Made by a program: the position numbers and the translations under genes
The notes under the pieces: generated by a model
What the model was told of the DNA's origin: nothing
Database searches by the model: none
Seen by the model: only the letters and a program-made list of their open reading frames with translations
Assembly: GCF_003018255.1 (NCBI RefSeq)
Contig: NZ_CP027440.1
Length of the DNA: 64,000 nt
Source: Escherichia coli
Lineage (GTDB): Bacteria; Pseudomonadota; Gammaproteobacteria; Enterobacterales; Enterobacteriaceae
Direction: 5' to 3' (one strand)
In this document: positions 1 through 64,000 of the stretch, piece after piece
Layout: each line of letters begins with the position of its first letter
Position numbering within the stretch: position 1 is the stretch's first letter

Positions 1-394
1 AGTCCGCACGCAACTTCTCGGCAAAACCGCCGCGATTCAAAATCGTCGGCACCGCACCTTGCTCGCAGTTGATCTGATTACCGCTAATACAGGCGTCGCA
101 GTGACCACAGCTACGCGCCGTCCAGCCAATCCCGACACGCTGACCGACCTGCAAACCTTTATCCTGCGCGGCGCTACCCAATGCAACCACGCGCCCAATC
201 ACCTCATGCCCGGCAACCAGCGGATACTGTGAAAATCCCCATTCGTTGTCGATCATCGACAGATCGGAATGGCAGATCCCGCAGTAATCCACCTGAACTT
301 CAACATCTTGTGGCTTCAGTTCACCGGGATCGTACTCATAAACTTCCAGTTCGCCGCCAGCCTCTTTTGCGGCATAACTTTTTATCATCGACAT
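1..394 (-). CDS. ahr: NADPH-dependent aldehyde reductase Ahr/YjgB, N-terminal part (gene continues past left edge)
   Basis: Own translation of minus strand from ATG at 394: [54 protein letters not shown]...GHEVIG...[10 protein letters not shown]. It has Zn-ADH GHE and Cys-rich zinc motifs and an AAGGA SD upstream. Absent from the ORF track because it is truncated. Confidence 0.85.
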
Positions 395-532
395 GTTTTT
401 ATCCTTCTCTGGTGTGGTCTGGGAAGTGTAGAGCATGGCAGGGCGGGGCGCCTGGAGTGTGACAAAGGTTACACATCGCGGTATGCAATGCTGAAAATTT
501 CAGCACTTAGCGAGGTGCGAGCAAGCTGGCGC

Positions 533-560
533 TTGCATGGTGGCGTGCGACAGGTATAAT
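533..560 (+). promoter_or_regulatory. Sigma70-like promoter of leuX
   Basis: TTGCAT (533-538), a 16-nt spacer, then TATAAT (555-560), about 30 nt upstream of the tRNA 5' end. Confidence 0.5.
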
Positions 561-589
561 CCACAACGTTTTCCGCATACCTCTTCAGT

Positions 590-674
590 GCCGAAGTGGC
601 GAAATCGGTAGACGCAGTTGATTCAAAATCAACCGTAGAAATACGTGCCGGTTCGAGTCCGGCCTTCGGCACCA
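590..674 (+). tRNA. leuX: tRNA-Leu, anticodon CAA
   Basis: 85-nt sequence GCCGAAGTGG...GGTTCGAGTCCGGCCTTCGGCACCA. It has a 7-bp acceptor stem, anticodon stem GTTGA/TCAAC with loop TTCAAAA (CAA), a long variable arm, a T-loop GGTTCGAGTCC and an encoded CCA. Confidence 0.95.
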
Positions 675-689
675 AGTGATGCAATAATT

Positions 690-713
690 AGCTACCTAAG
701 GGTGGCTTTTTTT
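690..713 (+). terminator. Rho-independent terminator after leuX
   Basis: Stem AGCTACC/GGTGGCT (one G-U pair), loop TAAG, then a T6 run. Confidence 0.6.
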
Positions 714-715
714 GT

Positions 716-740
716 GTCCATTTCCGTCCAAATTCGTCCA
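716..740 (+). repeat. Three GTCCA motifs phased at 10 bp (possible arm-type recombinase/RDF binding sites)
   Basis: GTCCAtttccGTCCAaattcGTCCA at 716, 726 and 736, between attL and int. Confidence 0.35.
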
Positions 741-841
741 TATCCGTTTGTAATTCAAAGGTAATTTATTTTTCCACAATAACCATATTTATTTTGTGGT
801 CTTTCCGTGTTGGTCATTTTTCATCCATTGACATCCACGCG

Positions 842-898
842 ATTTGGGGGCCAAATTGGGGGCTTAGACGTAGTTCGATAATAGTGAGGCCCCCAAAT
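842..898. promoter_or_regulatory. 11-bp inverted repeat bracketing the int 5' region and overlapping its SD/start codon
   Basis: ATTTGGGGGCC (842-852) and GGCCCCCAAAT (888-898), with a third direct copy AATTGGGGGC at 853-862. The int ATG is at 897. Confidence 0.4.
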
Positions 899-2573
899 GG
901 CACTAACAGATCGCGCTATAGTCCACGCCAAGCCTTGTGGCAAGCCGTATAAGCTCAGTGACTCGCATGGACTTTACCTGCTGGTTAACCCTAACGGTTC
1001 AAAACGCTGGTACATCAAGTACCGCTTTGTAAACAAAGAGAAAAAGCTCGCTTTAGGCCCTTATCCGCTTTTGACGCTTGCACAGGCAAGACGCATGCGT
1101 GAAGAGGCACAATTATTGCTGATTTCCGGCATCGATCCGAGTGCACGCCGAAAAGCAGAACGCCTTGCGATAACGCCGGAACATACGTTTGAGTCTGTGG
1201 CACGTGAATGGGTCACCAGTAACGTGAACTGGTCGGCGGAACATAAGAAGCGGGTGCTGCGTTATTTCGAGCTTTACGTATTCCCCACGAACGGCAGCTG
1301 TGACATCACCAAAATGAAGGTCAAAGATCTGCTGGTGCCCATCAAGGAAGTGGAGAAAGCGGGCAAACTGGATGTTGCTTCCCGGCTTCAGCAGCGCACT
1401 GCCTGCGTGATGCGCTACGCCGTCCAGAACGGCATTATCGATCATAACCCTGCATCAGATTTAACCGGCGCGGTCTCCACGCCCAAAGTACGGCATCACC
1501 CGGCGTTGGATCTGAATCTTATCCCTGATTTCCTGGAAAGAATCGACGATTACAAAGGCCGTCAACTGACTCAACTGGCGGTAAAACTGGCACTGCTGCT
1601 GTTTATCCGCTCCAGCGAACTGCGCTTTGCCCGCTGGGATGAAATTGATCTGCGTAACGCCATGTGGACCATCCCCGCTGAGCGTGAGCCGATCCCCGGC
1701 GTTAAATATTCAGCGCGTGGGGCGAAGATGCACTCCCCACACCTGGTCCCATTGTCACGTCAGGCCATCGAACTGCTGCACGAGGTGCGGCAGCATTGCC
1801 GACCGGGAACTGAACTGGTGTTCCCCGGCGATCACAATTACCGCAAGCCGATGAGTGAAAACACCATCAACAAAGCGCTGCGGGTGATGGGCTACGACAC
1901 CCAGAAAGATGTCTGTGGCCACGGTTTTCGCACTATGGCCTGTAGCGCGCTGGTGGAGTCGGGGCTGTGGTCAAGCGACGCGGTAGAGCGCCAGATGAGC
2001 CATCAGGAGCGCAAGCGCGTGCGTGCGGCGTATATCCACAAGGCGCAGCATCTCGAAGAACGTTGGGAGATGATGCAGTGGTGGGCGGATTATCTGGATG
2101 CAAACCGGTTCAGGCATGTTGTGCCGTATGGCTTCAAAAAGTCGCCGGGAGGCGCACTCGACCATATGAGTTTCCAGGAGCGCAATGACCGGCAGCTAGA
2201 GGAGCTGAAAGCCAGAATACTGGCTGACTCGGAATGGCTGACGGCGTCTGAATTATCCGCAAAAGCGGGCTTTCGTTCCGCCGATCCTGATGCTGGTCCG
2301 AAAGGCTGGAAAGCCGCCGGGAAGATATTCTCGCTGAAGGTCGATGGTGAGGATTTATACCCTGATTATGTTCTGGATGAGAAAATGCGGCCTCTCAAGG
2401 TTGTCCGTTTGATTCTTTCACTGTTTAAGGAGCGTAAAACACCGTGGGGGCTGGCTATCTGGTTTGGCTCGGCTAATCGCAGGTTGAGAGGTGGGAGGCC
2501 GAAAGACCTGCTGATTTCGAAGTCAGAGTTGGTTCTGATGGCGGCGCAGGAGGAGGTGGAGTCGGGGGAGTAG
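897..2573 (+). CDS. P4-type tyrosine integrase with a ~150-aa C-terminal extension
   Basis: 558 aa. N-terminal MALTDRAI..KPYKLSD..GLYLLV (DUF4102-like). Catalytic R (IRSSELRFARW), HGFRT and AAYIH (Tyr). Adjacent to the tRNA. Residues ~410-558 lie beyond the usual end of this family. Confidence 0.9.
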   Translation: MALTDRAIVHAKPCGKPYKLSDSHGLYLLVNPNGSKRWYIKYRFVNKEKKLALGPYPLLTLAQARRMREEAQLLLISGIDPSARRKAERLAITPEHTFESVAREWVTSNVNWSAEHKKRVLRYFELYVFPTNGSCDITKMKVKDLLVPIKEVEKAGKLDVASRLQQRTACVMRYAVQNGIIDHNPASDLTGAVSTPKVRHHPALDLNLIPDFLERIDDYKGRQLTQLAVKLALLLFIRSSELRFARWDEIDLRNAMWTIPAEREPIPGVKYSARGAKMHSPHLVPLSRQAIELLHEVRQHCRPGTELVFPGDHNYRKPMSENTINKALRVMGYDTQKDVCGHGFRTMACSALVESGLWSSDAVERQMSHQERKRVRAAYIHKAQHLEERWEMMQWWADYLDANRFRHVVPYGFKKSPGGALDHMSFQERNDRQLEELKARILADSEWLTASELSAKAGFRSADPDAGPKGWKAAGKIFSLKVDGEDLYPDYVLDEKMRPLKVVRLILSLFKERKTPWGLAIWFGSANRRLRGGRPKDLLISKSELVLMAAQEEVESGE

Positions 2574-2716
2574 GAATGGTTACTCAACCCTGAAAGAATG
2601 CGTCCAACTACTCTTTACCCTTCTTTCTTTAATGGAAAATGACGTTTGGAAGGTTGAATAAGGCATCGCATTTCTGGCGGTCTTTTTTTGATCATTTACG
2701 TTGCTTCTTTCTTTAT

Positions 2717-2771
2717 TTGTTCATAACATTGTTTTGTTCATGATTCATGAACAGTTATGAGGTGTGAACAA
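2717..2771. promoter_or_regulatory. Composite palindromic operator, copy 1 (four TGTTCA half-sites)
   Basis: TTGTTCATA...TTGTTCATGAtTCATGAACA...TGTGAACAA. Core 17-bp palindrome at 2736-2752. It ends at the SD/ATG of the next gene. Confidence 0.55.
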
Positions 2772-3770
2772 ATGAAGGAAGAACAGCTTTTGTCTGATGC
2801 GATAGAGAATCTGCCAAAAGGATTCCATTTGCAGTATGAACATAGCGGTAGACATGGTAAGCACGATGCCTGGGGTAAGCTAACAGGGCCGGATGGTGAG
2901 TCAGTGATATTTGCTCTGGAAGTAAAATTTATCCACCGTAAAGAGTCACTGATGGCTGTTCGCGAACAAATGGTTCGCTTTCCTGCGGATTTTCCTGTGC
3001 TGCTGGTGTGTAACCGCCTGACGTCTGCACTGGCGGAATATTGCGCCGACAGCCAGATCAACTTTATCGATACGGCAGGGAATGCCCGTATCCAGGTTCC
3101 AGGCTTGTATGTGCGGATCGAAGGCCGCTATGAAAAGAAACCCGTTTCCGCCAGCAGTCGTTTTGCTGAAGGGGTGATGAAGCTTCTTTTTGTTTTGCTG
3201 TCTAGCCCAGAGACCCTGAACGAGACTTACCGCAGTCTGGCCGGAAAGGCAGGTATCTCTCTGGGAATGGTCAGCAAGGCTTTTGATTATCTCGAAGCGC
3301 AACGCTATTTCCGCAAATCGAAGAAGGGGCGTCGCTTAATCAATGAAGGCGAGTTAGAGGCTTTGTGGCTGAAAGATTATGCTACAGCTTTGCGCCCTAA
3401 GCTGGATTCGCTTTCTTTATCCGCGCCTGTTTCATGGGATGAGTTGACGCTTGCGTCCGGGGAATACTGGAGCGGCGAGATTGCGGCGGCAAAGCTGAGC
3501 GGAGGATACCTGATACCAGAAAATGGCGTGATTTTTACATCCCATCCGTTGTTACAAAGGCGAAAGGAACTGGGACTAAAACCTGTTCCGGGGGGGAAAC
3601 TACAGCTGATCGCCGGTTTTTGGGGGAACTTTGTACTGAATCACAAAGCCGAGGCGATGCTATGCGTGGCTGAACTGCTGGCAAGCGGGGATGACAGAAA
3701 CTGGGAAACAGCAAGGATAATCAATGACAAATATCTTCACCTTAATGAATCCGATCTCTTCAGCTACTGA
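2772..3770 (+). CDS. Putative AbiEi-like / winged-helix protein (partner of downstream nucleotidyltransferase)
   Basis: ORF 2757-3770. The preferred ATG is at 2772 (GAGGTG SD 7 nt upstream). Central wHTH-like segment TYRSLAGKAGISLGMVSKAFDYLEAQRYF. Overlaps the next ORF. The family call is tentative. Confidence 0.5.
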   Translation: MKEEQLLSDAIENLPKGFHLQYEHSGRHGKHDAWGKLTGPDGESVIFALEVKFIHRKESLMAVREQMVRFPADFPVLLVCNRLTSALAEYCADSQINFIDTAGNARIQVPGLYVRIEGRYEKKPVSASSRFAEGVMKLLFVLLSSPETLNETYRSLAGKAGISLGMVSKAFDYLEAQRYFRKSKKGRRLINEGELEALWLKDYATALRPKLDSLSLSAPVSWDELTLASGEYWSGEIAAAKLSGGYLIPENGVIFTSHPLLQRRKELGLKPVPGGKLQLIAGFWGNFVLNHKAEAMLCVAELLASGDDRNWETARIINDKYLHLNESDLFSY

Positions 3771-4533
3771 AACGTTACTGAGTCAGATCAACCGTATTTG
3801 CACCGCTCAGGGGATCCCGTTTTTTATTGCAGGTGCAACGGCTCGTGAAATTCTGCTCCATCATATACACAGCAGAAGTATTGGTCGCCGAACCCGTGAT
3901 ATTGATATTGCCGTCTTTGTGGATAGCTGGCCGAGATTTGATGCGCTTAAAAATGCTTTCCTTGCTGAAGGGGCAGAAGTTGTCCAAGGTAATGCCCATC
4001 GTATGATTGTCAAAGGGATCGAGCTAGATATTATTCCTTTTGGTGGTGTTGCTGAAGGAAATCAAATTGCCTGGCCACCAGAACGTGAGATCATAATGGC
4101 TGTGGATGGATTTGCCGAAGTCTTTTCTCATACCGTAGTTGTGCGGCTGGATAACAGCGAAAATATTCCGTTCTGCTCCTTGCCAGGACTGGCTCTGTTA
4201 AAACTTTTTGCATGGCGTGATCGTGGGCATGGGAGTACTAAAGACGCGACCGATCTCTTTAAGATTATCTGTGAATATGGTGTTATCGAGAATGAACGCA
4301 TCTATGAATCGCCCGTCGAAGGGGAACGCCTGAACTGGGATCCCATACGTATGGGCGCTTTTCTGTTGGGAAGCGATATAGCGACAATTAGTGAACACTC
4401 ATCCTTGCAGGATTTACTCCATCTTGATAAAGAACGCCTGATCGATGTGATAGTACGACAACATGACGTGGGTGATGCTGGGATTGAGCAGATCATCAAT
4501 GATTTCTGGGATGGTATGGCAAGTGATGGTTGA
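3724..4533 (+). CDS. Pol-beta-superfamily nucleotidyltransferase, AbiEii-like
   Basis: 269 aa. AGATAREILLHHIHSRSIGRRTRDIDIAVFV fits the G-x-A..R-x-T-x-DID NTase motif, with a second acidic stretch IELDIIPFG. Overlaps the upstream gene. Confidence 0.6.
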   Translation: MTNIFTLMNPISSATETLLSQINRICTAQGIPFFIAGATAREILLHHIHSRSIGRRTRDIDIAVFVDSWPRFDALKNAFLAEGAEVVQGNAHRMIVKGIELDIIPFGGVAEGNQIAWPPEREIIMAVDGFAEVFSHTVVVRLDNSENIPFCSLPGLALLKLFAWRDRGHGSTKDATDLFKIICEYGVIENERIYESPVEGERLNWDPIRMGAFLLGSDIATISEHSSLQDLLHLDKERLIDVIVRQHDVGDAGIEQIINDFWDGMASDG

Positions 4534-4543
4534 GGATGTAGTT

Positions 4544-4598
4544 TTAGATGAAATGTTCACAACAGAGTTTTGTTCATGAATCATGAACGGTATTATTG
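4544..4598. repeat. Composite palindromic operator, copy 2 (downstream of the cassette)
   Basis: ATGTTCACAACAGAGTTTTGTTCATGAaTCATGAACGG...TGTGAACAA. Same half-site layout as 2717-2771. The 12+8 nt core is identical and overall identity is about 75%. Confidence 0.6.
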
Positions 4599-4677
4599 TG
4601 AACAATGGCAGGGCGTAACGCCAACTGCCCGATTAAGATGCGCTTATGTTATCAATAATGCCAGCCCAGAGTCAGTC

Positions 4678-4796
4678 GCGACATCATCAAACTGAAGGTC
4701 AAAGGCTTGCTGGTTCCCATCAAAGATAGTGGAGAACGCAGGTAAACTTGATGTTCCACCTTCCACGGCGCACCGCACCTTCGGCATGATGCGCTA
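4678..4796 (+). pseudogene. Fragment of a second P4-type integrase gene
   Basis: ~120 nt align at about 75% identity to int codons ~135-175 (compare 1291-1412): ..aaggtcaaagGcTtgctggtTcccatcaaAgaTagtggagaa... It has no start and is interrupted by stops. Confidence 0.7.
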
Positions 4797-4840
4797 ATAT
4801 TATGGCTATATAGGTATTGAAAAGATAAAATATTATCACT

Positions 4841-5329
4841 ATGGCTAAAAAAACGGCTCCCTTAGTTCCCGGTACTAATCAGTTGCTTGCTGAGTTTGGC
4901 GAACGGCTTAAGCTGGCGCGACTGCGACGTAAGCTCACAGCGAAGCGGGTTGCTGAGCGAGCCGGGATGTCGCCAATGACCTTGCGTTCTCTTGAATCAG
5001 GCGGGACGGGCGTGACAATCGGCGCTTATTTGTCAGTTATGCAGATTTTGGGTCTTGAAAAGGATCTGAACAAACTTGCCGCTGAGGATGAACAGGGACG
5101 CCAACTTCAGGATTCCCGGCTAATAAATAAAACGCGTGTTTCTCGTCCTGCTGCTATCTCTCACACAAACAGGCATACCGGAAACGTGATAAAAAACGAT
5201 GCCTTCGACAAGCAATTCTCGACATCACAAGAAAAATCAATCGATTCTGAAGTTAAAACAGAAGTCGTGACATCTGCATCTCTTGCTGCACTGCTAAAAC
5301 CAATAAAGAAACCCAGAAAAGGTAGCTGA
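4841..5329 (+). CDS. XRE-family HTH transcriptional regulator
   Basis: 162 aa. [26 protein letters not shown], with a low-complexity C-terminus. Confidence 0.75.
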
Positions 5330-5693
5330 CACGCTGGAATTTTTGTATTGAAACGAGGGACTATAGATTTCGATAGCAAAAAATAAAGCCTGCTGATGAT
5401 ATGTTTAAAAAATGCCAAAAAATGTACATATGGCGTTGATATGTCGATGCTGTAAACATATTTTGGCGTTATGTCGATAAAACTGGTTTTTTTAAACATA
5501 TCGTCATGCTTAATCCAACCGCTCAATCAGTCTTATATCTGTTATGGAAAATGCTTGTAAAATGGCGCGTTCTGCCATCTGGCAATGTTCATATTTACTG
5601 GCTCGAGGAATATCGTCCCCCCTTAATTTCCATGAAAAGTAATTTTAATTCATTTAGTTATTAATCTTTTCTCCGCTGAGAATATGAATTTTT

Positions 5694-5737
5694 ATCCCCT
5701 ATAGGGGATATGCTCAAAATATCTATCCTGGGGGATA
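5694..5737. promoter_or_regulatory. Palindromic operator pair upstream of the HipB-like gene
   Basis: Perfect 16-bp palindrome ATCCCCTATAGGGGAT (5694-5709) and the related TATCCTGGGGGATA (5724-5737), directly before the ATG at 5740. Confidence 0.5.
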
Positions 5738-5739
5738 AA

Positions 5740-6081
5740 ATGAACGTAACCTCACCCAAAATGTTGTCTCAGGCAATCAGGGATGCACGCAAGCAACGTA
5801 ACCTGACCCAGCGTGAAACTGCAGCAAGTATGGGCATGAAACAGTCAACGGTTTCAGAGTTTGAGAACCATCCTGAGGGGACCAGCCTGGATACGCTCTT
5901 TAAGCTGCTTGCCGCTCTGGACCTTAAGCTTCAGGTCGTAAGCTGGAGGGGTAAAAAAACTCTTCTGATGGCTGGGAGCAGGAGTGGTGATCTGTGGAAA
6001 TATGAACAAAAAGGCCATGGCGCTATCCGGACGGAACCACCATTTTCACTAGCGTACCATCTGGATTTCCAGAGCACATAA
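5740..6081 (+). CDS. HipB-like XRE antitoxin/regulator, probably frameshifted at its 3' end
   Basis: MNVTSPKMLSQAIRDARKQRNLTQRETAASMGMKQSTVSEFENHP..LDTLFKLLAALDLKLQV. After the A7 tract (5953-5959), the alternative frame ends ..DGWEQEW* at 5990, resembling the HipB C-terminal ..EW. Confidence 0.65.
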   Translation: MNVTSPKMLSQAIRDARKQRNLTQRETAASMGMKQSTVSEFENHPEGTSLDTLFKLLAALDLKLQVVSWRGKKTLLMAGSRSGDLWKYEQKGHGAIRTEPPFSLAYHLDFQST

Positions 6082-6207
6082 GAGAAGCTATTTTTGCATC
6101 AGTCAGCGCGTATTCCGTAGCCATCTCGGCAGTAGTTGAAACAGTAAAAAATGCCCCTATTTCATGGCTAATTAACCGCTAAATTCCAGCCATGGAGGAA
6201 ACCACCG

Positions 6208-6474
6208 ATGTCACCTCGGACACACCGCCAGCTCGTAAGTGTTGAAGTGATGTGGCCTGCTCAGACGCTACCGCTTCCCCTACAACAGGTAGTCGAAGCA
6301 TTGAATCAGGGCGAAACGCCCGATCAGATTATTATCCGCATGAACCAACGGGGTCTGCTGGCGTGGCGTGAGGATGCATCCGCGCAGGATACACACGATA
6401 TCTTTCAGGTACGTCTGGACAACCAGAATGAGGCGCGATTTCTCTGCCGCTACGTTACGTTGCCGCTGCACTGA
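6208..6474 (+). CDS. Hypothetical protein (88 aa)
   Basis: ORF with a GGAGGA SD 8 nt upstream of the ATG. No recognised motif. Confidence 0.4.
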   Translation: MSPRTHRQLVSVEVMWPAQTLPLPLQQVVEALNQGETPDQIIIRMNQRGLLAWREDASAQDTHDIFQVRLDNQNEARFLCRYVTLPLH

Positions 6475-6585
6475 TGCCCCTATCCCGGTAACGCGAAATT
6501 GAAGAGTGCTGTTTATCACCGGATAAATTAATATGCTATAAAATAAAGAGTTAGCAAATGTCGTTTCAGGGATGATGAGTTGTAA

Positions 6586-7239
6586 ATGAAGAAGAAACTG
6601 CCAGACCAGCTTTCCAGGGAATGCATTATTGCGGCTATGCGTGCCTATGATGAAGGTGTACGCCACCAGTTCAGCGAGTCCCGGCTGTATGATGTGGTCT
6701 TTGAAGGGCGCAGTTATCCACCGAAAGCTATAGTCGGTATTGCTGCTTCAAATATGACTGGCGTTGAGTTTTCCCCTGAAGATTTTAGTGGTGGTATCAA
6801 GTCGAAATGCGTCAAGTTGCTTACCGATCAAGGGTTCCAGATCGTTGAGAAACATTTGGGTAACGAGCAGCCCGCCATCAGTATTTTTCCTGATGAACTG
6901 CCACCGCAGAGCGTATTTACTGAAGGTGCAGCTACGCAGGTAACGGTTAATCGCTATGAACGCGACCGTAAGGCCCGACAGGCCGCATTAGCCTGGCATG
7001 GTTGTCTGTGCAAAGTATGTGGTATTGATATGATGAAGGTGTATGGCGAGATAGCGAAAGGTTTTATCCATATACACCACCTGATTCCGCTATCAGACAT
7101 CAAAGAGAATTACTCTCTGGATCCCAAAAAAGATTTTATTCCCGTCTGCCCAAATTGCCACGCCATGTTGCATCGGCGTAATCCGCCTTTTTCGCCTGAA
7201 GAATTGAAATCAATTATTGAATATCATGCGGCTCTTTAG
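6586..7239 (+). CDS. HNH endonuclease (McrA-like putative restriction enzyme)
   Basis: 217 aa. C-terminal HGCLCKVCG..FIHIHHLIPLS..PVCPNCHAMLHRR (HNH with CxxC pairs). Paralogue of 61354-62004. Confidence 0.8.
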   Translation: MKKKLPDQLSRECIIAAMRAYDEGVRHQFSESRLYDVVFEGRSYPPKAIVGIAASNMTGVEFSPEDFSGGIKSKCVKLLTDQGFQIVEKHLGNEQPAISIFPDELPPQSVFTEGAATQVTVNRYERDRKARQAALAWHGCLCKVCGIDMMKVYGEIAKGFIHIHHLIPLSDIKENYSLDPKKDFIPVCPNCHAMLHRRNPPFSPEELKSIIEYHAAL

Positions 7240-7294
7240 GTATTAAAGCCCATTCGCTGTAGCTCGGTGGAAGAGAGTATTTTGATATAAATAG

Positions 7295-8884
7295 CTATTC
7301 GCGCAGCAACTTCAGCCACGGATTATTCACCGGCACTTTCTCCCCCAACACCTGCTTCGGATCTTCCATCAGAAACCCTTTCAACTGACTACTTTTCTTT
7401 TGTGGAACCCGAACCTCGCAGATCCAGATAAAACTGTCATCATTACAGCGCAGGGCCAGCCCTGACTCCTGAAACATTCGTTGCGCCAGTTTCCAGCCGT
7501 CGCCGCTATCGCCTGTGGTTTCTGCTGCGTATGTTTTAAAGATCCCCGGCGAAATCAAGAAAAGATGGTTTTCCACCACATGTACCTTGCCGTTCCGGGT
7601 ATTCACCGTGGCTGAAGGACTAGTGTGGTTCTTCAGCCACTGCAGGAAATTGTTATTGTCACCAAGCCTCGGATCGTCTGCTATCTCCGGTAACGGTTGA
7701 GTCGGTGCGCTAAGTTCAGGAGCGGGTTCGGCTTCAATTACCGGCGTTACATCACCATCGAAACAGGCCGGACGTTGATCATCCTGCCCCCAGATTACAG
7801 ACGGCGTCAGGCGCAGTAGCGTCAGCGGTTCAACGGGCGACCAGCCTTTATCCGATCGGATAATGCAGCGCCAAATCGCTTTATCTTCGTTGGCAACAAT
7901 AAGCTGATGCGTCAGCAGTTCGTCAAACAGGCGGTTATTGTTTTCCGGCACGCTGGAAACTCCATGCTGGAGCAGCCAGGCGCGAACCCGGTCGGCGGTG
8001 GTTTTGCTGATAAGCCACAGCGCATCCTCCGTCAGCCAGCCATCGGATCCGCATTCGGGATTATTGAGCCGGTACTCGTTCTGTACCAGCGACCGCAAGG
8101 CTGTAAGAAGTTGCTGGGGGAAGGAAGAGGGCTTTTGCGCCAGCGCGGTTTTGATATCGCCGCCGAGGTATCGGGCGACAGAGGCTTTATCGGCCTGCTG
8201 CACCAGTTCAGCCAGTGCGCCAGACCGTTCGTAGTGTCCGGTGAGCTGGTAAATCAGGGACGCAAAAGCCGCCGGGTATCCGGCCAGCCAGTCCAGTAAT
8301 GGCGAGGGTATCAACTGATTAATCAGCATTGCGGTAGCCGCCGGATGCAGATGATAGTCGCGACCGTGGCTCTGGTACTGCCAGCGATAAGGCTGTGCCA
8401 GATAACCCTGCCACGAATGCCAGCGGGTGCCATCACGTTGATGAATCTCCATATCCACGGCGATTTTTCCCGTATCGTGCAGTAATGCCACGCAGACCAC
8501 TGCGACCGTCCATGCGCTGGCCTGCCGGGCCTGTTCTTCCGCGCCCGCTTCCGGTGGTAGCAGATAACCCTGGCGCAGTCGGATGGCGTTGCAGGCAACC
8601 TCCAGCGAATGATCCAGCAACCCGCCGGGAGTGGAATGGTGATGACTTTGTGAGGCGGGAAGCAGTTGTACCAACGCGGCGAAGCGATGAATCGCCGCGA
8701 GGATCCAGCTATCAAACAGGGTATCCGGCAGCGGGGTCAGTTGCCGTAACTGGTGCAAACAGGACTGGCGTAACGGCGTCGCCAGCAATTGTTCTGCGGA
8801 TTGTGGCGCAAACCAGCCCTCCGGCAGCGTAGCGTCTGGCGTAGGTGGCTGGCTCTGGGATGGTCTTTTTAGCCACTTCAGCAT
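7295..8884 (-). CDS. ICE relaxase, MobH/TraI family with HD domain
   Basis: 529 aa. HHHSTPGGLLDHSLEV and LLHDTGK (HD-domain metal ligands). Its position and size match PFGI-1-class relaxases. Confidence 0.8.
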   Translation of the reverse strand: MLKWLKRPSQSQPPTPDATLPEGWFAPQSAEQLLATPLRQSCLHQLRQLTPLPDTLFDSWILAAIHRFAALVQLLPASQSHHHSTPGGLLDHSLEVACNAIRLRQGYLLPPEAGAEEQARQASAWTVAVVCVALLHDTGKIAVDMEIHQRDGTRWHSWQGYLAQPYRWQYQSHGRDYHLHPAATAMLINQLIPSPLLDWLAGYPAAFASLIYQLTGHYERSGALAELVQQADKASVARYLGGDIKTALAQKPSSFPQQLLTALRSLVQNEYRLNNPECGSDGWLTEDALWLISKTTADRVRAWLLQHGVSSVPENNNRLFDELLTHQLIVANEDKAIWRCIIRSDKGWSPVEPLTLLRLTPSVIWGQDDQRPACFDGDVTPVIEAEPAPELSAPTQPLPEIADDPRLGDNNNFLQWLKNHTSPSATVNTRNGKVHVVENHLFLISPGIFKTYAAETTGDSGDGWKLAQRMFQESGLALRCNDDSFIWICEVRVPQKKSSQLKGFLMEDPKQVLGEKVPVNNPWLKLLRE

Positions 8885-9027
8885 ATTTCCCCTTTCCGGG
8901 CAGGCCCCTTTGCCCTTGTCGCCCTTCCTTTGCAGTGTCTCCCTTTGGGCCTTTTACATTTTTATTAGTAAAAACGGTATGCTCTCATGTGTATATCTGG
9001 CGCTGTATTTCTGGCCGACGAGGCAAA

Positions 9028-9050
9028 GTGACCGACGTTTTGTCGGCCAC
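9028..9050 (-). terminator. Hairpin downstream of the 9058-9430 gene
   Basis: GTGACCGAC/GTCGGCCAC 9-bp stem (one wobble pair), 5-nt loop and a weak U tract on the minus strand. Confidence 0.35.
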
Positions 9051-9057
9051 TTTAATA

Positions 9058-9430
9058 CTACCACCAGGCATAAAACATCAGCCTGTCTCGCTCAAAATCA
9101 AACGTCTCCAGCGTCTCCTTCACCCAGAGAGTGACGGTGCGAACGTCTTTCCAGTAGTGTTCTCCATAATCGGTATAACCATAGAAAAAGCCGTCAATCG
9201 TCGGATAAACCGCGCCGCAGTTATCCGGCGTCAGGCTCTGCAGGTCGCTCAGAAGCGCCTGCAAATTTGCTTTGGTGACTTCTAACAGCACTTGGTTGCG
9301 CACCAGCCCAACGTGTTTATCCACCCATTTAAGCAGCGGATTCACCTTGCGGAAATAACCCACTCTGGCGTACTGGCTTTCATCGGGCGCGTTTTTTTTT
9401 CCGTTCGAAAAAGAAGAGATCGAGTCCCAT
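9058..9430 (-). pseudogene. Hypothetical ICE gene split by a homopolymer (A9 on the coding strand)
   Basis: ATG at 9430 with GAGGA SD gives MGLDLFFFERKKKRAR*. Removing one A from the run at 9392-9400 joins it in frame to ORF 9058-9363 (..ERKKNAPDESQYARVGYFRKVNPLLKW..). Confidence 0.55.
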
Positions 9431-9495
9431 ACATTGATCCTCAGAAAAAGGGGAGCAACTTCCCGGCGGGGAAGGCTCCCCGTGCGGGTGGGCTG

Positions 9496-10401
9496 TCAGG
9501 CGCTAAGCTGACAGGGTTGTGGTACAGCGTTGAGCAGCCATTCACTGGCGTGGCGCGCCATACCGCTGGCGCGGATCACCGCCCGCTTGTCCTGGCGCAG
9601 GATATCCAGCCAGTAGCCGATATAGCTGGCGTGCTGGAGCCTGCCCTGAATGCCGCAATGGGCGCACAGGAAGGCGCTACCCATCTCCTCCACTAACTCT
9701 TCAGCAGCGTAGAGTGCTTCGGTGCGTTCCGCTCCGGCAATACCGGGGCGGTTAAGGCGTGAAGCGTGTCCGGTAGCGTGCGTCAGTTCATGCAGCAGCG
9801 TGGCGTAGTACGCCTCGCTGCTTTCAAACTGTTGCGGGTGCGGCATCATCACCAGATCGGTCGCGGGTTTGTAATACGCTTTCGACTGGCGGCGATGGCG
9901 CAGCGTCACACCGCTATTCATCGTAATGGCTTCAGCCATCTCCACAGGCGTTGCGGGCCGGGTAAACGGCTCGGACAGCGCCTGCGGCAGGCCGTCGCAC
10001 TGCGACAGGTTAAACAGCCAAAATTCACGAATAATCCCGAAATGCCGCACCTTCGGCTCGCCGTCTTTATCCAGCAACGGCTGGCCGAGTGCGTCGGTCT
10101 CTTCCTGCGTGCGCGGCAGATACAACACCGCCAGAGAGGATTTCTCCCCCCGGCGCACCTGCCCGCCGAGCGCGCTGACCTGATGGAACGTCAGCCAGCG
10201 GTCGCTGGCGAAGCTCTGCCTGTCGGCGCTGTTCCACAGCAGCGGTACATTGATGCCGTGATACGGACGACCGGATAACGCATTGATCGGGAACGGCGGC
10301 TCGCCATCGCGCCACGGGCGGAGCCACGGCACATTGCCGTTTTCCAGCTCAGCGATAATCTGGTCGGTGACTTTCTGGTAGATATCGTTGCTTCTGTCCA
10401 T
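9496..10401 (-). CDS. ardC: ArdC-like antirestriction protein (ssDNA-binding N-domain plus zincin-like metalloprotease)
   Basis: MDRSNDIYQKVTDQIIAELENGNVPWLRPW..GRPYHGINVPLL and LLHELTHATGH (HExxH). The ATG at 10401 has a GAGGA SD. Confidence 0.85.
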   Translation of the reverse strand: MDRSNDIYQKVTDQIIAELENGNVPWLRPWRDGEPPFPINALSGRPYHGINVPLLWNSADRQSFASDRWLTFHQVSALGGQVRRGEKSSLAVLYLPRTQEETDALGQPLLDKDGEPKVRHFGIIREFWLFNLSQCDGLPQALSEPFTRPATPVEMAEAITMNSGVTLRHRRQSKAYYKPATDLVMMPHPQQFESSEAYYATLLHELTHATGHASRLNRPGIAGAERTEALYAAEELVEEMGSAFLCAHCGIQGRLQHASYIGYWLDILRQDKRAVIRASGMARHASEWLLNAVPQPCQLSA

Positions 10402-10466
10402 CGTGTGGTCCTCATGGAAAGAAGCCGGAGCCTCCTCCATCCGGAAGCGACTCCGGCGGGGAGAGG

Positions 10467-10757
10467 TTATGCCTGTTCAGCCATCGAGACCTGCACATAG
10501 TGGCCGTGATAGTTGAGCGATAGCGGTAATGCGACAGGGACTTTCATATCGCCCTGCGGCGGCTGGCAGTAGATCGTAAAGGTGACTTTCTTGCGGGATG
10601 TCCCGGCGGTGCGCAGGGTCAGCAGTACGACGAGCAACAGATTGCCCAGCCGTTCTTCCACCTGCTGCGGGTCGGCGGGAAATTCCACTGCGGATTGCCA
10701 GACATCAGGGGCGATAACCACCGGCATTAACGACGGTTTTTTATCGAAAAGCGACAT
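10467..10757 (-). CDS. Hypothetical ICE protein (96 aa)
   Basis: ATG at 10757 preceded by an AGGAG SD. No recognised motif. Confidence 0.5.
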   Translation of the reverse strand: MSLFDKKPSLMPVVIAPDVWQSAVEFPADPQQVEERLGNLLLVVLLTLRTAGTSRKKVTFTIYCQPPQGDMKVPVALPLSLNYHGHYVQVSMAEQA

Positions 10758-11048
10758 GGTGTTTCTCCTGTAAATGAGCAGGGAACACCCTTCGCAGGGC
10801 GTTTCCCTGCGGGATGGAATGGTACGGGTATCCTGCGCATCTGCGCCGTTCGCACCTTCCGGATACATGGCGAACTTACTGCATGGCTGGCGGTAGTGTT
10901 TTCTGCGCGGGTGATAAAAGGGAGGGGAAAATCATTACTGGGGCTGAAGAGTTTTGTCGTTCCTGAAATGTGAACACAGGTAGATTGATGCGCACGCATC
11001 GCTCAAAAAACGATCTTTTTCAGGCGGATACTGAAATCAGAAAAGCAT

Positions 11049-11291
11049 ATGACCTTGAACAGTAAACACAATGACTGGAGGGATATGCTAATGAACCGAC
11101 AAGATATAAACGCATTAAAGAATTTTGATTTTCTGGCGCGCAGTTTTGCCCGTATGCACGCCCTGGGCCAGCCAGTTGATATCGATGCCGTTACCGGCAA
11201 TATGAGTGATGAACAGCAAGCATGGTTCCGGGAGCGATACGACCACTACCGAAAGCAGGCTGAGCGGGCGAGAGTGATAGAACTGCGGTGA
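11049..11291 (+). CDS. Hypothetical protein (start possibly 11091)
   Basis: 80-aa ORF. A GGAGGG SD favours an internal ATG. Followed by a clear terminator. Confidence 0.45.
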
Positions 11292-11300
11292 TGTAACGAA

Positions 11301-11330
11301 CAACGGGCTTAACGGCCCGTTGCGTTTTTT
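11301..11330 (+). terminator. Rho-independent terminator
   Basis: CAACGGGC/GCCCGTTG stem with a 6-nt loop, followed by CGTTTTTT. Confidence 0.7.
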
Positions 11331-11373
11331 CAGACTCCAGCTACCTACCACGAGATTGTCACTGACACGACAG

Positions 11374-11392
11374 TTTATGCGGTGCGCATAAA
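11374..11392. repeat. 19-bp palindrome TTTATGCGGTGCGCATAAA, copy 1
   Basis: Identical to 49043-49061. Lies immediately 3' of the minus-strand gene ending at 11436. Confidence 0.6.
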
Positions 11393-11435
11393 CTCAGCTA
11401 CAAGCCCTGTTCATCACACCGTCAGTACGAAATCT

Positions 11436-12938
11436 TCAGGGAATGCGTGTTTTACTGACGATCATCTTCCCGACCTGTTCGCCAGCGCTGCGGATATCGC
11501 CGACCGCGCTGCCCATCCCCCCAGCGACTGCTGCGCCGATCCTGATGCCCGCCCACGTCAGCGCCCCCAGCCAGAATGCGGGTAACACCAGGAACATCAC
11601 GCCCATAATGATATTTACAATCAGATCGTCGGAGGTGTTTTGCAGGCCCCAGAGGTTGAAGTATGAGTGGGTATCGCTGTCGTACATCATCTGCATCAGC
11701 CAGTTATCCAGCCAGCGGGCCAGTTCCCACCAGAAGGTGAGAAAGAACAGGGCGAACTGCACAAAGCTCAGCGTGATGACCGTTTTAAGATCCCATGCCG
11801 AGAACAGCAGAATTACTGGAATACAAATCACCAGCGCCATTTCGAGGAACGCCTGCACCATCGGCAGCGCCTGGCGGACGTTATCAAACGCCGGAAACAG
11901 GGCGTAGCTCGAAAGCCCCGCGCCGATGATCCCGCCCACACGACTCAGCAACTGCGTCTGGCTGAGGTTATCCCCCGCACTCCCACCAAACCCGTTGTAC
12001 ACCAGTCCGCCCTGCGATACCTGCATATTGCGCGGGCTGACCAGCGAGCGCAGTACCGCTTCTTCATACTCCTCTTTAGACTGTCCCAGTTTTTGCAGTT
12101 GCTGCCAGAGCGTGGTATCGACCTGCTTCAGCAGGCGGTTTTTCAGCCCCGTATCGCCATCGGACCACCACTCCTTACACGCAGGATAGCCACCGCCACC
12201 CGTATCGCTCAGACCGTCGTCGCGGCTGGCGTCATAAGGCCAGGCGGCGCGGGGCGAACGGGAGTGATCGCGGTCGTAATAGCCTAGCGTGGCGAGGTAA
12301 AAAGACGATCCCACCCAGTCCACTTCCCGGCTTTGCTCCTCGCTAATATCGCTACTCAGCCGCTTGAGCCTTGCCCGCGACGGCCCGTAGCAGTCGTTAA
12401 CGAAATCCTGTAGCTCCTGCGCCAGTGCCGGATCGGCGAGCCGGGTGTGCTGCACCTCAAAGCGCAACTGGCGCAGGTCCGGCTTGCAGGGCAATACGGC
12501 GACGGCGGCGCTGGTGATGCCTTTGCCCAGTGCATGCGTGAAGTACCACCACACTGGAACGGAAGCGCTCTGGCCGCTGAGTTCATTAATCAAAGGTGCG
12601 TAGCCGGAATCGCCGGGCTGTACCACCGACCAGCCGCACTGCTTTGTGCGCTGGCTGTCGTAGGTGAGGGTGTTGATATCGACATTGAGGAACGGCACAC
12701 CCGCGAAGAAGATCACCAGCAGTGCGCTGTAGAGCGAGTGCTCCACCCAGACGACCAGCAGGCGGGCGACGTTGCCTTCATCGGCCCCCTGGCCGCGCGC
12801 TTTCAGCCACAGGGCAACCAGTTTTGCCAGCAGGGGCACGGCGAACAGCCCGGTGGCGGTCAGCGTCTGCCACACGCCGTTATTCACCAGCCAGCCGAGC
12901 AGGGTGAGCACGTACTCGAAATAGCTGTTGGCGGTCAT
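11436..12938 (-). CDS. Conjugal transfer protein, TraG N-terminal-domain family (polytopic membrane)
   Basis: 500 aa with multiple hydrophobic spans. Size and position after the TraU-like/PFL_4711-like genes are as in PFGI-1-type ICEs. Confidence 0.7.
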   Translation of the reverse strand: MTANSYFEYVLTLLGWLVNNGVWQTLTATGLFAVPLLAKLVALWLKARGQGADEGNVARLLVVWVEHSLYSALLVIFFAGVPFLNVDINTLTYDSQRTKQCGWSVVQPGDSGYAPLINELSGQSASVPVWWYFTHALGKGITSAAVAVLPCKPDLRQLRFEVQHTRLADPALAQELQDFVNDCYGPSRARLKRLSSDISEEQSREVDWVGSSFYLATLGYYDRDHSRSPRAAWPYDASRDDGLSDTGGGGYPACKEWWSDGDTGLKNRLLKQVDTTLWQQLQKLGQSKEEYEEAVLRSLVSPRNMQVSQGGLVYNGFGGSAGDNLSQTQLLSRVGGIIGAGLSSYALFPAFDNVRQALPMVQAFLEMALVICIPVILLFSAWDLKTVITLSFVQFALFFLTFWWELARWLDNWLMQMMYDSDTHSYFNLWGLQNTSDDLIVNIIMGVMFLVLPAFWLGALTWAGIRIGAAVAGGMGSAVGDIRSAGEQVGKMIVSKTRIP

Positions 12939-14296
12939 CGCGGGCTGTCCGGCTGCGGGTTATTGAGGTTGTGCAGACGGCTGTCGCTGTCGTCCGGCAC
13001 CTCCACCACCTGTCCCTGAAGCTGGTCGCGCTGCTGTTTGCGTTGCAGGATCTGGCTGGCGGTATTGCGCGTCAGTGCCTGGCGGAAATCGAGTTCCAGC
13101 TTCAACTGGTTCAGCTCTTCATCCAGTTGGGCGGTGGTTTTGCCCAGGCTCTCCTGCGCCTCTTTGACGTTGGCGATATTGGGTTCACGCATACCTGCGA
13201 GCAGCGTACGCCGGGCCAGCAACGCCTGCTCGGTGACGCGGGCCAGCGCCAGTTCTCCCGCCAGCCGTTCGGTGAGGACGGCAACGTCCGGATCGTCGCG
13301 CAGCGCCTCGACCACGCCGCGGGTCAGTTGCATAGAACCGCCGGAAGCTTTCGCCAAATTGTCGAAGCCGGGTTTCTGACTGCCATTAACCAGATCTGTC
13401 AGGAGGGGCAGGATCTTCGCCTTTTCTTCGTCGATCAGCGGATGCAGGCCGATCCCCGCCTGCGCGCCGGAACGCGCATCCGGATCGTCGGTGACCTGCG
13501 CCACGCTGATGGTCTGCTCGCCAACGACGCGGGTCATCCACCCGGCGGCCTCTTCAGGGGATGTCCAGGTGCTACAAAGTTCCCCGTCGCATTCAGAGGA
13601 GCTAAGAGAAGTAGTGCTGGTGGCAGGCTGCTGGTTGAGGATATTCCATCCTGCGGCGGTGGCGTCATGGACTACCTTAATCGGCAGCTGGCCTTTGCCG
13701 CCGCGCTTTTCACCGCCCACCCAGCGTTTACCCTTTTCGGCGGCCTCTTTTGCCGCTTTCTGGTCGGTGCGGATGGCATCGTTATCGCTGGCGGCGAGGG
13801 ACTGGTAGTTCTCCGCTTTGGCTCCGGAAAACCAGGCGGAATCGGCCGCCAAATCGGTCATCTTCTCCGCCATTTTCTGGCAGTTCAGCAGAGACTTATC
13901 AAAATCCAGCCGCCCCTGCAGCACGCCGTTGGTCAGCAGATCATAAAGCTGCGGATTGGCGCGCTGGATAATCATCGCGGGCAGGCTGGCGACCGCCCCG
14001 GTGGCACTCTGGATAACGTTGCCCATCAGTTGCTGGAAGCCGTCGGTGATGCCGTTGAGCTGGTTGCGCACGGTGGTGTCGATGTCGAAATTGCCGCACA
14101 TCATATCGGCGTTCCAGCCAAGACCTAAGCTAAGCGGCGAGGGGCTACGGCGTACCGGAGGCGGCATGACCGCTTCACCGCCGCCAATCTGGTAGTAAAG
14201 CAGGTCGTCAACCGCGCCTCGCGTGCGGAAACTGTAGTCGTCTGCCGCCACGCAAACCCCGGCGAAAAACAATAAGACCAGGAAAAGGGCTCTCAT
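12935..14296 (-). CDS. ICE mating-pair protein (PFL_4711/TIGR03755-like), secreted
   Basis: Preferred start MRALFLVLLFFAGVCVA (signal peptide) at 14296 with a GGAGG SD. ATGA-type coupling to the next gene. Confidence 0.6.
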   Translation of the reverse strand: MRALFLVLLFFAGVCVAADDYSFRTRGAVDDLLYYQIGGGEAVMPPPVRRSPSPLSLGLGWNADMMCGNFDIDTTVRNQLNGITDGFQQLMGNVIQSATGAVASLPAMIIQRANPQLYDLLTNGVLQGRLDFDKSLLNCQKMAEKMTDLAADSAWFSGAKAENYQSLAASDNDAIRTDQKAAKEAAEKGKRWVGGEKRGGKGQLPIKVVHDATAAGWNILNQQPATSTTSLSSSECDGELCSTWTSPEEAAGWMTRVVGEQTISVAQVTDDPDARSGAQAGIGLHPLIDEEKAKILPLLTDLVNGSQKPGFDNLAKASGGSMQLTRGVVEALRDDPDVAVLTERLAGELALARVTEQALLARRTLLAGMREPNIANVKEAQESLGKTTAQLDEELNQLKLELDFRQALTRNTASQILQRKQQRDQLQGQVVEVPDDSDSRLHNLNNPQPDSPR

Positions 14297-14307
14297 CACC
14301 GCCTCCG

Positions 14308-15231
14308 TTAACCCGTACTGCCGAGAAAGGTTTGCCCCCGGCGCGGACAGCATTTATAGGGCCGCCACAGCGTCCAGGCGTACGCGCCATCCTCCGCCAG
14401 TTTGTTGGCGTAGGTGTCAGTGGCACTGCCATCCGGGAACACCGAACAGGCGGCGGATTTTTTCGGCGTGAGCATTTGCCAGCGATGGTTATCGCTGTCG
14501 CCTTCGATAACCGGGGAGGGCGGCCAGTACCCGGCGCGCGATGAGGCGGTCAGCGGCGTGTAGAGATGCGGTTGCCCGGTACGGGTCACCAGATCGGCCG
14601 CGCGCTGGGCGATAACGGCGGCGGCTTTATAGTCGTGCGTCTGGTTGATGGCTCCGGCTCGCGGGTAGATATTGCCCCACATATCGCCGTTCTGACCGAC
14701 TTCCCGCATGCCCGGCGTCAGCGCCTCCGGGTATGTCATTTCCGGCACACCGCTGCGCCACGCCAGCGTATCGGGTTGACTCAGAAAGTACGGTTGAAAA
14801 GGCTGCGATGAAGGTGAGCAGATATAGCCAAACTGGGTGAAAAATTTTGCCAGTTCATCACCCGCCGGGAAGCCGATGGCATCGGCATTCTTAAAGCGGA
14901 CCTTGCTGTGCTGGCTGGCAGAACGAGGATTCGTATCGCCGCCGCCTTCGGCAACACCGGGCAACGGTGGGCTGAGTAACGACATCTCCGCCCACGGATT
15001 CTGCCCGGTGTTGCTGTAAGCCGACACCACCAGATCCGGGCGGAAATGGCTGACCTTCACCGACGTGCGTACCGTACAGCCGAACGGCGTGCAGTACAGC
15101 CAGTAGCACAGGCCGACCACCCGGTATTTCACACAGTCCGGCGTAAGCGCAGAGGCTGCGATCTCCGGCGTAGTAATCGCCCTGAGGGGGAAAGCAGCGC
15201 ACAGCAGCAGAAGGATGTATTGGGCTCGCAT
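14308..15231 (-). CDS. TraU-like ICE protein (PFL_4710/TIGR03756-like)
   Basis: 307 aa. Signal peptide MRAQYILLLLCAAFPLRA and the Cys-rich VVGLCYWLYCTPFGC typical of the TraU family. Confidence 0.7.
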   Translation of the reverse strand: MRAQYILLLLCAAFPLRAITTPEIAASALTPDCVKYRVVGLCYWLYCTPFGCTVRTSVKVSHFRPDLVVSAYSNTGQNPWAEMSLLSPPLPGVAEGGGDTNPRSASQHSKVRFKNADAIGFPAGDELAKFFTQFGYICSPSSQPFQPYFLSQPDTLAWRSGVPEMTYPEALTPGMREVGQNGDMWGNIYPRAGAINQTHDYKAAAVIAQRAADLVTRTGQPHLYTPLTASSRAGYWPPSPVIEGDSDNHRWQMLTPKKSAACSVFPDGSATDTYANKLAEDGAYAWTLWRPYKCCPRRGQTFLGSTG

Positions 15232-15443
15232 CGCGCCTCCGACAGCAGATATTTCTTCTGTCGGGTGTACCGCAATATCTGTTCATCAACGGTATGAAAC
15301 TGGAAGCCGTTACAGAAAATTGTTGAGTTTTACATCATCACCAGACGTTGTTTCTGGTGGTATTCTCTGGTTCAGGCCTGGACTGTGAAGGCAGTTCTGG
15401 CCTGATTTTTTTTCATTTTTTATTTTGATAAGGAGCAAGGCTG

Positions 15444-16034
15444 ATGCCTGAAAAACGAAAGCATCTCACTCGTCATGAAGTGGGACAGATATTGCTTGCA
15501 GCAGACAGAGGGATCCATTTTGAGCGCGATTATTGCCTCATTCAGATGTGTTTTTTACACGGCCTGCGGGTCAGTGAACTGTGCGGGATGCGCCTGTCTG
15601 ATATCGATCTGATCGGGCGCTCGGTGTATGTCCGGCGGTTGAAAAACAGTCTCTCCACGCAGCATCCGCTGTTTGATAATGAACTGCCTGCGCTGATGCG
15701 CTGGCTGGCGGTACGCAACCGCTGGCGGGATGCGGATTCAGACTGGTTGTTCCTGTCGCAGAAGGGTGGTGCGCTGTCGCGCCATCAGGTTAGATTGTTA
15801 CTCAAACGTTACGGAGAACTGGCAGGTGTCAGCATTTCCGCTTATCCGCATATGCTGAGACACGGTTGCGGTTACGCGCTGGCAGATCTGGGGCGCGACA
15901 CCCGTCTGATACAGGATTATCTGGGGCACCGGAACATCCGGCATACGGTGATTTATACGGCGACAAATACGCAGAGGTTTATGAATGTCTGGGGAAACGT
16001 GAGAGAAAACCACACAATTAGTGCCAGAATGTAA
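15444..16034 (+). CDS. FimB/FimE-family tyrosine recombinase
   Basis: 196 aa. GLRVSELCGMRLSDIDL, HMLRHGCGYALA and LGHRNIRHTVIYT give the R..HxxR..H..Y catalytic pattern at the size of fimbrial switch recombinases. Confidence 0.85.
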   Translation: MPEKRKHLTRHEVGQILLAADRGIHFERDYCLIQMCFLHGLRVSELCGMRLSDIDLIGRSVYVRRLKNSLSTQHPLFDNELPALMRWLAVRNRWRDADSDWLFLSQKGGALSRHQVRLLLKRYGELAGVSISAYPHMLRHGCGYALADLGRDTRLIQDYLGHRNIRHTVIYTATNTQRFMNVWGNVRENHTISARM

Positions 16035-16159
16035 AGTAGTATCAGAAAAATTTAGCAAACTGTCAAAATTTTTCTGAGACCCCTTTTGGTAACGGACTAT
16101 CTTGTTGTTTTTAAAATAATATTTAATGTAACAAATATGTAGTCTCTCTCTGGTCCTGG

Positions 16160-16198
16160 CTGGCAACGTGCTTAAGTGGTTCACGTTGCCAGTTTTTA
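16160..16198 (+). terminator. Rho-independent terminator after the recombinase gene
   Basis: CTGGCAACGTG/CACGTTGCCAG 11-bp perfect stem with an 11-nt loop, then TTTTT. Confidence 0.65.
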
Positions 16199-16401
16199 CT
16201 CACTCACCGCATTACGGTTTTATGCCATTTTGAAAGCCATACTTCACTTCCACTGACATTTTATTTTTCACCCCCTTCGTCCACCACATTTTCTCCTGAA
16301 CTCACCACTCTGGCACTAACGGGAAAGTCTTACGCGGGTTTTCTCGTCACCAGAGTGAATCAGGGTTGAGCCCTGAGTGATCTTTCATCAAGGAGAAACG
16401 T

Positions 16402-16914
16402 ATGAAAAAAACGATGTTAAGCGCGTGTTTTTTACTGGTGGCCGGGAATGCGGTCGCCAATGATGGCACCATCCATTTTACCGGCAGTATTACCGACCAG
16501 ACATGCACCGTGGACAGCGGTTCGCAAAACCTGAACGTCGATCTGGGCAATGTAGGGCAAACCGCACTGAACGGTGCGGCCGGGATGAAAGCCTCCCCGA
16601 CGCGCTTCACGCTCAACCTGAGTGGTTGCCCTGATACCGTTACCGGGGCGAACGTGAAGTTTGACGGGACGTCTGATGGCGTAAACCAGAACCTGCTGGC
16701 GCTGGACAGCGGTACCGGGATTGCGACCGGCGTTGGTATCGAAATCGCCGATAAAAATGGTGCAGTCATTCCTCTGCATACGGCCTCAATGGATTACCCC
16801 CTCGCGGCAGGCAGCAATACGCTGGACTTCGTCGCCCGCTATGTTTCCACCGGTACCGCGGTAACCACAGGTACAGCTAACGGTACCTCGCAGTTCACCA
16901 TTAACTACAAATAA
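16402..16914 (+). CDS. Type 1-like major fimbrial subunit
   Basis: 170 aa. Signal peptide, GTIHFTGSITDQTC, and a C-terminal ..TGTANGTSQFTINYK beta-strand motif. AGGAG SD. Confidence 0.9.
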   Translation: MKKTMLSACFLLVAGNAVANDGTIHFTGSITDQTCTVDSGSQNLNVDLGNVGQTALNGAAGMKASPTRFTLNLSGCPDTVTGANVKFDGTSDGVNQNLLALDSGTGIATGVGIEIADKNGAVIPLHTASMDYPLAAGSNTLDFVARYVSTGTAVTTGTANGTSQFTINYK

Positions 16915-17027
16915 CGCTGTGCCGTCGCGGGGTTCACCACCTCTCCCATCCTACCCGACCTGGTGTACCGCCGCATAACAGGGACTGTTTCGCAGGGATG
17001 CGTATTTTTCGTCCGGAGAACAAGAAG

Positions 17028-17708
17028 ATGAACAGGTATGCAGACGTGGTGCTGGCACTGTTGCTGGCTTTCCTGAGCGTACAGGCGCAGGCCGGGATCG
17101 TGATTGGCGGTACGCGCGTGATTTATGACGGGGATAAAAAAGAGACGGCCGCCTCGGTACGCAACCCGGAGAAATCCGGCGTCTACCTGGTGCAAAGCTG
17201 GGTAGACAGTGGCGAACAGGGGGGCAAAACGCCGTTTATCGTCACGCCACCGTTGTTTCGCATTAATCCCGGCGAAGAGAACATGCTGCGCATTGTGCGC
17301 ACCGGAGGCAACCTGCCGCAGGACAGGGAGTCGGTGTTCTGGCTGAACGTGAAATCGATCCCCGCTACCGACGACAGCCATTCGCGCACCAACGTGTTGC
17401 AGGTAGTGGTCAAGTCGCGGCTGAAACTGTTTTACCGTCCGGCAGGCCTGGAAGGGCAGCCGGAGAGTGCCTATCACCAGTTGAGCGTTGCCCACAGCGG
17501 TAACCATCTTACCGTCAGCAATCCCACACCGTATTACGTCACGCTGTTCACCCTGAAGGTCGACGGGCAGGAGATTAAAGAGGCGGATATGGTGCCGCCG
17601 AAAGGCAGTGTGAGTTTCACGCTACCGTCAGCGACTGCAAGCGCGGTGACCTGGCAGGCCATCAGCGACTATGGCGGTGTCAGCCAGACCGAAAGCCGTA
17701 AGCTGTGA
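17028..17708 (+). CDS. Periplasmic fimbrial chaperone (PapD-like)
   Basis: MNRYADVVLALLLAFLSVQAQAGIVIGGTRVIY..., NMLRIV and ESVFWLNVKSIP are hallmark motifs. Confidence 0.9.
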   Translation: MNRYADVVLALLLAFLSVQAQAGIVIGGTRVIYDGDKKETAASVRNPEKSGVYLVQSWVDSGEQGGKTPFIVTPPLFRINPGEENMLRIVRTGGNLPQDRESVFWLNVKSIPATDDSHSRTNVLQVVVKSRLKLFYRPAGLEGQPESAYHQLSVAHSGNHLTVSNPTPYYVTLFTLKVDGQEIKEADMVPPKGSVSFTLPSATASAVTWQAISDYGGVSQTESRKL

Positions 17709-17719
17709 AGGAGGACGTG

Positions 17720-20236
17720 ATGAATAACCCGACGCCACGTTTGATGATAATCCTGCTGACGCTGTTGTTGGCAATAGTGCTTTTGTCTGGCTATTTGCGT
17801 AATGCCGAGGCGCGTGAGGTGTTTAACCCCCACGCGCTGGAGATTGATAACCCCGGCCAGCCGGTGGCGGATTTATCCACCTTTGCGGAATCCGGTGGTC
17901 AGCTACCTGGTACCTACCGCGTAACGGTCTTCGTGAACGGTGAAAAGCAGAGCGACGCACAGGATATTGCTTTTATTGACGGAGCCAAAAAGAAACTCAG
18001 CCCGCAGATAACGCCTGCGATGCTGAAAGCCTGGGGCGTCAAAACGGACGTCTTCCCGGCACTGGCAGCACTGCCGCCGGATCAACCACTGGATGATATT
18101 GGCCGCTATATCCCGATGGCCAACACTGAACTGCGCTTCAGTAAATTGCAGTTGAACGTCAGTATTCCCCAGGCGGCAATGAATGCCAGCGCCAGAGGAT
18201 ACGTGGATCCGTCCGAATGGGACGAAGGTGTCCCCGCCGCACTGCTGAACTACAACCTCAGCGGCAGCAACACCTGGCGCGATGGACAAAACGGTTCGGA
18301 TGATAACTACTACGCGAACCTGCAAAGCGGTATCAACCTCGGCGCGTGGCGGCTACGCAACTACTCGACCTGGAATTATGACGAAGATAATGGTAGCCAC
18401 TGGGATTCAGTAAACACGTACCTGCAACGGGATATCCAGCGCCTGAAGGGACAACTGACGCTCGGCGACAGCTACACGCCGTCGGACATCTTCGACAGCG
18501 TCCAGTTTCGCGGCGCGCAGTTGGCATCTGACGACAACATGCTGCCGGACAGCCTGCGCGGGTTCGCCCCGGTGATCCGCGGTATCGCCCAGTCTAACGC
18601 TCAGGTGACCATTAAGCAGAACGGCTACATCATCTACCAGAGCTACGTCGCGCCGGGTGCGTTTACCATCACCGATCTGTATCCGACCTCGGGCAGCGGT
18701 GACCTGGAAGTGACCATCAAAGAGGCCGACGGCAGCGAGCGCACCTTCGTCCAGCCGTTCTCGGCGGTGCCGATTATGCAACGTGAAGGCCGCCTGAAAT
18801 ATGCCCTGACCGCCGGGAAATACCGCAGCGGCAATGAGGACAGCGACGAGCCGCAGTTCGGCCAGGTCACTGCGATTTACGGTCTGCCGCATGCTATCAC
18901 CGTCTATGGCGGCACGCTGTACTCGGACGATTATCAGTCTGGCGCCGCAGGGCTCGGTTTTGGCCTCGGTGAACTCGGTTCGCTGTCAGCCGATATCACC
19001 GCCGCCCATACCACGCTCAATAACGATGAAACCCACAACGGGCAGTCGTACCGGGTGCAGTATTCGAAGGATTTTCAGACCACCGACACCAGCTTCACGC
19101 TGGCGGCATATCGCTACTCCACCGCCGGATTTTACACCTTCCAGGAAGCCAACGACCTGAGGGCTGATGATGATAACGGCTGGCAGATGACGTACAACAA
19201 ACGCCAGCGCCTCCAGTTAGATCTCAGTCAGAGTATCGGTAGCTATGGCTCGTTTTTTATCTCCGGCTACCAGCAGGATTACTGGCAGGAGGACGGCTAC
19301 GAACGCACGTTGAGCGCGGGCTGGAACGGGAATATCGACGGTATCAGCTACAGCGTTACCTGGAGTTACAGCGACTACCCGGAGAGCACGCAGCCTGCCG
19401 ACCAGCAACTGGCGTTCAACATCCAGGTGCCGCTCAGCCGCTTTATGCCGAACGCCTGGGCGAGCTACAGCGTCAACACCGCGAAACACGGCGATACCCG
19501 CCAGCAGGTAGGGCTGAACGGTACGGCGCTTGCCGACAACAACCTGAGCTACAGCCTCCAGCAGAGCTACACCAACCATGGTGTGGGCGGCTCCGGCAAT
19601 ATCAACGCCGACTATAAAGGCGGGCAGGGGGAAATCACCGGAGGCTACAACTATGACGACGACACGCAGCAGGTTAACTACGGGCTGAAGGGCGGTATTG
19701 TCGCGCATCCGCATGGCATCACGCTTTCGCAGCCGCTCGGCCAGTCGCTGGCGATCGTGAAAGCGCCCGGTGCGGATGATACGAAGGTACAGAACAACAC
19801 CGGGGTTTACACCGACTGGCGCGGTTATGCGGTAGTGCCGTATGTGAACCCGTACAAGAAAAACCGTATTGCGCTCGACACCAGCACGCTTGGCGACGAA
19901 GTGGATACCGACACTGCCGTACAGACCGTGACCCCCACGCAGGGTGCCGTGGTGATGGCGGATTTTAACACCCGTGTCGGGCGGCGTGTGCTCATGACGC
20001 TGCTGTACCGTGGGCTGCCAGTCCCCTTTGGCGCAGAGGCGAAGCTGAAAGAGGGCGGCAGCGGTATTGTCGGCGATGATGGCCAGGTCTATCTGACTGG
20101 CGTGCCGGAGGAAGGCGATATTGCGGTTAACTGGAACGGAGCACAACAGTGCGTGGTGCATTACCGTTTACCGGAACAGGAAAACCAGCCGTCAGTGATC
20201 CTGGTGAACCAGGAATGCAGGGAGGTGGCAAAATGA
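17720..20236 (+). CDS. Fimbrial outer-membrane usher
   Basis: ~838 aa. FNPHALEIDN, LNYNLSG and RGIAQSNAQVTIKQNGYIIYQSYVAPGAFTITDLYPT are typical of FimD/PapC. AAGGAGG SD before the ATG at 17720. Confidence 0.9.
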   Translation: MNNPTPRLMIILLTLLLAIVLLSGYLRNAEAREVFNPHALEIDNPGQPVADLSTFAESGGQLPGTYRVTVFVNGEKQSDAQDIAFIDGAKKKLSPQITPAMLKAWGVKTDVFPALAALPPDQPLDDIGRYIPMANTELRFSKLQLNVSIPQAAMNASARGYVDPSEWDEGVPAALLNYNLSGSNTWRDGQNGSDDNYYANLQSGINLGAWRLRNYSTWNYDEDNGSHWDSVNTYLQRDIQRLKGQLTLGDSYTPSDIFDSVQFRGAQLASDDNMLPDSLRGFAPVIRGIAQSNAQVTIKQNGYIIYQSYVAPGAFTITDLYPTSGSGDLEVTIKEADGSERTFVQPFSAVPIMQREGRLKYALTAGKYRSGNEDSDEPQFGQVTAIYGLPHAITVYGGTLYSDDYQSGAAGLGFGLGELGSLSADITAAHTTLNNDETHNGQSYRVQYSKDFQTTDTSFTLAAYRYSTAGFYTFQEANDLRADDDNGWQMTYNKRQRLQLDLSQSIGSYGSFFISGYQQDYWQEDGYERTLSAGWNGNIDGISYSVTWSYSDYPESTQPADQQLAFNIQVPLSRFMPNAWASYSVNTAKHGDTRQQVGLNGTALADNNLSYSLQQSYTNHGVGGSGNINADYKGGQGEITGGYNYDDDTQQVNYGLKGGIVAHPHGITLSQPLGQSLAIVKAPGADDTKVQNNTGVYTDWRGYAVVPYVNPYKKNRIALDTSTLGDEVDTDTAVQTVTPTQGAVVMADFNTRVGRRVLMTLLYRGLPVPFGAEAKLKEGGSGIVGDDGQVYLTGVPEEGDIAVNWNGAQQCVVHYRLPEQENQPSVILVNQECREVAK

Positions 20237-21237
20237 GAGTATGGCGCGGGATGATTCTGCTGGCGGGGATCCTGTTCTGCCAGGCGTCGTGGGCGTTTTG
20301 CACGTCTTCGGTGAGTTTCTCCATCAGCCCCGGTACGGTGGTGGTCCAGCGGGATGCTGTGGTGGGGGAACCCATTAGCGACTGGCTGGTGTCGAACCAG
20401 GGGATGGCCTATCAGGACTGCAATTATGATGCAACGCCACAATACGTCATCAATGCAGGCATCAAAAACACGGGCTCCCGCGCCAGCGTCACCTGGAATG
20501 GTGAGGCGGTGTTTAACAGTAATGTCGCAGGTGTGGGATTTGTGTTTGAAGGCCGCTCCTCGGTCGACAGCAATCCGTTACCGGAAAACTGGATCGGTAT
20601 CGCCAGCGGGCAGTCGCAGGTATTCACGCTCCAGATAAGCCACAGCGTTGGCTACCATCCCTCCATTAACGATCAGGCGCGGATCCGGCTGATAAAAACC
20701 GGCGACATTACGCCCGGTACGCTGAGCGGCAACCTGGGGCGTTTTATCGCGGGGACAAGGGAGAACGGGCAGTGGTCGACTGAAATTCCCATTACATTTT
20801 CCGGTGGGCAAATCACCACCATCGCCTGCTCAGTGACCACGCCTGATGTCAATGTGCCGCTGGGGCAGCATCAAAAAGCGGAGTTCTCCGGGCCGGGAAC
20901 GGGAACCGGCTGGCAGGCGTTTAACATCGGGCTGGACTGCGATAAAAGTGCCCGTATCAACGTTCAGATAGATGCCGTACAGGATCCGTCCAACGTGGCT
21001 GGCGTGATGAAGCTGGACAGCGCGCCCGGAGACATGGCGGCTACGGGCATCGGTGTCCAGTTGTTCTTTGCACCGGATAACAGCGCCGTACAGTTTGGTC
21101 AGTCACGCTATTACTATACCTCTCCCAATGGCGGTACTGAGACAGTGCAGCTTAAGGCGCGGTATTACCAGACCGCAGCCACGATTACTGCAGGTGTTGC
21201 CAATGCCACGGCGACCTTCACGCTGACCTATAAATGA
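20233..21237 (+). CDS. Two-domain fimbrial tip adhesin-like subunit, paralogue 1
   Basis: Start MRVWRGMILLAGILFCQASWA overlaps the usher stop. The C-terminal pilin domain ends ..ATATFTLTYK. The N-terminal ~170 aa are divergent. Confidence 0.7.
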   Translation: MRVWRGMILLAGILFCQASWAFCTSSVSFSISPGTVVVQRDAVVGEPISDWLVSNQGMAYQDCNYDATPQYVINAGIKNTGSRASVTWNGEAVFNSNVAGVGFVFEGRSSVDSNPLPENWIGIASGQSQVFTLQISHSVGYHPSINDQARIRLIKTGDITPGTLSGNLGRFIAGTRENGQWSTEIPITFSGGQITTIACSVTTPDVNVPLGQHQKAEFSGPGTGTGWQAFNIGLDCDKSARINVQIDAVQDPSNVAGVMKLDSAPGDMAATGIGVQLFFAPDNSAVQFGQSRYYYTSPNGGTETVQLKARYYQTAATITAGVANATATFTLTYK

Positions 21238-21255
21238 CGTCGCCGGAGTGTTGAG

Positions 21256-22203
21256 ATGAGAAAAATTCTTTTCTTCCTGCTGTTGATGATAGCCGTCCTG
21301 CCGGAGGTTCAGGCCACCTGTTCGTTCTACGGTGGTGTGACATCAGAAGTATCGGGTTACCTGAATTTCGGCAACGTGGTTATCCAGCGGGATGCACAGG
21401 TCGGCAGCACGATTGCCACTGCCATTACAGGGGCATACAACAATGGCGACGGCATTGCCGGGTGTAAGCGGGAGGCCTGGACCGCCCGCTGGGAACTGAC
21501 GCAATGGGGGACGCTGAGTGGCTATGGGAATGGTGTCTACAACACCAACCTGCCAGGGGTAGGATTACGTCTGAGTGCGGCCTCGACAGGTAAAACATTG
21601 CCCTATGAAACCAGCTACGCCTACAACGCTGGCGGCACCTGGGTATCCATTCCCGGTGATGGCATCAAGGGCGAGCTTATCAAAACCGGGGATATCACCA
21701 GCGGTACATTAACGGACGGTGTGCTGGCGCGCGCTTCGGTAGTGAATCAGTTTTATTTTGCCAACGTCACGTTGAACGGGATGAACACAGTGAAATCAGA
21801 AGCTTGTACTGTGACCACGCCCTCTGTTGATGTCCCGATGGGGGATCACGATAAAAGCGAATTCAGTGGTGCGGGATCTTCAACCGACTGGGTGAGCTTT
21901 GATATTGGTTTGAGCTGCGATGTCGGGGCGAGAATAAACGTACGTATCGATGCCACTGCGGATGCTTCCGCCGGTTCGCAAGGCGTCATGCTGATTGATA
22001 GCGGCGGGGCGTCTGGCGTGGGGATACAACTTCATTACCGCCCGGATGATGCCGCTGTCCAGTACGGTCAGGAACGGTTTTACTGGCAGTCGGTATATGG
22101 TGACGAGATCGTGCAGCTTAAGGCGCGATATTACCAGACTGCAGGCTCGATCACGCCAGGTGCGGCAAACGGTACGGCGACGTTTACGATGAGTTATAAA
22201 TAG
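21256..22203 (+). CDS. Two-domain fimbrial tip adhesin-like subunit, paralogue 2
   Basis: 315 aa. The C-terminal half aligns with 20233-21237 (C[ST]VTTP.V.VP.G.H.K.EFSG...QLKARYYQTA..I..G.ANGTATFT.SYK). The N-terminal halves differ. Confidence 0.7.
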   Translation: MRKILFFLLLMIAVLPEVQATCSFYGGVTSEVSGYLNFGNVVIQRDAQVGSTIATAITGAYNNGDGIAGCKREAWTARWELTQWGTLSGYGNGVYNTNLPGVGLRLSAASTGKTLPYETSYAYNAGGTWVSIPGDGIKGELIKTGDITSGTLTDGVLARASVVNQFYFANVTLNGMNTVKSEACTVTTPSVDVPMGDHDKSEFSGAGSSTDWVSFDIGLSCDVGARINVRIDATADASAGSQGVMLIDSGGASGVGIQLHYRPDDAAVQYGQERFYWQSVYGDEIVQLKARYYQTAGSITPGAANGTATFTMSYK

Positions 22204-22214
22204 CGCGTAATCAT

Positions 22215-23762
22215 ATGGAATATTCTATGTCGGATATTGTCGCCGGGAACAGGATTGCTGCTCAATATTTAAGAATGTCTACCGAGCATCAGAAATATTC
22301 GCCGGAGAACCAGCGGGAATATATCGAGAAGTATGCAAAAGAACACTGTATTACCATTAAATATACCTATGACGACGCTGGCCGAAGTGGGCTGAGCCTG
22401 GATAACAGGCCTGGCCTGCGTTCGCTGTTATATGATGTTGAAAACGGAATAATAAAAGTCTCGTTAATTCTTGTTTACGATGTCAGTCGGTTTGGTCGTT
22501 TTCAGGATATTGAAGAGGCTGCTCATTACTCGTGGCTACTGAAGCGTAATGGTGTGCGCATTATTTATTGCGCGGAGCCTTTCTCGGAAGAACAGACCGA
22601 ATTGTTTATGCTGGGATTATCTTACTCCCGCTATGGCGCCGCAACTTACAGTAAAAACCTTTCACAAAAAGTTTTTCTTGGCCAGGCAAACCTCGTTCGG
22701 CGGGGTTATTATCAAGGTGGTATGCCTGGCTATGGCATTCGGAGATTATTAATTGATGAACATACTAATCCGAAAGGCATGCTTCTGCCGGGGCAAAGGA
22801 AAAGCCTGCAAACTGACAGAGTAATATTGATCCCGGGGCCCGCGGAAGAGGTGGTAATAGTCAATAAAATCTATGACATGTTTATTGATGAGGGCAAGCC
22901 TGAGTTTGTTATTGCTTCAGAACTGAACCGGAAGAACATCCCCGCCGAGAATGGGCTCCAGTGGAGCCGATGTAAAATTCATCAGATACTGACCAATGAA
23001 AAATATATTGGCAATAATGTTTATAACAGAACCTCCGGACGATTGAAGACCCGAAGTGTCAGGAATCCTCAGGATCAGTGGATCAGATGTGACGGCGCGT
23101 GGGACCCTGTGGTATCAGTAGAGAAATTTGAGGCGGCTAAAAGGATTATTGAAGCCAGGGCCGTTCAGTACAGTGATGATGAACTGCTGGATAAACTACG
23201 CCATCTGCTGAAGCTTCGTGGCAGATTATCCGGGATTGTGATTGATGAAGAGGAACTGTTTCCATCGAGCAGCATTTTTCGTTCACGGTTTGGTGGGTTA
23301 GTCAGGGCTTACACCCTTATTGGTTATCACCCGCGCCATGATTACTCTTATCTTGAAATAAAAAAGCAGATTGCAGAATGCCATCTCACTTTCATGGATA
23401 ATTTGGTGCAGGATATATACCGATATGGCGGTTGGGCAGAGATGCATCAGGATGGTTCATTATATATTAATGATGAGTTTTTTGTTTCCGCTAATCTGGT
23501 TCGCTGCCAACGTTTGTCGTCAGGTAAGCTTCGTTGGAAGATAAAATTTAATGTATCCCATTATTGTGATGTCATGATCTTTCCACGGTTGGATAGCACA
23601 AATAACTCCGTGGTTGATTACTTTATGTTTCCGGCTATTGATGTGTTGTATAACGATTTAACGCTTCATGAGAACAATGGTTTTATCCTCGAACTATATC
23701 GATTTGATGATTTGTCATGTCTGGAAAATCTTGTAAAACGAACTGGTCTGGAGAGTAAATAA
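22215..23762 (+). CDS. Large serine recombinase
   Basis: 515 aa. AAQYLRMSTEHQ (catalytic Ser region), DDAGRSG and VYDVSRFGR form the resolvase domain, followed by a recombinase/zinc-ribbon-length extension. Lower GC than the fim genes. Confidence 0.85.
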   Translation: MEYSMSDIVAGNRIAAQYLRMSTEHQKYSPENQREYIEKYAKEHCITIKYTYDDAGRSGLSLDNRPGLRSLLYDVENGIIKVSLILVYDVSRFGRFQDIEEAAHYSWLLKRNGVRIIYCAEPFSEEQTELFMLGLSYSRYGAATYSKNLSQKVFLGQANLVRRGYYQGGMPGYGIRRLLIDEHTNPKGMLLPGQRKSLQTDRVILIPGPAEEVVIVNKIYDMFIDEGKPEFVIASELNRKNIPAENGLQWSRCKIHQILTNEKYIGNNVYNRTSGRLKTRSVRNPQDQWIRCDGAWDPVVSVEKFEAAKRIIEARAVQYSDDELLDKLRHLLKLRGRLSGIVIDEEELFPSSSIFRSRFGGLVRAYTLIGYHPRHDYSYLEIKKQIAECHLTFMDNLVQDIYRYGGWAEMHQDGSLYINDEFFVSANLVRCQRLSSGKLRWKIKFNVSHYCDVMIFPRLDSTNNSVVDYFMFPAIDVLYNDLTLHENNGFILELYRFDDLSCLENLVKRTGLESK

Positions 23763-24649
23763 TGAAATCTTTTGATGAACAGATAGAACTTGTCGATATC
23801 AGTGATATTTATATCGCAAATCCACGGAAAAGGAATAAATTCATTCATAATGAAATAAAAGAGAACATAAAAACCATTGGTCTGAAACGGCCTGTTAGCG
23901 TGCGCCCAGTGAATAATGAAAACTATAAATATGCCCTGATTTGTGGTCAGGGACGACTTGAAGCGTATATTGAGTATGGTGAAACGAAAATTCCTGCAAT
24001 CATCAAGCAGGTTGATGAAGAGACAGCGCACCTGATGAGCCTGGCTGAAAACATCGCAAGACGTAATCCCCGGGCGGCAGAGCTAATGGAAGATATCAGA
24101 AGAATGAAGACCAGTGGCCTGACCGATCGTGAAATAGGCTTGCGGCTTGGGTATAATTCGAGTTGGGTAAATGGGGTGATCACTCTGTTGTCATCCGGAG
24201 AGAAGCATCTTTTGCGGGCATTTGAGACTGGCGATATTCCCTTGTATCTTGCTGTGGAAATATCCCGGTCAGGAGATGAGGAAACTCAGGAACTGCTGAC
24301 GGTCGCCCTGAAAGAAGGACATATCAAGGGTGGGCAAATTAATAAGATCAGGCGCATACTTGAACAACGTAAGAAAGGCGATAAAGGTACGATTAGTACG
24401 GCTTTTTTTCCTGGGAAAAAACAGAAAAAACTGACCCCGGAAGAACTGGCTAATGTCTACCAGGAAAACATTAATGAGCAAAAAGCCATTCTGCTGAAAT
24501 CCACAATGGTTAAAGAGAAAATTCTGGCAGTAAAGCAAATATTTGGTTATTTACTTAAAGATAATGATTTTGTTACATTGCTGCACAGTAATAATATCCA
24601 CGATATTCCTTCTTTACTGGATGGCAGTGATGTATCGGGGGAGAAATAA
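23762..24649 (+). CDS. ParB/RepB-like protein 1
   Basis: 295 aa. ParB N-domain pattern IGLKRPVSVRP..YALICGQGRLEA, then HTH-like TDREIGLRLGYNSSWV. TAATG overlap with the recombinase stop. Confidence 0.7.
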   Translation: MKSFDEQIELVDISDIYIANPRKRNKFIHNEIKENIKTIGLKRPVSVRPVNNENYKYALICGQGRLEAYIEYGETKIPAIIKQVDEETAHLMSLAENIARRNPRAAELMEDIRRMKTSGLTDREIGLRLGYNSSWVNGVITLLSSGEKHLLRAFETGDIPLYLAVEISRSGDEETQELLTVALKEGHIKGGQINKIRRILEQRKKGDKGTISTAFFPGKKQKKLTPEELANVYQENINEQKAILLKSTMVKEKILAVKQIFGYLLKDNDFVTLLHSNNIHDIPSLLDGSDVSGEK

Positions 24650-24650
24650 G

Positions 24651-25541
24651 ATGATTTCACAATGTTTTGACTCCCGATTTTATACCTTTAAGGTGGAATC
24701 ACTGGTGTATGCCAGAACGCTGCCGGTTAATGTTAAATTCAGTACGAAGTACAAACAAATTAAAGCCTCTGTCGATGAAATTGGGTTAATTGAACCCATT
24801 GTGGTTTATATCAATGACGCCAATGATAAAGTCATTCTGGATGGACATCTTCGCGTTGAAGTTTTGAAAGAACTCGGAATAACTACTGCTCATTGTCTGA
24901 TATCCCCTGTGGAGGATACATATTCATATAACAAACGTGTTAGTCGCCTTACCATTGTGCAGGCCCAAAACATGCTGCTTAAAGCGGTTGAATCTGGCGT
25001 TTCAGTTGAAAAACTATGCGCCGTACTGGGTGTCACGCCAGATACGCTGATTGGTAAACTGAAAATTTCTGATGGCATTGCCCCTGAAGTCATGGCGTTA
25101 CTGGCAGAAAAAAATGTACCGCAGACCATTTTCTCTGTGTTGAAAAAACTAAAGTTCTATAAGCAGATAGAAATGGTTAACACCATGATCAGTATTAATA
25201 ATTTCACCCGCAAATTTGCGATGTCGATGCTGCATGCCGTTGCCCCTGAACATCTTGTAGCGCCTAAAAAAGATGCCAGCAGAGAAACAGATATCAGAAA
25301 AAATCTCGAAAGACTGGAAAAAGAAATGGCTTCCGTTCAGGTGGAAACGCAGCATCTTCAGGATGAATATGCTGAGAATAACCTTCGGCTGGTTATCATT
25401 AAAAATCACATTGAACGTCTGCTGGCGAACGGTCAGGTACTTAACTGGCTTTATGATAACCATCAGGAGTACCTTTCTGTGCTCAAGCAAATCTCGGGGC
25501 TGGATGATTTGAATAAGCTTGGCCAGACAATTGAGGAATGA
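24651..25541 (+). CDS. ParB-like protein 2 (divergent) with a C-terminal coiled coil
   Basis: Start at MISQCF (GGGGGAG SD), 1 nt after the previous stop. IGLIEPIVVY...VILDGHLRVEVLKELG is ParB-N-like. C-terminal heptad-rich LERLEKEMASVQVETQHLQDE. Confidence 0.6.
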   Translation: MISQCFDSRFYTFKVESLVYARTLPVNVKFSTKYKQIKASVDEIGLIEPIVVYINDANDKVILDGHLRVEVLKELGITTAHCLISPVEDTYSYNKRVSRLTIVQAQNMLLKAVESGVSVEKLCAVLGVTPDTLIGKLKISDGIAPEVMALLAEKNVPQTIFSVLKKLKFYKQIEMVNTMISINNFTRKFAMSMLHAVAPEHLVAPKKDASRETDIRKNLERLEKEMASVQVETQHLQDEYAENNLRLVIIKNHIERLLANGQVLNWLYDNHQEYLSVLKQISGLDDLNKLGQTIEE

Positions 25542-25740
25542 CACATTTTTAAAGCAAGGACTGCTGTTTTACAGATTGCCACTATGATGGGATGCACTGA
25601 GAGAGGAGGGCGTGCTGGTGGTTGACGTGATTCAACTGGTGCGGAAAATCTTGCTCAAAGGACGATGGCTTAAAATCAAGTTGCTGTTTCAAAAATGAAA
25701 AAGTAGATTTACATCCACTTTTCTTACTGAGGTAAAAATA

Positions 25741-26199
25741 GTGCATATAGATGCGGATTTCATAAGCTTGAGCACATTGGTGGCTAATCAACAAGCTGCA
25801 AAATGGGCGGGGGTTGCTGCTATTGCTGCCTGTTTGACGTTTGTTGTGACAACGATAGGTTTACTACTTGCTTGGCGGTCGTTGCATCAGTGGAAGCCTC
25901 AATACAAAGAAAACTCTAGACTTCTCCTAATCGAAGCTTTAATCGCATTTCAGAAATGTTTAATAACTATACCAAAAAATCTCGATAACGATCCCACCTA
26001 TCAAAGCCGAAAGGAATTTTTGAAGGCAAGTACTGAAGTTGAGCTAAGAGGACAAATATATCTTAAGCAACACAGCAACGAAAAATTAAAAGATGAATTA
26101 GCAAATCTCAGGAGTAAATGTGCAGAATTTGTTGGTGGTAAGGTGACTAAACCTGAACTGTCATTCATCTCAGCAATAATATTACTCATTGAAGTATAA
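25741..26199 (+). CDS. Hypothetical single-pass membrane protein
   Basis: 152-aa ORF with a GTG start. One TM span (WAGVAAIAACLTFVVTTIGLLLAW). AT-rich like the preceding three genes. Confidence 0.4.
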   Translation: MHIDADFISLSTLVANQQAAKWAGVAAIAACLTFVVTTIGLLLAWRSLHQWKPQYKENSRLLLIEALIAFQKCLITIPKNLDNDPTYQSRKEFLKASTEVELRGQIYLKQHSNEKLKDELANLRSKCAEFVGGKVTKPELSFISAIILLIEV

Positions 26200-26301
26200 T
26201 AGATTCTGGGCTAACACCAATCGGTTACCCGGTTGGGATATCGCTTCCGGGTAACCTGTGGAAAGGCAAAAGCCACTCCACAGGTTGCCCGAGCATATCG
26301 A

Positions 26302-27093
26302 TTACATGTTTGCGTCTTTATTTAACGCATATTGCCAGTTAGCTGCATCCAGCTTTCTCAGCAACGCGCAAAGCACATCCACCAGACAGGCGAGGATCCG
26401 CTGGCCTTTTTCCGCCGTGGCGCAGCGCGGATCGCCGGTTGCTCCGGTGGCGCTGATTTCCCCGATATCCCAGATCCGGTTCACGCCATAATCAGCGAAC
26501 ACCTCCACCGGGATCTGTTTCTGCGCATATTTCAGTTCCACCAGCTCCGGAATCAGCGCCATCATGACGGACGTTTCGCCCTCGCCGCCGTGTCCTAGTC
26601 CGGTGTTATCCCATGAGTCGAAAAATCCCTTCCCGAGATGATGTCCCACCAGATCCCACCACGCCGGAACCACGACAATCGCTGCCTGCGTATGTCGGGC
26701 CTTCACATTGCGGGCGGCGATTTCAATCGCCGGAATATTACCGTCATGGCCGTTAATCACCAGGATCCGGCGAATACCGTGGTGCAGCAGGCTGATGAAG
26801 ATATCTTCCGCCAGCGCGATATTGGTCTCGTAGCGTAGGGTGACCGCCAGTGGATAGGCATTGTAGTGAACGGATGTGCCGAACGGCGTGCAGGGCAGCA
26901 CAAGGGTATTATCCACCCGCTGCGCCACCCGGCAGGCGACGATTTCGGGTACAAACATATCGGGGCCGAGTGGCAGGTGATCGGCGTGGTTCTCACAACT
27001 GCCGAAGTTGACGATAGCAGTGAGTTCCTTACCAGACTGCAACAGCTCGCGGATTTCCCGGCCAGTCAGTTCATTGAGCATGACTTTTTTCAT
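26302..27093 (-). CDS. Creatininase-family amidohydrolase
   Basis: MKKVMLNELTGREIRE..AIVNFGSCENHADHLPLG..INGHDGN..GHGGEGETS, which are creatininase-fold metal-binding motifs. Confidence 0.8.
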   Translation of the reverse strand: MKKVMLNELTGREIRELLQSGKELTAIVNFGSCENHADHLPLGPDMFVPEIVACRVAQRVDNTLVLPCTPFGTSVHYNAYPLAVTLRYETNIALAEDIFISLLHHGIRRILVINGHDGNIPAIEIAARNVKARHTQAAIVVVPAWWDLVGHHLGKGFFDSWDNTGLGHGGEGETSVMMALIPELVELKYAQKQIPVEVFADYGVNRIWDIGEISATGATGDPRCATAEKGQRILACLVDVLCALLRKLDAANWQYALNKDANM

Positions 27094-28429
27094 CGGACAG
27101 CCTCCTGTTTTTTCGGACGACAAAGATGTAGTACGCGCTGGCGAGGGCCAGCCAGATCAGGACGGTAACCAGGGTAATGCCGCCGCCGTCGGTGAAAAAT
27201 TGCCCGGCCATGATCAGCGCAATCAGCCCCACGGTGAGTGGCTGGATGTAGCGGGCGGCCGGAGCCTTGTATTTCAGCGTTCCGTCGTGCAGGGCTATTC
27301 GGTGCAGGGTGGGCTGGCTTAAGGCAATCATCAGCCAGGTGAACAGAAAGCCGAATCCGGAAATCCCGGCGAGGATGACATACGCATCTGGCGAGAGAAT
27401 GGCGATGATGACGCCGGTAAACAGCACCAGGCTGCTGGCAAGAATGGCGTTATCCGGTGTTTTATGTGCCGGGTGCAGGCGGGCAAACCAGGCCGGGAAA
27501 TAGCCGTCAGACGCCATGGCGTGCAGCATCCGCGAGGTGGCGTAAACCCCGGTATCGATGCAGGAGAGCGCGGCGGTCAGCACCACAAAGTTCATGATAT
27601 GCCGCGCCATATGGCCACCGAGAATGCCGGAAGCTTCGACATACGGGCTGCTGCTGACACCTGCCTGCTGCCAGGGGAGAACGAGCAGCAGAACGGTCAA
27701 TGAGCCGACATACAGCAACAGGATCCGCACCACGGTGCCACGCAGCGTACGAGGAATATCACGCTGTGGGTTCTCGCTTTCACCCGCGGCGGTGCCGATG
27801 GCCTCTGTCCCGCCGAAAGAGAAAATCACCATTAACATCGCGCCGAGAAATCCGGGCAGCCCGCCAGCAAAAAAGCTGCCGCTGTCGGTCGGATGACTGA
27901 TGCTGGCGGGTGAGGCGTTATCCAGTCCCAGGCTGTAGCAGCCCGCGACGATAAAGGCCAGCAGCGCCACGACTTTCACCAGGCTCAGCCAGAACTCCAC
28001 TTCACCGAAAAAATGAACGCCGACCATGTTGATGGCAGTCAGCGACGAAGCGATCACCAGGCAAAACAGCCAGACGGGGACTCCGGGAAACCACAGGTTC
28101 AGGAAGGTGCCTGCAGCGATGGCCTCCGACGCCGGGCCAATCAGGAAGGCCAGCCAGTAGGTCCACCCGGTGATAAAGCCACACCATGGGCCAAAGGCGG
28201 TGCGGGCATAGGATTCAAAGGAACCGGAGACGGGCCTGGCGACCGCCATTTCGGCAAGCAACAGCATAATGAACAGGGTGATGACACCGCCGATAAGGTA
28301 GGCCAGCACCACCGACGGCCCGGTACGGGCAATGGCCGCGCCTGCGCCGAGGAAAAATCCGGCACCAATCACGCCTCCCACGGAAATCATCGTCAGGTGA
28401 CGGGCTTTCAGACTTCTGTTGAGTTCCAT
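27071..28429 (-). CDS. APC-family amino-acid permease
   Basis: MELNRSLKARHLTMISVGGVIGAGFFLG signature and about 12 hydrophobic spans. Confidence 0.85.
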   Translation of the reverse strand: MELNRSLKARHLTMISVGGVIGAGFFLGAGAAIARTGPSVVLAYLIGGVITLFIMLLLAEMAVARPVSGSFESYARTAFGPWCGFITGWTYWLAFLIGPASEAIAAGTFLNLWFPGVPVWLFCLVIASSLTAINMVGVHFFGEVEFWLSLVKVVALLAFIVAGCYSLGLDNASPASISHPTDSGSFFAGGLPGFLGAMLMVIFSFGGTEAIGTAAGESENPQRDIPRTLRGTVVRILLLYVGSLTVLLLVLPWQQAGVSSSPYVEASGILGGHMARHIMNFVVLTAALSCIDTGVYATSRMLHAMASDGYFPAWFARLHPAHKTPDNAILASSLVLFTGVIIAILSPDAYVILAGISGFGFLFTWLMIALSQPTLHRIALHDGTLKYKAPAARYIQPLTVGLIALIMAGQFFTDGGGITLVTVLIWLALASAYYIFVVRKNRRLSDEKSHAQ

Positions 28430-28472
28430 AATGTCTTCTCTTTTGTTGTTGTGGATGGATTCAAGGCAGCGC

Positions 28473-28847
28473 TTATGGCCGTCCCTCCTCAATCAGCAGT
28501 TCACCGTACAGGTCGTGAAGTTTAGGGATTGGGCCGGAGAGATGAACGGCTCCCGAATGGCAGGCATTCAGGCTGCCGTTAAACACCATGGTCAGGTGGC
28601 CAAGTTCAAACAAAGACTGCTGTGCCTCTTTACCCACGGCGGTCACCAGGTAGTCATGGCTCGCCAGCAGCAGCCGATCGCCGGGCAGGATCAGCAGGTC
28701 GTCTTCGCGGAATGAGGGTTCCAGCGACAGGGAATAGTCCAGGCAGTCTTTCGGTCCGTTGCTGTCAAAGGTGATAAGCGTCCTGTCTGCCAGTCCGTCG
28801 GCGACAAACAGCCCGATAGCAACGATGCGTGCGCAGTAGGTCATCAT
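28473..28847 (-). CDS. PTS glucitol/sorbitol IIA (SrlB)-like domain protein
   Basis: 124 aa. LITF..G....L......YLVTAVGKEAQQSLFELGHLTMVFNG....H.GAVHLSGPIP parallels E. coli SrlB (..YPVTAVGSVAEDNLRELGHVTLRFDG..GTVHVAGPVP). Confidence 0.6.
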   Translation of the reverse strand: MMTYCARIVAIGLFVADGLADRTLITFDSNGPKDCLDYSLSLEPSFREDDLLILPGDRLLLASHDYLVTAVGKEAQQSLFELGHLTMVFNGSLNACHSGAVHLSGPIPKLHDLYGELLIEEGRP

Positions 28848-29065
28848 GGCTCGTTCTCCCGTTTGTCGGGCATGAGAGTACGGCCTGGTGTAGGTGAGCA
28901 GGCATGTAGCCTGAATAGGTGAATAAAGCCTTCAGTCCGGGAGGCCGGGTGAAGGTGGCCTCCGGTTGTAAGAGCGATGGAGCAAGGGTGTGGTTCGGTG
29001 TGCATAAACAACTCTCCTGTCAGGTGTCGTTGATTAATGCGTCCTGCCACTCACAGCGCGGGTCG

Positions 29066-29341
29066 TTATGTCCCGGAGTTTTCTGTTGTTGTCATGAGGT
29101 GAAGCGGTTTACGGGGTTCACGTTTATTTCCCGTATTGAGGTAACGTTCCGGCCAGATTTCTGACGGATGCTTTCCCAGCGCAATGGCAATCAGCCACTC
29201 ACCTTTCGGCCACGGTCGGTTCAGGGCATTCGCCAGCGTTGACGAGGCCAGTCCCGCTTCCCGCGAGAGTTTCGCCAGACTGGTGCCGCGCTTGTGTAAG
29301 GCGGCAATGATATCGGCGGGGTGCCAGTCTTTTTTAGTCAT
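29066..29341 (-). CDS. Ner/SfsB (Nlp)-like DNA-binding protein
   Basis: DWHPADIIAALHKRGTSLAKLSREAGLASSTLANALNRPWPKGEWLIAIALG closely matches the SfsB/Ner pattern. Confidence 0.8.
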   Translation of the reverse strand: MTKKDWHPADIIAALHKRGTSLAKLSREAGLASSTLANALNRPWPKGEWLIAIALGKHPSEIWPERYLNTGNKREPRKPLHLMTTTENSGT

Positions 29342-29359
29342 TCCGTTTACCTCTATTGT

Positions 29360-29422
29360 TGACTATGAGTCACGAATGTATGCTAGCACGCTTTTTATGT
29401 GACTCATAGTCCGTGGACTGAT
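29360..29422. promoter_or_regulatory. Divergent-promoter operator: 13-bp perfect inverted repeat plus a 25-nt box
   Basis: GACTATGAGTCAC (29360-29372) and GTGACTCATAGTC (29398-29410). The box GTGACTCATAGTCCGTGGACTGATA runs 29398-29422. Confidence 0.6.
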
Positions 29423-29448
29423 AATCAACGAAGATTGATGCTGGCTAG

Positions 29449-29712
29449 ATGGAAAAGACGGGATCAATCAAAAAGGTACTGGGTAAAAGAATCAGGGCTC
29501 TACGCCGTGAGATGGACCTATCCCAGGAAGCTTTAGCCGACAAATGCGGTATCGATCGCACCTATATGAGTGGAATTGAGCGAGGAGTAAGGAACCCCAC
29601 GCTTGTTGTCATTTGTGCAATCTCGGACGGTCTGGGGATGGATCTTAGCCATTTATTTATGTTTGACGATGGCGCAGAAAAGGACGCCGAATCAACGAAG
29701 TGTGACTCATAG
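29449..29712 (+). CDS. XRE-family HTH regulator, tandem paralogue 1
   Basis: 87 aa. LSQEALADKCGIDRTYMSGIERGVRNPTL. Confidence 0.8.
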   Translation: MEKTGSIKKVLGKRIRALRREMDLSQEALADKCGIDRTYMSGIERGVRNPTLVVICAISDGLGMDLSHLFMFDDGAEKDAESTKCDS

Positions 29713-29725
29713 TCCGTGGTCTGAT
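29701..29725 (+). promoter_or_regulatory. Second copy of the 25-nt box
   Basis: GTGACTCATAGTCCGTGGTCTGATA, 24/25 identical to 29398-29422. Overlaps the end of paralogue 1 and lies upstream of paralogue 2. Confidence 0.6.
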
Positions 29726-29751
29726 AGACAACGTAAGTTCATTTTATCTGG

Positions 29752-29976
29752 ATGAAAAATACATCCAGTATTCAGGCGCAGTTTGGCGCACATCTCAAAA
29801 AACTCAGACTCCAGTCGGGCCTGTCTCAGGAAGCATTCGCGGATAAGTGTGGTCTCGATCGTACTTATGTGAGCGGTATTGAGCGGGGAGTAAGGAATCC
29901 AACCCTTGAGGTGATAAGTGTTTTAGGAAAAGGGTTGGACATGGACATCAAAGAATTATTCAACTTTGAAAGATAG
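29752..29976 (+). CDS. XRE-family HTH regulator, tandem paralogue 2
   Basis: 74 aa. LSQEAFADKCGLDRTYVSGIERGVRNPTL. Confidence 0.8.
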   Translation: MKNTSSIQAQFGAHLKKLRLQSGLSQEAFADKCGLDRTYVSGIERGVRNPTLEVISVLGKGLDMDIKELFNFER

Positions 29977-29978
29977 GT

Positions 29979-30923
29979 TTATCTATTAGTAGCAACTCTA
30001 TCCGCAGCAGTACGGGTAACTTGATTTCCAACATCCCAGCCGTTTTCATCTGGGAGTGACATCCCATCCATTGGCATTAGGATAAAACCACCAATAGTTG
30101 GTCCAAATGACTCAGTAGTGTTAATTCCTGCATAGCTTGTTCTGATAATATTTTCATTCAAATTGGTCAAAAATGATATTCGAGTACCAAGTGGGTGCGC
30201 GGTTACCATTTGGATGTATCCACCAATAGTATTGACTGTTTCTTGGTTAATCCAATTATTCAAAGCAATAAACGGGGTACGCCACCAATTTATTGTGTTA
30301 GGAGTAAATTGTTGCCTGGTATTCTCTATAAACTCATTAAGTTCATGCAAGTTATCACCTAATAAAACAGGTCTGCCTGTTGATAAATTTTGAATATCTT
30401 CAATCTGGAGGTTGGCTGGGTGCTCAATAGAGTTATTGAGTTTTATAATTTTGTAGGTTTGTGTTCTCCAGCAAAAACCAAAAATTATCATCTGTATTCT
30501 TACTGCTTGGGGAAAGGATTGGCCGATATCAGACATATATTGCTCGGCAATATTTTTTGCTAATGAAGCTATTTCATTAAGACTTGGGAATGCTTCGGTC
30601 GATATTTGTTGTTCTGGATTATTGTTCGCAATCTCATGAAGTCTTGCTAATGATACTGCAAGCATTTCTTTGACATTAATTCCAATCATTGTACTTCCTG
30701 CAAATCCGAAGCCAAATTCGAATATTTTTTGCGGGTGAATTCGATAAACGTCCGAAGAGCGAATAACTGATACGGGGATTGAGAATAATTTCGGACAATG
30801 GTCAGTTAGTCTGCTATTTTGCTGAGTGATTCTTGAGTCGCTGACTGCCCAAATACTATCGCTTTCCTCTCTATTAAACCAACATGCAATTGCGGTCATA
30901 AGGTTTTTCCAGTTATTTAACAT
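29979..30923 (-). CDS. Hypothetical 314-aa protein (possible Ntn-hydrolase/proteasome-like N-domain; start may be 30899)
   Basis: AT-rich ORF immediately downstream of the TraC-like gene. MTAIACW..WAVSDSRIT..PKLFSIP..FGFAGSTMIG loosely follows the proteasome-beta/HslV pattern. No firm family. Confidence 0.5.
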   Translation of the reverse strand: MLNNWKNLMTAIACWFNREESDSIWAVSDSRITQQNSRLTDHCPKLFSIPVSVIRSSDVYRIHPQKIFEFGFGFAGSTMIGINVKEMLAVSLARLHEIANNNPEQQISTEAFPSLNEIASLAKNIAEQYMSDIGQSFPQAVRIQMIIFGFCWRTQTYKIIKLNNSIEHPANLQIEDIQNLSTGRPVLLGDNLHELNEFIENTRQQFTPNTINWWRTPFIALNNWINQETVNTIGGYIQMVTAHPLGTRISFLTNLNENIIRTSYAGINTTESFGPTIGGFILMPMDGMSLPDENGWDVGNQVTRTAADRVATNR

Positions 30924-30947
30924 TAATGCGAATAGCTTAGCATATTT

Positions 30948-33590
30948 TTATTGCGAGATTACCGAGCTTAGGGTTATCGCCGCCTCCACTTCACTACACC
31001 CTGTCTCCTTCATAATCCGCATCCTATCGGCCTTTTCATGTTTCTCTGTCATCGCCAGCGCCAGATAGAGCGCTGGCGGCACCACCCGAAACAGTGCCTC
31101 TATACGCGGTGAAAGCACCACGCCCTCGGTATACTGCCCCGGTGATTTTACCGCTGAGCGCAGCAGTTGGCTCTGTTCTTCCGTAAGCGCTTTAAACCGG
31201 CAGACCTGCTCGATCTCTTCCGGCGGCATCACCAGTAGTTCCCACCATTCGATCATATTGAGCAGCTTCTTCGCCTCATCAGGAAAATCCGCCAGGTTCT
31301 GGGTGGCGAGCCACAGCCAGATACCGAGCTTGCGCCACATCTTCGAGCCTTTGGTGAGAAAGCGCGCCAATAAGGGATTAACAGTGATGATATGCGCCTC
31401 ATCGGTGATATTGACGATAGGCCTCGCCAGATGCTGGGCGCGCTCGCCGAGGTTATTGATATGGTTAATCAGCGAGATATAGCTGATGGCAAGCTGCGCT
31501 TCATAGCCTTCGCGGGCAAAGGTGGCGAGATCCACTAGGGTGATATCCGCCTCCGGCCACATCTGGCCTTCACGGTTAAACAGTTCGCCTTCAAACCCGG
31601 CGCAGAACAGGTTGATGGATTCCGCCATTTCATACGCCCTCTGGCGGCGGGCTTCCGGCAGACTGTTGTCGCGGGAAAGGGCGAACAGTGCGTCACGGAT
31701 ATCCTGGGTCAGCGTCTGTCGTTTTTCCTCGTAGCAGGTGTGCGCGGCAGCGATAATCGCCTGGCGGATCATCGCCCGATCCGGCCGGGTGAGGCGCGCA
31801 TCCTCTTTCGCTTCACCACCGGTAATCATCAACCGGGCGGTGATCTCCATTTCACCCAGCACGTCGCGCTGGTCATCGCCGTCGCTCTCTTCGTCCTCTG
31901 GCGGTTCGGCGTCGGTAACTGCCTGTTCCACCAGTCGCCACGCATCGGCGAACAGGGGCAGGGTGACGCCAGAACCGGGGCGCAGGCTGATTTTATTCAC
32001 CGTCAGGCCGTGGGCGGCGGCGTAGTCGGCCATCAGGCCAAATGAGTTTCCGGCCTCGATGATAAACAGGCGCGGACGATGTAGCGCCATCAGTTGCGCG
32101 ATTTTCGCGTTGAGGGTGGCGGATTTGCCCGCTCCGGTTGGCCCAAGAAGTAAAAGGTGTCCGTTCTGGGCACGATCCAGCTTGTTCAGCGGATCGAAGC
32201 ACAGCGGCGTGCCGCCCCGGTTGAAGTAGCTGATCCCCGGATGCCCGGTGCCGGTTTCCCGTCCGTACAGCGGCAGCAGCCCGGCGATATGCTGCACAAA
32301 GTTGAGCCGGGTATACAGCCCGCGCGGGTCGCGCAGGGGATCGAAGCACATCGGCAGCCAGCGCAGCCAGTGGCTTAAGGGGGCGACTTCGTGCTGCTCC
32401 TGCACCGGAACCAGCCCGGCGTTGAGCAGCAGGCTCTGTAGCTGACGCTGCTGGCGGAACAGGATATCGGTGTCCGGCGCGCTGAGATAAAACGCCAGCG
32501 TGCTGCGGTAGAGTTTATGGCCGTCCTTCAGGAAGCTTCGCACCTCGCTGCAGTCGCGGCGGGTGTATTCCGAATCGGTATTGTCGCCAATCGCCCGGTC
32601 GGCCAGGCGGCTGATGTGTTGCTCCAGCTTGTCCTGCGGATACACCACCACGGTCAGGTTCATGATGGTTCCGCCAGGCAGCAGGTCGACCAGGGCGTTA
32701 ATGCCGTCTCCGCGCGCGGTTTCCCCGGTCAGCAGGCCGGGCGGCGGCGCTTTGCGCAGGCGGTCAACCACCACCACTTTATGCGGGCGGTTATCCAGCC
32801 ACCAGACGCCGTTTGCCGCATCCGAACGGGGTTCACTCGCCAGCAGGCGTTCGGCGAAATCGGCCAGGACCGGCAGCGGTTCAGTTTCCGGCAGGTCAAG
32901 CTGCTGCCAGAAGGCTTTTTTGTCCTCAGCAGGCGGCGCGGGATTAAACCAGCGCACCAGCCAGCGGTGAATGTCCTGCTCATTCTGGCGGATAGCGCTG
33001 ATACCCGCCGCTTTTAGCCCGGCGGTAAGGCGTTCGCAGATATTATTCAGCGTCTCTTCCGGCGACGGTTCATCCGGTGAAAGTCCAGGAAGCCATCGGT
33101 ACACCACCATCCGCGTGCGCCGCCACGTCGCCCGCCAGCGGGTACGGGTGACGGTGTTATCGAGAAACAGTCCCTCGTCGCGGGTGAGATTCACCATATG
33201 GTTTGCCATCTGTGTGAGCCACTCGCGGGTAAAGGCGGAGTCGCGGATTTCCGGTGCGGCGTAAGAGGCAAGTGATGCCAGCCACGCCTCGCTGTCGTCC
33301 TCATCCTGACAGAAAAACTGTACCACCCACGGTGCGCGCTCATGCTCATCAAACGCATCCTGTAAGGCATCGGTGACGGTATCGCGGACCTGTTCCAGAA
33401 ACGCCGTTGAGCGGCCTTCGGTGCCAACGGGATATAGCTCAAATACGGCACCTACCGAGCGGCCATCTTCCAGCAGCAGCGTCTGCGACTCCGGCAAAAA
33501 CTCCACCCACGGCAGCCAGTCGACAAATGACGGGCCCTTGCGGTAGCTGGTATTCAGCGCCTGTTCAGTCAGGCCGCGCCGTTCATTCAT
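30948..33590 (-). CDS. Conjugative transfer ATPase (TraC/VirB4-like, PFL_4706/TIGR03744 type)
   Basis: 880 aa. Walker A LLLGPTGAGKSA and Walker B-like RLFIIEAGN / ITDEAH. ATGA overlap with the upstream lipoprotein gene. Confidence 0.85.
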   Translation of the reverse strand: MNERRGLTEQALNTSYRKGPSFVDWLPWVEFLPESQTLLLEDGRSVGAVFELYPVGTEGRSTAFLEQVRDTVTDALQDAFDEHERAPWVVQFFCQDEDDSEAWLASLASYAAPEIRDSAFTREWLTQMANHMVNLTRDEGLFLDNTVTRTRWRATWRRTRMVVYRWLPGLSPDEPSPEETLNNICERLTAGLKAAGISAIRQNEQDIHRWLVRWFNPAPPAEDKKAFWQQLDLPETEPLPVLADFAERLLASEPRSDAANGVWWLDNRPHKVVVVDRLRKAPPPGLLTGETARGDGINALVDLLPGGTIMNLTVVVYPQDKLEQHISRLADRAIGDNTDSEYTRRDCSEVRSFLKDGHKLYRSTLAFYLSAPDTDILFRQQRQLQSLLLNAGLVPVQEQHEVAPLSHWLRWLPMCFDPLRDPRGLYTRLNFVQHIAGLLPLYGRETGTGHPGISYFNRGGTPLCFDPLNKLDRAQNGHLLLLGPTGAGKSATLNAKIAQLMALHRPRLFIIEAGNSFGLMADYAAAHGLTVNKISLRPGSGVTLPLFADAWRLVEQAVTDAEPPEDEESDGDDQRDVLGEMEITARLMITGGEAKEDARLTRPDRAMIRQAIIAAAHTCYEEKRQTLTQDIRDALFALSRDNSLPEARRQRAYEMAESINLFCAGFEGELFNREGQMWPEADITLVDLATFAREGYEAQLAISYISLINHINNLGERAQHLARPIVNITDEAHIITVNPLLARFLTKGSKMWRKLGIWLWLATQNLADFPDEAKKLLNMIEWWELLVMPPEEIEQVCRFKALTEEQSQLLRSAVKSPGQYTEGVVLSPRIEALFRVVPPALYLALAMTEKHEKADRMRIMKETGCSEVEAAITLSSVISQ

Positions 33591-33946
33591 GGCGGCGTCA
33601 GGCGTTCGCCCGGCAACGCATACTGCGGACGGGTATAGAAGGGGAAAACGGTGCTGTAGCCGGGTACCGGCGTGTTGCTGTTGAGGTGCTGGAAGACGTA
33701 AAGCACCATATCCGGGTTGGGCAGGCGCGGAAACTGGCTGCGGATAGTGTCTGCCTCAGGCTGCGCCACCGGACCATCTGGCGGGCGGCGTAGCTGGGCG
33801 CGGGCATCCAGCAGAGCCGCGTTGCCGCCGCTTTGCTGCTGCCACAGCGTCAGCATGCTGGCATTGGGGTCGACAGGCATCAGTTCCTCCTGCGAGGTGC
33901 TGCATCCGGCCAGTAACAACAGAAGTATAAGGATGGTAAATTTCAT
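33587..33946 (-). CDS. ICE conjugal-transfer lipoprotein (TIGR03751-like)
   Basis: MKFTILILLLLLAGCST lipobox. 119 aa. Confidence 0.7.
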   Translation of the reverse strand: MKFTILILLLLLAGCSTSQEELMPVDPNASMLTLWQQQSGGNAALLDARAQLRRPPDGPVAQPEADTIRSQFPRLPNPDMVLYVFQHLNSNTPVPGYSTVFPFYTRPQYALPGERLTPP

Positions 33947-35238
33947 TCCAGACCTCCCGGTGTGCTGGCCTGCTGGTATTTCACCTGACGGCCTTCCGGC
34001 TCGTAGTCGATAGACAGCGCTTCGGTGAGATGCACCGCCACCTTGTGGCCCGGCGGCACGTACACGGCGTCGAACATCTGGCCGTAGTGCTGTTTCATCC
34101 AGTCGGCGGTCTCTTTCAGCCCGCCGCCAATAGCCTGGCCGAGCACGTACTGACCGTTGTTGCCCGTCACTGCGCTGGTGATGCTGCCGTCCTCGACCAC
34201 TGTGGTGCTTTCGCCATTGGCGAAGGCCTGCGCCGCCGCACCGGAACCCGCCAGCAGGAACTGCGAGGTCAGGTACTCCTTCGCATTGCTTTTACGCTCG
34301 CCGGGAATACATGGCAGCCCCTGGTTATCCGAAAGCCAGCCGATCTCCTGCTGTTTGTTGCCGGATTTGCCGCCCTGCGGGACGGTGCGGATGATGCCGT
34401 CGTGAAACACAAAGGTCATCGAGGTGATTTGCCCGCGCACACAGGAGAGCGTCCAGTCTCCCGAGGCGATGCCGGAGACCACCGCGCCCGCCACGTCCGG
34501 CAGCTCAACGCCATTGGCGGTGAGGTTGTCCTCGCCAATCAGAAGTTTAAACGGGTAGGGATCGCTGACGGTGCCGTTAAGCGGCACGCGGCCAATCAGC
34601 GCCGTCATCGCCACCGATCCGGTCAGCGTGGCGTTCTGCGGCAGGGTGTAGACCTTCACGTCAGGTTTCGGCGGTGGTTTGTCGGCCGCTTTCAGAGGGA
34701 CGCGCAGCAGCTTTTCATCCACAGGTGGAGGCGCATCCAGCGGCTCCAGCCAGCGGATATCGGGTTGAACGTCGGCAGGTAGTTCGCCGGGCGTCAGCCC
34801 CAGACCGGGCGGGATATCGTCCGGGCGCTTGGCCATCAGACGGTCGAGCTTATCCAGCAGCCCGCGCTGGCTTTTCACCAGTTCATCGCGCATCTGGTCC
34901 TGCTGGCGGCGCATGTCTTCCCGAAGCTGAGAGGCCAGCGTGGCCTGCTGTGCGTTAAGCCGTTTTTCGCGCGCCTGCTGGCTTTCGTTGTTTGTCTGGA
35001 TTGCCTGAAGTTCGCGGCGGTACTGTTTCATCTGGCCGACCAGCGTGGCGACGGTGTCGGCGGGCGTGTCGCCGTCGATGCCCAGATCGCGCAGTTCCTG
35101 CGGCGTTAAGGCCGCCACGGTGCGGGACAGGGAAGTCTCCTGCGTGTTTTTGCTGGCCGGGCGCAGCAGCAGCCATACCGTTACCAGTACGATGAGCGGC
35201 AGCAGGATTTTCAGCAGCAGGCTCTGGCGCGGCATCAT
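33943..35238 (-). CDS. ICE mating-pair protein (TIGR03752-like), N-terminal TM plus coiled coil
   Basis: 431 aa. Overlapping stop/start on both sides. Order conserved in this ICE family. Confidence 0.6.
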   Translation of the reverse strand: MMPRQSLLLKILLPLIVLVTVWLLLRPASKNTQETSLSRTVAALTPQELRDLGIDGDTPADTVATLVGQMKQYRRELQAIQTNNESQQAREKRLNAQQATLASQLREDMRRQQDQMRDELVKSQRGLLDKLDRLMAKRPDDIPPGLGLTPGELPADVQPDIRWLEPLDAPPPVDEKLLRVPLKAADKPPPKPDVKVYTLPQNATLTGSVAMTALIGRVPLNGTVSDPYPFKLLIGEDNLTANGVELPDVAGAVVSGIASGDWTLSCVRGQITSMTFVFHDGIIRTVPQGGKSGNKQQEIGWLSDNQGLPCIPGERKSNAKEYLTSQFLLAGSGAAAQAFANGESTTVVEDGSITSAVTGNNGQYVLGQAIGGGLKETADWMKQHYGQMFDAVYVPPGHKVAVHLTEALSIDYEPEGRQVKYQQASTPGGLE

Positions 35239-36002
35239 GGTTTGGGCTCCGGCAGCAGGGCGCGGGAAACCGGACCTTCCGTCACCAGGTACGCCACGGT
35301 GGTATCTTCTGCCAGACCACGCGGGCCGAGCCAGTCATGCTGGAACGCGGCAGCGGTGAACTGCCCCTGAAGCTCGCGCGGATCGAGCGTGATGCGCTGT
35401 CCGCTGTGATTTTGCAGGCGGATGGCGGTGACGGTGGTGGCGTTGACCTGCCATGACGCCAGCGGGGTGGCGGTAACCGGCTGCTGCGGCAGTAAAGTGG
35501 TGATGCGTTTCGCCAGCCGGACGGGCGCAGGTGTGACGCCGGGCAGGGCTTCGACGGTGCGCAGCGGCGCATACAGATTTTGCGCGGCGTAGCGCACCAG
35601 CAAGACGGGCAGAGGTTCTGTTGATGCTGTCACCGGGACGGATGTTTTTGCTGTGGCAGGCGTCTGCGGCGTATAGCTAATTTGCATTGGTTCAAGTGTC
35701 GAAGTGCCCTGGGTGGCATGAATATCCAGCAGGATCAGCTCACCGTTGCCGGTATCACGTAACTGGATGCGGGTGGCCGGGAACGCCGTGTTCGCCAGCA
35801 GGAAGACCTTGCCGCCTGCGCTTTGCAGACGCACTTTGCCTTCCAGCGTGGCGGGATAGCCAATGCGCACCGGTTTACCCACGTCAACAATTCGCTCCTG
35901 CCCGACATGCAGCGTGACGGGCAGCGGGATGTTTTCCCACTGCACCACTTCCGTGGCGAAGGCGGGGAAACTGAACAATAAAGTAAAGAGGACTGGCTTC
36001 AT
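35235..36002 (-). CDS. ICE mating-pair protein (TIGR03749-like), secreted
   Basis: Preferred start MKPVLFTLLFSFPAFA (signal peptide) at 36002, in an ATGA overlap with the upstream stop. Confidence 0.6.
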   Translation of the reverse strand: MKPVLFTLLFSFPAFATEVVQWENIPLPVTLHVGQERIVDVGKPVRIGYPATLEGKVRLQSAGGKVFLLANTAFPATRIQLRDTGNGELILLDIHATQGTSTLEPMQISYTPQTPATAKTSVPVTASTEPLPVLLVRYAAQNLYAPLRTVEALPGVTPAPVRLAKRITTLLPQQPVTATPLASWQVNATTVTAIRLQNHSGQRITLDPRELQGQFTAAAFQHDWLGPRGLAEDTTVAYLVTEGPVSRALLPEPKP

Positions 36003-36658
36003 GGTTTCTCCTCCGCCACCAGACGCTGCGGCGCGGCATCGGTACAGTCGATCGCCAGTCCCCACGGATTTTTCTCCGCATCGATGGCGTAGCGCACCAC
36101 CTGCAACGGGTAGCGCACCAGCGCTTTTTTCACCGGCTCGTTCTGGTAGTACTCTTCCACCGCCACATCCAGCGTTACCCGCCATGAATCCCGGCTCAGC
36201 GCCTCCACGCGCGGGAAGGGGCGCTTCTCGCCCTCATGCACCAGGCTGCTGTAGCCGTGGCCGGGCAGTTCATAGACGCCGCGCGTGCGGTCGCGCAGTT
36301 CACCGCCGTTGCGACGCACCTGAAAATCGTGCTCCAGCCGGGTGTAACAGGCGGGCGTCAGGTAGGCACGCAGCGAACGAAGATTACGGGAATAGTCCTC
36401 CTCGCCGTTATCCGGCCAGCGGTTAAGCTGCTGGAAGATATAAAAGGTGAAGGCGTAGACGCTGGCGGGAGGCACTTCCCACCACGGGCGGGTGCTGCCG
36501 CTGCGCAGATCCGGCGGGAACCAGAGGGTGAGCTTTTGCGGCGCGCTGTACCAGCCGTAGCCGACGCCCGCCAGACACAGGCACAGCAGAACAATCACCG
36601 CCCGCAGCGTCAGGATATGGTTATCGCGCTCAGCCAGCGCATGGCGAAAGCGGCTCAT
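35999..36658 (-). CDS. ICE mating-pair protein (TIGR03746-like)
   Basis: Preferred start MSRFRHALAERD at 36658 (ATGA overlap). One N-terminal TM span. Confidence 0.6.
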   Translation of the reverse strand: MSRFRHALAERDNHILTLRAVIVLLCLCLAGVGYGWYSAPQKLTLWFPPDLRSGSTRPWWEVPPASVYAFTFYIFQQLNRWPDNGEEDYSRNLRSLRAYLTPACYTRLEHDFQVRRNGGELRDRTRGVYELPGHGYSSLVHEGEKRPFPRVEALSRDSWRVTLDVAVEEYYQNEPVKKALVRYPLQVVRYAIDAEKNPWGLAIDCTDAAPQRLVAEEKP

Positions 36659-37008
36659 CGTGGACTCCTGCGCACCACCCACACGGCGCTGTGCTGGATC
36701 AGTTGTGCGCCGCGAAGATGATGACGCTCCAGCCAGGCGAGGAGCGCCTGCGGCAGCCAGGTGTCGGGCTTACCGCGTTTTGCGCGGGCCAGAATCCGCC
36801 CACCACCCTGAATCAGTAATGCCGCGCCAGCAAGTGCCGAACCGGGGATCAACGGCCAGTAGTGGGTTATCAGGGCCAGCAGAATGCCGAACGCACAGCC
36901 GCCGCCAAGACCGAGAGCCAGCGCCAGAAACAGTTCGCTGGTGGTGAGGCCGCGCCAGACCACGGGCTCGCGGTTGAGGCGGTCGGGGAGAAAGGGGATG
37001 GTTGCCAT
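36655..37008 (-). CDS. ICE membrane protein (TIGR03750-like)
   Basis: Preferred start MATIPFLPDRLNREPVVWRGLT at 37008. Two TM spans. Confidence 0.6.
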   Translation of the reverse strand: MATIPFLPDRLNREPVVWRGLTTSELFLALALGLGGGCAFGILLALITHYWPLIPGSALAGAALLIQGGGRILARAKRGKPDTWLPQALLAWLERHHLRGAQLIQHSAVWVVRRSPR

Positions 37009-37009
37009 A

Positions 37010-37327
37010 TCACAGGACGTCCGAAGCCTGGTTGAGCAGCCAGATGATGACCACCAGAAGAATGCTGCCGACGCCTGCCATCGAGCCCAGATCTTTCCAC
37101 TGCTTGCGTCCGCTCTGGATCTCCGAATAGGTAGCAATACAGTTGTTCGCCACTACCAGAAAACCGACGGCACAGATGGCCAGCGCCAGCAGCACCACGA
37201 TGTCAAAACCGTAGTTTTGCAGCGTCTCCATAATGCCCTTGCCCTGACCGCGTGACGGATCTTCCATCGTCGGCAGGTCGGCGAGGGCGTTAAATGTGGC
37301 GAACAGCAGTAACAGAAACCAGCGCAT
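37010..37327 (-). CDS. ICE membrane protein (TIGR03745-like, pilin-like)
   Basis: 105 aa with a signal peptide and two hydrophobic spans. Confidence 0.6.
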   Translation of the reverse strand: MRWFLLLLFATFNALADLPTMEDPSRGQGKGIMETLQNYGFDIVVLLALAICAVGFLVVANNCIATYSEIQSGRKQWKDLGSMAGVGSILLVVIIWLLNQASDVL

Positions 37328-37336
37328 GATGCCTCC

Positions 37337-37570
37337 TCAGCTCAGTACCAGCCAGAAGCTGACTAGCACCAGTAACAGTGAATGGGCCGCCACCGCGCCA
37401 AAGCTCTGCCAGCTCAGACGCTGGCGGCAGACGCCCTGCCAGGCGACCATTAGCGTCCAGGCACACCACAGCAGCAGGACGCTGGTAAACAGGCCGAGCA
37501 CCAGCAGGCTGACGGTCTCCGGTTTGCTCAGGCTGGCGGCCTGAAAGGCGGCGAGTTGCGAGTCAGTCAT
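37337..37570 (-). CDS. Small ICE membrane protein (TIGR03758-like)
   Basis: 77 aa with two TM spans. In operon order. Confidence 0.5.
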   Translation of the reverse strand: MTDSQLAAFQAASLSKPETVSLLVLGLFTSVLLLWCAWTLMVAWQGVCRQRLSWQSFGAVAAHSLLLVLVSFWLVLS

Positions 37571-37871
37571 CGGGATTCTCCTGCTGGTAGTTGGCGCTCA
37601 GGGGCTGAATAGCACGCGGCTGTGCTCTAGCCGGGGCAAGATAGCGGCGAATGCCTTGTTCAACGACAGAGATGTCCTGCTGCGCCTGTAAGTAGTCGAA
37701 GAAGTAGCGCGCCTGCGGATCGTTGCTGGCGCTGGTCCGGGCGTGCTCCAGCGAGGTTTTAACGCCGTCGAGTTGCTTCAGCGCGAGGGCGAGCTGGGTG
37801 GATTCCGGGGAGGCGATTACCAGTACCGGGAAAGGTATTATTAACAGTAATAGTGCTGTCTGGGACTGCAT
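37563..37871 (-). CDS. RAQPRD-family ICE protein
   Basis: 102 aa. Signal peptide and a near-canonical motif ARAQPRAIQP. Confidence 0.7.
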   Translation of the reverse strand: MQSQTALLLLIIPFPVLVIASPESTQLALALKQLDGVKTSLEHARTSASNDPQARYFFDYLQAQQDISVVEQGIRRYLAPARAQPRAIQPLSANYQQENPDD

Positions 37872-37872
37872 T

Positions 37873-37917
37873 TGAAGCTCTCCTTATACTCAATGATTAG
37901 CAAAGTAGGAGAGCTTC
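37873..37917 (-). promoter_or_regulatory. 11-bp hairpin that includes the SD of the RAQPRD gene
   Basis: On the minus strand, TGAAGCTCTCC ..23 nt.. GGAGAGCTTCA followed by AATG. The 3' arm contains the AAGGAGAG SD. Confidence 0.5.
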
Positions 37918-37938
37918 AGAGGTGAAGCAGCTAAAAAA

Positions 37939-39180
37939 TCATTTCACTACATGAAGAATTTTTAGCATAGAGTTGTCAATGGTCTGTTTGATTTTCTCGT
38001 AATAAATTGGTTCAGATAATGGCGAGTCCCAGGTATGTATATCATTTTTATCAAAGGGAATACATTTCATCGCTGTCTTTTTTAGTTTTTTCCCTTTTTG
38101 TTCGTACTCGTCAATGTCATTTACAGTGAATTTCAAACTTTCTATTCTTGCTTTGACTATTGCTGTTGGGCAGATGAGTTTTATATTCCCTAAAGTAAAT
38201 GTGTTAACTCCAGTAATGAAGAATCTATCAGGGATGTTTTTATAGTATCGAGTATTCCATATTTTACCATTAAACATACCTGCTGGGTGAGTTGCTCTTT
38301 CAATATAGTATTCATGGGTTCTCTGGTCACTAATCCCTGAAAGATTCATTGTCATATTAGCTATCATGTTGGGAATAGGTCTGTACCAAACGCTAAGTGC
38401 AGCGGTTGCGACAGGTATAAATATTAAAACAACAATAATTCCTGTCATTTTATTGCCGTTTTGCCGTTCATTAATATGTATGATACCAGGCAGAATGCCA
38501 ATTGTAACAATAACTACAGTTATGGCAATGAGTATGCTCATCTCATACCAGTCACTAGTACCCTCACTGAAATTAAGTTGGTTAAACAGAAACATCATTG
38601 GTAATATTTGTACTACTCCAGGTATTATAAGTTGTAAGGATAACCAGAAGTTGAATCCTTTCTTTCTGGATAGTTTTTCGTATCGCACTGTATTATTTAA
38701 GCGAGATTTTTGTTTTCTAAATAGCCGAATCGCACATGTAACATAGCTGTGAATAAATATGGAAATAATACTAAAGGCTGTAATTATGTAGCCATTCCAT
38801 TTTGTCATGTAATAAATGTAATAAGCAATGATTAGCAGGCAGCATATAAATAAGCTATTCTGATAGCAAACAGTAGAAATCCGATGGGTGATGCTAGAAT
38901 ATACCTTTAACTTGTTTTCATATCCAGAGTAAATAAGTATTAAAATAAAAGATGAGATGAAAATTATTAGGCTGAATCCTGATATCGATAATAAAATAAA
39001 AAAGAATATAATCCCTAAGGTTGAACTGAGGTTTACAGCATCGAAAAAAATATCTAATCTATCAATGTTTGATAGGTAAAACCATATAACTGCTATCGTG
39101 AATCCAGTGATGAAGGTAGATGAGGTTACTACTGAAATAATGAATTTTTTGTTTATGATATTAAAAATAGGTTTGTCCAT
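37939..39180 (-). CDS. Polytopic membrane protein of unknown function (cargo)
   Basis: 413 aa, very AT-rich. About 8 hydrophobic spans, then a ~140-aa soluble C-terminus. No recognised motif. Confidence 0.6.
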   Translation of the reverse strand: MDKPIFNIINKKFIISVVTSSTFITGFTIAVIWFYLSNIDRLDIFFDAVNLSSTLGIIFFFILLSISGFSLIIFISSFILILIYSGYENKLKVYSSITHRISTVCYQNSLFICCLLIIAYYIYYMTKWNGYIITAFSIISIFIHSYVTCAIRLFRKQKSRLNNTVRYEKLSRKKGFNFWLSLQLIIPGVVQILPMMFLFNQLNFSEGTSDWYEMSILIAITVVIVTIGILPGIIHINERQNGNKMTGIIVVLIFIPVATAALSVWYRPIPNMIANMTMNLSGISDQRTHEYYIERATHPAGMFNGKIWNTRYYKNIPDRFFITGVNTFTLGNIKLICPTAIVKARIESLKFTVNDIDEYEQKGKKLKKTAMKCIPFDKNDIHTWDSPLSEPIYYEKIKQTIDNSMLKILHVVK

Positions 39181-39225
39181 GGTTTGAATTCCATCTCTAA
39201 AAAATTTCTTGTCTTGTGTTTTTTA

Positions 39226-39510
39226 TCACCAATTTACAGGTAAGCGCCGATGGGTATGAAACACGCGTAAAACCTGAATTATATTATTTCGTACTCGATA
39301 GGGAATGATATAAGGGTAATTATGAAGAATGAGCTCACGTGTTTCAGGTACCCTTCCTTCCCGGCCCATAGCGGGTTGCTCTTTGAGCAGTTGCGTAAGT
39401 CGCCAGACTTCGTTCACAAACCGTTCCGCAGCCTGCGGATCGTCTTCAGCAATATACCGGAACTCAGCTTCGAGATTGGCAATGGCTTTACGTAGCCACT
39501 TAATTTCCAT
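39226..39510 (-). CDS. RelE/ParE-family type II toxin
   Basis: 94 aa. Ends ..YIIPYRVRNNIIQVLRVFHTHR, typical of ParE/RelE. Overlaps the antitoxin stop. Confidence 0.8.
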   Translation of the reverse strand: MEIKWLRKAIANLEAEFRYIAEDDPQAAERFVNEVWRLTQLLKEQPAMGREGRVPETRELILHNYPYIIPYRVRNNIIQVLRVFHTHRRLPVNW

Positions 39511-39745
39511 CTGGCTTTACTCCCAGACGTTGAAACAGCTTATCCACCTCATCTGAAGTGGCAAAATCACCGGCATCAGCTTCCTGAATGGCCTGCTCAA
39601 TCTCTGCAACTTGCCAGGCCTCCCGGGCAACATAATCTTCAATTGCCTGATTTGCCAGCCAGGACTTTGAGCGTCCGGTCGCTTTTGATAATGCTTCCAG
39701 TTGCGTGGAAAGATTGTTGTTTAAACGGACTGACATTACGCCCAT
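39500..39745 (-). CDS. RHH (CopG/ParD-like) antitoxin
   Basis: MGVMSVRLNNNLSTQLEALSKATGRSKSWLANQAIEDYV is a ribbon-helix-helix motif. GAGG SD before the ATG at 39745. Confidence 0.75.
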   Translation of the reverse strand: MGVMSVRLNNNLSTQLEALSKATGRSKSWLANQAIEDYVAREAWQVAEIEQAIQEADAGDFATSDEVDKLFQRLGVKPDGN

Positions 39746-39810
39746 ATTGGTGGCCTCATACACATGTACACATTGTATACATTGTAGTGAGGTGCGATTT
39801 TTTGAGCAAC

Positions 39811-40458
39811 TTATAACCAACGTTTAAAGCTTCCTGCTGCCATCCATACCGCTATCCCGGACCATAAGGCGGCAGGAAGTAAAACCAGCATCGCGGGCAG
39901 AGAAAATGGCTGCGCCAGATAAACCACCCAAAGCGTGGTGGTGACTGAACTGCCGCACCTGATGACATAACGGTGGAGAAAAATGGATTCCAGCCCGGAG
40001 CCAAACCGTCTTAAATCCCGGTGTACCAGGCCTTCTGTCAGCCCGGTTACAGCACTGAGGCACAGCAGTGGCAACATGATAACCAGCCACGTCAGGCGCA
40101 GCGCAAAGCTGATCATGGTATAAGCCAGGACGGTAACGGGTTCGTGGAACAACCGACTCACGGCCTTATGTCTGACATCATTAACGCGGGTTATTCCATG
40201 CTCCAGCAGTACTCGTATCTCTTTCCCCAAAGGATGTGGCTGTACCGCAATAATCAGTTCCACCTTCTCCTGCCTCATCACCTGAAAAACATGCCTGCTC
40301 CCTTCCTGCGGCCACCAGAAATATAGCCCCACTAGTTCCAGCACCACTCGCAGCACCAGCGTACCGATAACCAGCCCAATAATCCGTCCGGCCAGTGACA
40401 ATAGCCAGCCAATCGGTCCCTGTGGTGGGCGTGACGGAGGCGGTCGCAGCTCACTCAT
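39811..40458 (-). CDS. ICE membrane protein (TIGR03747-like)
   Basis: Preferred start MSELRPPP at 40458 in an ATGA overlap with the TraD stop. About 4 TM spans. Confidence 0.6.
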   Translation of the reverse strand: MSELRPPPSRPPQGPIGWLLSLAGRIIGLVIGTLVLRVVLELVGLYFWWPQEGSRHVFQVMRQEKVELIIAVQPHPLGKEIRVLLEHGITRVNDVRHKAVSRLFHEPVTVLAYTMISFALRLTWLVIMLPLLCLSAVTGLTEGLVHRDLRRFGSGLESIFLHRYVIRCGSSVTTTLWVVYLAQPFSLPAMLVLLPAALWSGIAVWMAAGSFKRWL

Positions 40459-42473
40459 TCCGTTAGCCCCTGCTGGCGCGCCTGCATCCACGCCGCCAGT
40501 TGCGCGACAGAATCTGGTAGTGGGCATTGCTTATCCGCTACGGGCAGCGGCAGACGAATTTTCCACAACTGCCCGCCTTCCAGCAGGGCAAAAGCCTGGC
40601 CTTTGGGGAGCTGGATCAGCGCGGCGGTATCCAGCAGCGGTACATTGCGGGTGGTCACCTGCTCGCAGGTGTTGCTGGTAAAGCCGTTGATGCCGCCCGG
40701 CGTGTCGGTGACACCTGAACTGACCTGGCGGCTGCGCACTTCCACCTGTGGCAGTTGCTTCGTCAGCAGTTCGGCGGTGGCGGTTTCGCGTACCCGCAGC
40801 ATAATCAGGTTGTTGAAGTTACCCACCACCTGGCCTGTCTTTGGTGCGCTGCCGATACGGGCCTGAATATCACTCAACGTCTGCGTGTAGGCGGTGACCT
40901 GAATGCCCGCACCGCCGCCCTTGTTGACCAGGGGAATAAACTCCTCGCCCATCAGTTCATTAAACTCATCGCAGTGCAGATTGATAGGCGGCGGTTTTTC
41001 GCTATTGCCGGGCAGTCCATCATTGAGGCCAAATTTATACAGATGCCCGGCGACGCTCACCAGATCGGCAAACATCGAATTGCCGACGGCGGCAGCGACC
41101 ACCGAATCGGAGAGCGCGTCCAACCCGACATAGACTACCGCCTTCTGGCGGATCGCCTGTTGCCAGTCGAGGATCGGACGCGCGTCGTCCAGATCGTGGT
41201 AATCCGGGGCCAGCAGGGCGGCAAGCGTGCCGGTGGTCAGCTTTTCCAGCAGTGGCAGCAGTGAGGCGACAATCTTGTCGAAATAGGTTTTGTCATAGCG
41301 CACCGCCGAGAGCAGGCCATCGAGGATCGGATCGTATAATTTTTCCGCGTTGAGGTACTGCTCCAGCGCCACCACGTGAGGATCGCGGCCCAGCATGTGG
41401 CGCGGCGTGTTTTTGTCGTTAACGCGCTCCGCCAGTTGCACCACCACTTCCCATGACCGCGTGTTGTGGCGCGGCAGCACGATGCGGGCATAGTCGATAA
41501 ACAGGGCGTCGATATTGACGACGTGGCGGGAAATTAACTGATAGTCGGGGCGCTGGCCGAGCGCCACCAGGGCGCGGGCGATGATGTTGACAAAGCGCCA
41601 GGCGAACTCGCGAAAGGCCGCCGAGTTGCCTTCGCCGGAAAGCTGACCAGTGAGGCGAGACGCCACCTCCGAAATGCGGCCAAATCGCCCGATAGCGTTG
41701 TAGCGGGCGGAGAACTCCGGGTACGCCAGATGGAACAGGATAAAGCGGTCGCCGCGTCCGGCGCGCTGCGCTTCTTTCCACATACGCTTCAGCAGATCCG
41801 CGTCGCCTTTCGGATCAAAAACGATCACCACCTCGCCACGGCGGATGTCCTGAGTGGCAAGCAGTTCCGCCAGCCGGGTTTTGCCAACGCGGGTGGTGCC
41901 GAGCACCAGCGTATGGCCGGGGCGTTCACTGAGCGGCAGAGTGACGTCGCACTCTTTTAGTTCCACCCCATGCAACCACGGATTGCCGCCTACGGGTGGC
42001 AGCGGACGTACTGGGTTCAGCCAGCGATCGGCGCTGAGCAGTCGGGCAAGGCCGGGCAGGGTATGCTCGCTGCGTTTTTCGATGTGTCTTGCCAGGCGGT
42101 AACACCATCCGGGGCGCAGCCAGCGTGCGGCTTCCGGTTGCAGGCAGTCGTACAGACGCTGTGTGTGGATGGGCTGCCAGCGAAAGCCTTTACCGAGAAA
42201 CAGCCTCTGGCGGCTGACGGGGATTTTCCGGCTGGTGAGCGCGTAGCGCGGCAGGCGCAGGAGGTTACGCTGGTAGCGTACGATTTGCCATCCCTGCCAG
42301 CCGCGCCGCAGGGCCAGAAGCATCAGGGCACTGGCCATCATGCGGGCCTGCCACGGCGTCAGCATCAGCAGCGGGGCCTGCGTCAGGCAGATTAATGCGC
42401 CACAGCCAGCGATGACGGTGCTGTAAAACTCCACGGGTGGGCGCAGCAGCGCCTCCAGCGCGTAGCGGCTCAT
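40455..42473 (-). CDS. Conjugative coupling protein TraD (PFGI-1 class, TIGR03743-like)
   Basis: 672 aa. N-terminal TM spans, Walker A VLGTTRVGKTR and Walker B-like VVIVFDPKGD. Confidence 0.85.
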   Translation of the reverse strand: MSRYALEALLRPPVEFYSTVIAGCGALICLTQAPLLMLTPWQARMMASALMLLALRRGWQGWQIVRYQRNLLRLPRYALTSRKIPVSRQRLFLGKGFRWQPIHTQRLYDCLQPEAARWLRPGWCYRLARHIEKRSEHTLPGLARLLSADRWLNPVRPLPPVGGNPWLHGVELKECDVTLPLSERPGHTLVLGTTRVGKTRLAELLATQDIRRGEVVIVFDPKGDADLLKRMWKEAQRAGRGDRFILFHLAYPEFSARYNAIGRFGRISEVASRLTGQLSGEGNSAAFREFAWRFVNIIARALVALGQRPDYQLISRHVVNIDALFIDYARIVLPRHNTRSWEVVVQLAERVNDKNTPRHMLGRDPHVVALEQYLNAEKLYDPILDGLLSAVRYDKTYFDKIVASLLPLLEKLTTGTLAALLAPDYHDLDDARPILDWQQAIRQKAVVYVGLDALSDSVVAAAVGNSMFADLVSVAGHLYKFGLNDGLPGNSEKPPPINLHCDEFNELMGEEFIPLVNKGGGAGIQVTAYTQTLSDIQARIGSAPKTGQVVGNFNNLIMLRVRETATAELLTKQLPQVEVRSRQVSSGVTDTPGGINGFTSNTCEQVTTRNVPLLDTAALIQLPKGQAFALLEGGQLWKIRLPLPVADKQCPLPDSVAQLAAWMQARQQGLTE

Positions 42474-42988
42474 GGCGGTGAGGCCTGTTGCAGATGGCGG
42501 CTGACCAGCTTGCGGTATCGCGCGGCAGGCGCGCCGCCAGCGGGACGATGATAGCGGGCGGCGGCATTGAGCCAGCTTCCGGGACGTTCATCGTAGCGCT
42601 GACGCAGCAGTTGCGCGGTGAGCGACAGGTTTTGAAGGGGATACAGGGCGTCGCAGGGAGAGTCAAAATATGCCTGGTGCCAGCCGATGTTGATTTGCCC
42701 GAGTCCCACGTCAATGCGCTTTGGGCTGGTGCGGCGGATGGCAACCAGCAGCGCCTGGCAGGCCTGCTCCCGGCTGGCATAGCGGTAGCCGGTCCCGCTG
42801 ATATTGAGCGTCCACGGCCACGGAAGATGTCTGCCGCTCAGGTTCGTGCCGCTTTCGGTTTGTGTGACGGCCCACAGCAGCTCCGGCGGCACGCGGAAAT
42901 GCTCCGCGGTGCGCAGGTACGCTTCTGGCAGCGGCTGTGCCAGCGCCAGACAGGGTAGCAGCAGGATCAGGGCAGGACCTCGCGCCAT
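42470..42988 (-). CDS. Lytic transglycosylase (SLT domain), secreted
   Basis: Signal peptide. LLWAVTQTESG (catalytic Glu motif) and GLGQIN. Confidence 0.75.
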   Translation of the reverse strand: MARGPALILLLPCLALAQPLPEAYLRTAEHFRVPPELLWAVTQTESGTNLSGRHLPWPWTLNISGTGYRYASREQACQALLVAIRRTSPKRIDVGLGQINIGWHQAYFDSPCDALYPLQNLSLTAQLLRQRYDERPGSWLNAAARYHRPAGGAPAARYRKLVSRHLQQASPP

Positions 42989-43641
42989 TGCTCCCCCTTA
43001 CGTTCCAGCGCCACCGGGATTTTGCTCTGCCCCAACAGGAGCCAGCGGCCCGCGTCGTGGTTAAGCGTGATGCTGTGTTCACCCACCAGTTTTGCGTCGA
43101 TGCCATGCGCCATCGCCCATCGGCGCACCCGGTTATCATCGCCTTCACTCCCAACCAGCCAGATATCCAGCGGGCGCTGTTGCGCCAGCAGGGTACGCAG
43201 CAGGCTGTCGCAGGGCGGGCAGTCATCTTTAACAAATAGCGAAACGCGGGAAGTACTGGCAGAGGTGGTTTTCAGCGGCGTCAGGCCCGGATACAGGCGC
43301 TGCCAGGCGGCATCATAAGCACGCTGGAAGGCGAGTTCTTTCTCCAGCCGCTGGTACTCCTGCCTGACCAGCAGTTCGGCAAAGCGCTGGCGTTCGTGGT
43401 CAGTGTCGGCTTCTACGCCGAGTGTGGTCAGTGGATCGAGCCCCGGCGACCAGACGCCGCGCGCCTGCTGTTTCAGCGTGAGATAGCGCTGCCACTCCTC
43501 TGGCGTGATGCCCCAGACGGTGGCCTGCTGCTGCGTGGTCAGTGGTTGCAGGGCTGAACCCACGTTCTGGCTGGTCTGCACCTGAAGCGGTTGCGCCCAC
43601 GTGCTGGCGGTGAACAGTAACAGGAGAATCAGGCGTTTCAT
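42967..43641 (-). CDS. ICE periplasmic protein (TIGR03759-like, thioredoxin-like CxxC)
   Basis: 224 aa. Signal peptide and DDCPPCD. Confidence 0.6.
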   Translation of the reverse strand: MKRLILLLLFTASTWAQPLQVQTSQNVGSALQPLTTQQQATVWGITPEEWQRYLTLKQQARGVWSPGLDPLTTLGVEADTDHERQRFAELLVRQEYQRLEKELAFQRAYDAAWQRLYPGLTPLKTTSASTSRVSLFVKDDCPPCDSLLRTLLAQQRPLDIWLVGSEGDDNRVRRWAMAHGIDAKLVGEHSITLNHDAGRWLLLGQSKIPVALERKGEQWREVLP

Positions 43642-43644
43642 CGC

Positions 43645-44301
43645 TTACTCCGGTACTTTCAGCGTCAGCTGGCGTTTACCGTGGCGGAATACCGCCCGGC
43701 GCTCATCAAACCGCGCCAGCCGCCAGCCGTGCCACTGCTCCCCGATACGCAGCCACACTACCTGATGGAGATAAAGGGCCTCCGGCGGCACGATCACTGC
43801 CAGTCGGATATCGCCGCGCTGTACGGTTCCGGCGAGAAAAAACGGGGCCGTTAACGGCCCCAAAGGGTGGAGGGACACGGGATGACGGTAAGCCACCGTC
43901 TGGGGGAGGGAATGGTCGCTGGTAAAACAGACTTCACGGCGGTTTTCGTCTGCGGTCATTCGCCATGCCGGGCCTGCCAGCAGTTGCAGGGCGGCCTTCA
44001 GGCGCAGCGGGCCGGTGTGGTACTGGTTCAACGGTAACGGGAGGCCATAAAGCTGCGCCCGGCGCGCATCGGAGAGACACAAAGACCAGCCGCTGTCGCG
44101 CAGCAGGTACTGCAATGCTTCACCGACTGTCGGGTGAAAACCGGGCGGAACGGACAGGGTGGTAAGCTGTTCGAGTGGCGGTTGTTGCGGTGACGTGCTG
44201 ACCAGCAGATAGCGGTCGTAGCGGACGACTTCTGGCGTTGCAGGGGAGGCGGCCACGCCGTTGAAAATAAACAGGAGCAGAGCTGTCAGCAGTCGTTTCA
44301 T
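43645..44301 (-). CDS. PilL-like ICE lipoprotein/pilus protein
   Basis: Preferred start MKRLLTALLLFIFNGVAA at 44301 (GGAGGA SD). Positional equivalence to pilL2 in this ICE family. Confidence 0.5.
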   Translation of the reverse strand: MKRLLTALLLFIFNGVAASPATPEVVRYDRYLLVSTSPQQPPLEQLTTLSVPPGFHPTVGEALQYLLRDSGWSLCLSDARRAQLYGLPLPLNQYHTGPLRLKAALQLLAGPAWRMTADENRREVCFTSDHSLPQTVAYRHPVSLHPLGPLTAPFFLAGTVQRGDIRLAVIVPPEALYLHQVVWLRIGEQWHGWRLARFDERRAVFRHGKRQLTLKVPE

Positions 44302-44414
44302 CGCATCCTCCACAGTGCTTTTACAGGAGCGTGCCGGATGAGAGGGCTGGGGACTACCGACAACTGTTTGCTGCGTCAAAAAATAGCGCCCGTTATTCCG
44401 GGCGCAAAATCAGA

Positions 44415-44795
44415 TCAGTAAGGGAATCTTTCCCCCATCAGCCCCAGCGTGGCGGCGATGGGGATGCCTTGCTCAGAAAAATGAACGCGTAACGTCAATC
44501 TGACGGTTTGCTGCTGCGTGCTGCCGTTGGTTTTTTGCGTCAGCACCGAGCGGTAATCGATACGAATGGTGCGCTGCGGCGGTTGGTGGGAGATAAAGGC
44601 CACTACCGCTGCCATTTCAACACCTTTCAGCAAGTCCCTGATGGCGTTGTCATTCCGGTCTTCAAGACAGTGCTTGTGGGCCGGAAGGGTAATGGCCAGA
44701 TCCAGTGGCAAGCCAGCGTCCAGCGCCTCGTCATCAAGGTTAATCAGTTTGCCCCGGTCAAGGGCTTCTTCGCGTGAGTTCAATACGGTATTCAT
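44415..44795 (-). CDS. Hypothetical ICE protein
   Basis: 126-aa ORF in backbone orientation. No recognised motif. Confidence 0.5.
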   Translation of the reverse strand: MNTVLNSREEALDRGKLINLDDEALDAGLPLDLAITLPAHKHCLEDRNDNAIRDLLKGVEMAAVVAFISHQPPQRTIRIDYRSVLTQKTNGSTQQQTVRLTLRVHFSEQGIPIAATLGLMGERFPY

Positions 44796-44868
44796 CGTGC
44801 GTCTCTCCGGTAAAAGGCCAGGGAAACGCCCCGACGGGGAATTTCCCCGGCAGGGTGAATGCTGTGCG

Positions 44869-45312
44869 TCAGAACTGCGCTACAGGCTCTGCTGGCAGTG
44901 CGGCTGGCGCTGGCTGAGGTTCAGCTTCGCGCTCTGCCCGGTAAACCTCTTCACCGTCAATTTTGATGAGCCCGATGTGCAGCAGATGGGCCTTCAGGCT
45001 GACGCCGGTTTCGCCTTTACGGTCGCCTTTGCTGTAGACAAAGGTGTCGGCGTACAGATCGCCGAGGCGGAACTGGATCAGCACCTTGCGTTTCTGCTCG
45101 CAGGCGTCGATACAGCGGCGCACCAGTTTCTGCGCTTCCTTGCCGCTGACGCGGCAGTCGAACCAGGTGTGCTCCGCGTTGCTGGCTTCGCCCCGTAGTG
45201 CGGCAATGTCGCAACACAGGAACGGTTCGCCTTTTTTCGGGGTCACTTCCCGGATCCGGTTGAGGTAGCCCAGACCGCTGGTGTACAGGTTGAAGTAGTG
45301 GGTATCGTTCAT
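44869..45312 (-). CDS. DUF3577/STY4534-like ICE protein (SSB-like)
   Basis: MNDTHYFNLYTSGLGYLNRIREV...FLCCDIAALRG matches my recollection of the STY4534 family N-terminus. Confidence 0.6.
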   Translation of the reverse strand: MNDTHYFNLYTSGLGYLNRIREVTPKKGEPFLCCDIAALRGEASNAEHTWFDCRVSGKEAQKLVRRCIDACEQKRKVLIQFRLGDLYADTFVYSKGDRKGETGVSLKAHLLHIGLIKIDGEEVYRAEREAEPQPAPAALPAEPVAQF

Positions 45313-45553
45313 GGTGGTATCTCCGTGTTGAAGGTGCGGAGCGCCCCATGCGCGGGAACGCCCCGCTTCGGGTTTGGCTCATTGGCTGCAAGGCCTCTGA
45401 GTTACTGGCAGTACGGGCATTCCGCGCTGTGCGCCTCCGCGTTTCAGGAATGCATGGCGGGTTTTGGGGTTGACCTGTTTAGTTGAATCTTCGGTAGGGA
45501 GAAACGAAAGGTGGAATTGTTTTTACGGCGTGAAAGTTGGAAGTACAGAATGC

Positions 45554-45577
45554 AAAAAGGCCTTAATAACTAAGGCC
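45554..45577 (-). terminator. Rho-independent terminator (minus strand)
   Basis: GGCCTTA/TAAGGCC stem with a 5-nt loop, followed on the minus strand by TTTTT. Confidence 0.6.
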
Positions 45578-45595
45578 CTGAAAGTTAGCTAAATA

Positions 45596-45778
45596 TTATT
45601 TCCGGCGGTCATCGACTTCTTTGGCGACACCTTTAAAGGGAGTGCCGTCCTGCTTCTGGTCGATAAAGCGACCTGTCGTTGTATCGCGTTTGGTGTAGTT
45701 GCCATTCTGCGGATTCTGAACCTGTGTGCGGTCTGTAACAGAGCCCTTGCGATAACCGTCTCCGGTATTCTTGGCCAT
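45596..45778 (-). CDS. Small hydrophilic protein (60 aa)
   Basis: ORF followed by the terminator. Gly/Lys/Asp/Thr-rich. No firm family. Confidence 0.4.
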   Translation of the reverse strand: MAKNTGDGYRKGSVTDRTQVQNPQNGNYTKRDTTTGRFIDQKQDGTPFKGVAKEVDDRRK

Positions 45779-45885
45779 CTTAACACTCCGAAAAATGAGG
45801 AATATTCCTCAGAGAGGATCATCAGACTGCCAATTTGAACGAGCAATCAGGGAAAAGTAAAAGTGTGATGCAGGAAACAGGTTAT

Positions 45886-47691
45886 TTACTCATTCCGTAA
45901 CGACTTAATCAGCTCTGTCACGTTCTGCTGTTGCTGCACCAGGAACGCCTCCAGTCCCATTTTCCCCGTCGCGATGTCATCCAGCATTTGCTCCCACAGT
46001 GCAGTGGTGCCTGGATCTTTCAGCGTTTCCGGCAGGGCGTCAATCAGCGTGCTGGCGGTATCCGTTGCCAGCAGGAAACGACGCTGCTTAATCAGATAGC
46101 CGCGCTTAAGGAGCGTCTGGATAATCCCGGCGCGGGTGGCTTCGGTGCCGATGCCCGCGTTTTCTTTCAGCCGCTGTTTCAGGCGTTCATCGCTGACAAA
46201 ACGGGCGGCATTTTTCATCGCGGCAATCAGCGTCCCTTCGGTGTAGTGCTCCGGTGGCTGGGTCTGGCGGGCGCGAACGTCCACCTGTTCCACCTAGCAG
46301 GTTTGTCCCTGTTGCAGGGCGGGAAGTGCCTGCGTTTCTTCCGGTGAGTGCGTTGCCATTTCGCGCAAAAACAGTTGTCGCCAGCCGCTGACAATCACCA
46401 CTGAGCCACGGGCAGTCAGCGTTTCCCCGGCGCAGTTCAGGCGCAGGTCCGTTTTATCCACTTCGTGGTCTGGCAGAAACTGCGCCAGAAAATGGCTGCG
46501 TACCAGGCCGTAGACCTTGCGCTCGCTGTCGTTCATCTGCGTCAGATCTACCGTTTTACGGGTCGGGATGATGCCATGGTGGGCGGTGATTTTGCTGTCG
46601 TCCCACAACCGGGAGCGTTGCTGCAGATTAAGCTGCGTGGCGAGGGGCTGGAGTGAAGCGTCGCTGGCGACCAGCGCCGCCAGAACTTGTGGTGCTTCAT
46701 CGTGCATGGAGAGCGGCAGATAGCCGCAGTCGGTGCGCGGGTAGGTGGTGGCTTTATGGGTTTCATACAGGAGCTGGGCGATATCCAGAACCTCCTGTGC
46801 GCCCATGCCCCACTGTTTTGAGCAGGCCTGCTGCAGGGCGCTGAGAGTGAAGGCCTGCGGTGGCGGCGTTTTCTCCCGCCGGGTTGTCACGTCCATTACC
46901 AGCGCGGTTCCGGCTTGTTGCAGGCGTGCTGTGGCCTCACGGGCGGCGGATTCGCGGATGCAGCGGCTTTCGTCGTCACAGTACGCACTATCCGGCTGCC
47001 ACTGCGCCAGAAAGGAACAACCCTCCGCATGCAAACGGGCATCCACCCGCCACCAGGGGCGGGGCGTGAAGCGGGCGATCTCCCGGTCGCGCTCCACCAC
47101 CAGACGCAGGGTCGGCGTCTGCACCCGGCCCACGGAGAGCACGCCCTTGTGCCGCCGGTTCATTAGCGTGCAGGCGCGGGTCATGTTGATGCCGACCAGC
47201 CAGTCGGTGCGGGCGCGCGCCAGTCCGGCCTGATACAGCGGAAAGGTGCTGTCGCCGGGACGCAGAGTGGCGAGCGCCTTGTGGATACTGGCCTCATCCA
47301 GCGCCGACAGCCACAGCCGCTGGACCGGACCGCGCCAGCGGCATTGTTCCAGAATTTCGCGGGCGATGGTTTCGCCTTCGCGATCGGCGTCGGTGGCAAT
47401 CACCACTGCATCCGCCTGTTTCAGCAGCTTTTCGATGATACGGAACTGCTTATGCACCTCCGGGCGGATCACCAACCGCCATGCCGGGGGAATAAACGGC
47501 AGCTGTTCCGTCCGCCAGTGTTTCAGCGCCGGATCGTAATCCTCCGGCGCGGCCATGCTCAGCAGATGGCCGAAACACCAGGTGATGGTTACGGTGGCGT
47601 TATGCAGGTAGCCGTCGCTGCGGTTATGGGCGTCAAGAATTCGGGCGATGTCGCGTGCCTGAGAGGGTTTTTCGCACAGGTAAAGTTGCAT
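45886..47691 (-). pseudogene. DNA topoisomerase III interrupted by a single in-frame TAG
   Basis: MQLYLCEKPSQARDIA, DADREGE (Toprim), SVGRVQTPTL and TTYPRTDCGYL (catalytic Tyr). The TAG at 46294-46296 separates ..QQGQTC from VEQVDVRARQTQPPEHYTEGTLI.. in the same frame. Confidence 0.85.
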
Positions 47692-47775
47692 GGGCTGTCT
47701 CCGGTGAAAGGGAGTTCAGCATGGTGTGCCGGAGGGATAAGGCGACAGGGGAAACTGGTAGGAGAAGGTAAAAAT

Positions 47776-47823
47776 TGCACCTTAAAACGTGCATTAAGCG
47801 CACAGTGCCTGTTTTAAGGTGCA
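47776..47823 (-). terminator. 13-bp perfect inverted repeat between the 47883 gene and the topoisomerase gene
   Basis: TGCACCTTAAAAC (47776-47788) and GTTTTAAGGTGCA (47811-47823). AATTTTT follows on the minus strand. Confidence 0.5.
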
Positions 47824-47882
47824 TGAGTTAAGTTTAAAATAATCGATAAAGTGACACTCAGGGTTTAACTTTGCGCAAAATT

Positions 47883-48308
47883 TTAAACCAGGGTGGTTAA
47901 CGGTTGTATCCGCCGCAGCATAAACATCACCACTGAAAGCTGCGTATTCAGCACATGCCGCCGCCATTCGAGCGCCATCAGCGCGTCGCGCAGTTCATCG
48001 CTCGCGTCCGGCTGTTGAATGGCCTCTTGCAACGCCACGCTCCCCGAACGGTTGTTGTCCAGATTGCGCCAGCGCAGATAGCTGACGCCGGAGCGCGCCG
48101 GGTTGCTGCACAGAATCAGCGGTACATTACGCCCCGGCAGTTCATACACCGCCTGTTTCAGCACTGGCTGATTTTGTTGCAGCTGCAAGCGCAGCGCCTG
48201 TAATTCCTGTACCAGCGCGCGCAGCTCTCCCTTACCCTTAAAGGCCTTTAAAAGGCCCTTTAGCGAGCTTTTGCGGGCGGAGCGTTCATCATCATCGTCA
48301 TTGAACAT
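47883..48308 (-). CDS. Conserved ICE hypothetical protein
   Basis: 141-aa ORF overlapping the upstream gene by 11 nt. In backbone position. Confidence 0.5.
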   Translation of the reverse strand: MFNDDDDERSARKSSLKGLLKAFKGKGELRALVQELQALRLQLQQNQPVLKQAVYELPGRNVPLILCSNPARSGVSYLRWRNLDNNRSGSVALQEAIQQPDASDELRDALMALEWRRHVLNTQLSVVMFMLRRIQPLTTLV

Positions 48309-48909
48309 CGCGCTGTATCTCCGTAAGCATCTTTTTGGGCAAATTTCCGAGCTTATGCGCCATCGACTGCGCCAGCGGACTGTTCGCCCGCACGTCGGCG
48401 CGAGTCACGCCAGTGGTGCGAAAGCGGTTCACGAAGCTGAACACCTGGAGCATCAGGCGTGGGATGGTGGCAATGAAATCGCGCTTCTCCGCCTGGGTGA
48501 TAAGGCCGAGATGCCAGGCAAGCAGGGTGCGGCGGACCAGCAGATCGTAATCAATCAACTGTTGCAGCAGGCGCGAACCGGGCGGTGAGAATAGCGCCAG
48601 CGGCAGGATGAATTCGGTCGGGGACGGGTTACTGACCTGCGTGGTGTGGATAGCGCCTGGCAGGCTGGCGAAAGCATGGTCCAGACGACGGTTTTTTTGC
48701 TTCAGTAGGTGGGCGATCAGGTTCAGGCGGATGCGCAGTTGCTTCAGCCAGTGGGCGGCCCACGGATCGTCGGCCTCTTCGGCGCGCAGCAGACGCCTGA
48801 GTAACGCCAGACAGAGCAGCATGCCAGTGGGATGCGCCTGCCACAGCCGGGCGGCGACGCGGGTATGCAGGGTGATGCGGATATCGCTGAACAGGGTTGT
48901 GCCAGGCAT
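48298..48909 (-). CDS. Conserved ICE hypothetical protein (PFL_4669/TIGR03761-like)
   Basis: 203-aa ORF. The assignment rests on position and recollection only. Confidence 0.5.
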   Translation of the reverse strand: MPGTTLFSDIRITLHTRVAARLWQAHPTGMLLCLALLRRLLRAEEADDPWAAHWLKQLRIRLNLIAHLLKQKNRRLDHAFASLPGAIHTTQVSNPSPTEFILPLALFSPPGSRLLQQLIDYDLLVRRTLLAWHLGLITQAEKRDFIATIPRLMLQVFSFVNRFRTTGVTRADVRANSPLAQSMAHKLGNLPKKMLTEIQRDVQ

Positions 48910-49042
48910 CGGAAATTCTCCATGGATTCAGATGCCCGCAGTGTCGGTCCGCACAATGAGTCAGGCGACGGGAAACCCATCTGGTCCGCAGAAAGTTAAT
49001 TTCGCCGATGAATGAGGTTTGATTGATAGTTGGTACACCGGC

Positions 49043-49061
49043 TTTATGCGGTGCGCATAAA
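49043..49061. repeat. 19-bp palindrome TTTATGCGGTGCGCATAAA, copy 2
   Basis: Identical to 11374-11392. Lies immediately 3' of the minus-strand gene ending at 49069. Confidence 0.6.
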
Positions 49062-49068
49062 ATCAGGG

Positions 49069-49941
49069 CTATCTGCGCCTGCGCCGAAGCTGATTGAACT
49101 CGCCCCGTCTGGCTTTCTCCAGCGTTGCCAGCAGATAGGCGAGGGGGCGGTGGATATCGTGGGCGGCGATCCGCCACAGGCAGTCGTCCAGCACTTGCTG
49201 GCAGAGAGCGGGATCCAGATTGCGCATCGCGCGTTCTGCGGCGCGGCGCTCGCTGGCGCTGAAGGGATTATCCACAGGCCAGTGCAGGTCTGGCGTACGC
49301 TTTTGATGTTTATTGTTTAAATCTGTACCAGTATGTACGCAATGCGGCTCCGGCTGCCCGCCAGCCCCCGCCACATTACTGAGTCTTAATTGAAGACTCG
49401 GGCATTTTTTACTGAGTCCTCGATTAAGACCAGGGGCGGTCTTCAATGGAGACTCAGTGCAGGTTCGTCCACCGTCCACAGGTTGTTGCAGGGTGAGCAG
49501 CAGCCCGATAGCGATGTTTCGGATGCGTCGGTTGCGGTGGCGGGAACAAGCGGTGAGCAGCGACAGGTATTCACTGTCCATCCGACAGGCATCGGCATGA
49601 GTCAGTGGCGCATCATGCAGGGCGTAGAGGTTGCCGGTGATCCTGCCGCTTTGCTCGTCGCGCAGCCGCTGGCACAGGCTCAGCCAGCGGGTGATCCGCA
49701 GCATCATCAGTGCATTGCTGACGGTACTGCGCGAGGCCTTCTCGCCTTCAGGCTGGTCAGAGAGCCAGCCCTGCAGTTCGTTGTAGGAGGGGAAGACGCC
49801 GCTGCCGTCGTCGCGGGCATGCAGGCGCAGCAGTTGCCACGCGAACTTGTCGCGCGGGGAGAGGTTGCGCGCCAGCAGCAGGCGCTTCGGCACGCTCTGC
49901 TGCGGGTTGCCGAGAAACAGCAGCCGATCGTCACTCTTCAT
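49069..49941 (-). CDS. STY4528-like island replication/regulatory protein
   Basis: 290 aa. N-terminal wHTH-like PRDKFAWQLLRLHARDDG..FPSYNELQGWL..STVSNALMMLRITRWLS. Confidence 0.5.
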   Translation of the reverse strand: MKSDDRLLFLGNPQQSVPKRLLLARNLSPRDKFAWQLLRLHARDDGSGVFPSYNELQGWLSDQPEGEKASRSTVSNALMMLRITRWLSLCQRLRDEQSGRITGNLYALHDAPLTHADACRMDSEYLSLLTACSRHRNRRIRNIAIGLLLTLQQPVDGGRTCTESPLKTAPGLNRGLSKKCPSLQLRLSNVAGAGGQPEPHCVHTGTDLNNKHQKRTPDLHWPVDNPFSASERRAAERAMRNLDPALCQQVLDDCLWRIAAHDIHRPLAYLLATLEKARRGEFNQLRRRRR

Positions 49942-50488
49942 GCAGCAGCTTCTCCTGAGTCCACTGGCGCAGCAGGTTCCAGATGACCGTCAGCGACAGA
50001 TCGTGTTCGCGGGCCATTGCCATCATGGCGGTTAGCGCTTCGGGTGAGTCGAGCTTTTTCACGCCCGTCTTCTGCCACTCGTTCCACACCAGCGTCTCCA
50101 CCTGCTCATCCGGGGCATTGTTGCGCCCCTGGCGGACAAACAGGCCAATCAGCCGCCGCCGGGCACAGACCTCCGGCGTGGAAAGGCCAAAATAGTGGTT
50201 AATGAACTCGATGGACGCGCCGAGCGACAGCGCTTCCTCCAGACGCTGCTGGAACAGCCGCTCCTGCTCCATCCTCGCGAGCATCCGGCCCAGCATCTCG
50301 TGATCAATGTGGGTGGTGATGAACTGCACCGCGCTGTTGCTGAGAAACAGGATGTCGTCGGCGGTAAGGCGCGTCAGCTCGCACAGCTCCTGCGGGCTGA
50401 AGCCGAGCGATTCGCAGTAGCGGATCTGCCCCTCCTTCAGCGCCTGGACGATGTGGGTGAGTACTGCCTGGTTAACTGAGGGTGTCAT
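49931..50488 (-). CDS. Conserved ICE protein (DUF2857-like)
   Basis: 185-aa ORF overlapping both neighbours. Adjacent to parB as in this ICE family. Confidence 0.5.
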   Translation of the reverse strand: MTPSVNQAVLTHIVQALKEGQIRYCESLGFSPQELCELTRLTADDILFLSNSAVQFITTHIDHEMLGRMLARMEQERLFQQRLEEALSLGASIEFINHYFGLSTPEVCARRRLIGLFVRQGRNNAPDEQVETLVWNEWQKTGVKKLDSPEALTAMMAMAREHDLSLTVIWNLLRQWTQEKLLHEE

Positions 50489-51779
50489 GGCGCACCTCCC
50501 GCAGCCGCCGCTGGCGGCACAGGCTAATAAGCTGCATCAGTTGCTGGATCTGAGCGTTGTTGTAGTCCGGCGACAGCAACAATTCGAGGGCGGGCATCGG
50601 CGTACTGGTGTCGCCATTCAGGGCCGCCAGCACCTGATAGCAGCGCTGTGCCGCCGGGTGGGGAAAATCGTGGCAAGGCGCGAGGGTGAAACCGGCCGGA
50701 GCGCTGTCGTCCGGCTGGATACAGGCGTCCAGTCCCCAGCAGGCACACAGCGACTGTGCCGTATGCACCAGCGGTGAGGGCTTTGGCTCATCGGGCGCGG
50801 CGGGTTCAGTCGGTGGCTCAGGCTCTGGTAGTGGTGCTTTTTCCACTTCCGGCGGTGGCGGCCAGAGGACCTTTTCGGCCGGAGGCCCCAGCAGCACCTG
50901 CCGCTTGCTCTGACCGTCAGTCAGTTCCGCCAGCAACGTATTCCAGCTCATGCCGCTGCGACAGCTCATCTCACCGAGCAGTTCGTCCTGCACCAGTTGC
51001 GGTACCACGGCTTCCGGCTCGCCGTTGAAGATGGCGAGGGCGGTGCTGAACAGGTCGGCAAATTCGGGCTGGCGTTCCAGCGGCATCAGCTTTACCCAGA
51101 CCTGTTCTGCTGCGCTGCGTAGTGACAGCAGGCGATCGATAACCTTGCGGGTAAGACCGCCATATAGCGCGTTTGGGATGCAGGGCAGCAGCCAGTCTAC
51201 GGTCTGTAGCATCCGGCTGATTTGCGACTGGCTGACGGGATAGCCGTCGCGGGTGAGTTGTTCCGCCAGCGCCAGCTGCGTCGGGCATTCAATGCCTGCC
51301 TCGAGGTAAAGATCGCGCAGGTGCAGGACCCCTTCCGCCCGTTCGATAAACATCAATCCGTTATGCAGGTCGCTTTCGGCCAGATGGCCGATCAGGCACT
51401 GGACTTCGCCTTGCTGCGGTGACAGCGTTTCCGGCCACGGTCTGAACGGCCAGCAGACGCGGTGGTAACGCTCATCCTGCGTCTCCTGCCACAGTTCATT
51501 GAGGATGGCGAGGCGCGTATTTCCGCCGCTGGCGAGCATATATTTTTCATCACCGGGGCGGCGGGTCAGTACCGGCGGGTTATCCAGCCCACGGGCAAGA
51601 ATTGACGCCTTCAGCACGTCATAGCCGGGGTTGCGGGTGACGCGGGGATTGAGGGAGAACGGCTGGATTTGCTCCAGGCTGACCTGGACCATTTCCTGTT
51701 CTCCGGTATTGCTGGCGCCGTGAAGCCAGCGGTTGAGCAGGTGTGAAGCGCACATAATCTTCCTCCGGCATTCAGACAT
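50472..51779 (-). CDS. ParB-family protein (ICE PFGI-1 class; start may be 51692)
   Basis: VSLEQIQPFSLNPRVTRNPGYDVLKASILARGLDNPPVLTRRPG..YMLASGGNTRLAIL (ParB N-domain) and a Pro/Glu-rich linker. Confidence 0.75.
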   Translation of the reverse strand: MSECRRKIMCASHLLNRWLHGASNTGEQEMVQVSLEQIQPFSLNPRVTRNPGYDVLKASILARGLDNPPVLTRRPGDEKYMLASGGNTRLAILNELWQETQDERYHRVCWPFRPWPETLSPQQGEVQCLIGHLAESDLHNGLMFIERAEGVLHLRDLYLEAGIECPTQLALAEQLTRDGYPVSQSQISRMLQTVDWLLPCIPNALYGGLTRKVIDRLLSLRSAAEQVWVKLMPLERQPEFADLFSTALAIFNGEPEAVVPQLVQDELLGEMSCRSGMSWNTLLAELTDGQSKRQVLLGPPAEKVLWPPPPEVEKAPLPEPEPPTEPAAPDEPKPSPLVHTAQSLCACWGLDACIQPDDSAPAGFTLAPCHDFPHPAAQRCYQVLAALNGDTSTPMPALELLLSPDYNNAQIQQLMQLISLCRQRRLREVRHDTLS

Positions 51780-51972
51780 CGCGGGTAAGCCGGATGCGCT
51801 GGTGGATCCACGCGTCCACCTCGCTTTCCAGCCAGGCGACGTGGCGGCTATTGAGTCGAATGGACGGCGGAAACTGTTGCAGCTGGATTTGTCGATAAAT
51901 CCACGATTTACCGAAGCCGATTTTATCTTCCACCTGGCGTAAGCGTAAAAATCTGTCGCTATTCATAACCAT
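51772..51972 (-). CDS. AlpA-family transcriptional regulator/excisionase-like protein
   Basis: 66 aa. RFLRLRQVEDKIGFGKSWIYRQIQLQQFPPSIRLNSRHVAWLESEVDAWI. Confidence 0.8.
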   Translation of the reverse strand: MVMNSDRFLRLRQVEDKIGFGKSWIYRQIQLQQFPPSIRLNSRHVAWLESEVDAWIHQRIRLTRDV

Positions 51973-52104
51973 TCCTCCTGTGTCCAGATTCGTTCACATC
52001 AGCACGATAGGCGTGGTTATCAAAGCAGCAGCGTCCCTGCCAGGCAGTAAAAATCCTTATCTGGGTTAGTGAGAGTTGTTAGTTGAAAGGGTTAGTTGAT
52101 CGCG

Positions 52105-52995
52105 TTACGGCGGTGCGCCGCGCTGGAGTGCGGTTTTCAACGTCTCGGGGCTCAGCGGCAGGTGCATACCTTCCTCACGCGCCCAGCATTCGAAAATATT
52201 CAGCAGTTTGTAGGGATGCTCCAGCATTTCATCGTCCAGTTGCGGGTTGTGCTTGCAGGCCAGCCACAGCAAACGCGAAAGCGCGGAGGTGATCCGCTCC
52301 TTTGATTCTGGCTGATGACGGGTCAGGAAGGCTTCGAGATGAGTGCGGCGGATGATGAACAGTGCGTCAGGAGGCAGCGTGTCCTGCAGGTAGCAGACGG
52401 ACAGACTGAGCCGGGATTTCAGGTCATTGTGGCCATTACCATATAGCTGGCCAATCAGCAGATGAAGCTCTTCCTGGAGGTTGTTTTGCGTGGCGAGCAG
52501 TTCCAGTAAAAGCTCCCGCAACGATTTGCGGCAACAGAGTTGGTAGTAGCTGTCGTTTTCATCGCAGACCACGATGCCAATCTGGTTGCAGCAATGGGTA
52601 TCATTGGGGCAAGGGCGATTCAACGTTTTCGCCAGTTGCTGGTGGAGCAGCAGGCGCTCAATGCCGATTAACGGCAAATTCCACAGATGGCTGGTGGTCA
52701 GTTGCAGAGTTGGGTCGCGTCTGCACGGCGGCGAGTTTGCCATCACTTTGCGGTTGCCGGGTTTGTTGCACTGCGAAGGTGGAAAAGGAGGCTTACTGAA
52801 TCGGCAGGCAAAGCGGCAAGGCGGATTGAGTGGTCTCAGCAGAACGGGCGAAGGGAAGTAGACCGAGAGCGACAGATCGCCGTGCAGGGCATGGCGGATC
52901 AGGTCGGCGGGCAGCAACGTGATGTTGTGCTGCCGGATGACTTCTGCAGCCTCATCCAGCGTCAGCCACTCTTGGCGAATTTTGTGTGGGGGCAT
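52105..52995 (-). CDS. Hypothetical protein (296 aa), last backbone-orientation gene
   Basis: Long ORF, Cys-rich in the middle. No recognised motif. Confidence 0.5.
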   Translation of the reverse strand: MPPHKIRQEWLTLDEAAEVIRQHNITLLPADLIRHALHGDLSLSVYFPSPVLLRPLNPPCRFACRFSKPPFPPSQCNKPGNRKVMANSPPCRRDPTLQLTTSHLWNLPLIGIERLLLHQQLAKTLNRPCPNDTHCCNQIGIVVCDENDSYYQLCCRKSLRELLLELLATQNNLQEELHLLIGQLYGNGHNDLKSRLSLSVCYLQDTLPPDALFIIRRTHLEAFLTRHQPESKERITSALSRLLWLACKHNPQLDDEMLEHPYKLLNIFECWAREEGMHLPLSPETLKTALQRGAPP

Positions 52996-53171
52996 GGGTA
53001 ACTCCTATTAGTTACATATGATGAGTACTATCTAAAAAAGCCAACTAAAGCGAGGTAAGGTGAGTTCTTTTAACTGGTTGTTTTGTATGTGATCTATTGG
53101 TGTTTTTTTTAGGTTTTTTACTGTTTTATTTAGGAAATCAATGATTACGAATAGGCATAAATATGGTATGA

Positions 53172-53198
53172 TATCCATTAGTATAATATCAATGGATA
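53172..53198. promoter_or_regulatory. Inverted repeat bracketing a TATAAT box upstream of the DUF262 gene
   Basis: TATCCATT (53172-53179) aG TATAAT atc AATGGATA (53191-53198). The ATG is at 53211. Confidence 0.45.
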
Positions 53199-53210
53199 AA
53201 GGCTTCTGTT

Positions 53211-55157
53211 ATGAATTTTGAAGAGCTTATAAATGATATTGAAAGACTCTTAATTGGTAAAGAGTTGCAGTCTATAAATCCTAACACCCCCCCATTATTC
53301 CTTTTAAAAATAGACAGGGATATTGGTAAATATTACGTGTCTGTTTCTTTAAATGCTAAGCCTACGGCAAGGTCAATTTCTGAATTTGAATATATATTTA
53401 ATGACTTACTGCGTAAAGGGTTTTGTAATGTAGATCAGTCATTATATGGTAGCTCTTCAAGCCGTAATCACCCGGAAACAATATTTGCAAACTTGCCTTA
53501 TATTCAATTCTTTAAGTTCAAGAAAAAGAAACATATATTATTACGTAATAAAAATGTACACGAAGCAGGTCAACTTTCTGAATTACAAGGGGCTGAGTCT
53601 CGTGCTATAAGGAAGCAAATAGAAAATTATTTATCTCTAAATTTAAGTGAAATTGCAGAGCAGCAGTTAAAATCGTTGGAAAAAATGTTCGATGCGTATG
53701 ATGCTATTTTAAAAAAATACCCAGGGGATATCCCTGTTATAATGGCTGAGCAAGGCTTGTTGGGATTAAAAAACATTAGCGAAGTACTGATTAATTCTTA
53801 TGTTTCCTTGGATTTTGACAGTAGTGGCGATAAAATAAATAAATTAAGTAAATTTAAACAGGTGGAGTTATTTAAAGAAGATTTATCTTTAGAGGATTTA
53901 ATTGAGTCCCCTGAGATAAGTGGAGTTGATTCAGGTGATAAGAATATTGAGGAACAATCGGAATCAGAATTAGCACCTGAGCAAAAACGTACGGGCATTG
54001 CAAAAATGCTTATGACTACACCAGTTTTAACACTAATTTTTGATCGTGTAAGATATGATGAAATTGAGTTACAACCTGACTTTCAGAGAAAAGACCGAAT
54101 TTGGCCTGACGACAAAAAGTCAAAACTTATTGAATCAATATTAATGAAGCTTCCATTACCGGGGTTTTACTTTGGTGAAAAGCCAAACGGTAACTGGGTA
54201 GTTATTGATGGCCTTCAAAGAACGACTACAATTTGTGATTATATGAGTGGTCATTTCTCATTGAAAGGGCTCTCTATTTTAGAGCACTTAAATGGAAAGA
54301 GTTTTAAAGATCTTACTCGAACCGAGCAACGAGACATTAGAGAGTATCAAATTACGGCTTACCAAATAGAACTAAATGATGATAGTTCTGAATTGGTTGT
54401 AGAACTATTCCATAGAATAAACACTTATGGTGTAAAGTTAAGTAGTCAAGAAATAAGATCTGCACTTAATAAAGGCAATAGCGTAACCTTTTTACGTTAT
54501 TTAGCTTCATTAGAAACGTTCAAAAAAGCGACGCAATTTAAAGTAAAGCCGGACAGGCAAAAAGATATGGAGCTCTGTTTGTCCGCTCTTGCTTTTATGG
54601 TACTTGGTTATAATAACTATGGCCAACATTCGTATGATCATTTTTTATGTAGTGCAATGCAGAAGCTAAATAATTATCCATTAAGCATCATTAATAAAGA
54701 AGAGATTGATGCTGGAACAGCTCTTATTTCTCCTTCAAGTGAAGTCTTTTTAACTTTATATTCAAAATATAATCAGGCTTTAATCTTAGCAAATGAAGTT
54801 TTTGGTGAAATAGCTTTTTCAAAAGATCCGGAAAATAAAAAATCACCTATTAATAAACAACTCTTTGAGTTAATTGTTACTGTTTTCTCTGTATTTGACT
54901 CACATCAAAAGGAGATGATGTTAGCTAATGGTGATAAATTTATTGATAGCTTATACTTGGCTATTGAGGAGAATAGTAGTCGATATGCTAAGTGGGAGTC
55001 TGATACATATGAAAAGGACGATAGAGGATTTAGAGACTCAATATCTACTTCGACAGGTAAAAGAATATCTGTTGTATATCGATTTGATGCTTTTTTAAAT
55101 ATCCTTGGAAAAAGCACAGGAATAACTATTGATAGTAAATTATTACAGGGGGAGTGA
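53211..55157 (+). CDS. DUF262 (ParB-like NTPase/nuclease superfamily) protein with an unknown ~285-aa N-terminal region
   Basis: 648 aa. LQPDFQRKDRIWPDDKKSKLIESILMKLPLPGFYFGEKPNGNWVVIDGLQRTTTI matches the DUF262 FQR...W / DGQQR core. Confidence 0.8.
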   Translation: MNFEELINDIERLLIGKELQSINPNTPPLFLLKIDRDIGKYYVSVSLNAKPTARSISEFEYIFNDLLRKGFCNVDQSLYGSSSSRNHPETIFANLPYIQFFKFKKKKHILLRNKNVHEAGQLSELQGAESRAIRKQIENYLSLNLSEIAEQQLKSLEKMFDAYDAILKKYPGDIPVIMAEQGLLGLKNISEVLINSYVSLDFDSSGDKINKLSKFKQVELFKEDLSLEDLIESPEISGVDSGDKNIEEQSESELAPEQKRTGIAKMLMTTPVLTLIFDRVRYDEIELQPDFQRKDRIWPDDKKSKLIESILMKLPLPGFYFGEKPNGNWVVIDGLQRTTTICDYMSGHFSLKGLSILEHLNGKSFKDLTRTEQRDIREYQITAYQIELNDDSSELVVELFHRINTYGVKLSSQEIRSALNKGNSVTFLRYLASLETFKKATQFKVKPDRQKDMELCLSALAFMVLGYNNYGQHSYDHFLCSAMQKLNNYPLSIINKEEIDAGTALISPSSEVFLTLYSKYNQALILANEVFGEIAFSKDPENKKSPINKQLFELIVTVFSVFDSHQKEMMLANGDKFIDSLYLAIEENSSRYAKWESDTYEKDDRGFRDSISTSTGKRISVVYRFDAFLNILGKSTGITIDSKLLQGE

Positions 55158-56305
55158 TGAAAAAAATTACGTCTTTAACATTAAAAAATTTCAAAGCTTA
55201 TAAAGAACAGAGTTTTGATTTTAGTAATTTAACTGTATTTTGCGGTAATAATTCTGTTGGTAAAAGTACGGCTATTCAAGCTATCGGTATGTTTCTCCAA
55301 TCAGATATGAATGGTAACAGTAATCTAAAAATAAATGGCGATTTAGTTCATGTCGGAGACTTCGACGATATTCATAATTTCAGTATGCGTGAGGATGATG
55401 TTTTATATTTAAAATATACATTTGAAGACGATACGGCTTGCTGGGGATATGGTATAGAAGAAGGGGATGCTAGAGAAGAACTTTCTAGGAAAAATGAATT
55501 ACCTTTTATTGGGTGTGATAAACAATTAAGAACTATAACAAACTCACTTAAAGATAACTTTTCATTCCAATATTTGGAAGCGGAGAGATTTGGTCCAAGA
55601 GATAATATTCCATTATCACAGCACAATTATCATGAAGGTTGGCTTGGGAAAAATGGGGAACATACAATTGAAGTTCTTGAGAGTTTGGTCACAAGGAGGC
55701 GTTTAAATTTTTCTGCTCAAGAGGATCCTAGGAAACATGAAGGAATTATTAATAATAATGTTTTCAATCATATTGAAGCATGGATGTCTGAGATTTCACC
55801 AGGGCATCGTATCTCACCTAGAATTGAGGCTAGGGCGAATGTTGCATTTAATGTCATAATCCCTTCACCTGGACAATTAACGAAACCTATTAACATAGGA
55901 TTTGGATTTAGTTATGCTCTTAGTATTGTCACTGCTTTAATGCTGGCATCAAAAAATGAACTCGTTATTATTGAAAATCCTGAGGCTCATCTACATCCAA
56001 GAGGTCAAAGCTATTTAGGACGACTTATTGCTTTATCAGCAAAAGCAGGGATCCAGGTTATTATTGAGACTCATAGTGATCATCTTCTTAATGGCATAAG
56101 AGTAATTGCACGCACAGATCCAACTTTTGATGCTTCTCTTTTTACTCTTTACTATATTTCACGAGAAAATGATGAAACATCTGTCGCCAAAATAAAAATA
56201 AATAATGAAGGGAAACTTTCCGAATGGCCTAGAGGGTTCTTTGATCAACAATCACAGGATATGTATACGATAATGACAGGCTCTTTTGATCATCCCAATA
56301 TTTAA
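55157..56305 (+). CDS. AAA/ABC-type ATPase with a DUF3696-like C-terminus
   Basis: Walker A FCGNNSVGKST, Walker B-region LVIIENPEAHLHP, H-loop IIETHSDHLL and C-terminal LSEWPRGFFDQ. Its ATG overlaps the upstream TGA (TGATG). Confidence 0.85.
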   Translation: MKKITSLTLKNFKAYKEQSFDFSNLTVFCGNNSVGKSTAIQAIGMFLQSDMNGNSNLKINGDLVHVGDFDDIHNFSMREDDVLYLKYTFEDDTACWGYGIEEGDAREELSRKNELPFIGCDKQLRTITNSLKDNFSFQYLEAERFGPRDNIPLSQHNYHEGWLGKNGEHTIEVLESLVTRRRLNFSAQEDPRKHEGIINNNVFNHIEAWMSEISPGHRISPRIEARANVAFNVIIPSPGQLTKPINIGFGFSYALSIVTALMLASKNELVIIENPEAHLHPRGQSYLGRLIALSAKAGIQVIIETHSDHLLNGIRVIARTDPTFDASLFTLYYISRENDETSVAKIKINNEGKLSEWPRGFFDQQSQDMYTIMTGSFDHPNI

Positions 56306-56324
56306 TATTGTAGGGACATATAAA

Positions 56325-57209
56325 ATGAAAGCTGGCGTGTTTCTTATTCCTGAATGTTTTGATTTCAATACGGATATTTTATCTTTAAGTTCGGACCTTG
56401 ATCTGGCTTCGAAACTCGTAGTAAATACCCGTTCAGAATTTATTCACTTTATGAAATCTAGGGAGTTTGACTCGAAGATTGCGGAGTTATTGTTTTCCAC
56501 ATCACCTGATTATGCTGGAATGATGTCAAGATTTTACGATCAGCATCTATCAAAAGTTATAAAAATGGATATTAATGACGATGATATTATTGATATTATA
56601 AATAGCGAAGAACCTAAGTATTCTAACCGTTTGTTATCAATTTTTAATACGGGAAAAAAAGATTTAAATATTAAATATGTTAATAGATTAATTGACTCAG
56701 AAATTAAGATGAATGATTATTGTACTGATATCTTATTGAATTACCCAAGAAATGACGAGCAATACTGTGAGGATATACAGCAGGTTTATAAAAATTTAAT
56801 TTTCCTAGATTATCCAGAGGCAAAAGAATTTAAGACATTTAATAGTCTCAAGAGAATGACCGGTGGTTATGATAATTTCTTGAAGGCTATAACCAATTTT
56901 TTAAGTTATATGAATAAATTCGAATTCAAAACGAAAGATATGATGGATACATTGAAAATGATGGAGAGTGATTTAGGATCTCCAGTAACTCCGGAAGGAG
57001 GGGGGAAGAAAAGCCGATCTTTGAAAAGAGATTTTTTAATTAATGGAAAGCTATATACAAATGTAAACTGCGAATTCCATTTGAAATTAGAAAATGTTGA
57101 TGATACTAAGGGAAACAGAAAACACCATAAGAATAGAATTTATTTTGGATTTATTATGATAAGTGATAAAAACAGAGTGGCAATAGCTCATATTGGGGAA
57201 CACATTTGA
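56325..57209 (+). CDS. Unknown 294-aa protein, third gene of the operon
   Basis: ATG 19 nt after the ATPase stop. No recognised domain. The C-terminus CEFHLKL...NRIYFGF...VAIAHIGEHI is faintly RelE/YafQ-like. Confidence 0.6.
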   Translation: MKAGVFLIPECFDFNTDILSLSSDLDLASKLVVNTRSEFIHFMKSREFDSKIAELLFSTSPDYAGMMSRFYDQHLSKVIKMDINDDDIIDIINSEEPKYSNRLLSIFNTGKKDLNIKYVNRLIDSEIKMNDYCTDILLNYPRNDEQYCEDIQQVYKNLIFLDYPEAKEFKTFNSLKRMTGGYDNFLKAITNFLSYMNKFEFKTKDMMDTLKMMESDLGSPVTPEGGGKKSRSLKRDFLINGKLYTNVNCEFHLKLENVDDTKGNRKHHKNRIYFGFIMISDKNRVAIAHIGEHI

Positions 57210-57219
57210 AATCATTTTA

Positions 57220-57248
57220 AACCTACTGATAGTATATATCAGTAGGTT
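57220..57248. terminator. Bidirectional hairpin between convergent operons
   Basis: AACCTACTGATA gtata TATCAGTAGGTT, a 12-bp perfect stem flanked by TTTT upstream. Confidence 0.6.
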
Positions 57249-57270
57249 CATGTTAATTTGATGTTCTTAG

Positions 57271-58344
57271 CTATATAACACAATCTTCCATAAAAGAATC
57301 TAGAAATAAATCATTTATTCCTTTAGGTTTTCTTCGGTCGCATAGAGAGTATAATTCTTCAACTGAAGAGTAAGGGAAGAATTTAGCTTTTAATTCAATG
57401 AATTGGGGCATGTTTGCAAATTCTATCACCTTTGCTCGATATTCATCAGGAGCAACGATAGTCCAACGGATATCTTGTAATCTCGGTGCATGATCATAGA
57501 ATTGTTTCATGCGAGTCAGACCACTTTTTATACCAGTACTGTGTTCAATCTCCATTACTGCTGGCATCATGCGGCCTTCCCTAAACCAAATGCAGTCTAT
57601 AAGACGAGCATCTTTAATCGCATCATTATACGATTGGAGTACTTGCTCATCAGATAATGAACTTATTACACCGTCCATTTGCGCTATAGCTTTACCATTA
57701 TATTGTAAGCTACGATCATTGGCTGCTACCCAAGTATCTAAACCTAAACAATAACCTATTTTTACTAAGGCAATTTGTATCTGAGCATGACGTCTTTTTT
57801 CTTCAATAGTCATGCCTTTAGTCGGTTTAATTGTCTCAATATCAACGCTTTGGTGAACAACATCGAAGCTCATTTCAGAGACAACAATATTAGTCTGGTG
57901 CTCAATTAACAAACCATTAGTATGTGGCATATCTGGCAGAAAAATCAGATGCTTATGTCCTGGTTTTATAGACTTTTGTGCATTCATGATTTCCAGTCTG
58001 GCTGGCCTACACCAATAGAACTCTGGAGTATGTGCGAGCAAGCTCTCCAATACCGAGCGGGTGTTGTAACTGGCACCGAAAACCCTTTCAACGTTGACAG
58101 GTCTGTTTTCTTCGAGTGCATTTGCAAGTCGCCAAAGCATTTGAGTCGAAATACTCTCTGTTTTAGCTGTTGCTTGAGTTTGACCTTTCTTAGGATCAAA
58201 TCTCTTTATTTCGATAGGACCTTCGGGATGTTGGATACGTACAATCTCAATCTTCCCGCTATTCCTATCGTTTATATAGTTAAACAGCGTATTTTTGGGT
58301 AAGCTCGAAATCGCCTGAACCAGATTCGATGCTGTTATCCTCAT
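57271..58344 (-). CDS. Putative type II restriction endonuclease
   Basis: 357 aa, downstream of and overlapping the C5-methyltransferase gene by 65 nt. PD-(D/E)xK-like LIDCIWF...AVMEIEHST. Specificity unknown. Confidence 0.6.
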   Translation of the reverse strand: MRITASNLVQAISSLPKNTLFNYINDRNSGKIEIVRIQHPEGPIEIKRFDPKKGQTQATAKTESISTQMLWRLANALEENRPVNVERVFGASYNTRSVLESLLAHTPEFYWCRPARLEIMNAQKSIKPGHKHLIFLPDMPHTNGLLIEHQTNIVVSEMSFDVVHQSVDIETIKPTKGMTIEEKRRHAQIQIALVKIGYCLGLDTWVAANDRSLQYNGKAIAQMDGVISSLSDEQVLQSYNDAIKDARLIDCIWFREGRMMPAVMEIEHSTGIKSGLTRMKQFYDHAPRLQDIRWTIVAPDEYRAKVIEFANMPQFIELKAKFFPYSSVEELYSLCDRRKPKGINDLFLDSFMEDCVI

Positions 58345-59419
58345 TACTGTATCCTAAATGTTGCAAAATTGATTGGGCAATACCGAGCGCGGCGATATAG
58401 GGAACTCCGTTTCCGACTGTTTTAAACATATTCGACAAAGTCATATCCCCTGGTAGCTCAAAATTTTTTGGCAAAGACTGGATTGCCAATGCTTCAGCGA
58501 CCGTAATACGACGAGGTTTGTATGGGTGAAGGTGAACTTCATTATTACCATATGCTGCTGTTGGAGAGTATCTCCAGCGATGAAGCCTTTTATATGATTT
58601 TTTACTATCGTCGCCTTCTTCTACTGACTGGAATCTTGCTAAACCGGCTCGGGCCGTAAATACATGTTTAGCGTTTGGATGATTGGTAACATCGTTTTTC
58701 TCGAACCAGTATTCTATAGTAAGTTCTTCTGGAATACCTTGCGGGCATTCCATACTTGAGTCTTCTTCGTATGTGTTTGTTGTTGGCCAAGGGAACTGGA
58801 AAGCTTCCTTATTGGGGTATATTTGGCCACTCCATTCGAAGTTTTTGGCTAAAGACTTATCAAGAAAACCAACTAAAATAATCCTTTCTCGATCTTGAGG
58901 CGCACCGTATTCAATTGAATTAATCAATCTTTCATGCAGGATATATCCTACTGAAGCTAGTTCATTCTTAATTTGTTCGAAAAATTCTCTATGTTTAAGA
59001 GTCCGGTATAAGCCTTTAACGTTTTCAAAAAGGAAGAAATCAGGCATCATTTCAATTATCAGGTCAATGTAACTTTGTGATAATTTGCCATTTTCACCAT
59101 CTTTGCCTTTGTTTTTGCCAGCAACAGAAAAGTCAGGGCATGGTGGTCCGCCAATGAAGCCCACTAGGCGGTTTTCACCTTTCAGTGTTTTCATGCTATG
59201 CTTAATCACTGAATGCTCAATAGTTTCAATGCTTTCTTGGGCATACCCAAAGCGTGGCGGCTGTTTGCCAAGTTTTTTTCTTGAGTGTTTATACGCGTCC
59301 ATGAAGGGAGGATGGAATTCATTGACGAAAACCACCTCATACCCGGCATTTTCGAAGCCTAGGTCAAGAAAACCTGATCCTGAAAAGAATGAAAATATAG
59401 CGGGTTTCATTGTGGACAT
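58280..59419 (-). CDS. DNA (cytosine-5) methyltransferase
   Basis: Motif I FSFFSGSGFLDLGF, IV GGPPCPDFS, VI FLFENV, VIII QDRERI and X TVGNGVP. Confidence 0.9.
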   Translation of the reverse strand: MSTMKPAIFSFFSGSGFLDLGFENAGYEVVFVNEFHPPFMDAYKHSRKKLGKQPPRFGYAQESIETIEHSVIKHSMKTLKGENRLVGFIGGPPCPDFSVAGKNKGKDGENGKLSQSYIDLIIEMMPDFFLFENVKGLYRTLKHREFFEQIKNELASVGYILHERLINSIEYGAPQDRERIILVGFLDKSLAKNFEWSGQIYPNKEAFQFPWPTTNTYEEDSSMECPQGIPEELTIEYWFEKNDVTNHPNAKHVFTARAGLARFQSVEEGDDSKKSYKRLHRWRYSPTAAYGNNEVHLHPYKPRRITVAEALAIQSLPKNFELPGDMTLSNMFKTVGNGVPYIAALGIAQSILQHLGYSNEDNSIESGSGDFELTQKYAV

Positions 59420-59644
59420 TTTATACCTATCAAGTTAGCTTAAATTTTTACTAAATATCTCGCTGTACGATCCTACTATTTTACATGATAACTTGTTAAT
59501 TATCAATTTACTTTTTAATATATTAGCAAATAAGACCTGGCACTACTTCAGATTAGATAGTATTCATTGCTATAAAGTTAGGTGTTAATATATTGATTAA
59601 TAGTATAAGCTGCTATTATAGATTTAGAAACCGAAGGAACTTAT

Positions 59645-60100
59645 ATGCCTGATATGAGGTTATTTAAATCAAAAAACACCAAACTTGAGTTAAGAATCAG
59701 GAAGCCGTTGTTTGCCAGAGGATTTCGTTATCGATTGCATAATAGTGGTTTGCCTGGTAGACCAGATATGTATTTCCCTAAATACAATGCAGTCATTTTT
59801 ATCCATGGCTGTTTTTGGCATGGGCATGATAACGGCTGCCCTATATCTCACACTCCTAAAAATAATGAATCGTACTGGCAAAATAAAATCAATAAAAATC
59901 AAGAAAGAGATGTCAAAAATCAATATGTTCTTGCATCTAAAAACATCCGCGTTCTGATTATATGGGAGTGTGCAATAAAACTTAAAAGTATTGATTTTGT
60001 CGATTTTATTGATTACATCGATGAATGGCTTAGAGGTGGGGCAAATTCAACACAGATGAGCGCAAAGGAACCAATGCCGACTTTTGAGTTTCCGAAATGA
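59645..60100 (+). CDS. vsr: Very-short-patch repair endonuclease
   Basis: SKNTKLELRIRKPLFARGFRYRLH..LPGRPDMYFP..VIFIHGCFWHGH..NNESYWQNKINKNQERD..VLIIWEC. Confidence 0.9.
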   Translation: MPDMRLFKSKNTKLELRIRKPLFARGFRYRLHNSGLPGRPDMYFPKYNAVIFIHGCFWHGHDNGCPISHTPKNNESYWQNKINKNQERDVKNQYVLASKNIRVLIIWECAIKLKSIDFVDFIDYIDEWLRGGANSTQMSAKEPMPTFEFPK

Positions 60101-60282
60101 ATTATTATGACAAGTTCCCTTGAGTGGTAATATCTAACATCGTTATTTGCTAATATATATATGAAATAAAGTAATTGCCAAGAAATTTATTACAAAACAA
60201 GACCCGCAAAAAATCTCTTTCCATGTGGGGTTTTATTAGCTATTAGTGTTTGGTTAAATTATTAACCATCAATAGGCATCCT

Positions 60283-60423
60283 ATGCTTCAATCTCTGAAC
60301 CACTTAACGCTCGCCGTCAGTAATTTGCAAACTAGCCTGACATTCTGGCGCGATTTACTAGGGCTACATGTGGGAGATTTAGCATCCCGACTGACGCAGT
60401 GCCGGGAGAGGCCTTGCTCTTGA
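60283..60423 (+). pseudogene. Truncated FosA/glyoxalase-family gene remnant
   Basis: Own translation MLQSLNHLTLAVSNLQTSLTFWRDLLGLHV.. matches the FosA N-terminus (MLQSLNHLTLAVSDLQKSVTFW..LLGL), then diverges and stops after 46 codons. Confidence 0.6.
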
Positions 60424-60562
60424 ATGCGTTTCGGACCTGGAAAATAATTACGCAACTTTGTGATCTTCCACCCAGTATTCAATTTTATGTCCCATTTTGG
60501 GGGCAAATCCTCAAAATAAAATCTCACAAACCATTATTTTTCAACGAATTAAACGCAAAGGC

Positions 60563-60588
60563 GAGTCCGGCCTTCGACCTTCGCACCA
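60563..60588 (+). repeat. Degenerate copy of the leuX 3' end (candidate attR)
   Basis: GAGTCCGGCCTTCGaccttcGCACCA versus GAGTCCGGCCTTCGGCACCA at 655-674 (a 6-nt insertion). Confidence 0.55.
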
Positions 60589-60789
60589 TCGGAACATCAA
60601 TAGACGTCAACGGACGTTTTTTTATGACTGAAATCCGCGCCACACAAGGCTTTTCGCTATTTTTCGCTCAACCTAAGTCAACCTACATCAACTTACTGAT
60701 GTGGATACAGCTACAGCTGCGGCTATATCCCGATTCGATAATGTTTGTACCCACACAAAACCCTTGAAAGGCTACAAGGCTGAAATTGT

Positions 60790-60975
60790 CTAAACCATAG
60801 AGATGATTTTTATGATCCAGTCTTTCTCTTGTTGAGATAGTTCCAGTTTGCTCACTCGTGTTAAGAAGGTATTGATCACCTGAACATCCGAATTGGTGAG
60901 CCTATTTAATAGAGCGGGTGGTATACCTTTACTAACAATCGCTTTGCGGTGACTTTCGTAGTTTTTATTACTCAT
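60790..60975 (-). CDS. Hypothetical small protein (61 aa)
   Basis: ORF only, with no motif and a weak context. Confidence 0.3.
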   Translation of the reverse strand: MSNKNYESHRKAIVSKGIPPALLNRLTNSDVQVINTFLTRVSKLELSQQEKDWIIKIISMV

Positions 60976-61031
60976 TGTTGATCCTCAAAAATCATTGTAT
61001 GGCGGCATTGATCGTTTCCAGCAACCTTTAC

Positions 61032-61274
61032 TTACTCACTTCGAACTGCATCCTCGTAGACTGTTCCACTACAATAATCGAAAAGGCGCGGATGTCCATT
61101 CAGGTATCCCGCTAATACGTATAGCAATAACAATGGCTTATGCGGCGCGCGCTGTTCACCCTTGTGCCAGATTTTTATATTGGCAATTGCCTGCTGTAGC
61201 GATTTACTGGAAGCCATTGATATCCCTGGCAGTGAAATAATTGCGATCATGCTCGCAAATTTTCTGCTGTTCAA
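61032..61274 (-). pseudogene. N-terminal fragment of an HNH_2/restriction-like protein
   Basis: 80-aa ORF containing W.KGEQRAPHKPLLLLYVLA, which I associate with N-termini of ~290-aa HNH-type restriction proteins. It terminates early. Confidence 0.35.
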
Positions 61275-61353
61275 GCCTGCAAGTGAAGATATATTACCTT
61301 GATCTCATTTGTTTTTTTGCTGCCTGTTCTGAGAACGTATAAGGACATTCTCC

Positions 61354-62004
61354 ATGAATAAACTCCCTGATCATCTTCCGCGGCGGTATATCATCGAAGC
61401 TATCCATTTATGGGATGCGGGAGAAACTCATCAGTTCCAGCCTGCGCGGTTGTATGAGATTGAATATCATGGCCGACGTTACCCCTCGAAGGCGATTGCT
61501 GGCATCGCAGCGACATTGATGACGGGGACGCAATTTACCCCTGCGGATTTCACCGGCGGAATAAAATCTAAATGCGTCAAACTACTCATAGAGCAGGGAT
61601 TTCATATTCATCAGGATAAAGCCGCTGCGGCTCCCATAGCCGACGTTCTGTTCCCGGATGAGTTGCCGTCGCAGGAGACATACCTTGAAGGTGCGGCGAT
61701 AAAGGTGACAGTAAACCGCTATGAACGCGATAAAAAGGCCCGAGATAAAGCGGTCGAACATCATGGATGCCAGTGCAACGTATGCGGCGTTGATCTGGTG
61801 AAGATCTATGGTGATATCGCTGAAGGCTTTATCCATATGCATCACCTGGTGCCGCTTTCAGCCATTAAAGAGGATTACCAGCTGGATCCAGTTAATGATT
61901 TGCTGCCTGTGTGCCCTAATTGCCATGCGATGCTGCACCGACGCAAACCACCGTTTTCACCGGAGGAGTTAAAAGCGTTGATGGATGCAAATAAATCAAA
62001 TTAA
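61354..62004 (+). CDS. HNH endonuclease (McrA-like), paralogue of 6586-7239
   Basis: 216 aa, collinear with the other copy. YPSKAIAGIAA, GGIKSKCVKLL, NRYERDKKAR, HGCQCNVCG, FIHMHHLVPLS and PVCPNCHAMLHRR. Confidence 0.8.
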   Translation: MNKLPDHLPRRYIIEAIHLWDAGETHQFQPARLYEIEYHGRRYPSKAIAGIAATLMTGTQFTPADFTGGIKSKCVKLLIEQGFHIHQDKAAAAPIADVLFPDELPSQETYLEGAAIKVTVNRYERDKKARDKAVEHHGCQCNVCGVDLVKIYGDIAEGFIHMHHLVPLSAIKEDYQLDPVNDLLPVCPNCHAMLHRRKPPFSPEELKALMDANKSN

Positions 62005-62011
62005 TGAACGC

Positions 62012-62992
62012 TCACCTTTCGCGCCAAAACCGCAAAATTGCTTCTACAAACCTGTCAGAAATAATCCCCCGACGGGCTGCCGCGCTGAAATGACTGCTTC
62101 GCAGTGCCGTCGTCCAGTTCTCCGGTGACCGGTACGCTGAACCGTAATATCCCGTGCTTAAATCGTCCGGATCTTCATCAGGCGCGTTCGTCAGTCCTCT
62201 TTCACCTTGTTGCTGGAAGTCGACGAAAATAATATTGGCTAAAACATTATTTTGATAATTGCCATAAATCGCTTCATACGCATGAGGGAAATTTTCTTTC
62301 CAGTACCAGGTGGTATCGCCGCAAAACCACGGTGCGTCAGTAATATTATTAAGCTGAGAATGGTATTGTTTTAGATCCCTACGAAAGGCTTCAACCATAT
62401 GATTAAAGTGTTGAGGGTGTGACGAGTAGTCACAGGTCATTAAGTCAAATTCGCCTTGCATCCAGCATACGCCGAGGAATTTGTTCTGCGGATTTTTTGC
62501 CAGTGCGGCTCGCGTTCTGCTGACTAAATCCTGGTACAGCGGAGTATCCGTTCCCCAACGACAAGCATCATGGCTGGCTCCGTGCCGTTCTGAATATGTC
62601 CCTTCGCTGCCCGCGGTAAAAGCCGATCCGCCACGGCAACACGGAACGATGAGAACCCCTGCGTTATCAGGAATAAAGGGCAGTAATTTCCGTGCAATAT
62701 GCAGTGCCTGGCCAACGGTGCCGTACTGTGTTTGATGATTTGTTGCCAGAGGATGGTGATAACCCTGCATATCCTGAACATCGTGTGGGCAGTGAGTCAG
62801 TGGAATAATGTCGTTAAAGTGACATGACGGGCCTCCGGGATGCGTATGCGCAAATCTCGCTAATTGTTTAATTCTGGGATGAGGCGCATCTTCCCTGTCC
62901 GGTAATGGCAGTCCTTCGCCATACGCCATGGCATTAGACTGACCAGCAACGGTAAGAACATAGTAATAATCGGGCGATATTATTGCGTTCAT
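62012..62992 (-). CDS. nanS: 9-O-acetyl-N-acetylneuraminate esterase NanS (YjhS)
   Basis: MNAIISPDYYYVLTVAGQSNAMAYGEGLPLPDREDAPHPRIKQLARFAHTHPGG... matches E. coli NanS. The start is taken at MNAII. Confidence 0.9.
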   Translation of the reverse strand: MNAIISPDYYYVLTVAGQSNAMAYGEGLPLPDREDAPHPRIKQLARFAHTHPGGPSCHFNDIIPLTHCPHDVQDMQGYHHPLATNHQTQYGTVGQALHIARKLLPFIPDNAGVLIVPCCRGGSAFTAGSEGTYSERHGASHDACRWGTDTPLYQDLVSRTRAALAKNPQNKFLGVCWMQGEFDLMTCDYSSHPQHFNHMVEAFRRDLKQYHSQLNNITDAPWFCGDTTWYWKENFPHAYEAIYGNYQNNVLANIIFVDFQQQGERGLTNAPDEDPDDLSTGYYGSAYRSPENWTTALRSSHFSAAARRGIISDRFVEAILRFWRER

Positions 62993-63056
62993 ATAATTTT
63001 CGCGTAATACAAATGACAAATTGATAGCAGGGCCCCTTTACCGAGGCCCTGAAGCG

Positions 63057-64000
63057 TTAGTTTTGTACTGTGACTTTATTATCCTTCACAGAAATTAAAA
63101 CTGAATCCGTCACCGCTTTGCCGCCTGCAGTTTCACCGCCAATAATTAATAAACTATTATTCCAGGGCAATGATACTCCGTAGGCCCGACCTTGCGATAA
63201 TTCACCAGATTTATCCCATTTCCCGTTATGCCAAAGATGAATATCAGTGCTATATGATTTTTTCAGGCCTTCATGCGCATAGTTCTTACCGTTTTGGTAA
63301 TTTTCCCGCGAACCTTTGAATCCGGCCCCTCCGGCAAATATAAGAGAATCATTGCTTATCCCCGCAAAACCGCCAGCGACGCCATCTGGTGATGCGACGG
63401 GAGCAAGCTTATTCCATTTTAAATTATCACCGGTGAAGTCAAGTTCAAATACGGCATCCGTTCGCAATCCTGGTTTGGCTTCGCCATTAATAAGCCAGGT
63501 TTTATCACCTTTATTCACAACCGCCGCACCAGCCGTTCCGTACCAGGGAGATTCGCCAGCGTAACTCCATTGCTGTGTTGAGGGATCAAAAGACAACAGA
63601 AACTTATTGAAGAAATAATCTTCTGCTTTTTTGTCAAAATAGTGGGCGTTGATTTTATCTATAGCGGTTGAATCTTTTCCAGCTTCGTTGAGATCTTCAA
63701 AATAGCCATTGAAGATATTCTGGTTAACACCGCCAGTAACATAAGCCTTGCCGTTGTGTACAAAAGTCACATGGCCCGCCATGCCCATCGGCGCGTGCGA
63801 CATCAATTTAACCCAGCTATTGGTTTTGGGGTTGTATTTGTGTACGTCATTAAATACTTGAGTCAAGCCCTCGCTGTTTTTGCCAATGCCGCCAAACACA
63901 TACAGATTGCCATCAATAAATGCAGAGGTTGCTTGATCTCTCGGTCCGCCAGGGAATGCAGCTAACGCTGTCCATTTTTTATCTTTGGCCTGTGTATCCA
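63057..64000 (-). CDS. nanM: N-acetylneuraminate epimerase NanM (YjhT), C-terminal ~315 aa (gene continues past right edge)
   Basis: ..FGGIGKNSEGLTQVFNDVHKYNPKTNSWVKL.. Kelch repeats ending ..VKDNKVTVQN. The frame stays open upstream of the listed Met to the window edge (..WTALAAFPGGPRDQATSAFIDGNLYV). Confidence 0.9.
   Translation of the reverse strand, partial: DTQAKDKKWTALAAFPGGPRDQATSAFIDGNLYVFGGIGKNSEGLTQVFNDVHKYNPKTNSWVKLMSHAPMGMAGHVTFVHNGKAYVTGGVNQNIFNGYFEDLNEAGKDSTAIDKINAHYFDKKAEDYFFNKFLLSFDPSTQQWSYAGESPWYGTAGAAVVNKGDKTWLINGEAKPGLRTDAVFELDFTGDNLKWNKLAPVASPDGVAGGFAGISNDSLIFAGGAGFKGSRENYQNGKNYAHEGLKKSYSTDIHLWHNGKWDKSGELSQGRAYGVSLPWNNSLLIIGGETAGGKAVTDSVLISVKDNKVTVQN

Follow-up and report, generated by a model that had tools for sequence, protein, structure and literature searches.

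Menshen is an anti-phage system that was named in 2022 (Millman et al.) and dissected bioinformatically in 2025 (Li et al., NAR, PMC12065111). As Li et al. describe it, the 1,997 catalogued systems follow a sensor-transducer-effector scheme, 23% of them are Type II, and NsnA-N domains fall into 33 families (PMC12065111). Li et al. predict that NsnB forms a GajA-like tetramer that binds NsnC and, by their own account, obtained no confident prediction of an NsnA-NsnB complex (PMC12065111). Menshen of Solibacillus silvestris protects against phages T2, T4, T6, and Fado (Millman 2022 as cited in PMC12065111), and mutation of the DUF262 gene is described as removing Menshen protection (PMC10952713).

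Parts of Menshen recur in other systems. The DUF262-DUF1524 modification-dependent nucleases GmrSD, BrxU, and SspE share a ParB-like DUF262 NTPase and a helical DNA-binding sensor domain, but NsnA lacks the DUF1524 nuclease (Pfam), and the Menshen effector is a separate RNase-type protein under ABC ATPase control. PARIS (AriA/AriB), Septu (PtuA/PtuB), and Gabija (GajA) share with Menshen an ABC/OLD-type ATPase that retains a nuclease effector or controls it. NsnB, however, lacks a Toprim domain, and Menshen adds a dedicated DUF262 sensor subunit and has a BECR RNase-type effector in place of a DNase of the Toprim or HNH type. Finally, the restriction-modification system NmeDI consists of R.NmeDI, M.NmeDI, and V.NmeDI and is directed to RCCGGY (Kwiatek and Piekarowicz 2007, PMC2095814). 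R.NmeDI cleaves at a distance from RCCGGY, and thus a separate recognition domain is implied (PMC2095814).

Results

An nsnABC operon at the end of an integrated element. Three closely spaced genes of Escherichia coli were analyzed within a window of 64,000 nucleotides, the whole stretch of DNA under study (Table 1). The original prediction, made from sequence alone, had suggested Menshen (NsnABC), and PADLOC returned NsnA, NsnB, and NsnC. Pfam likewise matched the predicted families PF03235 (DUF262/GmrSD_N), PF13175/PF13304 (AAA_15/AAA_21), and PF12476 (DUF3696). The operon clearly belongs to an already described family, and we are virtually certain of its identity as Type II Menshen, an anti-phage system that forms part of the cargo of a PFGI-1-class ICE in tRNA-Leu and lies at its att-proximal end. 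Type II is assigned because NsnA carries an extra N-terminal domain; residues 1-260 fall outside the PADLOC NsnA profile.

The genes are as tightly packed as first described. The nsnA TGA (55155-55157) and the nsnB ATG have one base in common (TGATG), the junction is preceded by GGGGGAG, and exactly 19 nt separate the nsnB stop from the nsnC ATG. A longer nsnC reading frame from a TTG at 56286 was rejected, as neither homologue alignment nor RefSeq supported it. The trio was found again in other species, at no fewer than 21 distinct loci, and the A-B-C order is therefore not due to chance. Upstream of nsnA, a TATAAT lies between the arms of a 7-bp inverted repeat and is our guess for the operon promoter; a generic promoter scan gave 21 candidates versus 21.3 expected from shuffled sequence and thus no enrichment. 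Downstream, a hairpin with a 12-bp stem between the convergent nsnC and restriction endonuclease (REase) genes is a probable bidirectional terminator.

The operon is placed at the right end of the ICE, which is integrated in tRNA-Leu. PFGI-1-type ICE genes reach 52995 (RefSeq annotation of an identical E. coli locus), and GC content is 0.32 to 0.33 across 53-57 kb versus 0.56 to 0.63 in the ICE backbone immediately upstream. On the other side, a candidate attR repeats the tRNA 3' end: 15 nt at 60562-60576, CGAGTCCGGCCTTCG, match exactly and are followed by CACCA. The corresponding site of K. aerogenes L062 has this core too, directly after the VOC gene. GC content, RefSeq, Pfam and PADLOC, and the tRNA repeat bear out the earlier placement of the AT-rich cargo block between ICE backbone and attR, beside an R-M/Vsr module. 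In every enterobacterial locus examined, Menshen occupies the att-proximal end of a leuX-linked island. The ICE has further toxin-antitoxin modules, AbiE and RelE/ParE-CopG.

Table 1. Positions of features in the window
Feature	Position	Strand	Evidence
tRNA-Leu(CAA)	590-674
Presumed promoter region, AT-rich	53000..53210	+	Sequence reading
Inverted repeat ATCCATT/AATGGAT	53173-53179, 53191-53197
TATAAT	53182-53187
nsnA, 648 aa, Menshen sensor subunit (Type II form)	53211..55157	+	PADLOC NsnA 1.7e-113 over aa 261-636; RefSeq WP_001561323.1
NsnA N-terminal reader domain, aa 1-140, winged-helix-like	53211..53630	+	AF2, homology
N-domain motif G80-S-S-S-S-R-N-H-P-E-T90	53448-53480
Putative helical segment of NsnA, aa about 141-205, then acidic linker, aa about 205-260	53631..53990	+	Homology extent, composition
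NsnA core, ParB-like DUF262 NTPase and C-terminal ParBDB-type helical domain	53991..55118	+	Pfam, PADLOC
NsnA motif I, QRKDRIW (FQRKDRIW, aa 291-298)	54084-54104
NsnA motif II, DGLQR, aa 333-337	54207-54221
NsnA motif III, FHRIN	54408-54422
nsnB, 382 aa, ABC/OLD-type ATPase with C-terminal DUF3696 helix	55157 (ATG)..56305 (stop)	+	PADLOC NsnB 1.4e-104, full length
NsnB Walker A, GNNSVGKS, aa 30-37	55244-55267
NsnB GFGFS	55898-55912
NsnB Walker B, LVIIEN, aa 269-274	55961-55978
NsnB H-loop, THS, aa 305-307	56069-56077
NsnB WPRGFF, aa 357-362	56225-56242
nsnC, 294 aa, effector	56325 (ATG)..57209 (stop)	+	PADLOC NsnC PDLC03915 1.4e-83, full length
NsnC inactive-PIN-like domain at the N terminus, about aa 1-165	56325-56819	+	AF2 model
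NsnC RNase-type BECR domain (RelE/YafQ-like) at the C terminus, about aa 205-294	56937-57206	+	AF2 model
Hairpin	57220..57248	.	Terminator scan
NmeDI-family type II REase, 357 aa	57271..58344	-	PADLOC REase_II PDLC03534 4.2e-120
C5 DNA cytosine methyltransferase, 379 aa	58280..59419	-	Pfam DNA_methylase 1.4e-52; PADLOC MTase_II 1.7e-161
Vsr very-short-patch repair endonuclease, 151 aa	59645..60100	+	Pfam Vsr 1.7e-25; PADLOC Vsr 1.5e-27
Candidate attR, degenerate direct repeat of tRNA-Leu(CAA) 3' end	60560..60588	+	Exact k-mer search, sequence reading

The three proteins compared with Menshen of S. silvestris. Menshen of S. silvestris StLB046 has the identical gene trio in the same order. NsnA, labeled in RefSeq only as a "DUF262 domain-containing protein," shares the DUF262 and helical C-domain. 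Its core matches PF03235 (4.4e-24 over aa 287-418) and aligns to positions 41-383 of the 385 in the PADLOC profile; motif I (QRxxxxW) is one residue longer than the QRxxxW of Li et al., and the other two motifs are intact. NsnB shares the ABC ATPase with an EN Walker B, the GxG signature, and the DUF3696 tail, as these are described in PMC12065111. It matches AAA_15 (4.3e-28), AAA_21 (6.3e-17), and DUF3696 (1.6e-10 over aa 331-369), and the AriA, GajA, and Old models of PADLOC at 1e-13 to 1e-30. All of the NsnA and NsnB motifs first quoted were located in the sequence.

NsnC shares the inactive PIN-like N-domain, the YafQ-like BECR C-domain, and the His-Arg-His set, and its architecture and triad are those of PB-BECR1 as presented by Li et al. 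(PMC12065111). The AF2 model (pLDDT 89.1, pTM 0.88) resembles PIN domains and the RelE/YoeB/YafQ toxins, of which a faint RelE/YafQ likeness had first been noted at the C terminus, and H252, K254, R271, H289, and H293 are invariant in a 44-sequence alignment. Fold and conserved residues are thus evident in the model and alignment; we infer RNA-cleaving activity and its target. Perhaps a RelE-like toxin restrained by an ATPase serves mainly to stabilize the ICE or exclude competing mobile elements rather than to resist phage, and the toxin-type fold, the att-proximal position, and the other toxin-antitoxin modules of the element are consistent with such a role. We consider addiction or exclusion very improbable, however, as anti-phage activity has been demonstrated for the Menshen family, many homologous cassettes lie off ICEs between housekeeping genes, and a three-component sensor architecture is more than a toxin-antitoxin module needs.

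A recurrent reader domain in NsnA. The protein from S. silvestris is Type I and lacks an N-terminal domain, whereas NsnA here is Type II. The N-terminal region had been called unrecognizable, and this did not hold: it is instead a defined, recurrent DNA-reader-like domain. The AF2 model is winged-helix-like (pLDDT 96.4), the motif listed in Table 1 lies at the turn and start of a putative recognition helix, and an exhaustive phmmer search found 175 relatives. Homology among NsnA-type proteins stops at about residue 202, and the acidic linker that follows is probably disordered. By profile comparison, the domain is a distant homologue of the noncatalytic N-terminal region of NmeDI-family REases (hhalign probability 95.5%, E 1.4e-8; HMMER against five REases, E 2e-8 to 1e-6).

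An NmeDI-type module of REase, C5-methyltransferase (MTase), and Vsr, the usual companion of C5-MTases, directly adjoins nsnABC at 57271-60100. Orthologues of its REase in Kosakonia and K. aerogenes (92 to 96% identity) have Pfam NmeDI_C. The stretch of the REase that is related to the NsnA N-domain is N-terminal, aa about 27-150 (hhalign, HMMER). NmeDI and Menshen differ in that the reader is fused to a DNA-cleavage domain in one and to a ParB-like NTPase in the other, for which the predicted output is RNA cleavage. The putative recognition helix also differs (SSRNQPET in the N-domain versus YNTRSxLE in REases), and thus the DNA specificities may differ.

Linkage of the reader domain to one methyltransferase. 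The N-domain occurs on three chassis: NsnA, McrB-type AAA_5 proteins, and a standalone protein. Swappable N-terminal readers are likewise a feature of LlaJI-type and McrBC-type systems. The standalone form is the fourth gene of operons ordered C5-MTase, HATPase_c_3 (GHKL ATPase), Mrr_cat-helicase, and N-domain, which resemble the predicted GHKL (MORC/paraMORC)-SFII helicase-Dcm-Vsr R-M operons (Iyer et al. 2008, PMC2292703). The McrB and GHKL/Mrr-helicase chassis have DNA-cleaving effectors, whereas Menshen has the NsnB/NsnC ATPase-RNase pair.

A C5-MTase directly adjoins N-domain Menshen in 14/14 genome loci, which share one cassette lineage and are not independent observations, and N-domain::McrB fusions in 4/4. 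In all, it lies beside Menshen in 18 of 21 distinct loci with this N-domain. In V. cholerae, an MTase of the same orthogroup directly adjoins. Locus sampling is biased because the scan pattern missed the GSSSSRN variant, which the locus studied here itself carries. The linked MTases form one orthogroup, "cluster A," to which the MTase in the window belongs; nearly all N-domain systems have a member beside them. The MTase in the window is 54 to 65% identical over its full length to those next to N-domain Menshen and N-domain::McrB. The two linked MTase clusters have homologous target recognition domains (TRDs), with 39% identity versus 16 to 17% for unrelated MTases of the same loci.

In the 53211-60100 region, adjacency of the MTase could simply reflect a neighboring R-M system with its own REase, with which the MTase gene overlaps and is co-oriented. 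This would then be an ordinary Type II Menshen in which the N-domain, as a DNA binder either generic or sequence-specific, senses phage DNA whatever its methylation, and the R-M/Vsr module would be a separate defense system of the same island. Indeed, 27.9% of Menshen operons, in the figures given by Li et al. (PMC12065111), adjoin BREX, R-M, or methylases, as in defense islands. Moreover, the cluster-A MTase is missing beside three related enterobacterial loci (K. pneumoniae, Enterobacter, and Salmonella). The R-M/Vsr genes are 93 to 98% identical in Kosakonia and K. aerogenes, whereas Menshen there is only 41 to 66% identical, and the two therefore recombine independently. An HMM search for the NmeDI-type REase, however, gave no match in the 14 genome loci, in V. 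cholerae, or across all 11 mapped orphan MTase-NsnABC cassettes. A Pfam scan of the immediate neighbors of five such cassettes found housekeeping or mobile-element genes and no restriction nuclease. Finally, the linked MTases codiverge with NsnA and NsnB, the pairing is seen again on the two other chassis, and the REases that partner MTases of this family have a recognition half homologous to the N-domain. We therefore regard a methylation-independent N-domain as a tentative, minority possibility.

Discussion

The less ordinary point of this locus is that the NsnA sensor has a DNA-reading domain that almost always accompanies one particular C5-MTase. We infer that NsnA senses unmethylated sites while the MTase protects self DNA, and the MTase of the window is a candidate self-protection partner of Menshen. 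That the reader itself binds the site recognized by the linked MTase, in its unmethylated state, we judge to be about as likely as not; by analogy to NmeDI, the site may be RCCGGY-like.

How DUF262 proteins recognize phage offers another reading. As in GmrSD, BrxU, and SspE, DUF262 might detect modified phage DNA, such as glucosyl-hmC or phosphorothioate DNA, with the N-domain adding only affinity and the MTase being irrelevant. T-even phages carry glucosyl-hmC, and S. silvestris Menshen acts against T-even phages and Fado. Moreover, the NsnA motifs are intact or, for motif I, present with the extra residue, and DUF262 is presented as the modification sensor of GmrSD and SspE (PMC12065111; PMC10952713). 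Such type-IV-like sensing appears unlikely to us, as it leaves unexplained both the near-obligate linkage of the N-domain to one MTase orthogroup and its homology to an REase region that reads unmodified RCCGGY. Type-IV-like and methylation-gated sensing are compatible, however, and neither excludes the other.

The working model as a whole, a methylation-gated Type II Menshen with NsnA as sensor, NsnB as transducer, and NsnC as effector, we consider probable. The original prediction stated that no mechanism was known. A detailed predicted mechanism has in fact been published, and the statement stands in that no biochemical demonstration was found in the searchable literature. The sense-and-abort logic proposed at that time is essentially the published sensor-transducer-effector model (Li et al. 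2025, PMC12065111). In our version, NsnA would sense DNA through its ParB-like NTPase and helical DNA-binding domain, to which the modeled winged-helix-like reader would add. Host DNA methylated by the MTase would be ignored, and unmethylated incoming DNA would be detected. DNA-bound NsnA may then activate the NsnB ATPase, by analogy to ParB-ParA/SMC and after Li et al. (PMC12065111). An NsnB tetramer is predicted to keep hold of NsnC via the DUF3696 helices (Li et al., PMC12065111), and an ATP-driven change or release would render NsnC active. The BECR domain would cleave RNA with its conserved His-Arg-His set, and the catalytically dead PIN-like domain may serve in docking or RNA binding. 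Translation would be shut off and phage replication blocked, and plasmids or other incoming DNA might be targeted too. Ultimately, the reader domain and its linked MTase suggest that this form of Menshen may discriminate self from foreign DNA by methylation.

The nsnABC operon and its mobile setting

The nsnABC genes are tightly packed cargo of a mobile element. The original prediction described a co-directional, AT-rich block with an overlap at its first junction and a short gap at its second, and analysis of ORFs, junctions, and GC content bore this out. The block has a GC content of 0.32 to 0.33 versus 0.56 to 0.63 in the adjoining backbone, the nsnA TGA and the nsnB ATG have 1 nt in common (TGATG, with GGGGGAG just before it), and 19 nt separate nsnB from nsnC. 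A TTG at 56286 was considered as the start of nsnC and rejected, as homologues and the PADLOC profile all begin at the MKA of the annotated ATG. A terminator scan found a hairpin with a 12-bp stem 3' of nsnC, and a promoter scan found no enrichment over shuffles. Upstream of nsnA, a 7-bp inverted repeat surrounds a perfect TATAAT located 24 nt 5' of the start codon, and the repeat could be a candidate operator over a putative promoter. The locus DNA was present in 3 of 5,426 complete E. coli genomes, at 99.9 to 100% identity.

Features of the nsnABC locus and of the surrounding window
Feature	Position	Strand	Remarks
tRNA-Leu(CAA)	590-674		start of the ICE
ICE integrase	897-2573		RefSeq "incomplete"
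AbiEi/AbiEii pair	2757-4533		RefSeq, identical genome
Tyrosine DNA invertase	15444-16034
Chaperone-usher fimbrial operon	16402-22203		five genes
Low-GC cargo patch	22215-25541		GC 0.40-0.42
Hypothetical gene	37939-39180		413 aa
RelE/ParE toxin and CopG antitoxin	39226-39745
Topoisomerase III	45886-47691		RefSeq pseudogene
Inverted repeat	53173-53197		ATCCATT ... AATGGAT; TATAAT at 53182-53187
nsnABC block	53211-57209
nsnA	53211-55157	+	648 aa; RefSeq "DUF262 domain-containing"
nsnB	55157-56305	+	382 aa from ATG; RefSeq "DUF3696 domain-containing"
nsnC	56325-57209	+	294 aa from ATG; RefSeq "hypothetical"
Hairpin	57220-57248
REase, C5-MTase, and Vsr genes	57271-60100
VOC-family gene remnant	60284-60367
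tRNA-Leu 3'-end repeat (attR candidate)	~60560-60588		degenerate
ScoMcrA-like endonuclease fragment	61070-61219
HNH protein	61354-62004		216 aa, intact

The rest of the window contains a PFGI-1-class integrating conjugative element (ICE) that starts at tRNA-Leu(CAA) and, by RefSeq annotation, encodes a MobH relaxase, TraD, TraG, and TIGR037xx ICE proteins. A search for attR with a 23-nt pattern from the tRNA 3' end, allowing up to 3 mismatches, matched only the tRNA itself. Past the Vsr gene there is nevertheless a degenerate copy of that 3' end, its 15-nt core having been found by exact k-mer search. Because of this repeat and of a matching core at the corresponding place in a K. aerogenes relative of the ICE, nsnABC is placed as right-end cargo of the ICE, and the prediction that the block sits at the end of the element beside a restriction-modification (R-M) and Vsr module, here the adjoining REase, C5-MTase, and Vsr genes, was upheld.

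The integrase gene beside tRNA-Leu lacks its C-terminus and the topoisomerase III gene has an internal stop; the ICE may no longer be fully mobile. Other cargo is scattered along the element. Near the left end lies an AbiEi/AbiEii type IV toxin-antitoxin (abortive infection) pair. A RelE/ParE toxin and its CopG antitoxin occupy a low-GC patch (0.33 at 38 to 39 kb) and are adjoined by a hypothetical gene within the conjugation gene cluster. Two ParB/RepB-like proteins and a large "recombinase family protein" of serine type are encoded in another low-GC patch, which follows the fimbrial operon; the DNA invertase gene precedes that operon. A VOC-family remnant lies inside the island near the attR candidate. 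Outside the attR candidate are a fragment of a phosphorothioated-DNA-binding (ScoMcrA-like) restriction endonuclease and an intact HNH protein with weak PADLOC matches to type IV mREases, and a K. aerogenes locus (L062, 14643-16327) carries intact ScoMcrA-like genes at the place equivalent to the fragment, which suggests a decayed type IV restriction islet beside leuX.

Membership in the Menshen family

The Menshen family was named in 2022, is covered by PADLOC models, has been recorded in the E. coli pan-genome, and was dissected bioinformatically in 2025. The locus is a member of this family, an assignment that had been proposed beforehand and that PADLOC models confirmed for all three proteins, matching NsnA (WP_001561323.1) at 1.7e-113 over aa 261-636, NsnB at 1.4e-104 over its full length, and NsnC at 1.4e-83 over its full length. 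The Pfam families anticipated for the first two genes (PF03235; PF12476, which is DUF3696; and PF13304/PF13175) had their counterparts in GmrSD_N/DUF262 in NsnA (PF03235, 4.4e-24) and in AAA_15, AAA_21, and DUF3696 in NsnB, and neither Pfam nor NCBIfam matched NsnC or NsnA aa 1-286. Co-occurrence of the trio, likewise expected, was found in at least 21 loci of Vibrio, Shewanella, Proteus, Providencia, Klebsiella, Kosakonia, Salmonella, and others, with the order A-B-C kept.

The motifs point the same way. The DUF262 domain of NsnA, which is followed by a helical ParBDB domain, has DGLQR and FHRIN, along with a motif I, QRKDRIW, of the form QRxxxxW and thus one residue longer than QRxxxW. In NsnB, GNNSVGKS forms the Walker A and LVIIEN, with its terminal EN, the Walker B; the signature is GFGFS, and there is an H-loop. 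The DGxQR and FxxxN motifs of NsnA and the EN Walker B and GxG-type signature of NsnB that Li et al. describe for Menshen (PMC12065111) are likewise found in the window proteins. Two other classes were rejected. The NsnB ATPase might have belonged to an OLD or GajA-type Gabija protein, but Pfam found only ATPase families and DUF3696 in its 382 aa, and no Toprim domain. NsnA might have been a DUF262 nuclease of the GmrSD/SspE type, but Pfam found no DUF1524 (His-Me) domain in it.

Phage resistance has been demonstrated for the S. silvestris Menshen alone, which guards against T2, T4, T6, and the Bacillus phage Fado (PMC12065111, citing Millman 2022). Mutation of the DUF262 gene causes loss of protection (PMC10952713), and Menshen has already been catalogued among the systems of E. 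coli defence hotspots (PMC10121019). Li et al. report 1,997 systems, propose the roles of sensor, transducer, and effector for NsnA, NsnB, and NsnC in turn, and predict an NsnB tetramer that holds NsnC via DUF3696 (PMC12065111). In their Type II systems, 23% of the total, NsnA has an extra N-terminal sensor domain, most commonly of a winged-helix class, and 33 such families are named, PS-wHTH1-8 among them (PMC12065111). The window system has the Type II layout: NsnA aa 1-260 lie outside the NsnA profile, and aa 1-140 form a confidently predicted fold (pLDDT 96.4). The literature searched yielded no experimental mechanistic paper on Menshen.

The putative NsnC effector

NsnC combines two domains, encoded directly downstream of nsnB. 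The first, aa 1-165, has a PIN-like fold. In an alignment of 44 homologues (Vibrio, Klebsiella, Kosakonia, Salmonella, Shewanella, and others), the catalytic D-E-D-D set of PIN domains was not found in this half, and since D72 is its sole nearly invariant acidic residue, the PIN-like half is without the PIN catalytic set. The second is a nuclease-type effector domain, a helix and a four-stranded antiparallel sheet with conserved basic and histidine residues as in BECR (RelE/YafQ-like) proteins, and H252, K254, R271, H289, and H293 are invariant in the same alignment. Thus, an early hunch that the C-terminus of NsnC recalls RelE/YafQ held up, as the domain is of BECR type with an H-R-H set. Li et al. 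describe NsnC as an inactive PIN domain joined to a YafQ-like BECR domain with an H-R-H triad, and window NsnC has the same architecture.

The putative NsnA reader domain

The N-terminal region of NsnA could be taken for an orphan domain, as a word-indexed search with aa 1-260 returned 4 partial enterobacterial proteins. That reading was overturned by an exhaustive HMMER search, which recovered 175 relatives among 1.84 billion representatives. The unit common to them spans aa 1 to ~138, hereafter the reader domain, and contains a near-invariant motif (consensus GSGSSRNQPET...ANLPY; GSSSSRNHPET at aa 80-90 of the window protein). Its fold is winged-helix-like, the commonest class of NsnA N-terminal domain in Li et al., and its profile found nothing meaningful among PDB sequences (Alba2, E 0.33).

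The reader domain occurs in three protein contexts: NsnA proteins of ~640 aa, McrB-type AAA_5 proteins, and a family of ~236 aa. The McrB-type fusions carry it at the N terminus (L023, 10001-11515; L027, 3375-5948; L037, 4359-6932; L047, 9992-11461), and their arrangement resembles that of LlaJI, with a C5-MTase of the window enzyme's group ("cluster A") directly upstream each time. Members of the ~236-aa family (L002, 6001-6723; L003, 6001-6732; L025-L056, ~10001-10710 in most) join the domain to a Pfam-less C-terminal domain of ~100 aa and are annotated as "hypothetical" everywhere. Their gene is the fourth of an operon, after those for a C5-MTase, a HATPase_c_3 (GHKL) protein of ~840 aa, and an Mrr_cat plus SF2 helicase protein of ~580 aa, often accompanied by Vsr, in Paenibacillus, Maridesulfovibrio, Photobacterium, Shewanella, Bacteroidota, Acidobacteria, and others. 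These operons fall in the class of predicted GHKL/helicase/Dcm/Vsr R-M systems of Iyer et al. 2008 (PMC2292703), and the ~236-aa protein is probably the subunit by which an uncharacterised system of R-M type recognises DNA.

Linkage to one group of C5-methyltransferases

The reader domain is closely tied to a single kind of methyltransferase. Li et al. ask whether solitary methylases act with Menshen through DUF262, and their main text ties in no particular N-terminal domain (PMC12065111). We called ORFs in 48 genome loci encoding the reader domain and typed the neighbours with seed-derived HMMs; the peptide pattern of the genome scan missed the GSSSSRN variant, which is the window's own form. 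A C5-MTase was directly adjacent in all 14 reader-domain Menshen loci so obtained, upstream and co-directional in 11, often with a constant spacer of 113 to 125 nt, and downstream and convergent in 3. It was also directly upstream in all four McrB fusions and lies within the operon in the GHKL/Mrr-helicase class. Homologues of NsnC led to an MTase-NsnABC cassette in V. cholerae and, in Kosakonia and K. aerogenes, to the same gene order as in the window, with NsnABC followed by convergent REase and MTase genes and then Vsr. Altogether, a cluster A C5-MTase adjoins 18 of 21 distinct reader-domain Menshen loci, all of which represent one evolutionary lineage. The three exceptions, which have no adjacent MTase, come from K. 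pneumoniae, Enterobacter, and Salmonella and seem to belong to a single island lineage.

The linked MTases form one orthogroup, with 54 to 65% full-length identity to the window enzyme, and diverge in step with the sensor and transducer (reader domain, 48 to 66%; NsnA core, 53 to 62%; NsnB, 43 to 62%), while NsnC is much more divergent (26 to 43%). Many GHKL operons have an MTase of a second cluster, 37 to 43% identical, in which conservation is equally high in the target-recognition region and in the catalytic core (39% versus 42%). Unrelated C5-MTases of the same loci show 16 to 17% in the former region, which argues for related specificities of the two clusters.

Whether the MTase serves a restriction nuclease rather than Menshen bears on this linkage. 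The window's MTase (Pfam, 1.4e-52; PADLOC MTase_II, 1.7e-161), with Vsr alongside, does have an REase partner of its own. In the five scanned cassettes consisting of an orphan MTase and NsnABC, however, Pfam recognised no restriction nuclease among the nearest genes, which were gcvP, an IMPDH-family gene, integrases, a CI repressor, CdiA, and the like, two being Pfam-less. Moreover, an HMM for the NmeDI-type REase matched nothing in any of these loci.

Relationship to NmeDI-type endonucleases and exchange of modules

The neighbouring REase is a type II enzyme of the NmeDI family (PADLOC, 4.2e-120), a family in which Pfam places NmeDI_C in the C-terminal half. R.NmeDI has RCCGGY as its recognition site and cleaves at 12/7 nt beyond it on both sides (PMC2095814), which implies separate recognition and cleavage domains. 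The reader-domain profile aligned with the N-terminal, non-catalytic region of the window REase (hhalign probability 94.1%, E 1.3e-7) and with a profile of five family members (probability 95.5%, E 1.4e-8, 96 columns), and in a targeted test an HMM of the reader domain alone found five of five REases at E 2e-8 to 1e-6, aligning the same region each time. The relation is distant, at ~22% identity, and visible by profile methods only, as BLASTP of the reader domain against the neighbouring REase gave nothing (E 43). The reader domain is thus a relative of what is most probably the DNA-recognition half of the REase family that partners the MTase family. The putative recognition-helix residues differ between the reader domain and the REases. 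RCCGGY occurs 38 times in the ICE versus ~74 expected from base composition, an expectation too crude for a claim of site avoidance.

Menshen alleles differ within a shared setting. REase, MTase, and Vsr of the Kosakonia (L004, 4849-11760) and K. aerogenes (L062, 5876-12765) loci are 84 to 98% identical to those of the window (53211-60100), whereas NsnA and NsnB of the window are 62 to 66% and NsnC is 41 to 43% identical to those of the other two. The Menshen alleles thus vary inside surroundings that stay constant, which indicates that the Menshen module has been replaced or recombined within the ICE and R-M surroundings. Constant flanks with divergent alleles are also consistent with the "polymorphic" evolution of Menshen described by Li et al. 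(PMC12065111). The 15-nt tRNA-Leu att core, CGAGTCCGGCCTTCG, is present at 4715-4729 in L007, 5703-5717 in L058-L061, 3571-3585 in L004, and 13486-13500 in L062. In the loci of K. pneumoniae, Enterobacter, Salmonella, and Kosakonia, its distance from nsnA ranges from ~200 nt to 1.3 kb; in K. aerogenes it closes the same cargo block, ~700 nt past Vsr. Every enterobacterial locus examined is a leuX-linked island with the Menshen cargo block at its att-proximal end.

A proposed model for infection sensing

The nsnABC locus and its relatives yield a concrete hypothesis of how Menshen may sense infection. As homology or modelling shows, the three components are a DUF262/ParB-like sensor bearing a winged-helix reader, an ABC-type ATPase that ends in DUF3696, and an effector made of an inactive PIN and a BECR domain with a conserved His/Arg set. 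The reader domain would bind the unmethylated site, expected to resemble RCCGGY, of the linked C5-MTase. DNA-bound NsnA would then activate NsnB, as proposed after Li et al. and as in ParB-ParA/SMC, PARIS, Septu, and Gabija; NsnB would activate or release NsnC; and NsnC would cleave RNA and arrest the infection. If the reader sees the unmethylated MTase site, the subtype would separate self from nonself like an R-M system, with an RNase as its answer, a proposal to which we give roughly even chances, or slightly less.

The fuller proposal, which we put a little short of even, is a four-gene R-M-like system of C5-MTase and NsnABC. Here, a winged-helix reader akin to the recognition half of NmeDI-type enzymes would sense incoming unmethylated DNA and free a RelE-like RNase, leaving the DNA uncut. 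The reader and MTase, their specificity fixed or closely related throughout, would make up a portable self/nonself module that has come to serve at least four chassis: the NmeDI nuclease domain, the McrB GTPase, the GHKL-ATPase/Mrr-helicase, and Menshen.

As a Menshen system, the locus is ordinary, and its value lies in a specific sensing hypothesis and in the reuse of a reader-MTase pair across defence chassis. As a native E. coli locus borne by an ICE, it lends itself well to experiments on Type II Menshen. The pairing of one reader domain with one MTase orthogroup on the McrB, GHKL/Mrr-helicase, and NmeDI chassis is a clean case of sensor-module exchange among restriction-type systems. Ultimately, if the hypothesis is true, this Menshen subtype would be a defence that joins epigenetic self/nonself discrimination in the style of R-M systems to an RNase effector acting by abortive infection or translation arrest.
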